Origin: an uncultured Bacteroidaceae bacterium
GTDB lineage: Bacteria > Bacteroidota > Bacteroidia > Bacteroidales > DTU049
Assembly (NCBI GenBank): GCA_964547605.1
Contig: CAZJOL010000002.1
Location: 1 to 40,116, forward strand
Direction: 5' to 3'
DNA: 40,116 nt
In this document: positions 1 through 40,116 of the stretch, piece by piece
How positions within the stretch are numbered: the first letter of the stretch is position 1
How the letters are laid out: every line of letters begins with the position of its first letter
Program-made: the position numbers and the translations under genes
Notes under the pieces: generated by a model
Database searches by the model: none
Told to the model about the DNA's origin: nothing
The model's input: only the letters and a program-made list of their open reading frames with translations

Positions 1-2232
1 AATTCCACTAATGGTATTCACTCATGGACTCATTTGTATCCCAACAGTGCAAATGAGGATGCGCTGATCAGAACGGAAATCGGAAACGGTGTGGCGCTGG
101 CAAACTATACCGCACATGGCTACAATGATGGCTGGGGCGATCCAGCGTTTGACAAAACGGATATTCCGGCCATGAACAATGCGCATCAGTATCCGCTCAT
201 GATAGGGAATGCATGTCTCACCAACAGTTTTCAGGATCCTGAATGTTTCGGCGAGGCTCTGCTCCGCGCCAACATGAAAGGTGCCATCGGTTATATCGGT
301 GGATCAAACAGCACTTACTGGGATGAAGATTTTTACTGGGGAGTTGGTGTCCGTGCCACGATTAATGCAAATCCGGTATACGATGCCAATAACCTCGGGG
401 CCTATGACCGTACCTGGCATATTACAGGTGAGCCGTTCAGCGAATGGTTTGTTTCGCAGGGACAAATGATTCTTGCAGGAAACCTTGCCGTTCTGGAAGG
501 TTCTCCGACTTCATTTGACTACTACAGCGAAATTTATCACCTCATGGGAGATCCTTCACTGATGATATACCTGAGTGTCCCTTCTCAGCTGACAGTTACG
601 CATCCGGCACTGGTTCCGCTCGGACAGAACACCATTACTATTTCAACGGAACCATACGCTTATGTTGGCGTGACGCAAAATGGTGTATGGCACGGTGCAG
701 GCATGGCCGATGCTACCGGAAATCTGGTGATGAGCATTATTCCGTTTACAGTACCGGGAACTGCCGATATTGTCGGAACCAAACAATTCCGCAAACCGTT
801 CATTTCAACATTTGTTGTTCAAACGCCTACAGGGCCTTATGTTCTGATGGAAAACAAAGCAATCAGTGATGTTTCAGGAAACAACAATCAGCAGGCCGAC
901 ATTATGGAAACGGTAGGACTGAATGTGAGACTGAAAAACTACGGACTGCAGAATGATTCTACAGTTTATGCCGTACTGTCTTCATCGGATTCACATGTGG
1001 AAATAATTGACAGTGTCGGAATCTGGGGCATGATTGCTTCAAACGACACACTCACCATCAATAATGCATTCACAGTAAGAATTGATACGCTGGTTCCCGA
1101 TCAGTTCTTGGCTCCATTTGAAATTTCGATTCGCGACAGCAGCGGAAACAACTGGTTATCGACTTTTAATCTGAAAATAAATGCGCCCGATTTGCAGATT
1201 CTGGGTTTAACAATCGATGATGCTTCAGGCGGCAACAGCAACAATAAGCTTGATGCGGGCGAGACCGTTGAAATGCATATTCAGGTTGTCAACAACGGCC
1301 ATACCGACATCTGGGATGCCGCTGCAATACTTAGCACCAGTAGTCCGTATCTGACAATTACCTCAGCAAACTGGCAGCACGACAGCCTGTACATGGGAAT
1401 TGCCGAAACCGGAGTATATACTGTCGAAGTCGCTTCTTCTGTTCCGATGGGGACTCCGGCCAGTGTCACCCTCGATCTTGAAGGTTTGGCATTGTATACC
1501 GAAAATAAGACTTTCACCAAAACCATTGGCCAGATTGATGAAGACTGGGAATCCGGCAATCTTACGCAATATGCGTGGATATCAGGTGGTGCATCTCCCT
1601 GGATTGTCACATCCGGCTCCACTTATGAAGGATCGTTTGCAGCGCGCTCCGGAGCAATAACTGACAGTCAGCAGTCAGATCTGTCAATCACAATAGACGT
1701 ATTATCTGATGATTCTCTGTCTTTCTATAAGCGGGTTTCGAGTGAGCAGGACTGGGATTTCCTCAAGTTCTTCGTTAACGGAACAGAGTTGGGGCAGTGG
1801 AGCGGCGAAGTCGCCTGGTCACAGGAAAGATTCTGGCTTACAGCGGGTACAAAAACACTGCAGTGGTCATACATCAAGGACTACTCATATTTAAGTGGCG
1901 AAGATGCTGCTTATATTGACTACATTGTTTTCCCTCCGATGAATGTTATCACATCAGACGTTGAGCTGCCTGCCGTTCCGAACGACATGCTGATTTATCC
2001 GAATCCTGCCACCGGCGCTTTTGCAACTGTTACGGCTGCGGTTCCTTCAGGTGATGTGCGGATGACGGTTCTTTCGGCAGATGGCCGGATTGTATATGCC
2101 CAGGAATTTAAAAACGTCAGTGGTCAGCTCTATCTGCCTGTTGCAATATCCGCATGGGAAGCCGGTATATATACAATTCAACTCACCGGCAACGAAATCA
2201 ACTTTTCGAAAACTTTTGCAGTAATAAAATAA
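1..2232 (+). CDS. Peptidase C25 (gingipain-like cysteine protease), 5'-truncated by the window edge, with T9SS C-terminal sorting domain
   Basis: Frame 1 is open from nt 1; the track start at 34 is a TTG inside the ORF. Catalytic dyad motifs YTAHGY (His codon 115-117) and IGNACLTNSF (Cys codon 214-216) align with the downstream paralogue. Two CARDB/Ig-like modules (..SGNNNQQADIMETV.., ..GGNSNNKLDAGETV..). C-terminal LIYPNPATG...GIYTIQL tail. Confidence 0.85.
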   Translation, partial: NSTNGIHSWTHLYPNSANEDALIRTEIGNGVALANYTAHGYNDGWGDPAFDKTDIPAMNNAHQYPLMIGNACLTNSFQDPECFGEALLRANMKGAIGYIGGSNSTYWDEDFYWGVGVRATINANPVYDANNLGAYDRTWHITGEPFSEWFVSQGQMILAGNLAVLEGSPTSFDYYSEIYHLMGDPSLMIYLSVPSQLTVTHPALVPLGQNTITISTEPYAYVGVTQNGVWHGAGMADATGNLVMSIIPFTVPGTADIVGTKQFRKPFISTFVVQTPTGPYVLMENKAISDVSGNNNQQADIMETVGLNVRLKNYGLQNDSTVYAVLSSSDSHVEIIDSVGIWGMIASNDTLTINNAFTVRIDTLVPDQFLAPFEISIRDSSGNNWLSTFNLKINAPDLQILGLTIDDASGGNSNNKLDAGETVEMHIQVVNNGHTDIWDAAAILSTSSPYLTITSANWQHDSLYMGIAETGVYTVEVASSVPMGTPASVTLDLEGLALYTENKTFTKTIGQIDEDWESGNLTQYAWISGGASPWIVTSGSTYEGSFAARSGAITDSQQSDLSITIDVLSDDSLSFYKRVSSEQDWDFLKFFVNGTELGQWSGEVAWSQERFWLTAGTKTLQWSYIKDYSYLSGEDAAYIDYIVFPPMNVITSDVELPAVPNDMLIYPNPATGAFATVTAAVPSGDVRMTVLSADGRIVYAQEFKNVSGQLYLPVAISAWEAGIYTIQLTGNEINFSKTFAVIK
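1987..2229 (+). other. T9SS C-terminal sorting domain (type A, Por secretion tail-like) of the first C25 protease
   Basis: MLIYPNPATGAFATV...VLSADGRIVYAQEF...AGIYTIQL...FAVIK: the YPNPA start, G-R/K-V middle and GxY..hh end pattern typical of T9SS CTDs. Confidence 0.8.
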
Positions 2233-2245
2233 TCCCCCCCACGAA

Positions 2246-5200
2246 ATGAAAAAAATCCTGTTTTCTCTTCTGCTGATTGTGGTTTTTGGCTCTATGAGCG
2301 CTCAAACCTATCAATCGCTCAGCAACGATGCCAACAAACCCTTGTACACCATCATTTCTTCAACACCTGAAGAAACAGTCATCGAGTACAACTTTCAGGG
2401 TTTCTACCTGAGTGATGTACAGACATCGCAGGGAATCAAGCAGAGTGTGTCCATGCCGGGCGCATCACCTTTGCTGGTTGCCGGTGAACCTGCACTTTGC
2501 CAGTACTCGAATTCACTGATCATTCCTGATCTGGCGCATATGCAGGTCAAGGTCTTGTCGGCCGATTATGTCGATTACAGCAATATTGAAATTGTCCCAT
2601 CCAAGGGAAATTTAACCAGAGATATTGATCCTTCGTCTGTTCCTTATTCATGGGGGCGCACATATCAGCAGAACGGAAGTTTTCCGGGCGCTTATGCAAC
2701 TCTTTCGGACCCATATATCATGCGTGATTACAGGGGTGTGGCACTGCATGTTTTTCCTTTCCGTTACGATCATGCCAACCACTCACTGCGCGTGGTGAAA
2801 ACTATCCGTGTGGTTGTTTACAAGGATTCTGATGACACTATGGATGATCCGTTTATCAGAACCAAAGCAGTAACGAAAGTTGATGAAAGTTTTGATCAGT
2901 TATACAGCAGACATTTCATTAATTACAATCAGGCAAAATATACTCCGGTTACAGAGCGCGGAAGAATACTGGTTATCTGCAAGCCTGATTACATGGCCAA
3001 TATGGCTCCTTACGTACAATGGAAAAACAGAATCGGATTCCCAACAACAATTGTAAGTACAGCTGTCACAGGAACAACAAGTACTGCTATCAAGACATAC
3101 GTGACCAATTATTACAATGCAAACGGATTGACATTTCTGCTGTTTGTAGGTGATGCAGCTGCCATTCCGGTTATCACAAGCGGTGTTGGTGGAGATTCTG
3201 ACAATGCTTATGCATTCATTACCGGCAGCGACCATTATCCGGAGTTTTATGTAGGTCGTTTTTCAGCCGAAAGTGAGGGTGATGTTGATGTGCAGGTTTT
3301 GCGCACTATTTCTTACGAGCAGAATCCGAATACCAGCAACAACTGGCTGAACAGAGTTCTGGGAATAGCTTCCAGTCAGAGTGGAACTTCCCCTGACGAC
3401 GGTGAATCTGATTATCAGCACATCCGCAATCTTCAGACCCAGTGCGATAATTATGAATATGAAACAAAATACGAATTGTTCGATGGTACTCAGGGCGGAC
3501 TTGACGCCTCGGGTGATCCGACAGCTGCTAATGTTTCAACCGTCATTAATGGTGGTGCCGGTTTGGTATTATATACAGGCCACGGAGCAGACACTTATTT
3601 CGTGACAACAAACTTCAGCAACACCAATGTGAATGCTCTGACCAACACAACTCAATGGCCGATTATTTTATCTGTTGCCTGTGTAAATGGAAACTTTAAT
3701 GGGCAGACCTGTTTTGCCGAAGCATGGCTGCGAGCCCGCACGGGAACAACCCCCAAAGGAGCTGTTGCAACCATTATGAGCACCATCAATCAATCGTGGG
3801 CTCCGCCAATGGAAGGGCAGGATGAAATGGTTAATGTGCTTTGTGAAACAGCGACCGGAAATATCAAGCACACCTTTGGTGGCATTGTGATGAGTGGCTG
3901 CATGAAAATGAATGACAGCTATGGAACCGCTGGTGATGAAATGACCGACACCTGGACCGTTTTCGGCGATCCTTCCCTGATGATCAGAACCGATACACCC
4001 AAAACAATGACAGTGGCTCATCCGGCTACAGTTCCTATCGGTACCAGCCAGTTGGTTGTGAATTGTAATACCGAAGGTGCATTTATTACTGTTACGCTGA
4101 ATGACAGCATTATCGGAACGGGAATTATTAACGGAGGTACTACAACAGTGAATTTTACCGCACTTACCGGTATTGACACATTGATTGTTACAGCAACCAA
4201 ATACAATTACATTCCCTACATTGGCGAGGTTGCAATCATAGCTGCATCAGGACCATATGTGGTTTACAACGCTTTGGCGATCAACGACGTCAGCGGCAAT
4301 AATAATGCTCAGGCCGATTTCGGTGAAAACATACTTTTGAATGTAACCCTGTTCAACACTGGAGTTGCCAATGCAGCCAATGTTGTTGCTGCAATTACGA
4401 CATCAAATCCGGCGGTTACAATCACTGATAACAGTGAAACGTACGGCGCAATCAATGCCGGCGCAACCAAGCTCATGAATAATGCTTATGCAGTAACAGT
4501 CGGCAGTAATGTTACCGACCAGACCAGCGTTTCATTCGACCTCAACGCCGTATATGGCTCAGACAACTGGAATTCATCTTTCGGATTTGTTATCAATGCA
4601 CCTGCTCTCAGTATAGGAGCGCTCGTAATCGATGATGCCGCCGGGAACAACAACGGAAAACTCGATCCGGGTGAAACAGTCAACATCTCCATTGCTTCCT
4701 TAAACAACGGTCATGCGATGTATCCCGCTGCTATAGGGACATTGGCGAGTGGCAGTTCAACTCTGACAGTCGTTAATGGCTCTGACAATATTGGAGATAT
4801 GGATCCTGCTTCTTCTCAGAATGCCAGTTTCTCTGTTTCTGCTGATGCCGGAGCCACTTTTGGATCGTCTGTCACTGTTACATATACGCTAGGAACCGGT
4901 TTTTATCAGGTACAGAAAGTATTTTCGATGAAAGTTGGTATTGTTGATGAAGATTATGAAACCGGAGACCTTACACAATATGAGTGGGCCACCGGCGGCA
5001 ATGCTCCATGGTTTGTATCAACATCAAGTCCGTATGAAGGGGCACATTGTTCTCAGTCCGGTGCCATTTCCGACGATCAGAATTCAACCATGTCAATTGC
5101 ATGGGATGTAGCTGTTGCTGACAGTATCTCTTTTTACCGCAAAGTGAGTTGTGAAAACGGAAGTGCTTCAGGAAGTCAGTGGGATTACCTTGAATTCCTG

Positions 5201-5656
5201 ATTGATGCAACTTCAAAGGAATGGTGGGACGGTGAACAGGACTGGGCTCGCAAAGCATATGCTGTTACTGCCGGACAACACACATTTACGTGGAAATACG
5301 CAAAGGACAACATGGTTGCAGATGGTTCAGATGCAGCATGGGTTGATTATATTGTTTTCCCGCCGCTGGCGACCACAACCGGCTGTGAGGAATTATCCTT
5401 CGGATTTAATATCTATCCGAATCCGGCAACAGAGCTGATGTTTGTTGATGTCAACCTCGCCCATGCGGATAACGTGAACATTGAACTTCTTGACAATACA
5501 GGACGTTTGGTAAGTGTTTTATTCAACGGCAGCATGGCAGCCGGAATGAACAGAACCGAACTGAATGCAGCCGGTATAAGCGGAGGTGTTTACATTATTC
5601 GTGTAAGGACATCGGAAGGTAGCATTTCAAGAATGATAATGACCGCAGGGAAGTAA
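2246..5656 (+). CDS. Peptidase C25 (gingipain-like cysteine protease) precursor: signal peptide, C25 propeptide, catalytic domain, Ig/CARDB-like modules, beta-sandwich domain, T9SS CTD
   Basis: Signal peptide MKKILFSLLLIVVFGSMSAQ. Propeptide-like region (..YIMRDYRGVALHVFPFRYD..). Catalytic His446 in LYTGHGAD (codon 3581-3583) and Cys479 in LSVACVNGNF (codon 3680-3682). VGRFSAES motif. C-terminal NIYPNPATE...GVYIIRV tail. Start lies 13 nt after the upstream paralogue's stop. Confidence 0.9.
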   Translation: MKKILFSLLLIVVFGSMSAQTYQSLSNDANKPLYTIISSTPEETVIEYNFQGFYLSDVQTSQGIKQSVSMPGASPLLVAGEPALCQYSNSLIIPDLAHMQVKVLSADYVDYSNIEIVPSKGNLTRDIDPSSVPYSWGRTYQQNGSFPGAYATLSDPYIMRDYRGVALHVFPFRYDHANHSLRVVKTIRVVVYKDSDDTMDDPFIRTKAVTKVDESFDQLYSRHFINYNQAKYTPVTERGRILVICKPDYMANMAPYVQWKNRIGFPTTIVSTAVTGTTSTAIKTYVTNYYNANGLTFLLFVGDAAAIPVITSGVGGDSDNAYAFITGSDHYPEFYVGRFSAESEGDVDVQVLRTISYEQNPNTSNNWLNRVLGIASSQSGTSPDDGESDYQHIRNLQTQCDNYEYETKYELFDGTQGGLDASGDPTAANVSTVINGGAGLVLYTGHGADTYFVTTNFSNTNVNALTNTTQWPIILSVACVNGNFNGQTCFAEAWLRARTGTTPKGAVATIMSTINQSWAPPMEGQDEMVNVLCETATGNIKHTFGGIVMSGCMKMNDSYGTAGDEMTDTWTVFGDPSLMIRTDTPKTMTVAHPATVPIGTSQLVVNCNTEGAFITVTLNDSIIGTGIINGGTTTVNFTALTGIDTLIVTATKYNYIPYIGEVAIIAASGPYVVYNALAINDVSGNNNAQADFGENILLNVTLFNTGVANAANVVAAITTSNPAVTITDNSETYGAINAGATKLMNNAYAVTVGSNVTDQTSVSFDLNAVYGSDNWNSSFGFVINAPALSIGALVIDDAAGNNNGKLDPGETVNISIASLNNGHAMYPAAIGTLASGSSTLTVVNGSDNIGDMDPASSQNASFSVSADAGATFGSSVTVTYTLGTGFYQVQKVFSMKVGIVDEDYETGDLTQYEWATGGNAPWFVSTSSPYEGAHCSQSGAISDDQNSTMSIAWDVAVADSISFYRKVSCENGSASGSQWDYLEFLIDATSKEWWDGEQDWARKAYAVTAGQHTFTWKYAKDNMVADGSDAAWVDYIVFPPLATTTGCEELSFGFNIYPNPATELMFVDVNLAHADNVNIELLDNTGRLVSVLFNGSMAAGMNRTELNAAGISGGVYIIRVRTSEGSISRMIMTAGK
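5405..5653 (+). other. T9SS C-terminal sorting domain of the second C25 protease
   Basis: FNIYPNPATELMFVDV...LLDNTGRLVSVLF...GGVYIIRVRT... Confidence 0.8.
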
Positions 5657-5674
5657 CCCTGCTTCTCGATATAC

Positions 5675-5723
5675 GCCGGATGCCGCTTCATTGCTCAAAT
5701 GAAGCGGCATCCGGCGTTTTTGT
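5675..5723 (+). terminator. Rho-independent terminator after the C25 protease pair
   Basis: Perfect 18-bp stem GCCGGATGCCGCTTCATT / AATGAAGCGGCATCCGGC with a 5-nt loop, followed by GTTTTTGT. Confidence 0.75.
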
Positions 5724-5840
5724 CCCAAAATTGCAAAGTACATGGCAATGATTATATAGGATATGTTTTTAAATTCATTTTGTTTGTCGAAAATATCATT
5801 CAAATTGGCTTTGGAAAGGCTCGAAGTGAAAAAAATGTTA

Positions 5841-5848
5841 TAATATTG
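5841..5848 (+). promoter_or_regulatory. Candidate Bacteroidota -7 promoter box (TAATATTG, one mismatch to TAnnTTTG) for the S46 peptidase gene
   Basis: Located 27 nt upstream of the ATG at 5876 and downstream of the terminator at 5675-5723. Confidence 0.3.
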
Positions 5849-5875
5849 CGATTCGAAACGCACCAGTATCTGATT

Positions 5876-8038
5876 ATGAAAAACAGAATAAATATCCTTG
5901 GGGTTCTTCTTTTTGTTTCAGCATTTTTTCCGGCCAGAGCCGATGAGGGGATGTGGCTTCCGATGTTTATTGACCGGCTCAATTACACGGATATGCAGAA
6001 AATGGGGCTTCATCTTACGCCCGAAGAAATTTATTCAGTCAACAACGGAAGTCTGAAGGATGCCATTGTTATTTTTGGCGGAGGATGCACCGGAGAGATT
6101 GTTTCGGATCAGGGACTGATTTTCACCAATCATCATTGCGGTTATGCTTCTATTGCTTCGCTGAGCACTGTTGAAAATGATATTCTGACCAATGGATATT
6201 ACGCAGCAACCATGGCCGATGAATTGTTCCCGTCATCGAATCTCAATGTTCGTTTTCTGATCCGGATCGAAGATGTAACCAAGCAGATTCTTGATTCGAT
6301 TCCGTACGAAGCCACTGAAATGGAGCGTGATGAAATTGTCGCACGCATCTCGAAACGAATTGAAACCGGCGCTGTGTCAGAGAAATATCAGGAAGCAAAT
6401 GTGAAACCTTTCTTTTATGGCAATGAATATTATCTGTTCGTTTACGAGGTCTATTCGGATGTCCGGCTGGTTCTGAATCCACCATTATCGATCGGTAATT
6501 TCGGTGGCGATACCGACAACTGGATGTGGCCGCGCCATACAGGCGACTTCAGCGTTTTCAGAGTTTACACCGGACCTGATGGAAAGCCCGCCAAATACAG
6601 CAAGGATAATATTCCCATGAAGCCGAAACATTTTCTACCGGTTTCCATTAAACCAAAAAAAGAAAATGACTTTGCAATGGTATTTGGCTATCCGGGCCGC
6701 ACTTCGCGATATATCACAAGCGAGGAAGTCGCATCGAATTATCTTTATGTCAATCCTTCCATTGTGAAAATCCGTGAGAAAAAACTTGCAGTGATGGATG
6801 TAAACATGCGTGCCAGTGATGAAGTCAGACTGCGGTATGCCAGCAAATACGCCACCACTGCCAATTACTGGAAATATTATATCGGGCAGAATAAAGGGAT
6901 TAACAGAAACGACGTGATTGAGCGCAAAAAGATTCTTGAAGACGATTTTGAAACATGGGTGAACAACGATAATATTCCAAAGTTTGGATATTACAAAAAC
7001 GCACTTATCAAAACGCATAATTCAATCGAGAAACTCAGTTCGCTGCGGAAGGTTCAGTATTACATTTCGGAAGCATTTTTCCGCGGCAGTGATGTTATTT
7101 CATTTGCAGGCAAATTCAGGCCACTCATGGCTGAGCTTTCGGCAGAGAAACCCAATCTTTCGAAAATCGAAGAGATGGTGTCTTCACTTAATAAAGTGGC
7201 CGAAAATCATTTTGCCACCTTTGACTATAAAACTGAAATGCAGCTGTACAGTGCCATGCTGGCCATGTATGCAGCCGATGTTCCTTCGGAATACCAACCT
7301 GCATTCTATGTGGTTGTCAGCAATAAATTCAAAAACGATTACGCTCTGTATTCGGATTTTGCATTTCTGGTTTCCATATTTTCGAACAAGGATAAGATGG
7401 ATGCTTTTCTGAAAAATCCCACTAAGGAAGTTTTGACAAAGGATCCATTATTTGAAGCTGCAACGCAGGTTTACGAAATCTACAATAAGCTCGTTGCCGA
7501 GATAAATCCGCTCAACTATCAGCTGAATCAGGGAATGCGCATGTATGTTCAGGGCTTACGCGAAATGTATCCAGAAAAAAATTTCTATCCCGACGCCAAC
7601 AGCACACTGCGTCTTACATACGGCAAAGTCCTCCCATACAGTGCCGGTGATGCCATTGATTATGATTTTGTGACCACGCTGAAAGGTGTGATGGAAAAAG
7701 AAAATCCAAACAATGAGGAATTCATTGTTCCGGCAAGGTTGAAAGAGTTGTATGAGAAAAAAGATTTTGGCCAGTACGGCGAAAACGGCACCATGATTAC
7801 GTGTTTTCTCACCAACAACGATATCACCGGTGGCAACAGCGGATCGCCTGTGCTTAATGGTGATGGTGAACTTATAGGACTGGCCTTCGATGCCAACTGG
7901 GAAGCCATGTCGGGCGATATCGTTTTCGAACCTAAACTGCAGCGTTGCATCTGCGTTGACATCCGCTATGTGCTTTTCTACATCGACAAATATGCCGGTG
8001 GAAGCAGACTTATTGATGAGCTTGAAATTAGAAAATAA
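5876..8038 (+). CDS. Peptidase S46 family dipeptidyl-peptidase (DPP7/DPP11 type), secreted/periplasmic
   Basis: Signal peptide MKNRINILGVLLFVSAFFPARA followed by the S46 hallmark mature N-terminus DEGMWLP. Catalytic His in FTNHHCG. Catalytic Ser in GGNSGSPV (codon 7838-7840, residue 655 from this start). 720 aa from this start. The track start at 5699 lies inside the upstream terminator hairpin and was rejected. Confidence 0.9.
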   Translation: MKNRINILGVLLFVSAFFPARADEGMWLPMFIDRLNYTDMQKMGLHLTPEEIYSVNNGSLKDAIVIFGGGCTGEIVSDQGLIFTNHHCGYASIASLSTVENDILTNGYYAATMADELFPSSNLNVRFLIRIEDVTKQILDSIPYEATEMERDEIVARISKRIETGAVSEKYQEANVKPFFYGNEYYLFVYEVYSDVRLVLNPPLSIGNFGGDTDNWMWPRHTGDFSVFRVYTGPDGKPAKYSKDNIPMKPKHFLPVSIKPKKENDFAMVFGYPGRTSRYITSEEVASNYLYVNPSIVKIREKKLAVMDVNMRASDEVRLRYASKYATTANYWKYYIGQNKGINRNDVIERKKILEDDFETWVNNDNIPKFGYYKNALIKTHNSIEKLSSLRKVQYYISEAFFRGSDVISFAGKFRPLMAELSAEKPNLSKIEEMVSSLNKVAENHFATFDYKTEMQLYSAMLAMYAADVPSEYQPAFYVVVSNKFKNDYALYSDFAFLVSIFSNKDKMDAFLKNPTKEVLTKDPLFEAATQVYEIYNKLVAEINPLNYQLNQGMRMYVQGLREMYPEKNFYPDANSTLRLTYGKVLPYSAGDAIDYDFVTTLKGVMEKENPNNEEFIVPARLKELYEKKDFGQYGENGTMITCFLTNNDITGGNSGSPVLNGDGELIGLAFDANWEAMSGDIVFEPKLQRCICVDIRYVLFYIDKYAGGSRLIDELEIRK

Positions 8039-8069
8039 TCATCTGTTTTGATTTGGTAAGATGATAATG

Positions 8070-8095
8070 AGGCGCGGGAAACTGCGCCTTTTATT
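8070..8095. terminator. Weak bidirectional terminator between convergent genes
   Basis: AGGCGC-gggaaact-GCGCCT stem-loop followed by TTTATTAT. Sits between the S46 stop (8038) and the stop of the minus-strand gene (8094). Confidence 0.4.
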
Positions 8096-9014
8096 ATCTC
8101 AAGCTGAGTCCTTTCCCTTTCATCCACCGCACACAGAGCGGCAGGCGGTTGATGCGTATAAAGGGATAATTTGAAAGTTTGCCGCCGAATCCGAGATAGA
8201 ATTTTGCCAGATTTTCATTGTTGCTCCCTTCGAAATCGAAGAGCTGGTGCGTGGTGCAGATGTCTGCCAGAATAGAATCGATCAGAAAATGCATGGCGCC
8301 GGTTTTGCGTGCTTCGTTGCCGGAGCCGCTGAACAACAGCACTGCGCGTCCTTCGAATTCCACCAGCAGTATGCCTGCAGTGATTTCGTTGTGCTGGTTC
8401 AGCGCGCAATACGTATTGGCAAGACCAAGGTGCCGCAACTGAAACGACAATGTTTTCAGCGTTGAATACCAGCTTTCATGTTTGCCGAGCGCTTCTCCTT
8501 TATTGTTTTTGAAGAGAGAAATTATGGTTTCGATATCAAATCCTTTGTGTACTGAAAGCCCGTTCCGGGCCGCTTTCCGGATGTTGCGACGGGTATTTTC
8601 GTTGTATCCGGTTCTGATCTTTTCAATATCACAGCCAAGCTGAAGAGTAATATTGGTGAGCATTTCAACGCCGGGTACATTAACCGGGCATGATTCATTG
8701 AGCATGATTTCGGTAAAACGATATTTATGCGGAATGGCCAGCAGAAATCTTTTTACGGTTTCGGCGGAAATTTCTTTTCCGTAAACACCGAGCTGCTGGC
8801 AGAACGGAGGCTGAAACAAATAATGTACTCCCGTTTTTTTTGCTTCAACAAGCGGCATCACACATTGGTAATTATCTTCAATCAGACCATTCCAACCGGG
8901 CGCCACAAGATCGAGATACCATGACATGGCATACATCATTGGCTGCGAAGACTGCATGACTGCTGCATCCCACATATCCCTGTCAATATTTTCGTTTTTG
9001 GCAAACCGTATCAT
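8094..9014 (-). CDS. FemAB-like / GNAT-fold acyltransferase (peptidoglycan-bridge-formation-like family)
   Basis: 306 aa. Pattern W..AV..S....MYAMSWYLDLV..W..L...Y..VMPL....K.G......PPFCQQLG, then YNENTRRNIRKAARNGL, then a C-terminal ..FDFEGS.. This resembles FemAB/Acetyltransf_6-type proteins common in Bacteroidota envelope loci. 4-nt overlap with the upstream gene. Confidence 0.5.
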   Translation of the reverse strand: MIRFAKNENIDRDMWDAAVMQSSQPMMYAMSWYLDLVAPGWNGLIEDNYQCVMPLVEAKKTGVHYLFQPPFCQQLGVYGKEISAETVKRFLLAIPHKYRFTEIMLNESCPVNVPGVEMLTNITLQLGCDIEKIRTGYNENTRRNIRKAARNGLSVHKGFDIETIISLFKNNKGEALGKHESWYSTLKTLSFQLRHLGLANTYCALNQHNEITAGILLVEFEGRAVLLFSGSGNEARKTGAMHFLIDSILADICTTHQLFDFEGSNNENLAKFYLGFGGKLSNYPFIRINRLPLCVRWMKGKGLSLR

Positions 9015-10321
9015 TTTTTCTCTGATTGAAACTGACGGATGGTTTCCGTGATTATTTGCGTCCAGCCTTTCCAGCGGCCGCTTTCAGAAAGAGTATCGTT
9101 GTGCAGCAGCATTTCAAAATGTCCGTTGATTGACAGGATGTAATCGGCCAGGCTGAATAGTTCGATGCGTGTTTCTTCCAGTGTCATTTGCTGATAATCT
9201 TTCAGACTGCCGTCCATTATGCAGAAAGGATGTACAATCAATGGAAGAATTTTATCTGTTTCCAGATCAAAAAAACGGAAAGGACGTGTAGTGCCGGCTC
9301 TGAATCCGTGTCCGGATGCGAACCCCATGGTGTAGTCATTTGTAATTCCGGCTTTGACCAATTGACGGTATGACTGTGGCAGATTCATTCTGAGAAAATG
9401 CCGGCGTGCTGCTGAAATGGATATCCCGATGGTTGTTTCGAGACTTAGTTTTTCGCGCAGCAGTTTTGTATCGTCATCAAGACAATAATATGAAGGGTGC
9501 AGGCCAATCACCGATTCGCGGGCCATTTTTCTGATTTGAGTTACAGCCCTCTGGTGGTGCAGATTTCCGTTCTTATCAAAATTTGTTCTTTGCTGCGATG
9601 CCAGTATGAAAAACAAAACCTGCACTCGGAATTCGCGACTGATTTTATCGATGACATCGAAAGTGTCAAAAGGATCTTTGCGCAAGCCGAGAAAAACCGA
9701 AGGTCTTTCAATAAGCGCGCGAAATCTCCCTTTGACAAGATCACGGCACCATCCGGCCAGGTTGCGAAGAACTCCTTTTGTTCTGTATGAAAACAACATA
9801 TCAACATCGACTGTGAGCGAAAATGTTGGTTCTTCTTTTTTGAAGATGCTTTCGGGAACATGCTGCAGAAGCCGGTTCCGGAGCATGATGATCCATTCAT
9901 CGACAACTGCGCGCTGATGAAAATTGTTTTTAAATGCGAGAGAATGCTGCAAATCGAAACGTCCATGCTGATCCCGTTCAAGGCCTGTGTATTCTTCGTA
10001 TCTGCTCAGCATAAAAAATATGGCAGCAAAAATATCAAATGGAAAATCGAACGATCCTGCAACAGGAAACAAGCAAATATTTTTTTCATCATCGATGACG
10101 ACTTCCGTTTCCTGAGCCGAAACGCCCTTTGGGTGCAGAAATCCGCTGTCGGGAACTGATATATCAGCCGTTTGATTTATGCCATACGAAAGAATGATTT
10201 TTGCTGATGATGCATCAACCGGATTCAGTACATATCCGCAACCAAGCCGTTCACCAAAGATGTAATCGAGCGTGTAGCGCAGCTTGGCATTGTCGAATGA
10301 TGTGAGAACCGCAACAGCCAT
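9011..10321 (-). CDS. Putative polysaccharide deacetylase-like protein (CE4-like beta/alpha barrel with N-terminal accessory domain)
   Basis: 436 aa. N-terminal ..LSRYEEYTG..RDQHGRF.. module. Central LTVDVDM and GLHPSYY segments resemble NodB-homology deacetylase motifs. Operon position between wecB and a Fem-like transferase. The functional call is tentative. Confidence 0.45.
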   Translation of the reverse strand: MAVAVLTSFDNAKLRYTLDYIFGERLGCGYVLNPVDASSAKIILSYGINQTADISVPDSGFLHPKGVSAQETEVVIDDEKNICLFPVAGSFDFPFDIFAAIFFMLSRYEEYTGLERDQHGRFDLQHSLAFKNNFHQRAVVDEWIIMLRNRLLQHVPESIFKKEEPTFSLTVDVDMLFSYRTKGVLRNLAGWCRDLVKGRFRALIERPSVFLGLRKDPFDTFDVIDKISREFRVQVLFFILASQQRTNFDKNGNLHHQRAVTQIRKMARESVIGLHPSYYCLDDDTKLLREKLSLETTIGISISAARRHFLRMNLPQSYRQLVKAGITNDYTMGFASGHGFRAGTTRPFRFFDLETDKILPLIVHPFCIMDGSLKDYQQMTLEETRIELFSLADYILSINGHFEMLLHNDTLSESGRWKGWTQIITETIRQFQSEKK

Positions 10322-10323
10322 GA

Positions 10324-11487
10324 TTATTTTTTTATGTTTTGCCTGATGGTAGATTTATGAAATTCAAGCATTTTTTCACAAATGAATTCAGCAGCGTGAC
10401 CATCGCCAAACACAGGCGGGAACTCGGTTGGAGGATAATTAACCATGGCTTCGGCCTGTGCGGCAATTTCCGGTGCTGAGTGATCGGCAAGTTTAGCTGC
10501 GCGCAGTTCAATAATTTCAACCCATTCGGTTTCGGGTCGCAGAATGATCGATGGGCGCGAAAAGAAATAGGCCTCTTTCTGAACACCGCCTGAATCAGTA
10601 AGTACGAGGCGACAATTTTTTTCGAGCAGAATCATGTCCAGAAACGAAGCAGGTGGAATGATGCGTACATCGGCTCCAACAGGGATGTTGCTGCCAATGT
10701 TCCATGCATCCATCATTTTTTTTGTCCGCGGGTGAACAGGAAAAACAACCGGTAGTCCGGTGTTGATGGAAGCAAGGCATAAAGCGTCGAAGATCATGCG
10801 CAGTCTGTCTTCGTGGTCAGTATTGTCGTTGCGGTGAACTGTAGCGAGAATAAAAGGAACATCTTTCAGCTTCTGTTCTTCGATGATTTTCGATTGTTTT
10901 TCGGCGATACCAGCGAAGAAAACGGAATTATCGAACATGATGTCACCGCCATGAAACACTCCGGGTTTATCCATGGAGTACGGACTCATGAGACCTGCCG
11001 GGAATCCTTCGTTTTCGAGATTTATTATGGCTGTTTTGGTCGGGCAGAACATCAGTGTGGAGCAATGATCAGCCACAATCCTGTTTATTTCTTCCGGCAT
11101 TTTTTTATTGAAAGAACGAAGTCCGGCTTCGATGTGAAAAACGGGAATGTGCAGCTTAGCTGCTGCCACAGCGCCCGCCAGCGTGCTGTTGGTGTCTCCG
11201 TAAATCACCAGCGCATCGGGTTTGTATTCGACAAGAACTTTTTCAATTCCTTCCATCATGCGTCCGGTCTGTTCACCATGACTGGAGGAACCAACGTTGA
11301 GATTGACATTTGGAGCCGGAATGCTGAGTTCGCGAAAAAAAACCTCAGACATATTTTCGTCGTAATGCTGTCCGGTATGAACGATAATTTCTTCAATTTC
11401 GCTGTTGAAATGTTTTTGAATTTCACGGCTGAGTGCAGCTGCTTTTATGATCTGTGGCCTTGCGCCGACAATGGTTACGATTCTCAT
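10324..11487 (-). CDS. wecB: UDP-N-acetylglucosamine 2-epimerase (non-hydrolysing)
   Basis: MRIVTIVGARPQIIKAAALS...HTGQHYDENMS..FF.EL.IP.P..NL.VGS.SHGEQTG..., ..YGDTNSTLAGA..AAKL.IP..H.EAGLRS.. These are canonical WecB/MnaA family motifs. Confidence 0.93.
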   Translation of the reverse strand: MRIVTIVGARPQIIKAAALSREIQKHFNSEIEEIIVHTGQHYDENMSEVFFRELSIPAPNVNLNVGSSSHGEQTGRMMEGIEKVLVEYKPDALVIYGDTNSTLAGAVAAAKLHIPVFHIEAGLRSFNKKMPEEINRIVADHCSTLMFCPTKTAIINLENEGFPAGLMSPYSMDKPGVFHGGDIMFDNSVFFAGIAEKQSKIIEEQKLKDVPFILATVHRNDNTDHEDRLRMIFDALCLASINTGLPVVFPVHPRTKKMMDAWNIGSNIPVGADVRIIPPASFLDMILLEKNCRLVLTDSGGVQKEAYFFSRPSIILRPETEWVEIIELRAAKLADHSAPEIAAQAEAMVNYPPTEFPPVFGDGHAAEFICEKMLEFHKSTIRQNIKK

Positions 11488-12194
11488 TTTTTGAAAGTGT
11501 TGATGATTCCTTCATCCATAAAGCTGTAGAAGGAATCCTGTGAAATGATGATGTGGTCAAGCAATCGGATATCGAACAATGCTGATGCATCGTGAATTTG
11601 TCGTGTGAGGTTTATATCCGAATCGCTTGGATTGAGATTTCCCGAAGGATGATTGTGTCCCAGGATAAGGCTCAGAGAGCGCGTATCGAGGGCCATCTTG
11701 ATTATTTTGCGTATATCAACCTGGGTGGCAACCATGCTGCCCATGCTGATTCTTTCCTTGAATATGACTTTGTTTCTCCTGTTCAACCCCATGATGCAGA
11801 ATTCTTCATGCTGTTTGTCGCAAAGCATGGGCAACAGGGCTTTTTGTGCATCGCGCGATGAGAGTATCAGTTCCTCGTCATCACTACTTTCGCCTTCGCG
11901 TCGACGTGCAATTTCGAGTGCGGCAGCTATGGTCACCGCTTTAGCCGGCCCGATTCCATGGATTTTTTTGATTTCATGAATGGTCAGTGTTGAAAGTTTT
12001 TTGAGACTATTGTCAGCATTCTCAAGCATTTCTCTGGCGAGTTCAAGTGCACTTTTTTTAGAGGTACCACTTCCAATCAGGATGGCAAAGAGCTCAGCGT
12101 TGCTTAGTGCTTCGGAGCCTTTAACCAGCATTTTTTCGCGCGGGCGGTCGTCTGCAGCCCACTCCTTGATTGTTTTTTTCTTGTTATTCTCCAC
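11484..12194 (-). CDS. radC: RadC-family JAMM-motif protein (UPF0758)
   Basis: N-terminal ..DRPREKMLVKGSEALSNAELFAILIGSGT.. helix-hairpin-helix region and C-terminal HNHPSGNLNPSDSD JAMM motif. 4-nt ATGA overlap with wecB. Confidence 0.9.
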   Translation of the reverse strand: MENNKKKTIKEWAADDRPREKMLVKGSEALSNAELFAILIGSGTSKKSALELAREMLENADNSLKKLSTLTIHEIKKIHGIGPAKAVTIAAALEIARRREGESSDDEELILSSRDAQKALLPMLCDKQHEEFCIMGLNRRNKVIFKERISMGSMVATQVDIRKIIKMALDTRSLSLILGHNHPSGNLNPSDSDINLTRQIHDASALFDIRLLDHIIISQDSFYSFMDEGIINTFKK

Positions 12195-12332
12195 AACTGC
12201 AAAGTTAATTGAAACTATAACAACGGATCATGAAATGAAAAATGTCTTTTTAATCATTTGAGATTCAAATGTAGTCATTTCAACGATTTAATTGCAGAAA
12301 AATATTTCGCAGGATTTATTTCCGGGCATTAA

Positions 12333-15300
12333 ATGTTGTACCTTAGAGCTGTCGTTACAAAAATGTTTTCAAGTTCTTCGCACAGATCGTTGCCTATGAC
12401 CAAGCATCACAATAAGCCAGACCTGAATCAGGCACAGTTTCAGGATACTATGTTTGACCATCTGATGGAAAAGCGGATTGAGCACATTCTGCTCATCTGC
12501 AGTACCTACGATGCATTCATTCTTGAAGAAGACGGTCGTATCAATGAAGCCATTTTTCAGGAATATGTCTCTCTCAATCTCCGCTATCCGCCCCGGTTTA
12601 TCAAGGCCCATAGCGCAGAACGTGCGCTGGAAATTCTTGAAAGCGACCGTGTTGATCTGGTTATAAACATGCTCAGCATTTCGGATCAGAATCCATTTGA
12701 ATTTTCGAAAGTCATCAAACAGCGGTTTGCAAATATTCCGATTGTTGTACTGACTCCGTTTTCGAGAGAGGTTTCCCAGCGGCTTGCGGTGCAGGATCTG
12801 AGCGGTGTTGATTATGTATTCAGCTGGCTGGGTAACACAAATCTTCTGCTGGCCATCATCAAGCTGATTGAGGATAAAATGAATACTGATTACGATGTTG
12901 GAGAGGTCGGTGTTCAGTGCATTTTGCTGGTTGAAGATTCGGTGCGGTACTACAGCTCCTATCTGCCCAACATGTACCGCATTGTAATCCAGCAATCGCG
13001 TGCATTCATGACCGAAGGCCTCAATGAGCATCAACGCACGCTGAGGTTGCGCGGCAGACCGAAAATATTACTGGCCACCAATTTTGAGCAGGCACTTAGT
13101 CTGTATGAAAAATACAAGTCCAACATGCTTGGAATGATTTCCGACATTTCGTTTAACCGTAATAATATAAAAGATAAAAATGCCGGGATTGAACTGTGCA
13201 AAATCGTGCAGGCGGATGATCCGTACTTTCCAATTTTGCTGCAGTCTTCGGATGCCATCACGGAGGAACTTGCTGCTGAAATTAAAATCAAATTCGTGCA
13301 TAAATTTTCCAAAACACTGCTGCATGAACTGACCGATTTTCTGCTGGATTACCTGGCTTTCGGCGATTTCAGAATCGTGAACCCGGCCGATGGCGCCGAA
13401 ATATCGCGGGCGCGCGATTTGCAGGCATTGCAGGATCAGATTTACAGCATTCCGGATGAATCGCTGAAATATCATATCGACCGGAATCATTTTTCGAAGT
13501 GGCTTCGTGCGCGTGCATTGTTTTCGCTTGGAAAGCTTTTCAGGCAGGCCAATTCAGGCGATTTTGCATCACTCGATGAAGTGCGCGATTACCTGTACAA
13601 AGGCATGGCGAAATACCGCAGTGTGCGCGGGCGCGGTGTAATATCAACATTTGACCGGAATAAATTCAATGAATACATTTTATTCAGTCGGGTAGGCGAG
13701 GGCAGCATTGGTGGAAAGGCGCGCGGGTTGGCCTTTATAGACAATATTCTCAAAAGGAACCAGCTTGCTCACCGCTATGACAGCGTTGAACTTACCATCC
13801 CAAGAACTGTGGTGCTCGCAACCGATGTGTTCAGTGATTTCATGGAGCGCAACAATTTGTATGATTTTGCCATTGGCTGCACCAATGACGAGGAAATTCT
13901 GAATCGCTTTCTCGAAAGTGAGCTGAGTTATGAAACCATTCTTGACCTGAAATCCATTCTGAAGGTTATGTCAACACCGCTGGCAGTCAGGTCAAGTTCA
14001 TTGCTCGAGGACAGCCATTATCAGCCATTTGCAGGGATTTACAGCACTTATATGATTCCGAATACCGGCAGCGACCGCGACCGGCTTACGTTGCTCATGC
14101 AGTGTATCAAAGCGGTGTATGCTTCGGTTTATTATCAGGAGAGCAAAGCTTACATGACATCGACTTCCAATCTGATTGATGAAGAAAAAATGGCCATTGT
14201 ACTGCAGGAAGTATGCGGCTTTACTGAAGAAGATTATTTCTTCCCGGTGTTAAGCGGAGTTGCACGATCGGTCAATTTTTATCCGATCAGTCCCGAAAAG
14301 GCTGAGGATGGTGTTGTGAGCATTGCCTACGGTCTTGGAAAATACATTGTCGATGGCGGAATGTCGCTCCGGTTCTCGCCCAGATATCCTGAAAAAGCCA
14401 TTCAGCTCAGCTCAACGGAAATGATGTTAAAAGATACTCAGAAGGAGTTTTTCGCCATCAATCTTAAACGCAATCTGTTCACCCCTAAAGTGGATGATAA
14501 TGCGCATATAGAGCGGTTTGCGGTTTCCGATGGCGATCAATTCAAAACATTCCGGCTGGTGGCTTCGACATACGATTATCACGACGACCGCGTTGTGGAT
14601 GGTATCATTCAGAAAGGCATGAGAATTATTACTTTTAATAATTTCCTGAAGCATAATGTTTTCCCGCTGGCCGAAATGATGAAGGACATTCTGGAAATAA
14701 GCTCCAGTGAAATGGGCAAGCCGGTTGAAATTGAGTTTGCTGTAAACATGGATGGACGCGGGCATCACAAGGTTTTCAATTTGCTGCAAATACGACCAAT
14801 CGTTAACAACAGGGAAAACCTGACCATAATGCCGGAACAGATTGTCCGTGAAAAATGCATTGTGGTTTCTGAATCGGCGCTTGGCAACGGCGTTTACGAC
14901 AATATTTGCGATGTGGTGTATGTTGTTCCGGAAAAATTCAATGCTGCCGAAACATTGCAGCTGGCGCAGGTTATAGAGCAACTCAACAAAACATTAATGG
15001 CCGAAAAACGTAATTACCTGCTGATTGGTCCGGGCCGCTGGGGATCGAGCGATCCGTGGCTCGGCATTCCGGTGAAGTGGTCGCAGATCAGCGCTGCACG
15101 TGTCATAGTGGAAGCAGGCATGAACCATTTTCACATTGAGCCCAGTCAGGGAACGCATTTCTTTCAGAATCTCACTTCATTCCGCGTGGCTTATTTTACT
15201 GTGAATGATTTCATCAAACAGGGAATATACAATACTGCATTTCTCAATGCACAGGAAGCCCTGTTCGACAATGGCGTGATCCGCCACGTTCGGTTTGATA

Positions 15301-15383
15301 AGCCGATGGAAATTCTGGTTGATGGCAAAAAGCATCTGGGAATTGTGTCTATGCCGGGAATGAAGGCCATTTCGGGCATTTAG
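12333..15383 (+). CDS. Double receiver-domain protein fused to a PEP/pyruvate-binding (PPDK_N, ATP-grasp) domain
   Basis: Degenerate first receiver-like domain (ILLICSTYDAF...VDLVINML). Second receiver with ILLVEDS, the acceptor-like Asp in GMISDISF (codon 13143-13145) and PILLQSSD. PPDK_N signatures GGKARGLAF, LAVRSS...ED, VEIEFAV...LLQIRPIV. C-terminal GPGRWGSSDPWLGIPV domain. The start is uncertain; in-frame ATGs at 12363, 12396 and 12450 are alternatives. Confidence 0.8.
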   Translation: MLYLRAVVTKMFSSSSHRSLPMTKHHNKPDLNQAQFQDTMFDHLMEKRIEHILLICSTYDAFILEEDGRINEAIFQEYVSLNLRYPPRFIKAHSAERALEILESDRVDLVINMLSISDQNPFEFSKVIKQRFANIPIVVLTPFSREVSQRLAVQDLSGVDYVFSWLGNTNLLLAIIKLIEDKMNTDYDVGEVGVQCILLVEDSVRYYSSYLPNMYRIVIQQSRAFMTEGLNEHQRTLRLRGRPKILLATNFEQALSLYEKYKSNMLGMISDISFNRNNIKDKNAGIELCKIVQADDPYFPILLQSSDAITEELAAEIKIKFVHKFSKTLLHELTDFLLDYLAFGDFRIVNPADGAEISRARDLQALQDQIYSIPDESLKYHIDRNHFSKWLRARALFSLGKLFRQANSGDFASLDEVRDYLYKGMAKYRSVRGRGVISTFDRNKFNEYILFSRVGEGSIGGKARGLAFIDNILKRNQLAHRYDSVELTIPRTVVLATDVFSDFMERNNLYDFAIGCTNDEEILNRFLESELSYETILDLKSILKVMSTPLAVRSSSLLEDSHYQPFAGIYSTYMIPNTGSDRDRLTLLMQCIKAVYASVYYQESKAYMTSTSNLIDEEKMAIVLQEVCGFTEEDYFFPVLSGVARSVNFYPISPEKAEDGVVSIAYGLGKYIVDGGMSLRFSPRYPEKAIQLSSTEMMLKDTQKEFFAINLKRNLFTPKVDDNAHIERFAVSDGDQFKTFRLVASTYDYHDDRVVDGIIQKGMRIITFNNFLKHNVFPLAEMMKDILEISSSEMGKPVEIEFAVNMDGRGHHKVFNLLQIRPIVNNRENLTIMPEQIVREKCIVVSESALGNGVYDNICDVVYVVPEKFNAAETLQLAQVIEQLNKTLMAEKRNYLLIGPGRWGSSDPWLGIPVKWSQISAARVIVEAGMNHFHIEPSQGTHFFQNLTSFRVAYFTVNDFIKQGIYNTAFLNAQEALFDNGVIRHVRFDKPMEILVDGKKHLGIVSMPGMKAISGI

Positions 15384-15414
15384 CCCTCGAAGGGTTCAAA
15401 ACCCTTCGAGGGCT
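15382..15414 (+). terminator. Stem-loop terminator candidate after the receiver/PPDK_N gene
   Basis: Perfect 14-bp stem AGCCCTCGAAGGGT / ACCCTTCGAGGGCT with a 5-nt loop, overlapping the last two bases of the TAG stop codon (15381-15383). No U-tract follows. Confidence 0.5.
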
Positions 15415-15488
15415 TATGAGAACAGCCCTTTCTGAAAGATTTCTCAAAAAATTTGATGTTTTGGTTGGAAACGGTGGTTCAATTGCCG

Positions 15489-15496
15489 TATCTTTG
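15489..15496 (+). promoter_or_regulatory. Bacteroidota -7 promoter box TATCTTTG (TAnnTTTG)
   Basis: Exact consensus match. Embedded in CTTTGTAAAAA, with 15 nt between the G and the ATG at 15512. Confidence 0.5.
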
Positions 15497-15511
15497 TAAA
15501 AACCGATACCC

Positions 15512-16564
15512 ATGTCAGCACCAGGATTTAAAATGATTGTCGCAGGCCCTTGCAGCGCCGAATCCGAGAAACTCTGCCTCGATGTAGCGGCTGGACTTGC
15601 ACGTACGGGTTATGTCGATCTTTTTCGCGGAGGAGTATGGAAACCCCGCACGCTGCGCGGTATGTACGAAGGACCCGGCAACGATGGCCTGAAATATCTG
15701 CTGGCCGTCAGGGATCAATACAAATTGCCGGTTGTGACCGAAGCCGCTACCACAGCGCATGTCGAAGCAGTTCTGAAAGCCGGCCTTGATGCAATCTGGA
15801 TTGGAGCCCGCACAGTAACCGATCCTTTCAGTGTTCAGGAACTGGCCAATGCTCTGCAGGGAAGCAATATCCGCATTCTTGTGAAAAATCCGTTGGTGCC
15901 TGATGTACGGCTATGGGCCGGTGCAGTAGATCGTTTGCTGAATAAGGGGCTGAACGTCGAAGCGCTCATTCACCGCGGTTTTGTGACGTATAATGAAAGC
16001 AAATTCCGTAATGAACCGCTTTGGGTGCTGATGGCCGAGATGCGCACCCGATTCCCGGATATTAAGGTCATAGCCGATCCGAGTCATATGGCAGGCAATT
16101 CGTTTTATGTGGCTGGTCTGGCCGCACAAGCAAAAGAAATGGAGGCAGATGGGCTCATGATCGAAGTGCATTCGGATCCGCCAAGCGCTTTGTCCGATGC
16201 CAACCAGCAGATTACTCCAGCTGAATTTATTTTTCTCATAGATAGTCTGTGCGGCAAGCAGTCCACATCTCTGCATGATGCTTCGCTCGAGGCATTGCGG
16301 CGCGAAATTGATGAAACCGATGAACGACTTTTACGCATCCTTGCACAACGCATCGATATTGTAAAACGCATGGGTATTGTGAAACGCGATGCAGGCATGA
16401 CCATCATGCAGGGCGGCCGCTGGAAAAGTCTGGTGGAAGATCGTCTGAACCGGGCTGCAGCCCTTGATCTCAATGATGAATTCATCCGTGAATTATTACA
16501 GGTTATTCATGATGAATCGTTGCGGATTCAAATGGCTATAATTAATAAGGATCAGAACGAATAG
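15512..16564 (+). CDS. Bifunctional 3-deoxy-7-phosphoheptulonate (DAHP) synthase (class I-beta) / chorismate mutase type II
   Basis: MIVAGPCSAES, GGVWKPRT, IWIGAR and ADPSH motifs of AroA(I-beta)/KDO8PS-like DAHP synthases. C-terminal ..LRREIDETDERLLRILAQRIDIVKRMG..K chorismate-mutase helix bundle. Confidence 0.9.
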   Translation: MSAPGFKMIVAGPCSAESEKLCLDVAAGLARTGYVDLFRGGVWKPRTLRGMYEGPGNDGLKYLLAVRDQYKLPVVTEAATTAHVEAVLKAGLDAIWIGARTVTDPFSVQELANALQGSNIRILVKNPLVPDVRLWAGAVDRLLNKGLNVEALIHRGFVTYNESKFRNEPLWVLMAEMRTRFPDIKVIADPSHMAGNSFYVAGLAAQAKEMEADGLMIEVHSDPPSALSDANQQITPAEFIFLIDSLCGKQSTSLHDASLEALRREIDETDERLLRILAQRIDIVKRMGIVKRDAGMTIMQGGRWKSLVEDRLNRAAALDLNDEFIRELLQVIHDESLRIQMAIINKDQNE

Positions 16565-16572
16565 GAAATGAT

Positions 16573-17343
16573 ATGAGCAGGATTGGTGCAGCTGTACGAC
16601 ATTTCTTTTATGCGAGGGGACCCCGGAGCGTGCATTCACCCTGGTTATATGAGATATATCATTCGTTACGCCATCCCAAAGCCCTGAAGGAATCTTCGAT
16701 TACAAAGCTTGCGATTCTGCACGGGCAGTTGCGTGTTGATGACACACCATTGATTTTTGACGAGATTGGTTCACGCGAAGGCCGCATGAAATCTACAGTT
16801 TCGAAAGTCTATAAACGTACCGCCTCTTCCATCCGCGATGCGGAAATGATTGCCGAACTGGCAGCGCATGTCAATGGAAAGACCATTCTGGAAATGGGAA
16901 CCGCATTTGGGACAACCTCGCTTGCCATGCATTTTGCTGCGCATAAAAGCCGCATCATTACTCTGGAAGGCGTTCCGGAAATTGCTGCCATAGCGGAGGA
17001 ACATTTTCAAAAATGCGAAGCTGAAAATGTGATATTAAAAACAGGCCGGTTCTCCGAAACATTACCGCAGGTTGTTGCAGAGGAAAAAGATTTAGGGTTG
17101 GTGTTTATCGACGGCCACCACAGCCGCAAACCGACGCTTGATTATCTTGAAATGATTCTGCCTGTGCTGAGCGAAAAGGCCATTGTAGTGCTCGACGATA
17201 TTTATTATTCGCGCGACATGGCAGCATGCTGGCAGGAATTGTTGCAACATCCGGCCTTTCAGGTGAAAATGGATTTTTTCCGCTTCGGATTGCTGATTAA
17301 AAACGCGAATTTGTCATCGGAGACATTCAGGTTGAGGGTGTAG
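16573..17343 (+). CDS. Class I SAM-dependent methyltransferase (O-methyltransferase family 3-like)
   Basis: ILEMGTAFGTTSLAM (SAM-binding glycine-rich motif I) and LVFIDGHHSRKPTLDYLE...VVLDDI. Start is 8 nt after the upstream gene. Confidence 0.7.
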   Translation: MSRIGAAVRHFFYARGPRSVHSPWLYEIYHSLRHPKALKESSITKLAILHGQLRVDDTPLIFDEIGSREGRMKSTVSKVYKRTASSIRDAEMIAELAAHVNGKTILEMGTAFGTTSLAMHFAAHKSRIITLEGVPEIAAIAEEHFQKCEAENVILKTGRFSETLPQVVAEEKDLGLVFIDGHHSRKPTLDYLEMILPVLSEKAIVVLDDIYYSRDMAACWQELLQHPAFQVKMDFFRFGLLIKNANLSSETFRLRV

Positions 17344-17387
17344 GCAGAGCGCAATTGATTGATGGTTATTTAAACCAAAAAATCCAT

Positions 17388-17395
17388 TAGCTTTG
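17388..17395 (+). promoter_or_regulatory. Bacteroidota -7 promoter box TAGCTTTG (TAnnTTTG)
   Basis: Exact consensus match. Same extended CTTTGTAAAAA context and same 15-nt spacing to the ATG (17411) as the box at 15489. Confidence 0.45.
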
Positions 17396-17410
17396 TAAAA
17401 ATATTTCATC

Positions 17411-18145
17411 ATGCCGGAAGTTATCAGGCTGGAAAACATCAGCCGCCATTATAAAGTCGGGACCGTGCTTGTGAAGGCGCTTAACAGCGTTTCGTTCAGT
17501 GTGGAGCGCGGTGAATATGTTGCGCTGATGGGTCCTTCGGGCTCCGGCAAGTCAACCCTGATGAATATTCTGGGCTGCCTTGATACGCCAACCGGCGGAA
17601 CCTATATTCTGAACAATCAGGATGTGAGCCAGCTCGACGACAATCAACTGGCTGAAATCCGCAACAAGGAAATCGGTTTTGTGTTTCAGACTTTCAATTT
17701 ACTTCCGCGATACACAGCGCTCGACAATGTGGCGTTGCCATTGATTTATGCAGGTATCCGCAAAGAAGCACGCCTGGAACGCGCCGAAAAATCACTCACC
17801 GATGTAGGATTGTCGGACCGCATGGAACACAGGCCTAATGAGCTTTCCGGCGGACAGCGCCAGCGTGTGGCCATTGCCCGTGCCCTGGTGAATAATCCAT
17901 CCATCATTTTGGCCGATGAACCCACCGGAAACCTTGATACACGAACATCGGTGGAGATTATGGGGCTGCTGGATGAGTTGCATAAAACAGGAAATACGAT
18001 TATTGTTGTCACGCACGAAGAAGACATTGCAAGATACTCGCATCGCATTGTGAGACTGCGCGACGGTCTGGTTGAAACCGACGAGAAAAATCCGAAAGTC
18101 ACCAGTTATCAGGATGTACTTGAATCGCTCAAAGAACACGAATAG
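17411..18145 (+). CDS. ABC transporter ATP-binding protein (MacB/LolD/FtsE-like subfamily)
   Basis: Walker [11 protein letters not shown]-loop, signature [15 protein letters not shown], Walker [13 protein letters not shown]-loop VVTHE. Confidence 0.9.
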
Positions 18146-18153
18146 AACTGCAA

Positions 18154-18714
18154 ATGACTATGGAAGGCAAAATCTACACTAAGAAAGGCGACAGCGGCAC
18201 CACCTCGCTGATTGGCGGAAAGATTGTTCCGAAATCCTGCATCCGCGTTGAGTCCTACGGAATGGTGGATGAGCTGAATTCTTTCACCGGTTGTCTGTAC
18301 GAAAAAGTGGAAGCCGGCGACGCCCGGAGTTTTCTTTTCGAAGTAATGAACCGCTTGTTTCTTATTGAGTCGCATCTGGCTGTTGATCCGGATGCCGGCA
18401 CTGCAAAATATTTTCCCGATTTGTTGCCTTCCGACACCGAAGCTATTGAAAAGGAAATTGACCGCCTCACTGCTGCATTGCCGCCGCTGACCAATTTCAT
18501 TCTGCCGGCGGGCTGCGAGAAAGCTGCCATGGCGCATGTATGCCGCACTGTGTGCCGCAGAACGGAGCGCACCATTTTGCGTTTGTGTGAAACAGAACCG
18601 GTCCATCCGGAAATTCTGAAATACATCAACCGGCTGAGCGATTATTTCTTTGTGCTGGCACGGAGTCTTGCGCATTCATGCGGCAGTGGCGATGTGGTGT
18701 GGGATGTGAAATAA
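18154..18714 (+). CDS. ATP:cob(I)alamin adenosyltransferase, PduO type
   Basis: N-terminal IYTKKGDSGTTSL hallmark. ..FILP.G...A..HV.RTVCRR.ER.. and ..YINRLSDYFFVLAR. Confidence 0.9.
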   Translation: MTMEGKIYTKKGDSGTTSLIGGKIVPKSCIRVESYGMVDELNSFTGCLYEKVEAGDARSFLFEVMNRLFLIESHLAVDPDAGTAKYFPDLLPSDTEAIEKEIDRLTAALPPLTNFILPAGCEKAAMAHVCRTVCRRTERTILRLCETEPVHPEILKYINRLSDYFFVLARSLAHSCGSGDVVWDVK

Positions 18715-18782
18715 TTTTTTATTGACCACTGCGGGTGCGCGTCTCATGACGCGTGACTTAAACAATTTAAATTTCGTGCAAT

Positions 18783-18804
18783 AAAAAAGAGGCCGTAGCC
18801 TCTT
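18783..18804 (-). terminator. Rho-independent terminator for the minus-strand BlaR1/TonB gene
   Basis: GAGGC-cgta-GCCTC stem flanked by AAAAAA on the plus strand, so the minus-strand transcript carries a U-tract after the hairpin. Lies 25 nt beyond the stop at 18829. Confidence 0.6.
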
Positions 18805-18828
18805 GTTGATCATATTTAACCAAGCCGT

Positions 18829-20079
18829 TTACTGAAGCTTGAATTTCACTGGCAGCGTCATACTGACGGCCACCGGTTTTCCTTTGTTTTCTGCGGGTTT
18901 CCAGTCGGGCATCATTTTCACTACGCGCACAGCTTCGGCATCGAGATCGGGCGAAACGGATTCCTGAACTTTTACATTTGTCACTTTGCCGCTGCTGCTG
19001 ACTTCGAAGCTGACATATACGGTGCCCTGGATTCCTTTGGTTTTGGCAGTTTCGGGGTATTTAATGTTTTTCACCATGAATGCTGACATGGCTTCGTTGC
19101 CGCCCGGGTATTCAGGCATAACTTCGGCGGTCTCGAAAACCTCTCCGGAAGCCGTTTCGGTTGAAGTCTGATTCTGGGGATCTGCAACTTCGGTTGAAGC
19201 GGAATCCTTTCCTGATTTTTCATCGCTTCCGCTTTTCGATCCGCAGGCGGTGAACCAGAGGGCACCAACAGCAAGCATCAGTGCGGGAATTAGCCTGACG
19301 GCAGATTTTCTGAACTTTTTGGTTTGTTTCATCATAATGATTCGGGTTTTAATGAATGAAGGTCTGAGCTGACTTACAGGCAAACCGGGATAATGTCCCA
19401 CAGCTGCCGAAAGAAGTATCTGCTGGTATTGAACCATGTCGGTTCCTTTATCAATGACTGCGCGATCGGCCTGAAATTCATGGATGCTGCGGAGTTCTTT
19501 CGAAAGCAGCCAGTATAGCGGATTTATCCAAAACAGAATTGAAAAGATTCCCGACAAAACCAGGTCGGCCGAATGATAAAGACGTGCATGCTGTTCCTCG
19601 TGCAGGCTTATTGCCGTGAACATCTGATTCTGTGGAATGAAGATCATGTTGAAGAATGAAAATGCCTGCTCGTTTTCAGGCAGAAAATAATACCTGAATT
19701 GTCCGGCCCGGAAACACTTGTGTTTACTTGTGTAGCGGCCAATACGAAGAAGTCCAGTGGCAAATCTGATCAGTGCTGCGCCTGAAAGGATGAAGAAAAG
19801 TGTTGTCAGAAATCCGCTTAAATTGAATCCTGAACCTGCATTATCAGTGGCGGTCGGAGAAATCGAAACGGGTTGTAATGTGATTGTCGGTAACACAGTA
19901 TTTGTCTGGTCTGGCAGCAAGTTTCCGGCCAGGGGAGCCAATGCCGCAATCACCATAAACGAAACAACCCAAAGGCGTGCGATTTTAAACGGTACCCTGT
20001 TTCGCAGAATCAGAAAATAAATCAACCCGCTGAAGGCCAGCATGAGGTTCGCCTGAATGATATATAATGCGGTGTTCAT
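18829..20079 (-). CDS. BlaR1-like M56 metallopeptidase sensor fused to a TonB C-terminal domain
   Basis: N-terminal multi-TM region. HEXXH zinc motif in SLHEEQHARLYH. Extra TM (LIPALMLAVGALWF), low-complexity linker. C-terminal EVMPEYPGGNEAM..F...I.YP..A...GIQGTVYVSFEV...G.V TonB_C fold. Confidence 0.85.
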   Translation of the reverse strand: MNTALYIIQANLMLAFSGLIYFLILRNRVPFKIARLWVVSFMVIAALAPLAGNLLPDQTNTVLPTITLQPVSISPTATDNAGSGFNLSGFLTTLFFILSGAALIRFATGLLRIGRYTSKHKCFRAGQFRYYFLPENEQAFSFFNMIFIPQNQMFTAISLHEEQHARLYHSADLVLSGIFSILFWINPLYWLLSKELRSIHEFQADRAVIDKGTDMVQYQQILLSAAVGHYPGLPVSQLRPSFIKTRIIMMKQTKKFRKSAVRLIPALMLAVGALWFTACGSKSGSDEKSGKDSASTEVADPQNQTSTETASGEVFETAEVMPEYPGGNEAMSAFMVKNIKYPETAKTKGIQGTVYVSFEVSSSGKVTNVKVQESVSPDLDAEAVRVVKMMPDWKPAENKGKPVAVSMTLPVKFKLQ

Positions 20080-20456
20080 GACTTCTTTTGTTTTTTGACC
20101 TCGTCGTTTATCAGCTGCTGGATTTCTTCGAGCTCAGAAATGCTCAGGTTCTTTTTTGAAGTAAAGAATGAGACAAGATTACTCAGTGAATTGTCGAAGT
20201 GGCGCTTTACCAGGTTGTTTGCGCAGTTTTCGGTGTATTGTTCACGGCTGAGTAAAGGATAATATGAATGTGTATTTCCATAGGCCTTGTGAGCGACAAT
20301 CCCTTTTTTCTCCAGAATGCGGATGATGGTGGAAACGGTTGTGTAGGCCGGTTTCGGCTCCGGCATCTTTTCAATTATGTCTTTTACAAAGGCTTCGCCG
20401 AGATCCCACAGAAATTCCATAATCTGTTCTTCGGCACGGGTGAGTTCTTTTTCCAT
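20076..20456 (-). CDS. BlaI/MecI/CopY-family winged-helix transcriptional repressor
   Basis: 126 aa. LTRAEEQIMEFLW..GEAFVKDII..MPEPKPAYTTVSTIIRILEKKGIV. 4-nt ATGA overlap with the downstream M56 sensor gene. Confidence 0.9.
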   Translation of the reverse strand: MEKELTRAEEQIMEFLWDLGEAFVKDIIEKMPEPKPAYTTVSTIIRILEKKGIVAHKAYGNTHSYYPLLSREQYTENCANNLVKRHFDNSLSNLVSFFTSKKNLSISELEEIQQLINDEVKKQKKS

Positions 20457-20476
20457 GATCAGGATGTTTAGCAGAA

Positions 20477-20484
20477 CAAAGGTA
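20477..20484 (-). promoter_or_regulatory. Bacteroidota -7 promoter box for the blaI-like operon (minus-strand TACCTTTG)
   Basis: Plus-strand CAAAGGTA is minus-strand TACCTTTG, an exact TAnnTTTG match, with 20 nt between the box and the ATG (20456). Confidence 0.45.
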
Positions 20485-20498
20485 ACTAAAGAATTAGT
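20485..20498. promoter_or_regulatory. Candidate BlaI-type operator dyad ACTAA-AGAA-TTAGT
   Basis: 5+5 inverted repeat directly abutting the -7 box. Related half-sites TTAGTTAGT recur at 20514-20522. Confidence 0.3.
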
Positions 20499-20643
20499 AG
20501 ATCAACTATGTGGTTAGTTAGTGGTAGTGTTTCGTCAGTTTTCGGTAAGTCTTCAGCGGTTTGGGAAAAATTTGTCAAAACATTTTAAAACCGGATGCAG
20601 AGATTTTTGTACTTTTATGCAATAAAAAATGGCAGGTAAAAAC

Positions 20644-20651
20644 TAATTTTG
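20644..20651 (+). promoter_or_regulatory. Bacteroidota -7 promoter box TAATTTTG for the PorV-like/PorU-like operon
   Basis: Exact TAnnTTTG match, with 25 nt before the ATG at 20677 and 43 nt before the ATG at 20695. Confidence 0.4.
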
Positions 20652-20694
20652 ACTTTTCGCCGTTACTTCACTCAAAATGCAGTACACAGCCAAT

Positions 20695-21795
20695 ATGAGA
20701 AAAATATTTGCAATTATAGTTTCGGTTTTGCTTTCGGGTATTTCCCTGGCTCAGGCACCCAAGTACTCGAATGAATTTCTTGCCATCGGTGTTGGCGGGC
20801 GGGCTTTGGGCATGTCGAATTCAGTGGTCGCTTCTGTCGGAGATGCATCGGCGGGTTACTGGAATCCGGCCGGGCTGGTCGATTGCGAAGCCCCGCGTCA
20901 GCTTTTTCTGATGCATTCGGAGTATTTTGCAGGCATAGCCAAATACGACAATATTTCGCTGGCAGCGGTCACGAGCGATTCTTCGGCGCTTGCTTTTTCG
21001 TTCATCCGCTTCGGAGTTGATGATATCCCCAATACCACAGAGCTGATCGATGCCCAGGGAAATATAGACTATGACCGGATTACGACATTCAGCGCCATTG
21101 ACAATGCTTTTATCGTGAGTTATTCACGCAAACTGCCCATCAAAAACCTGCAGGTCGGAGGAAATGTAAAAATCATCCGCCGTACAGTGGGCGATTTTGG
21201 CGGCAGCTGGGGCTTTGGCATTGATGCTGGTGCCCAGTACAGAAAAGACAACTGGCGTTTCGGTGCAGTATTGCGCGACGTCACATCAACATTCAATGCC
21301 TGGTCTTTTACACTCGATGATGCAACCCGCGAAGTGTTTACGCTCACCGGAAACGAAATCCCCGAAAACAGTCTGGAGCTCACCATGCCTCGATTGCTGC
21401 TGGGTGCGGGAAGAAAATTTGAAATATCGAACAGTTTTTCCATTTATCCCGAAGCCGGCATGGACATTACGTTTGATGGGAAGAGAAATGTTCTTCTGAA
21501 AACCGGTTTTGCCAGTGCCGACCTGCATGCAGGATTTGAAGTGAATTACAAAAATGTGGCTTATCTGCGCGGAGGATTTGGCAATATTCAGCAGGAAACC
21601 AATTTTGACGGTAAAAAAGTAACCACGGTGCAGCCCAATATGGGTGTGGGAATCCGCATAAAAGACATCATGAGCATTGACTATGCGCTGACCGATCTGG
21701 GCGATGTGAGTGTTGCTCTGTATTCGCATGTATTTTCACTTGTTTTCAATATCAGGCCGAAAGGCACAGGGACCAGTATTAATCCAAGCATCTGA
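20695..21795 (+). CDS. PorV/PorQ-family T9SS-associated outer-membrane beta-barrel protein
   Basis: Signal peptide MRKIFAIIVSVLLSGISLAQA; the longer ORF start at 20677 is an alternative. Family motif LAIGVGGRALGMSNSVVASVGDASAGYWNPAGL. Alternating beta-strand pattern to the C-terminus. Stop is 3 nt before the PorU-like gene. Confidence 0.75.
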   Translation: MRKIFAIIVSVLLSGISLAQAPKYSNEFLAIGVGGRALGMSNSVVASVGDASAGYWNPAGLVDCEAPRQLFLMHSEYFAGIAKYDNISLAAVTSDSSALAFSFIRFGVDDIPNTTELIDAQGNIDYDRITTFSAIDNAFIVSYSRKLPIKNLQVGGNVKIIRRTVGDFGGSWGFGIDAGAQYRKDNWRFGAVLRDVTSTFNAWSFTLDDATREVFTLTGNEIPENSLELTMPRLLLGAGRKFEISNSFSIYPEAGMDITFDGKRNVLLKTGFASADLHAGFEVNYKNVAYLRGGFGNIQQETNFDGKKVTTVQPNMGVGIRIKDIMSIDYALTDLGDVSVALYSHVFSLVFNIRPKGTGTSINPSI

Positions 21796-21798
21796 TGA

Positions 21799-24700
21799 AT
21801 GAATAAACATATACTGATTATTTTCCTATTATGTATTGGTTGCGGTAATACTGTGCTGGCGCAGAATTACGGCAATGAATGGATCAATTATTCGCAGCCC
21901 TATTATAAAATAAAAGTAGCGCAGGACGGCATCTACCGGATCTCATATTCAACCCTGGCTTCATCCGGAATTCCGCTTGCAACCTTCGACCCGAGACAGA
22001 TTCAGATTTTCGCCAATGGCGTTGAACAATACATTTATGTGCATGGCGAAAATGATGGTTTTTTCAATTCAGGTGACTATATAGAATTCTATGGAAAGCG
22101 CAATCGTGGCGACTTTGATGCAGGTGTATATGACAACCCGGCCGATATACCAAATCCTGATTACAGTTTGTTCAACGATACGACGGTTTATTTTCTGACA
22201 TGGAATGCTTCGATTACAAACCGGCGAGTAAGCATTGAAACAGACCGGAATTTTTCGGGTTACACCAGCGAGAACTACGTATGGTTCAATTCAAGAACTA
22301 ATTACACATCGCGTTATTTCAATGGCAAAACGGATTTGAATGGCATTACGGATCCACGCTACACCGATAGTGAAGGATGGTTCGACTCTGGATTTGATGT
22401 TAATGCATCTACATCCTACATGCGTAGTATCCCAACTCCGTCGGTCTATTCATCAGGTCCTGCTGCTGATATTGACTTACTGTTGGTTGGCGCATCGGAT
22501 TACGCAAACACCAATCCCTATCCAGATCATCATATGGTGATGAATTTTGCCGGAATTAATGTGGACACTGTCTTTGAAGGTTATGTGCCTATCAGGATTC
22601 TGAAAAGCAGACCTGCCAGTTCACTGACAACCGGAGCTACAGTATTCAGCTTTACGTTGCCCAATGATCTGGGCAGTGCTGTGGATTTTACAACATTGAG
22701 CTATATCAACATTCGTTATCCGCGACAATTGAATCTGAACTCATCGGGTTCCATGCTTTTTGAATCGAACGATGGGGCGGGAGCAAAAACGTATTTTGCA
22801 TTTATCGGGCTTACAGCGCCAACAACGGATACGGTCGTTGTTCATGATTTGACGAATCATCGCCGGATTCTGACATCACGTGCAGGTGCCAGTGTAAATT
22901 TTCTGGTACCGAACAGTGGAAGTACAAAACAATTATATCTTGCTTCGGAAAGCAATGTGTTGTCTGTTGCATCCCTTAAACCGGTTAACAGCAGCGGCAC
23001 TTCGGGATACTTTATTAATTATGGTGATGCAGCGTATTCCGGCACCGATTACCTGATTGTAACGCATCGCTCGTTGCTAAGCAAAGCCAATGAATATGGG
23101 GCATACAGATCGACCACCGGTTATACTCCGGTTGTAGCTGATGCTGATTTATTATATGATGAATTTGCCTACGGCATTAATAAACACCCGCTTGGAATAA
23201 CGAATTTTACTCGTTTTGCGCGTACTTATTTTACCGACACCATTCATGGATTGTTCCTTATTGGAAAAGGATACCGCGCAGGCGACACCCAGTACAATTA
23301 CCGGAAAAGCGCCACATATAATGGCTTGACGCTTGTGCCTTCATTCGGTAATCCGCCTTCGGATAACCTTTTTACTTCTCAGCTTGAAGACAATAACTAT
23401 GCTCCGGCAATTCCGACCGGCCGGCTCGCAGCCCGCAATTCCACTGCTGTTGGATGGTATCTCGAAAAAATGCAGGATTTTGAAACGGAGCAGAATCAAC
23501 CCTACAATCCCGCCGATCCCTTTGCCAATCAATGGATGAAGCGGGTGTTGCATTTTGCCGGTGGTTCCGATTACGGTCAGATGCTGACATTGCTGAATTA
23601 TCTGAACCATTACCGCGACATGCTTCAGGCGCCTTATTTCGGAGCCGATGTCAAGACATTTTCAAAGTCATCAACTGTTCCGATTCAACAAAATCAAAGC
23701 GACAGCCTGAAAGATCTGATCAATGATGGTGTGGCCATTCTGAATTTCTTCGGTCATGCCGCCGGAATCGGCTTTGACATCAGTATTGATAATCCGCAGG
23801 ATTACAGCAATTACAAACGGTATCCGTTTCTGATTGCCAATTCATGTTTTGCCGGTGATCTTTATCAACCGACCAACAGCTCAGCTGAAGAATTTGTGTT
23901 GATTGAAAACAAAGGCACCATCGGATATCTGGGCTCAATAACAAAATCACTCATGACTTCGCTTGACAGCTACAGCTCTGAGCTGATAAGAAGAATTTCG
24001 AAGCAGGACTACAATAAGCCCATCGGTTACATAATAATGGAAACGGTGAAAACGCTTCAGAGTTATACGACATCGTCCTATATCCGTGATGTATGTCTTG
24101 AAATGACTTTGCACGGAGATCCAGTATTGCGAATTGGCGGGCAACCACAACCAGATCTGATGCTGACAACGGGGAGTATTTATTTCAACCCATCCAATGT
24201 CACAAGTGATCTCGATTCCTTCACCGTAAATGTGATTGCACATAATGTCGGAATGGCTGTATCAGATTCTGTCATTCTTGAGCTGACAAGAATTTTTCCT
24301 GACAATACCACAGAAGTATTTTCCAAAATGATCAGATGTCCGGCCTTCTCCGACACGATTCCATTTACGCTTCCGGTGAGCCCGCTGAATGGTGTTGGTT
24401 TGAATTCCTTCTCGGCTATGGTCGATGCTTTTGACGCACTGTCGGAAGCAAATGAAACAAACAATTCAACAAATACAACACTGTTCATAATTTCGAACGA
24501 TGTTAATCCTGTGTATCCATACGAGTTTGAAGTATTGCCCGATACTTTTGTGACGCTGGTTGCCAGCACTGGTTATGCCATGGCGTCAACAGGAACTTAC
24601 ATATTTCAGATTGATACGACTGATTCTTTCGACAGTCCTTTTCTGGTTCAGAGCAATCCGATAACGCAAAGCGGAGGCATAATCGAATGGACGTTGCCGT

Positions 24701-26856
24701 TCAGCATGCTGTCAATGCCAGACTCCACGGTATATTTCTGGCGTGTGGGTTCGACCAGCAACAACAACTGGCGTGAAAGTTCATTTCAATATATCGCTGG
24801 AAAACGTGGATGGGGGCAGGCGCATTTCTTTCAGTTCAAGAAAGATAACTTCAATTATGTTTCGTATAACAAGCCATCCAGAAAACTTGAATTCATAAAC
24901 ACCATCGTCAATATTCAGGCGCAGACAGGTTATTATCCGTATATTCTTTGGTCAGAAGAATGGTATAAAATCAATAACATACTTAAAGGGCAATGGTCGT
25001 GCACCAATTACAATGGTGACGGGATGAAGTTTGCGATTTTCGATACACTCAGTATTTCTCCCATGGCCAATACTGATCCCGATCTGAACGGGCTCGGACC
25101 TTTTGATGCACTGAACTGCCGTTCATATGTATATTATGATTTTGACTTTTTCACATATGGAGAGCCCTGGTACTCGCGGATGTACAACATGATTGACAGT
25201 GTGCCTGATGGGTATTACGTGCTTGGCTTCAGCCACCGGAATCACAATGCGCAGAACTGGCCCGATTCGCTGTACGAAGCTTTTGAAAGCATTGGATCCA
25301 ATGTAATCAGGACACTTCCGAACAATTCACCTTACATAATATTCGGACGCAAGGGTTATCTGAACATGGCCGATGAACGTGTTGGCGCGGGTATTACCAG
25401 CATTATTTCCGGTTCATGGGATGTTACAACAAACTGGAATGAAGGGTATATTGAATCAACCACCATTGGCCCTGCTGCAGAGTGGGGAAGCCTGCACTGG
25501 CGGGTGAAGAGTTTCGAGCCCGGCCTCTGGACTGATACTGTGCGTCTGTCAGTTATTGGAATCAAACAGGATGGTACCGAAGACGTTGTAATTCCTGACC
25601 TTCCGCCCGTTCCGGATTCGCTTGATATTCTGAATCTGAGTTCCCGCATCGATGCTTCGGTTTATCCTTATCTGCGGCTGCATATGAATATGAGTGATGA
25701 CAGTTTGCGCACTTCGGCGCAGCTTGAGCGCTGGCAAGTTTTGTTTGAGCCAGTGCCCGAAACGGCCATTGACCCGGTTTCGTATTTCACTTTTTACGAT
25801 GATACTTTACAGGAAGGTGAAATGGTGAAATTGGCCATTGCCACGAGCAATGTTGGACAGATTGACTTTCCCGACAGTCTTTCCGTGGCCTACTGGCTCA
25901 TTGACAATGACCGGAACATTCATGAAATTGCGTGGAAGAAACTTAGATTACACCCTGTTGGAGATATTCTTGTTGACTCCATTTCATTCTCAACCAAAGG
26001 ATTTGCCGGCAGCAACAGTCTTTGGGTAGAGTTCAATCCTGTTGATTCCACCACCGGGTATTACGACCAACTGGAACAATATCATTTCAACAACATTGCT
26101 GAGATTAAATTTATAGTTGACAAGGATCTCATCAACCCCATGCTGGATGTGACTTTTGATGGTGTCCATATTCTTGACGGAGATATTGTGAGTGCACAGC
26201 CACTGATTGATATAATGCTGAAAGACGAAAATAAATTCCTGCTGCTGGATGATACTTCCGCCTTCAGGATTTATCTGCTGAGGCCAGGCGCCACTGATCT
26301 GGAGAGGGTTTTCTTCACTAAACACGGACAGGAAAACATGCGGTTCTATCCACCTTCAACGACATCGAACAACACGGCCCGCATTGAGTTCCCGGCTGGT
26401 GCATTCCCCGACGGGGTTTACAAATTGGTGGTGCAGGCGCGCGACAAGAGCGGCAATGAGAGCGGAAGCATTGACTATTCCATCAACTTCGAAGTCATCA
26501 ACAAACCCGCCATCACCGATGTTTTGAACTGGCCCAATCCGTTCAGCACCAAAACGCATTTTGTTTTTACACTCACAGGATCGGTAGTTCCGGAATATTT
26601 CAAAATTCAGGTAATGACAGTAACCGGAAAAGTGGTCAGGGAAATTGACAAGTCGGAGCTCGGACCGATTCATATTGGCCGCAACATCACTGAATATGCC
26701 TGGGATGGCCACGATGAATTCGGCGATCAGTTGGCAAACGGGGTTTACCTGTACAGAGTCATTGTAAAACTCGACGGGCAGCAGATGGAGAAAATCGAAA
26801 CTCCGGCAGGTCAATATTTCACCAAGGAGTTTGGGAAGATGATGCTCATCCGCTAG
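21799..26856 (+). CDS. PorU-like C25-family peptidase (putative T9SS sortase paralogue), 1685 aa
   Basis: Signal peptide. N-terminal YYKIKVAQDGIYRISYSTLASSG...DYIEFYG module. C25 core DYLIVTH...LLYDEF..G...FLIGKG, IPTGRLAA, His653 in NFFGHAAG (codon 23755-23757), Cys683 in IANSCFAGD (codon 23845-23847), LHGDP. Two CARDB-like modules (..SEANETNNS.., ..QYHFNNIAE..). C-terminal beta-sandwich NWPNPFS...GVYLYRVIV. Confidence 0.8.
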   Translation: MNKHILIIFLLCIGCGNTVLAQNYGNEWINYSQPYYKIKVAQDGIYRISYSTLASSGIPLATFDPRQIQIFANGVEQYIYVHGENDGFFNSGDYIEFYGKRNRGDFDAGVYDNPADIPNPDYSLFNDTTVYFLTWNASITNRRVSIETDRNFSGYTSENYVWFNSRTNYTSRYFNGKTDLNGITDPRYTDSEGWFDSGFDVNASTSYMRSIPTPSVYSSGPAADIDLLLVGASDYANTNPYPDHHMVMNFAGINVDTVFEGYVPIRILKSRPASSLTTGATVFSFTLPNDLGSAVDFTTLSYINIRYPRQLNLNSSGSMLFESNDGAGAKTYFAFIGLTAPTTDTVVVHDLTNHRRILTSRAGASVNFLVPNSGSTKQLYLASESNVLSVASLKPVNSSGTSGYFINYGDAAYSGTDYLIVTHRSLLSKANEYGAYRSTTGYTPVVADADLLYDEFAYGINKHPLGITNFTRFARTYFTDTIHGLFLIGKGYRAGDTQYNYRKSATYNGLTLVPSFGNPPSDNLFTSQLEDNNYAPAIPTGRLAARNSTAVGWYLEKMQDFETEQNQPYNPADPFANQWMKRVLHFAGGSDYGQMLTLLNYLNHYRDMLQAPYFGADVKTFSKSSTVPIQQNQSDSLKDLINDGVAILNFFGHAAGIGFDISIDNPQDYSNYKRYPFLIANSCFAGDLYQPTNSSAEEFVLIENKGTIGYLGSITKSLMTSLDSYSSELIRRISKQDYNKPIGYIIMETVKTLQSYTTSSYIRDVCLEMTLHGDPVLRIGGQPQPDLMLTTGSIYFNPSNVTSDLDSFTVNVIAHNVGMAVSDSVILELTRIFPDNTTEVFSKMIRCPAFSDTIPFTLPVSPLNGVGLNSFSAMVDAFDALSEANETNNSTNTTLFIISNDVNPVYPYEFEVLPDTFVTLVASTGYAMASTGTYIFQIDTTDSFDSPFLVQSNPITQSGGIIEWTLPFSMLSMPDSTVYFWRVGSTSNNNWRESSFQYIAGKRGWGQAHFFQFKKDNFNYVSYNKPSRKLEFINTIVNIQAQTGYYPYILWSEEWYKINNILKGQWSCTNYNGDGMKFAIFDTLSISPMANTDPDLNGLGPFDALNCRSYVYYDFDFFTYGEPWYSRMYNMIDSVPDGYYVLGFSHRNHNAQNWPDSLYEAFESIGSNVIRTLPNNSPYIIFGRKGYLNMADERVGAGITSIISGSWDVTTNWNEGYIESTTIGPAAEWGSLHWRVKSFEPGLWTDTVRLSVIGIKQDGTEDVVIPDLPPVPDSLDILNLSSRIDASVYPYLRLHMNMSDDSLRTSAQLERWQVLFEPVPETAIDPVSYFTFYDDTLQEGEMVKLAIATSNVGQIDFPDSLSVAYWLIDNDRNIHEIAWKKLRLHPVGDILVDSISFSTKGFAGSNSLWVEFNPVDSTTGYYDQLEQYHFNNIAEIKFIVDKDLINPMLDVTFDGVHILDGDIVSAQPLIDIMLKDENKFLLLDDTSAFRIYLLRPGATDLERVFFTKHGQENMRFYPPSTTSNNTARIEFPAGAFPDGVYKLVVQARDKSGNESGSIDYSINFEVINKPAITDVLNWPNPFSTKTHFVFTLTGSVVPEYFKIQVMTVTGKVVREIDKSELGPIHIGRNITEYAWDGHDEFGDQLANGVYLYRVIVKLDGQQMEKIETPAGQYFTKEFGKMMLIR
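26527..26853 (+). other. C-terminal T9SS CTD-like / FlgD-Ig-like beta-sandwich of the PorU-like protein
   Basis: NWPNPFSTKTHFVFTL...KIQVMTVTGKVVREI...EYAWDGHDEFGDQLANGVYLYRVIVK. Confidence 0.65.
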
Positions 26857-27075
26857 GCGCAACGCTTTGCTAGTTGAAAGTTCATCAGGTTCATAAAGTT
26901 GAACGGTGACTTAAGGGCCGACTGAGCTGTAACGATTGTTACGTGTAACGAACGCACAAACTAAAACAATAGAATAAGCATACATTATATTATAACCAAT
27001 AAGGCCAACGCTGCAATTAATTCACTCTCAAAAAAATATTTTCCTTAAAGTGTTGGTTAATTGAAATAAACTATC

Positions 27076-27083
27076 TACCTTTG
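27076..27083 (+). promoter_or_regulatory. Bacteroidota -7 promoter box TACCTTTG upstream of rpsL
   Basis: Exact TAnnTTTG match, with 49 nt between the box and the rpsL ATG. A small CCCAA-aaaaa-TTGGG hairpin lies in the leader. Confidence 0.5.
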
Positions 27084-27132
27084 CAGTCCCAAAAAAATTG
27101 GGGTAACTAAACTGTAAATAAATCGTTATTGT

Positions 27133-27513
27133 ATGCCGACAATACAACAATTGGTTCGTAAAGGCCGCAAGGAACTTAAGTATAAGAGCAAGAGTCCTGC
27201 GTTAGCATCCTGCCCGCAGCGTCGTGGCGTATGTACCCGTGTGTATACCACCACTCCAAAGAAGCCGAATTCGGCTATGCGTAAAGTGGCCAGGGTTCGT
27301 TTAACCAATCAGTTCGAAGTAACCGCCTATATTCCGGGCGAAGGACACAATCTGCAGGAACATAGCATCGTGCTGGTTCGTGGTGGCAGGGTGAAAGACC
27401 TTCCGGGTGTTCGTTATCACATCGTTCGTGGTGCACTTGATACTGCTGGTGTCGAAGGACGTCTGCAGCGCCGCTCGAAATACGGAGCCAAAAGACCGAA
27501 GAAAAAAGCATAA
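27133..27513 (+). CDS. rpsL: 30S ribosomal protein S12
   Basis: [12 protein letters not shown]...[16 protein letters not shown]... Confidence 0.97.
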
Positions 27514-27533
27514 TTGAATAATATCGGTTCGAT

Positions 27534-28001
27534 ATGAGAAAATCAAAACCAAAAAAGAGAATCATTCTCCCGGATCCAAAATTTGGCGACCAGCTGGTGA
27601 CCAAATTTGTAAACAATCTGATGTATAGCGGAAAGAAAAACGCTTCATATCAGATTTTTTACGATGCCATTGATCAGATTGCTGATAAATCAAAGGAGAA
27701 TGGACTCGAAGTGTTTAAAAAAGCACTTGAAAACGTAACCCCTTCTGTCGAGGTTCGCAGCCGTCGTATTGGTGGTGCCACCTTCCAGATTCCTTCCGAA
27801 ATCCGTCCGGAGCGTAAAAGCAGCATCGGTATGAAAAACCTGATCGCTTTTGCACGTAAACGCCACGAAAAATCAATGGCCTCAAAACTGGCTGCTGAAG
27901 TTCTCGCTGCTTACAAAGAAGAAGGTTCGGCTTACAAACGTAAAGAAGATATTCACAGAATGGCTGAAGCCAATAAGGCTTTCTCGCACTTCAGATTCTA
28001 A
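27534..28001 (+). CDS. rpsG: 30S ribosomal protein S7
   Basis: ..[16 protein letters not shown].. and operon position after rpsL. Confidence 0.96.
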
Positions 28002-28009
28002 CCTTTTTC

Positions 28010-30109
28010 ATGACAGACCTGAATCAGATACGGAATATAGGCATTATGGCTCACATCGACGCTGGTAAAACAACGACGACTGAGCGTATTCTGTATTATT
28101 CAGGAATCAATTATGAAATCGGTGAAGTGGATGACGGCGCGGCCACCATGGACTGGATGATTCAGGAGCAGGAACGCGGCATCACGATAACATCGGCTGC
28201 CACGACTGTTTATTGGGTCACCAATAATGAAAAGTATCAGGTCAATGTGATCGATACCCCGGGCCATGTCGATTTTACAGTAGAAGTCGAGCGTTCGCTT
28301 CGCGTACTTGATGGTGCCATTGCCGTTTTCTGTGCTGTGGGCGCCGTTCAGCCGCAGAGCGAAACCGTCTGGAAACAGGCCAACCACTATCATGTACCGC
28401 GCATTTGCTACGTGAATAAAATGGATCGTCAGGGTGCCGATTTCCTGAGAGTGGTTACTCAGATCCGTGAAAAACTCAGGGCAAACCCGATTGTAGTTCA
28501 ACTGCCCATTGGTGTTGAAGACTCATTCACCGGAGTGGTTGATCTGATCGAGAACAAAGCATTCATCTGGGATGATGAGAGTCTGGGAAAGGATTTTTCA
28601 GAAATTGCAATCCCGGCCGACATGCTGGAAATGGTGGAGGAATACAGACTCAAACTGATAGAAGGTGCCGCCGAGGAAGATCCGGAATTGCTTGAAAGGT
28701 ATATGGAGAATCCGGCGTCAATCTCGGCAGATGACATCAGAAAACAACTCCGTAAAGCCACGCTTGAGAGCAGGGCTTTTCCTGTTTTTTGCGGATCCTC
28801 ATTCAAAAACAAAGGTGTTCAGACCCTTCTTGATGGTGTAATCCATTATCTTCCGTCTCCTGTAGAAATGGAAGAAATTGAAGGGATCAATCCAAAGACC
28901 GAAGAAAAAGAATCGAGAAGCAATTCTGTAGATGCTCCTTTCTGTGCACTGGTTTTCAAAATTGCCAACGATCCTTATGTCGGACGTCTGGCATTTACCA
29001 GGGTTTATTCCGGTTCCCTGCAATCAGGTGTGATGGCGTACAACAGCAGCACTGAGCAGAAAGAACGCGTTTCGCGTCTGATCCGGATGCACTCCAACAA
29101 ACAGAACCCCATTGATTCCGTTGAAGCAGGTGACATTTGCGCCATCATCGGTCTCAGAAATATTCATACCGGCGACACACTGTGCGACGAAAAACATCCA
29201 ATCATTCTTGAATCAATGGATTTCCCGGAACCGGTTGTCAGCATCGCCATTGAACCAAAGACGCAGAACGATCTCGATAAATTAAATGTTTCGCTCCAGA
29301 AAATTGCTGAAGAAGATCCGACTTTCACCATCCGTCAGGATGATGAAACCGGACAAACAATCATCAGCGGGATGGGCGAGTTGCACCTTGATATTATCGT
29401 TGATCGTTTGAAACGTGAATCAAAAGTTGAATGCACCCTTGGAAAACCGCAGGTTGCCTATCGCGAAGCTGTCGGTGGCACAATAACACATCGCGAAACT
29501 TACCGCAAGCAGGCAAGTGGCCGTGGCCGCTTTGCTGAAATTGAAATTGTGGTTTCGCCTGCACCCATCGATCAGAAAGGACTGCAATTTGTCAACAGCA
29601 CCAAAGCAAGTGTGTTGTCGAAAGAATTTGTAGCCGCCGTTGAAAAAGGCATTAAAGCAGCCATGGGCACAGGTGTGATGGCGGGATATCCTGTCTATTG
29701 CGCCAAAGTTGAACTGGTTGATGCCGTCATGTCGTCTGAAAGCGATGCGTTGTCTTTTGAAATCTGCGGAACCATTGCTTTTAAGGAAGCAACCCGCAAA
29801 ATCAGATGCAACCTTCTTGAGCCGATCATGAAGCTTGAAGTTGATACACCGGAAGAGTATGTCGGAGATGTGACCGGTGACATCAACCGCCGCAGAGGTG
29901 AGATAACAGGAATTGAAGCCCAGGTTTATTCAACCGCCGTGAAAGCCATCATTCCTCTTGGAGAAACTTTCGGATACATTACCTCTTTGCGCAGTCTTAC
30001 TTCAGGACGCGCAAACATGAGCATGGAATTTTCGCACTACAGCATAACACCCAACGAGCTGGCGCAGGATATCATTTTCAAAATGAAAGGTATTCGCGTC
30101 ACCTTATAA
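28010..30109 (+). CDS. fusA: Elongation factor G
   Basis: G1 [16 protein letters not shown]3 DTPGHVDF, G4 NKMD. 699 aa. Position after rpsG. Confidence 0.97.
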
Positions 30110-30139
30110 TTAAGATGTCAAACTGAAAAATCATATACA

Positions 30140-30448
30140 GTGAGCCAGAAAATCAGAATTAAACTCAAATCGTACGATCACTATCTCGTGGACAAATCAG
30201 CCGAGAAGATTGTGAAGATTGTGAAGGCAACGAATGCCGTTGTTAACGGACCTATTCCCCTTCCGACAGACAAGAAATTTTTCACAGTAAACCGCTCGAC
30301 GTTCGTGAACAAGAAAGCCCGCGAACAGTTCCAGCTTTTTACCTACAAAAGACTGATCGACATCTATTACAATCAGCAGTCGAAAACCATTGACGAGCTG
30401 ATGAAACTCGAATTGCCGCGCGGAGTGGAAATCGAGATCAAAGTGTAA
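30140..30448 (+). CDS. rpsJ: 30S ribosomal protein S10 (GTG start)
   Basis: [22 protein letters not shown]...; the codon at 30140 is GTG. Confidence 0.95.
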
Positions 30449-30470
30449 CTACTAAAACAAAATAAATAAC

Positions 30471-31100
30471 ATGTCAGGTTTAATTGGAAAAAAAATCGGA
30501 ATGACCAGCTTTCACGAGGCCTCTGGGAAGATAGTCCCATGCACAGTTATTGAAGCGGGTCCTTGTGTCGTGACTCAGGTCAAGACCAAGCAGACTGACG
30601 GTTACGATGCCATCCAGCTTGCTTTTGATGAAAGAAAAGAGAAAAACACTTCGAATGCCATGATGGGCCATTTTAAAAAGGCCGGCACAACCCCGAAGAA
30701 ATTCGTGATGGAATTCACTCGTTTTGAGGAAGGTCATCAGAAAAGTCTGGGTGATGTGCTTCAGGCCGATGTATTTGTTGAAGGCGAATACATTGATGTT
30801 GTTGGTTTTTCGAAAGGAAAAGGATTTCAGGGCGTTGTGAAACGTCATGGATTCAAGGGTGTCAATCAGCAGACACACGGTCAGCACAACCGTGGCCGTG
30901 CACCCGGATCAATCGGAGCATCATCTTATCCAAGCCGCGTATTTAAAGGTATGCGCATGGCCGGTCAGGATGGCAACAGCAGGGTTAAACAAATTAACCT
31001 TCAGATAGTGAAAATAATTCCGGAAAAGAATCTTGTTCTTATTAAAGGTTCGGTTCCCGGTGCGAACGGCTCATATGTAATTCTGGAAAGATGGAAGTAA
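30471..31100 (+). CDS. rplC: 50S ribosomal protein L3
   Basis: [10 protein letters not shown]...[13 protein letters not shown].. Confidence 0.96.
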
Positions 31101-31729
31101 AAGTATATAACACCAACGGAAAAGAAAGCAGCAAGACTGCTGTTCTTAAGGATGAGATCTTCGCGATCCAGCCAAACGACCATGCTATTTACCTTGATGT
31201 TAAGAGAATCCAGGCCGACAAACGGCAGGGAACAGCTGACAGTACGGAGCGCAGCACGCTGAGTGGAAGTACCCGTAAGCTTTTCCGTCAGAAAGGTACG
31301 GGCGGTGCCCGCCGTGGCGACATCAAATCACCGCTGCTTCATGGTGGAGCACGCGTATTTGGTCCGCACCCACGCGACTATAATTTTAAGGTAAACAAGA
31401 AAGTTCAGCAACTTGCCCGCAAGAGCGCTTTGACCTATAAAGCCATCGATGGTGCCATCCGCGTGATCGAGAACTTTGATTTCGAGGCTCCAAAGACAAG
31501 CCAGATGCTTGAAATTCTGAAAAATTTCGAAACTTCAGAAAAAAAATCTTTGATAGTGTTGGATGAATCAAAGAAAAACGTATATTTGTCCTCCCGAAAT
31601 TTGAAGAAGGTCAAGGTCATAAACGCCTCAAAATTAAACACATACGATATCTTGAATGCTGAGATCGTATTGATTTCCGAAGCAAGTTTGCCTCAACTGG
31701 ACACAATTTTTCTTGGAGAAGCTGAATAA
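31091..31729 (+). CDS. rplD: 50S ribosomal protein L4
   Basis: ..[27 protein letters not shown]..; 10-nt overlap with rplC. Confidence 0.95.
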
Positions 31730-31762
31730 TGACGTCAGGAATGACACTAAAAAATTGAAAAA

Positions 31763-32053
31763 ATGGACGTATTAATAAGACCATTGGTAACAGAAAAGAT
31801 GACAGCTAAGAATACTGAGCTGAATCAGTTTGGTTTTATCGTTGCAAAGCGTGCCAACAAGATTCAGATAAAGGAAGCTGTTGAATCTTTGTATAGTGTT
31901 AAAGTTCTTGAGGTCAATACAATGGTGTATGCCGGTAAACGTAAATTCCGCGGAACCCGCAGAGGATATGTTCATGGACGCACCAACGCATTCAAGAAAG
32001 CTATTGTGACTTTAAAAGAAGGAGAAAAAATTGACTTTTACAGTAACGTATAA
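31763..32053 (+). CDS. rplW: 50S ribosomal protein L23
   Basis: ..LIRPLVTEKMT.. and operon position. Confidence 0.93.
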   Translation: MDVLIRPLVTEKMTAKNTELNQFGFIVAKRANKIQIKEAVESLYSVKVLEVNTMVYAGKRKFRGTRRGYVHGRTNAFKKAIVTLKEGEKIDFYSNV

Positions 32054-32068
32054 AACAAAACAGACTGC

Positions 32069-32890
32069 ATGGGACTGAAGAAATTTAAACCGACAACTCC
32101 CGGTCAACGTTTTAAACTGGTGAGTTCGTTCGAGGAAGTAACGGCAGCGGCTCCGGAAAAAAGCCTGGTAGTTCCCAATAAAAAGACCGGTGGAAGAAAC
32201 AACACCGGAAAGAGAACGATGCGCTACATCGGTGGTGGACACAAAAAGATGTATCGTTTGATCGATTTCAAAAGGGAAAAAGAAGGCATCCCGGCAACCG
32301 TTAAAACCATAGAATACGATCCGAATCGTAGTGCACGTATCGCTTTGCTGTTTTACAAAGACGGCGAAAAGCGTTATATCATCGCTCCACAGGGTTTGAA
32401 AGTAGGACAGGAAATTCTTTCCGGTAAAGGCGTAGCTCCTGAAATCGGAAACACTTTATATTTAAGTGAAATTCCTTTCGGAACAGTAATTCACAACATT
32501 GAGCTCAACCCCGGACAGGGTGGCAAGCTTGCACGCAGCGCAGGTTCATATGCTCAGCTTCTTTCACGTGACGGCAAATATGCTGTTGTGAAGATGCCGA
32601 GTGGTGAAACCCGCCTGATTCTGCAATCATGCCGCGCAACCGTTGGAACTGTTTCGAATACTGAACATAACCTCGAAGTTAGCGGAAAAGCAGGTCGCAG
32701 CCGTTGGCAGGGCCGCCGTCCGCGTAACCGTGGTGTGGCCATGAACCCTGTCGATCACCCGATGGGTGGAGGTGAAGGCCGTCAGTCCGGAGGTCATCCT
32801 CGTTCGCGCAAAGGTATTCCTGCAAAGGGATACAAGACACGCAGAAAGAAGGCTTCTGACAATTTAATCATTGAACGTCGTAAAAAATAA
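32069..32890 (+). CDS. rplB: 50S ribosomal protein L2
   Basis: ..[15 protein letters not shown]...[14 protein letters not shown].. Confidence 0.97.
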
Positions 32891-32902
32891 CAGGGATACA
32901 CT

Positions 32903-33172
32903 ATGAGTCGCTCATTGAAAAAAGGTCCTTACGTGCACCACAAACTCGAGAAACGAGTTATCGAAGCACAGAAATCCAGTAAAAAGGTGACCATCAACAC
33001 CTGGTCACGCGCATCAGTAATCACACCTGATTTTGTAGGCGCAACCATTGGAGTTCACAACGGAAACAAATTCATTCCCGTGTATGTTACCGAAAACATG
33101 GTGGGTCACAAGCTTGGGGAATTTTCTCCAACCCGCATTTTCCGTGGTCATGCCGGTCAAAACAAGAAATAA
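32903..33172 (+). CDS. rpsS: 30S ribosomal protein S19
   Basis: [11 protein letters not shown]...[11 protein letters not shown]. Confidence 0.96.
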
Positions 33173-33191
33173 TCATTAAAAGGTAATTGTC

Positions 33192-33620
33192 ATGGGAGCA
33201 AGAAAACGGATAAGTGCCGACAAGCGTAAGGAAGCCCGTAAAGAGCAGTACACTGCAAAGCTGACGGGTTGCCCCATCACTCCGCGCAAAATGCGCCCGG
33301 TGGCCAATCTGGTCAGGGGTAAAAACGCCGATATCGCACTGGCTATTTTGAAGACATCGTCAAATTCGTCGTCAGACTATTTGTATAAACTGCTTACATC
33401 AGCCATCAATAACTGGCAGCAGAAAACTGAGAATAAAATCAGAATGGAAGAAGCCGGTCTGTATGTAAAGAACATCAATGTAGATGGTGGTCGCATGCTT
33501 AAACGCATTCAGCCTGCTCCTCAGGGCCGGGCTCACCGCATCAAAAAGCGTTCGAACCATGTTACCATTGAGCTTGGTAGCAGAGCAGAAGAAGTAACTA
33601 ATGTTGAAACACAAGAATAA
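33192..33620 (+). CDS. rplV: 50S ribosomal protein L22 (with basic N-terminal extension)
   Basis: ..[16 protein letters not shown].. and operon position. Confidence 0.93.
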
Positions 33621-33628
33621 AGAGCAGA

Positions 33629-34399
33629 ATGGGACAAAAAACTAATCCTATAGGCAACAGACTTGGTATTACCCGCGGATGGGACTCCATCTGGTACGGT
33701 GGTAAAACTTTCGGAGAAAAGCTTGTCGAAGACGATAAGGTTCGTAAGTATCTCAACGTACGTCTGGCTAAAGCCAATGTTTCAAAAATATTCATTGAGC
33801 GCAGTGTTAAGCTTGTGACTGTTACCATTCATACTGCAAAACCTGGTTTCATCATCGGTCAGAAAGGTAAGGATGTTGATGAGCTCCGCGAAGAGTTGAA
33901 GAAAATCACTCAGAAGGAAGTTCAGATCAATATTTCTGAGATCAAACGCCCCGAAGTGGAAGCCGTTCTGGTTGCAAACAACATTGCACGTCAGATCGAA
34001 GGCCGCATGTCGCACCGTAAAGCCATCAAAACCGCTGTCGCAGCAACCATGCGTATGGGTGCCGAAGGCATGAAGGTGACCATTTCCGGTCGTATCGGAG
34101 GAGCTGAAATGAGCCGTACTGAGCATTACAAGGAAGGTCGTACTCCGCTGCATACCCTGCGCGCTGATATCGACTATGCCCGCTCCGAAGCTCACACCAC
34201 TTATGGCCGTCTTGGTATCAAAGTGTGGATCTGCAAAGGTGAAATGTTTGGCAAACCTGATTTCTACGGAATCGAAGCACCGAAAACCGACAAGAACAAA
34301 CGTCGCGGTGACAGACCTGATCGTGGAAGCGACCGTGGTGGCCAGCGTCCTGGTGGATTCAACAAACCGAGAGGTAAAAAGAATAACTCTAATCAATAA
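33629..34399 (+). CDS. rpsC: 30S ribosomal protein S3 (with basic Arg/Gly-rich C-terminal extension)
   Basis: [14 protein letters not shown]...; KH domain region. Confidence 0.96.
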
Positions 34400-34411
34400 T
34401 ACGGAAGAGTC

Positions 34412-34834
34412 ATGTTACAGCCAAAGAAAACTAAATTCAGAAGAGTCCAGAAGGACAAAATGAAAGGCAATGCCAAACGTGGTCATCAGCTTGCATTTGG
34501 TTCATTCGGACTTAAAACCATGGAAGAAGCATGGATTACGGGACGTCAGATTGAAGCTGCCCGTCAGGCTCTTACCCGTTATATGAAACGTGAAGGACAG
34601 ATCTGGATCCGCATATTCCCTGACAAACCTGTTACCAAGAAGCCTGCTGAAGTGCGTATGGGTAAAGGTAAGGGAGCTCCCGAATATTTCGTTGCCCCGA
34701 TTACTCCCGGCCGCATCATGTTCGAAGCCGAAGGTGTATCACTCGAAGTGGCAAAGGAAGCATTGCGTCTTGCAGCTCAGAAACTGCCGGTGAAAACCAA
34801 ATTTGTTGTACGCCGTGATTATAGCGAAGCATAG
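34412..34834 (+). CDS. rplP: 50S ribosomal protein L16
   Basis: [14 protein letters not shown]...RMGKGKG.. Confidence 0.96.
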
Positions 34835-34853
34835 TTCATAAAACAGAAATGCC

Positions 34854-35051
34854 ATGAAGACAGAAGTAATCAAAGAAATGACCACGGATGAACTGAAAGA
34901 GCGCCTGACCGAAGAGAAAAAGCAGGTTGCCAAACTTCAGATGAACCATGCAGTGAACCCGCTGGATAACCCTGGCGTGATCGGACAAACAAAGAAAACC
35001 ATCGCACGTATCCAAACGGAACTGCGTAAACGTGAATTGGAAATCAAGTAA
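34854..35051 (+). CDS. rpmC: 50S ribosomal protein L29
   Basis: 65 aa, ..EMTTDELKERL.., operon position. Confidence 0.9.
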   Translation: MKTEVIKEMTTDELKERLTEEKKQVAKLQMNHAVNPLDNPGVIGQTKKTIARIQTELRKRELEIK

Positions 35052-35063
35052 TTTTTCAGCATA

Positions 35064-35318
35064 ATGGAAAGAAACTTACGTAAAGAGCGAATCGGTGTAG
35101 TGACCAGCAACAAGATGGATAAGTCTGCTGTTGTATTGGTTGAACGTCGTCTCATGCACCCCAAGTATGGTAAGTTCATTAAAAAGACTACCAAATTTGT
35201 GGCTCATGATGAGAAGAACGAATGCACAATCGGGGACAAGGTCCGCATAATGGAAACCCGCCCTCTGAGCAAAACAAAACGCTGGAGACTTGTTGAAATA
35301 ATTGAAAAGGCTAAATAA
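35064..35318 (+). CDS. rpsQ: 30S ribosomal protein S17
   Basis: ..[19 protein letters not shown].. and operon position. Confidence 0.94.
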
Positions 35319-35320
35319 CC

Positions 35321-35689
35321 ATGATACAGCAGGAATCAAGACTCAATGTAGCTGACAACAGCGGTGCCAAAGAAGTTCTTTGCATCCGTGTCCTGGGCGG
35401 TACCAAACGTCGGTATGCTTCTGTGGGAGACAAAATCATCGTTTCGGTGAAAGATGCCATCCCTTCAGGAAACATCAAAAAAGGTACTGTATCCAAAGCA
35501 GTTGTTGTTCGCACCAAAAAAGAAATACGCCGTCCCGACGGTTCATATATCCGCTTTGACGATAATGCAGTTGTGCTGCTTACCGCAACGGATGAATTGC
35601 GCGGAACCCGTATTTTCGGCCCCGTGCCCCGCGAACTGCGCGACAAACAGTATATGAAAATTGTTTCACTTGCCCCTGAGGTATTATAA
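35321..35689 (+). CDS. rplN: 50S ribosomal protein L14
   Basis: [18 protein letters not shown].. Confidence 0.97.
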
Positions 35690-35700
35690 TTCGCAGCGCT

Positions 35701-36021
35701 ATGAAAGTGAAAATTAAAATTAAAAAAGGCGACACTGTGAAGGTGATTTCCGGTAATGATCGCGGCACAGAAGGCCGTGTTCTGGAAGTTTTCCCGGATT
35801 CAAACACTGCCATAGTGGAAGGTGTCAAGGTTGTTTCAAAGCACAGCCGCCCGTCAGCAAAAAACTCCAAAGGCGGTATTGTTAAAAAGGAAGCTCCCAT
35901 CAACATCTCTAATCTGATGCTGGTTGACAAATCAGGAAAGGTTACCCGCGTGGGTCGTCAGGTGAAAGAAGATGGTACAATCGTAAGATATTCCAAAAAA
36001 TCAAAGGAGGAAATTAAGTAA
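35701..36021 (+). CDS. rplX: 50S ribosomal protein L24
   Basis: ..[16 protein letters not shown].. KOW motif. Confidence 0.94.
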
Positions 36022-36572
36022 TGGCTTACATTCCGCGATTAAGAGAAAAATACGACAAGGAAATTGTTCCCGCTCTCATGCAGGAATTCCAGTTCAAGAC
36101 AGTCATGCAGGTGCCAAAGCTCCTCAAGATTTCTGTCAACCAGGGTGTTGGCGGTGCTGTTACCGACAAGAAACTCATTGATTTTGCAGTGGACGAAATG
36201 ACCAATATCACCGGTCAGAAAGCTGTTCAGACCAAATCGAGAAAAGACATTTCAAACTTCAAGGTGCGTAAAGGCATGCCGGTTGGCGTTCGCGTTACCC
36301 TCCGTGGAAATAACATGTATGAATTCCTCGATCGTTTGATTTCGGTTTCAATTCCCCGCGTCCGCGATTTCAGAGGAATCAGCGACAAGGGTTTCGACGG
36401 CCGTGGCAATTTCACTTTCGGAGTGACTGAACAGATCATTTTCCCGGAAATCAACATTGACAAGATCAACAAGATTACCGGAATGGACATCACTTTTGTG
36501 ACTTCAGCCGCAAACGATAAAGAAGCTCATGCATTGTTAAAATCATTCGGTATACCCTTCAAAAAACACTAA
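36021..36572 (+). CDS. rplE: 50S ribosomal protein L5
   Basis: ..[16 protein letters not shown]...GMDITFVT.. Confidence 0.95.
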
Positions 36573-36575
36573 GGT

Positions 36576-36845
36576 ATGGCAAAAGAATCGATGAAAGCCC
36601 GCGAAGTGAAGCGGCTGCAAATGGTTGAAAAATACGCTGCAAAGAAAGAAGCTTTGAAAGCCGCCGGTGATTTCACTGCTCTGCAGAAACTTCCCAAAAA
36701 CGCTTCGAAAATCAGACTGCACAACCGTTGCAAGCTGACCGGACGTCCAAAGGGATATATGCGCATGTTCGGAATTTCGCGCATCAACTTCAGGCAAATG
36801 GCACTGAACGGAGAAATTCCCGGAGTTAAAAAAGCAAGTTGGTAA
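36576..36845 (+). CDS. rpsN: 30S ribosomal protein S14 (long form with no CxxC pairs)
   Basis: [13 protein letters not shown]...[15 protein letters not shown]; 89 aa; a single Cys. Confidence 0.94.
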
Positions 36846-36863
36846 AATATAAAACGATATAGA

Positions 36864-37262
36864 ATGGTAACGGATTCCATTGCAGATTTTCTGACCCGCG
36901 TAAGAAACGCCATCAAAGCCAACCACCGCATTGTGGAGGTTCCTTCCAACAAAATGCTGGTTGAACTGGCCAAGTTGTTACACGAGAACGGTTATATCCT
37001 CAATTACAAAGTTGAGGAAAGTACTATGCCAAAAACCCTCAAGGTGGCCCTCAAGTACAACCCTATTAACAAACTGTCGGCTATCACCGAGATCAAACGC
37101 GTGAGCCGCCCCGGTTTGCGTAAGTACTCTCCGTGTGATGAACTCCCGAAAGTGATGAACGGACTTGGCATTGCCATCGTCAGCACTTCGAAGGGACTCA
37201 TGACTGACAAGCAGGCCCGCAAAGAAAATGTTGGCGGCGAAGTCATTTGTTTTGTGTCATAA
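36864..37262 (+). CDS. rpsH: 30S ribosomal protein S8
   Basis: MVTDSIADFLTRVRNA.. Confidence 0.96.
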   Translation: MVTDSIADFLTRVRNAIKANHRIVEVPSNKMLVELAKLLHENGYILNYKVEESTMPKTLKVALKYNPINKLSAITEIKRVSRPGLRKYSPCDELPKVMNGLGIAIVSTSKGLMTDKQARKENVGGEVICFVS

Positions 37263-37284
37263 TTAATAACAGGAGGAATTCCAA

Positions 37285-37842
37285 ATGTCAAGGATCGGAA
37301 AAAAACAGATTGATATACCCTCAGGCGTTCAGGTGAGCGTTGCTGCCGACAATACCGTTACCGTAAAAGGGCCCAAAGGAGAACTTAAACAGCAGGTAGC
37401 CCCTGAAGTTAAGATAAGCGTTGAGGGCTCGGTACTTCATCTGAATCGTTCAAACGACGAGCAACAGGTGAGATCGTTCCACGGCTTGTATCGTTCACTG
37501 CTTGCCAACATGGTAAAAGGCGTATCCGAAGGATTCACCACAACCATGGAGCTTGTCGGTGTTGGTTACAAATGCCAGGCAAACGGACAAATGCTTGATC
37601 TCAGTCTTGGTCATTCACACAACATCTTGTTTGAATTACCCAAAGAAGTTCAGATTGAGACCATCACGGAAAAAGGTAAAAACCCAACCATTATTCTGAA
37701 GTCGCACGACAAGCAGCTGATTGGTCAGGTTGCAGCCAAAATCCGTTCGTTCCGCAAACCTGAGCCGTACAAAGGAAAAGGTGTCAGATTTCAAAATGAA
37801 GTTTTACGTCGTAAGGCTGGTAAGGCTGCTGCGGCTAAATAA
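37285..37842 (+). CDS. rplF: 50S ribosomal protein L6
   Basis: [15 protein letters not shown]... Confidence 0.96.
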
Positions 37843-37856
37843 TAAAAGAGGCAACT

Positions 37857-38219
37857 ATGGCTATCAAGAGCAGAAAAGAGTTCAGCAGAAAACGCATCAA
37901 GATGCGTATCCGCAAAGTGGTTTCGGGAACCGTCGAATGTCCGCGTTTGTCAGTTTACCGCAGCTGCAAGGAAATTTATGCCCAGATTATCGATGACAAA
38001 TCGGGCAAAACACTGGCATCCGCATCATCACGCGTGAAAGGCGTTGCCGAACAGAAAGTCACAAAGACCGATAAGGCTAAACTGGTTGGTAAACTTGTAG
38101 CAGAGCGCGCTCTCGAAGCAGGAATTCAGGCAGTTGTTTTCGACCGCAACGGTTATCAGTATCACGGTAGAGTAAAAGCTTTGGCTGATGCAGCCAGAGA
38201 AGGTGGATTAAAATTCTGA
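37857..38219 (+). CDS. rplR: 50S ribosomal protein L18
   Basis: ..[15 protein letters not shown]...PRLSVYRS...[26 protein letters not shown]. Confidence 0.95.
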
Positions 38220-38224
38220 GTAAT

Positions 38225-38743
38225 ATGGCTAACATCAGTATAAACAGAGTAAAATCGAGCGACGTTGAATTCAAGGATCGTCTCGTAAGCATTCAAAGGG
38301 TTACCAAAGTGACCAAGGGCGGTCGCACCTTCAGTTTCTCAGCCATTGTGGTTGTCGGAAACGAAGACGGTGTTGTAGGATATGGCCTTGGCAAAGCAAA
38401 GGAAGTAACCTCAGCCATCTCAAAAGGAATTGAACATGCCAAGAAAAATCTGGTCCGTGTTCCCATCCTCAAAGGAACTTTGCCTCACCAGCAGGAGGGA
38501 AAATTCGGCGGAGCTACAGTATTCCTCAAACCGGCAGCACCTGGTACCGGAGTCATCGCCGGTGGTGCTATGCGTGCCGTGCTTGAAAGTGTTGGCGTGA
38601 AAAACGTGCTTGCTAAATCCAAAGGCTCATCAAACCCGCACAATGTGGTGAAAGCTACTGTCGATGCTCTGATGAATCTTAAAGATCCCCGCATGATTGC
38701 CCAGCTCAGAGGTATTTCAATTGATAAAGTGTTTAACGGTTAA
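38225..38743 (+). CDS. rpsE: 30S ribosomal protein S5
   Basis: ..[34 protein letters not shown]. Confidence 0.96.
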
Positions 38744-38754
38744 TCCGGAAAAAT

Positions 38755-38934
38755 ATGAAAAAAGTTCGCATTACATTAATTCAGAGTCTGATTGACCGTC
38801 CCGCTATTCAGCGCAAAAATATTCAGGCGCTTGGTCTTGGCAAAGTGCATTCGAGCGTTGAACAAGTGGCTACCCCACAGATTCTGGGTATGATCAGGAA
38901 AGTAAATCACCTGGTGAAAGTTGAAGAAATCTGA
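38755..38934 (+). CDS. rpmD: 50S ribosomal protein L30 (59 aa; absent from the supplied ORF track because it is under 60 aa)
   Basis: Hand-translated ATG 38755 to TGA 38932-38934: [59 protein letters not shown]. Fits the L30 pattern and the expected slot between rpsE and rplO. Confidence 0.9.
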
Positions 38935-38954
38935 CCTTAAAAAAACTGACAACA

Positions 38955-39401
38955 ATGGATTTAAGTAATTTAAAACCGGCAGCCGGAGCAACAAAAAGAG
39001 AAAAACGCATCGCAAGAGGCCAGGGATCAGGTCATGGTGGAACTTCCACCCGTGGTCATAAAGGTGCCCAGTCACGCAGTGGTTACAGCCGCAAGATCGG
39101 ATTCGAAGGCGGTCAGATGCCTCTGCAACGTCGTGTTCCGAAATTCGGTTTCAAAAATATCAACCGCGTTGAATACCGTGCTCTCAATATCGACATGCTG
39201 CAGGAACTGGCACAGGAAAATAAACTGCAGGAAATCACACCGGAAGTGCTCCGCGCTCATGGTCTGATTTCGAAAAACGATATCGTGAAAATCCTCGGCA
39301 GGGGAAAACTCACCATGAAACTCGATGTGAAAGCCCATGCTTTCTCAACTGCTGCCGTTAAGGCAATTGAAGAACAAGGTGGTCAAGCAATCAAAATCTA
39401 A
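38955..39401 (+). CDS. rplO: 50S ribosomal protein L15
   Basis: [35 protein letters not shown].. Confidence 0.96.
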
Positions 39402-39406
39402 GTTTA

Positions 39407-40116
39407 ATGAGTCGTCTCGTCAATACCTTCAAGAATATCAACAAAATTGAGGATCTGAAAAAGAGAATCCTCTACACGTTGCTGATCATATTGATTTATC
39501 GCTTCGGATCCTACGTGGTTTTGCCTGGTATTGATCCCAACGCTCTGGGTGCTCTTCAGAATCAGGGACAGGATGGTCTGCTCGGACTTATCAACATGTT
39601 CTCCGGCGGTGCTTTCTCCAATGCTTCTGTTTTTGCGCTTGGAATTATGCCTTATATTTCTGCTTCAATCGTAGTGCAGCTTCTTGGGATGGCAATCCCT
39701 TATTTCCAGAGACTGCAGCGCGAAGGTGAAAGCGGAAGAAAGAAAATGAATCAGATTACCCGTTACCTGACTGTTATTATTACAGCAGCTCAGGCTCAGG
39801 GTTATATCGCAAACCTCGCATCTCAGATACCTGCCGGTGGCATTTATCCTTTCGATGCGACGATATCCCAGGTTCCATTCCTTTTCCGTTTGTCCGCAAC
39901 CATAATTCTGACAGCCGGAACGCTGTTTGTAATGTGGCTCGGAGAACGCATTACGGATAAAGGTCTCGGAAACGGTATTTCACTCATTATTATGATTGGT
40001 ATCATTGCCCGTCTGCCTTTTGCTCTGATTGCTGAATTTGCATCACGCATGGAAGTTGCCGGCGGTGGACTGATGGTTTTCATTATTGAGCTCGTTATTT
40101 TGGTTCTCGTTGTTGT
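39407..40116 (+). CDS. secY: Preprotein translocase subunit SecY, 3'-truncated by the window edge
   Basis: Hand-translated from ATG 39407: MSRLVNTFKNINKIEDLKKRILYTLLIILIYRFGSYVVLPGID...FSGGAFSNASVFALGIMPYISASIVVQLL...QREGESGRKKMNQITRYLT... Open to the end of the window. Absent from the ORF track because no stop codon is reached. Confidence 0.93.
   Translation, partial: MSRLVNTFKNINKIEDLKKRILYTLLIILIYRFGSYVVLPGIDPNALGALQNQGQDGLLGLINMFSGGAFSNASVFALGIMPYISASIVVQLLGMAIPYFQRLQREGESGRKKMNQITRYLTVIITAAQAQGYIANLASQIPAGGIYPFDATISQVPFLFRLSATIILTAGTLFVMWLGERITDKGLGNGISLIIMIGIIARLPFALIAEFASRMEVAGGGLMVFIIELVILVLVV

Follow-up and report, generated by a model that had tools for sequence, protein, structure and literature searches.

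Does the gene pair at 20644-26856 of the window (the whole stretch of 40,116 nucleotides analysed here) encode a second T9SS sorting pair besides canonical PorU and PorV? The preliminary description had proposed such an auxiliary pair, and its ORFs, the 3-nt gap between them and the motifs it quoted were all confirmed in the sequence. The first gene, porV2 (20677..21795, + strand), encodes a barrel protein of 372 aa; its TGA stop (21793-21795) is followed by 3 nt (TGA) and then by the ATG (21799) of porU2, which encodes a peptidase of 1685 aa (21799..26856, + strand). The region starts 33 nt 5' of the porV2 ATG, at 20644, with TAATTTTG (20644..20651, + strand; 25 nt before the ATG), a candidate promoter -7 element that fits TAnnTTTG, the -7 promoter consensus of Bacteroidota; a sigma-70 promoter scan of the locus is uninformative for Bacteroidota. 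The organism evidently possesses a T9SS, because two gingipain-like proteins with Por_Secre_tail domains are encoded in the same window.

The barrel protein passed the NCBIfam model NF052325 ('putative type IX sorting system protein PorV2') with 478.5 bits (cutoff 325), positions 9-353 of the 354-position model aligning to aa 14-359, and it also passed the PorV/PorQ superfamily model NF033709 (101.6 bits, cutoff 90). It scored below the cutoffs for canonical PorV (NF033710: 29.9 bits, cutoff 250) and PorQ (NF033711: 64.8 bits, cutoff 220), the PorQ score being the higher of the two; canonical PorV proteins encoded beside canonical porU reach 390-407 bits on the PorV model. The AF2 model (pLDDT 76.7) is a barrel with about 14-15 strands by DSSP, and its top structural matches in the PDB are F. 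johnsoniae PorV chains (8gl6_F and 6h3i_F, TM 0.60-0.65), with FadL lower (~0.5). F. johnsoniae PorV was also the sole match of the PorV2 profile among PDB sequences (E = 1.4e-5). The earlier placement of the barrel in the PorV/PorQ family, rather than with FadL, is thus upheld. Residues 1-25 (20677..20751, + strand; ...SGISLA, followed by QAPKY) read as a putative signal peptide, with Met7 as an alternative start. Q26, directly after this hydrophobic segment, is nearly invariant among 41 homologues, K29 to L35 are invariant, and GVGGRALGMSNSVVASVGDASAGYWNPAGL is found at aa 38.

The peptidase, in turn, passed NF052324 ('putative T9SS sortase PorU2', PorU_rel_Nterm) with 702.2 bits (cutoff 450), positions 2-879 of this 879-position model aligning to aa 5-889; all 17 of the 17 aligned homologues match the same model. 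On the canonical PorU model NF033707 (T9SS_sortase) it reached 207.7 bits, below the cutoff of 420, with model positions 4-739 aligned to aa 32-787. A signal-peptide-like segment can be read in the sequence at aa 1-21 (21799..21861, + strand; ...NTVLA, followed by QNYGNEW), and Q22, which follows this hydrophobic stretch, is nearly invariant in the 17-sequence alignment. The PorU-type N-terminal region, supported by the alignments to NF033707 and NF052324, spans aa 22-417 (21862..23049, + strand) and carries the motifs YYKIKVAQDGIYRISYSTL (aa 35) and DYIEFYG (aa 93). It is followed by a peptidase C25 domain at aa 418-778 (23050..24132, + strand; PF01364, 166.8 bits, E = 1.1e-48), in which His653 (FFGHAAG; codon 23755..23757, + strand) and Cys683 (ANSCFAG; codon 23845..23847, + strand) are invariant across the 17 sequences. 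In the profile alignment, with RgpB and PorU residue numbers counted by hand, the two residues occupy the catalytic positions, His653 aligning with RgpB His211 and the GHGG of PorU, and Cys683 with RgpB Cys244 and the TATC of PorU; the PorU architecture and the intact C25 dyad described previously are therefore both borne out. A profile was required to reach solved structures, because a single-sequence phmmer search of PorU2 against PDB sequences gave no match. The profile search matched PorU (6za2), the closest solved relative with E = 1.6e-13, and the gingipains RgpB and Kgp with E-values of ~1e-6.

NF052324 stops at aa 889, and our description of the C-terminal ~800 aa comes from an AlphaFold structure model, in which these extra residues are predicted to form a chain of beta-sandwiches together with an ILEI-like module. 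After the C25 domain (aa ~780-900; 24136..24498, + strand) lies a CARDB-like beta-sandwich that matches PF07705 over model positions 2-100 of 101 with 15.9 bits, below the cutoff of 22.7, and a precomputed CARDB match is present in several homologues. The following two beta-rich domains (aa ~899-1084; 24493..25050, + strand; AF2 model m669c99ca8fd3, pLDDT ~87-94) could be assigned to no family and have no Pfam match. Accordingly, of the two CARDB-like modules reported earlier, the first finds weak support and the second none by profile, both being modelled as beta-sandwiches. The ILEI/PANDER-like alpha/beta module (aa 1115-1186; 25141..25356, + strand) lies above threshold (PF15711, 34.9-36.3 bits, cutoff 27), is precomputed in most homologues, shows a weak profile match to FAM3B and contains helices in the AF2 model. 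Three further beta-sandwich domains are predicted at aa ~1202-1569 (25402..26505, + strand), with sub-threshold matches to Big_13 and Y_Y_Y. A Foldseek search with the 806-aa C-terminal model returned generic multi-Ig chains (TM <= 0.19) and PorU, and no specific functional lead. The structure of PorZ contains two beta-propellers; because the model of the extension contains no beta-propeller, we rejected a PorZ-like extension.

The protein ends in a beta-sandwich (aa ~1576-1685; 26524..26856, + strand) that is homologous to the CTD of PorU, is type A-like and represents the most conserved part of the PorU2 family. It carries the motifs NWPNPF, TGKVVRE, NGVYLYRV and GKMMLIR. By profile, aa ~1506-1651 align with PorU residues 1001-1143, and hhalign of the C-terminus with the type A CTD from C25 cargo encoded in the window gave E = 0.003, with PNP, TGkvV and GVYxxRV aligned. 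These alignments substantiate the CTD-like C-terminus of the preliminary description, although the scores stay below the cutoffs of the CTD models: PF18962 (Por_Secre_tail) gave 13.3 bits (cutoff 27), TIGR04183 (cutoff 23) no match at E <= 0.01, and FlgD_ig a sub-threshold 20.7 bits.

Both proteins thus fail the PorU, PorV and PorQ models and pass those for PorU2 and PorV2, and the same separation is seen across the two families. With the canonical F. taffensis PorU sequence taken from the supplement of PMC7323717 and 120 canonical PorU proteins collected, we used the reciprocal gap in HMM scores in place of a C25 tree. Canonical PorU of Fluviicola reaches 1216-1226 bits with the PorU model (F. 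taffensis 1216) and 117-119 with the PorU2 model, whereas PorU2 of Crocinitomicaceae scores 636-708 bits on the PorU2 model and 199-211 on the PorU model. With a custom HMM of the PorU2 C25 domain, 114 of 120 canonical PorU proteins obtained a score, of 24-62 bits, whereas 269 PorU2 proteins reached 396-643 bits, so that the two ranges do not overlap, and the best 150 matches of a PorU2 C25 profile search of representatives were all PorU2. No intermediates occur in these scores, which agrees with the proposal of a separate paralogous family: PorV2/PorU2 forms a module of two genes and is a paralogue of the PorV/PorU arm in the T9SS attachment complex. The pair cannot, however, be called new, since curated equivalog-type NCBIfam models for PorU2 and PorV2 already exist, both are passed here over their full length, and RefSeq uses both names for the orthologues in Crocinitomix algicola. 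The locus is an ordinary, already known member of the catalogued family (NF052324/NF052325, PorVQ2), from which nothing in it differs. The window itself gains little from the assignment, as the NCBI annotation pipeline would name PorU2 and PorV2 automatically.

Relatives were found in at least 593 stretches of a collection of species-representative genomes, clustering of the family at 50% identity yields over 150 clusters, and PorU2 occurs in Bacteroidales, Flavobacteriales, Chitinophagales and Saprospiraceae. The median length of the family is ~1680 aa, so the great length and extra modules of the peptidase, earlier taken as a peculiarity of this locus, are a family trait. Where the available upstream sequence sufficed, the barrel gene was the immediate 5' neighbour of the peptidase gene, in the same orientation, in 69 of the 72 genome loci and 64 of the 66 metagenome loci (133/138 in total), porU2 lacking an adjacent porV2 in the other five. 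The gene order is therefore conserved, and it is indeed the reverse of the canonical one, as noticed previously: porU precedes porV in six Fluviicola-like/Flavobacteriales loci and in F. taffensis (Fluta_2550/2551). The commonest spacing between porV2 and porU2 is a 4-nt overlap, and this compact arrangement, in which the genes often overlap, suggests that they are translated together in a fixed ratio. No third conserved gene was found beside the pair among related loci; judged by eye, the neighbours that recur in a subset of loci (PurS-, LptB-, TatC- and Lnt-like proteins, CDP-alcohol phosphatidyltransferase) resemble housekeeping genes. Links of the pair to two C25 proteases at a distance of ~15 kb (C25a, C25b) and to the BlaI/BlaR1-TonB genes had been suggested, but C25a, C25b and BlaI had matches in none of 80 related loci and BlaR1 in one. 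We reject a functional link to these genes and likewise to the str ribosomal operon, none of them being conserved beside the pair elsewhere. T9SS reviews name only GldJ and GldO as paralogues, and a family with this spread over several Bacteroidota orders, strong conservation and intact catalytic residues marks a gap in T9SS biology.

Among known systems, PorU-PorV (P. gingivalis PorU 6za2; F. johnsoniae PorV 6h3i/8gl6) resembles the pair in the N-terminal region, the C25 dyad, the C-terminal domain, the barrel and the adjacency of the genes. However, PorU has ~1290 aa and PorU2 ~1680 aa, the surplus being the ILEI-like and further beta-sandwich modules, and the canonical PorV barrel has ~425 aa, that of PorV2 ~365 aa. 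In PorZ-PorQ, a PorV/PorQ-family barrel holds a surface protein by its uncleaved CTD (PMC10947112), as we propose for PorV2 and PorU2, but PorU2 differs from PorZ in its C25 domain and propeller-free extension, and PorV2 is distinct from PorQ by score. SprB-SprF and other pairs of a type B CTD protein and a PorP-SprF-like barrel likewise place a dedicated FadL-family barrel gene beside that of a large anchored surface protein (PMC9143113); in contrast, PorV2 belongs to the PorV/PorQ family and SprF to PorP/SprF (PF11751), and the C-terminus of PorU2 is type A/PorU-like, not type B. The gingipains (RgpB, Kgp and the product of the window's gene at 2246-5656) share the C25 fold with its dyad and, presumably, a CTD-based dependence on the T9SS, but carry Propeptide_C25, Peptidase_C25_C and a canonical Por_Secre_tail; in PorU2, where the N-terminal region of PorU is found instead, none of the three exceeds its threshold.

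From these likenesses we consider it probable that the catalogued PorV2/PorU2 pair acts as a surface sorting and attachment arm of the T9SS. Every step of such a mechanism is drawn by analogy, because no experiment or publication on PorU2/PorV2 was found in the literature searched, where matches to the names were artefacts. [quoted passage not shown] If this domain is retained and gripped by PorV2, as in PorV-PorU and PorQ-PorZ, PorU2 would be tethered on the surface, where its C25 domain (His653/Cys683) may act as an endopeptidase or transpeptidase on some T9SS cargo, removing the CTDs of a cargo subset and possibly joining the cargo to a surface glycolipid; the ~800 extra residues might act as a stalk, a binding platform or both. 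Since no further gene is conserved around the pair, no cargo class could be assigned to it. Should PorU2 prove to be a second sortase that has a cargo or an anchor of its own, the view of surface attachment in environmental Bacteroidota would change, and the attachment step would gain a simpler model of two components.

It is also conceivable, if doubtful, that PorU2 is no sortase, and is instead a surface C25 protease or adhesin, itself T9SS cargo, which degrades external substrates rather than processing CTDs and has PorV2 as its private anchor or shuttle, much as SprB has SprF and PorZ has PorQ. A multi-domain beta-sandwich 'stalk' with an ILEI-like module is common in adhesins and surface enzymes, the layout of one barrel for one partner is that of the adjacent sprB and sprF genes, and genes for cargo or for glycan pathways are not linked to the pair. 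However, the first ~400 aa of PorU2 are homologous to the N-terminal region specific to PorU and not to the gingipain propeptide (PF08126, present in the cargo protein C25b), PorU is closer by profile than the gingipains, and PorU2 occurs as a single copy per locus and is highly conserved across orders, like a component of the machinery. An unlikely extension of the sorting role would make PorV2-PorU2 a self-contained two-protein attachment machine with its own cargo class or surface-glycan anchor, in which the ILEI-like/beta-sandwich extension would replace the glycolipid presentation by PorZ. Very improbable, in our judgement, is the related idea that PorU2 unites the roles of PorU and PorZ in a self-sufficient two-component complex, the C25 domain performing transpeptidation and the extension binding and presenting the glycolipid. 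For it speak the ILEI/PANDER match above the Pfam cutoff, kept in most homologues, the restriction of conservation to only two genes, and the stem domain of POMGNT1, which is related to ILEI/PANDER and binds carbohydrate. In P. gingivalis, PorZ delivers A-LPS to PorU (PMC8545088), a function that the fused protein would take over; yet the extension has neither a beta-propeller nor detectable similarity to PorZ, and the similarity to ILEI is confined to a short segment of about 70 residues.

The words 'second' and 'auxiliary' draw their support from the name chosen by the curators and from the occurrence of canonical and PorU2/PorV2 pairs within one family, the Crocinitomicaceae, and the pair might conversely be the sole sortase pair of its genomes, a lineage-specific replacement of canonical PorU/PorV, which we regard as improbable. 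Consistent with replacement, canonical PorU and PorU2 shared no assembly or contig among the records compared, and the surroundings of PorU2, scanned up to a distance of 10 kb in 80 genome loci and of ~3 kb in 80 metagenome loci, contained no canonical porU-porV. However, these searches covered less than whole genomes, the '2' in the curators' name implies a second copy, and the orders that carry PorU2 contain canonical PorU as well. Within Crocinitomicaceae both types occur, the canonical porU-porV in Fluviicola species and PorU2/PorV2 in C. algicola, Taishania pollutisoli and a MAG labelled Fluviicola sp.; C. algicola and T. pollutisoli are cultured carriers of PorU2/PorV2 that could be used for genetics.

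The two genes belong to families that are already curated in NCBIfam. The 372-aa barrel protein scored 478.5 bits (cutoff 325) against NF052325, 'putative type IX sorting system protein PorV2', and the 1685-aa peptidase scored 702.2 bits (cutoff 450) over aa 5-889 against NF052324, 'putative type IX secretion system sortase PorU2'. The canonical NCBIfam models were not reached: PorU gave 207.7 (cutoff 420), PorV 29.9 (250) and PorQ 64.8 (220). In RefSeq, the orthologues of Crocinitomix algicola are named likewise (PorU2, WP_066755385.1; PorV2, WP_066756125.1). On account of these matches, canonical failures and names, the central proposal of the preliminary description, a paralogous and functionally uncharacterised second PorU/PorV-like pair, was correct; it is exactly what curators had catalogued already. 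Since the curated families and RefSeq names pre-exist, the pair is not novel and the locus of the window is an ordinary member of its family. No paper describing the PorV2/PorU2 family was found in the literature searched, and some interest is therefore left for T9SS specialists.

The porV2 gene (20677-21795, + strand) is followed after three bases by porU2 (21799-26856, + strand); the reading frames, their spacing and every peptide motif quoted earlier (among them FFGHAAG with His653 and ANSCFAG with Cys683) were borne out at the positions reported. At the N-terminus of each protein, a hydrophobic stretch resembling a signal peptide precedes a nearly invariant Gln. The start coordinate 20644, from which the locus had been counted, falls on TAATTTTG, which fits the Bacteroidota -7 promoter consensus. 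PorV2 was modelled (pLDDT 77) as a barrel; its closest counterparts in the PDB are structures of F. johnsoniae PorV (TM 0.60-0.65), with FadL behind at about 0.5, and PorV was the sole PDB sequence found by the PorV2 profile.

The pair and its order are conserved: a co-oriented barrel gene lies immediately 5' of porU2. Among loci whose upstream sequence was long enough, this holds for 69 of 72 from genomes and for 64 of 66 independent ones from metagenomes, a 4-nt overlap being the commonest spacing. PorU2 without an adjacent PorV2 was seen in five loci (L025:8861-9847, L028:2338-2931, L042, L162 and L164), the slot of porV2 being taken by an M19 membrane dipeptidase gene in L025 and L028 and by a divergent DEAD-box helicase in L042. 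No third conserved gene was found around the pair in the related loci examined. The functional links proposed to the C25 cargo proteases and to the divergent BlaI/BlaR1-TonB sensor did not hold, as the C25 cargo genes and BlaI adjoin the pair in none of 80 related loci, and BlaR1-TonB and fusA each in only one. The adjacency to porV2 of the BlaI-type repressor (Penicillinase_R) and of the BlaR1-like M56 protein, which carries a TonB_C domain (18829-20456, - strand), therefore looks incidental.

For comparison with the canonical system, PorU of F. taffensis (Fluta_2550, followed by PorV, Fluta_2551; supplement of PMC7323717) served as the reference, and 120 canonical PorU proteins were recovered starting from it. 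Six loci showed the canonical order, a PorP/SprF-family gene, porU, porV and ispF, the barrel gene thus following the sortase gene, whereas in the PorV2/PorU2 pair it comes first. Fluviicola-like and related loci (L089-L092, L173-L176) carried a Mur ligase, a GldJ-like gene (FGE-sulfatase domain), PorP/SprF, porU, porV and ispF; this six-gene order is strongly conserved and fully visible in four of the six loci. NF052318, the model of a long-form N-terminal PorU extension, was matched by both Fluviicola-type PorU proteins scanned. The curated PorU and PorU2 models split the two families reciprocally, and a PorU2 C25 HMM built here gave 24-62 bits for canonical PorU against 396-643 for PorU2, without overlap. 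Crocinitomicaceae hold both families, the canonical pair in Fluviicola species and PorU2/PorV2 in C. algicola (LYPF02), T. pollutisoli (JACVEL01) and a MAG labelled Fluviicola sp.; the families are therefore paralogues rather than lineage-specific orthologues.

Among the candidates scored, PorU2 homologues number more than 1150 at 90% clustering. At 50% identity there are more than 150 clusters, each with a C25-profile score of 380-540 bits, and relatives of PorU2 are encoded in at least 593 stretches of the species-representative genome collection. The length of the window's protein, previously considered unusual, is the norm of its family (median full length 1679 aa, versus 1287 aa in canonical PorU). 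PorV2 is more conserved than PorU2, with at least 59% identity over the best 120 matches listed. Carriers are labelled Bacteroidales, Flavobacteriales, Chitinophagales and Saprospiraceae, and one contig KSB1. A PorU2 (P0098) and a PorV2 (P0189) match are both annotated 'candidate division KSB1 bacterium', and since the longest NCBI contig is 8668 bp for each, they probably share it; this is either a genuine occurrence in the FCB group beyond Bacteroidota or the product of faulty binning. The pair is also carried by two MAGs labelled 'Akkermansia sp.' (L058, L074), a label that is probably wrong. In a Salibacteraceae MAG (L054:9992-15121) PorU2 is broken into two ORFs of 562 and 1146 aa, by a frameshift or assembly error or as a pseudogene. 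Another MAG contig with the pair (L015, CAZMPB010000014.1; GC 41% versus 46% in the window) aligns to the window only in homologous genes, at 65-81% identity, the DNA being otherwise unrelated.

In PorU2, Pfam places Peptidase_C25 at aa 418-778 and, over the gathering score, an ILEI domain at aa 1115-1186. His653 and Cys683 were unchanged in an alignment of 17 diverse homologues; residues counted along the printed alignments pair them with RgpB His211 and Cys244, and in the profile alignment they fall on the GHGG and TATC motifs of PorU. PorU was the first match of the family profile (6za2, E = 1.6e-13), followed by RgpB and Kgp. The C-terminus (about 1506-1651) aligned in the profile search with PorU 1001-1143, the region of its C-terminal domain, and hhalign matched the C-terminal domain of PorU2 to the type A CTD present in gingipain-like cargo encoded in the window itself (E = 0.003; PNP, TGkvV and GVYxxRV aligned); the cutoffs of the curated CTD models were not reached. 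Of two CARDB-like modules described previously, one does match CARDB, weakly and below threshold, and the other has no such match. The AlphaFold2 model of aa 880-1685 (pLDDT 87) shows beta-sandwiches in a chain, a single ILEI-like alpha/beta module and a sandwich at the end, with no beta-propeller; Foldseek with this model returned generic multi-Ig chains and PorU only.

[quoted passage not shown] By analogy, PorU2 would most likely be secreted through the T9SS, be kept on the surface by PorV2 via its uncleaved, highly conserved C-terminal domain, and act on T9SS cargo through His653/Cys683. In a rival reading PorU2 is no sortase but a protease or adhesin displayed on the surface, with an anchor of its own. 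PorU2 might instead merge the roles of PorU and PorZ by way of its ILEI-like extension. The pair might also substitute for canonical PorU/PorV instead of supplementing it. Carriers of canonical PorU and of PorU2 shared no contig, assembly or name among the contigs compared.

Elsewhere in the window, a protease cluster comprises two gingipain-like C25 genes and an S46 Dpp7-like peptidase (5699-8038). The first C25 gene (1-2232, + strand) is truncated at the 5' edge; its reading frame (frame 1) runs open from the first base and already includes the His motif YTAHGY, so the predicted TTG at 34 is not the real start. The second (2246-5656) encodes Propeptide_C25, C25, C25_C and Por_Secre_tail. A FemAB-like gene, a VimE-like deacetylase (191.8 bits against NF053580, under the cutoff of 440), WecB and RadC occupy 8094-12194 (- strand) and 15512-16564 (+ strand), with DAHP synthase/chorismate mutase nearby, an arrangement that resembles the vimA-vimE-vimF-aroG region of P. 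gingivalis. The linking sugar for T9SS cargo attachment is a product of the Wbp/Vim pathway (PMC7468200), and the Vim-like region suggests that the organism carries out sortase-type glycolipid attachment.
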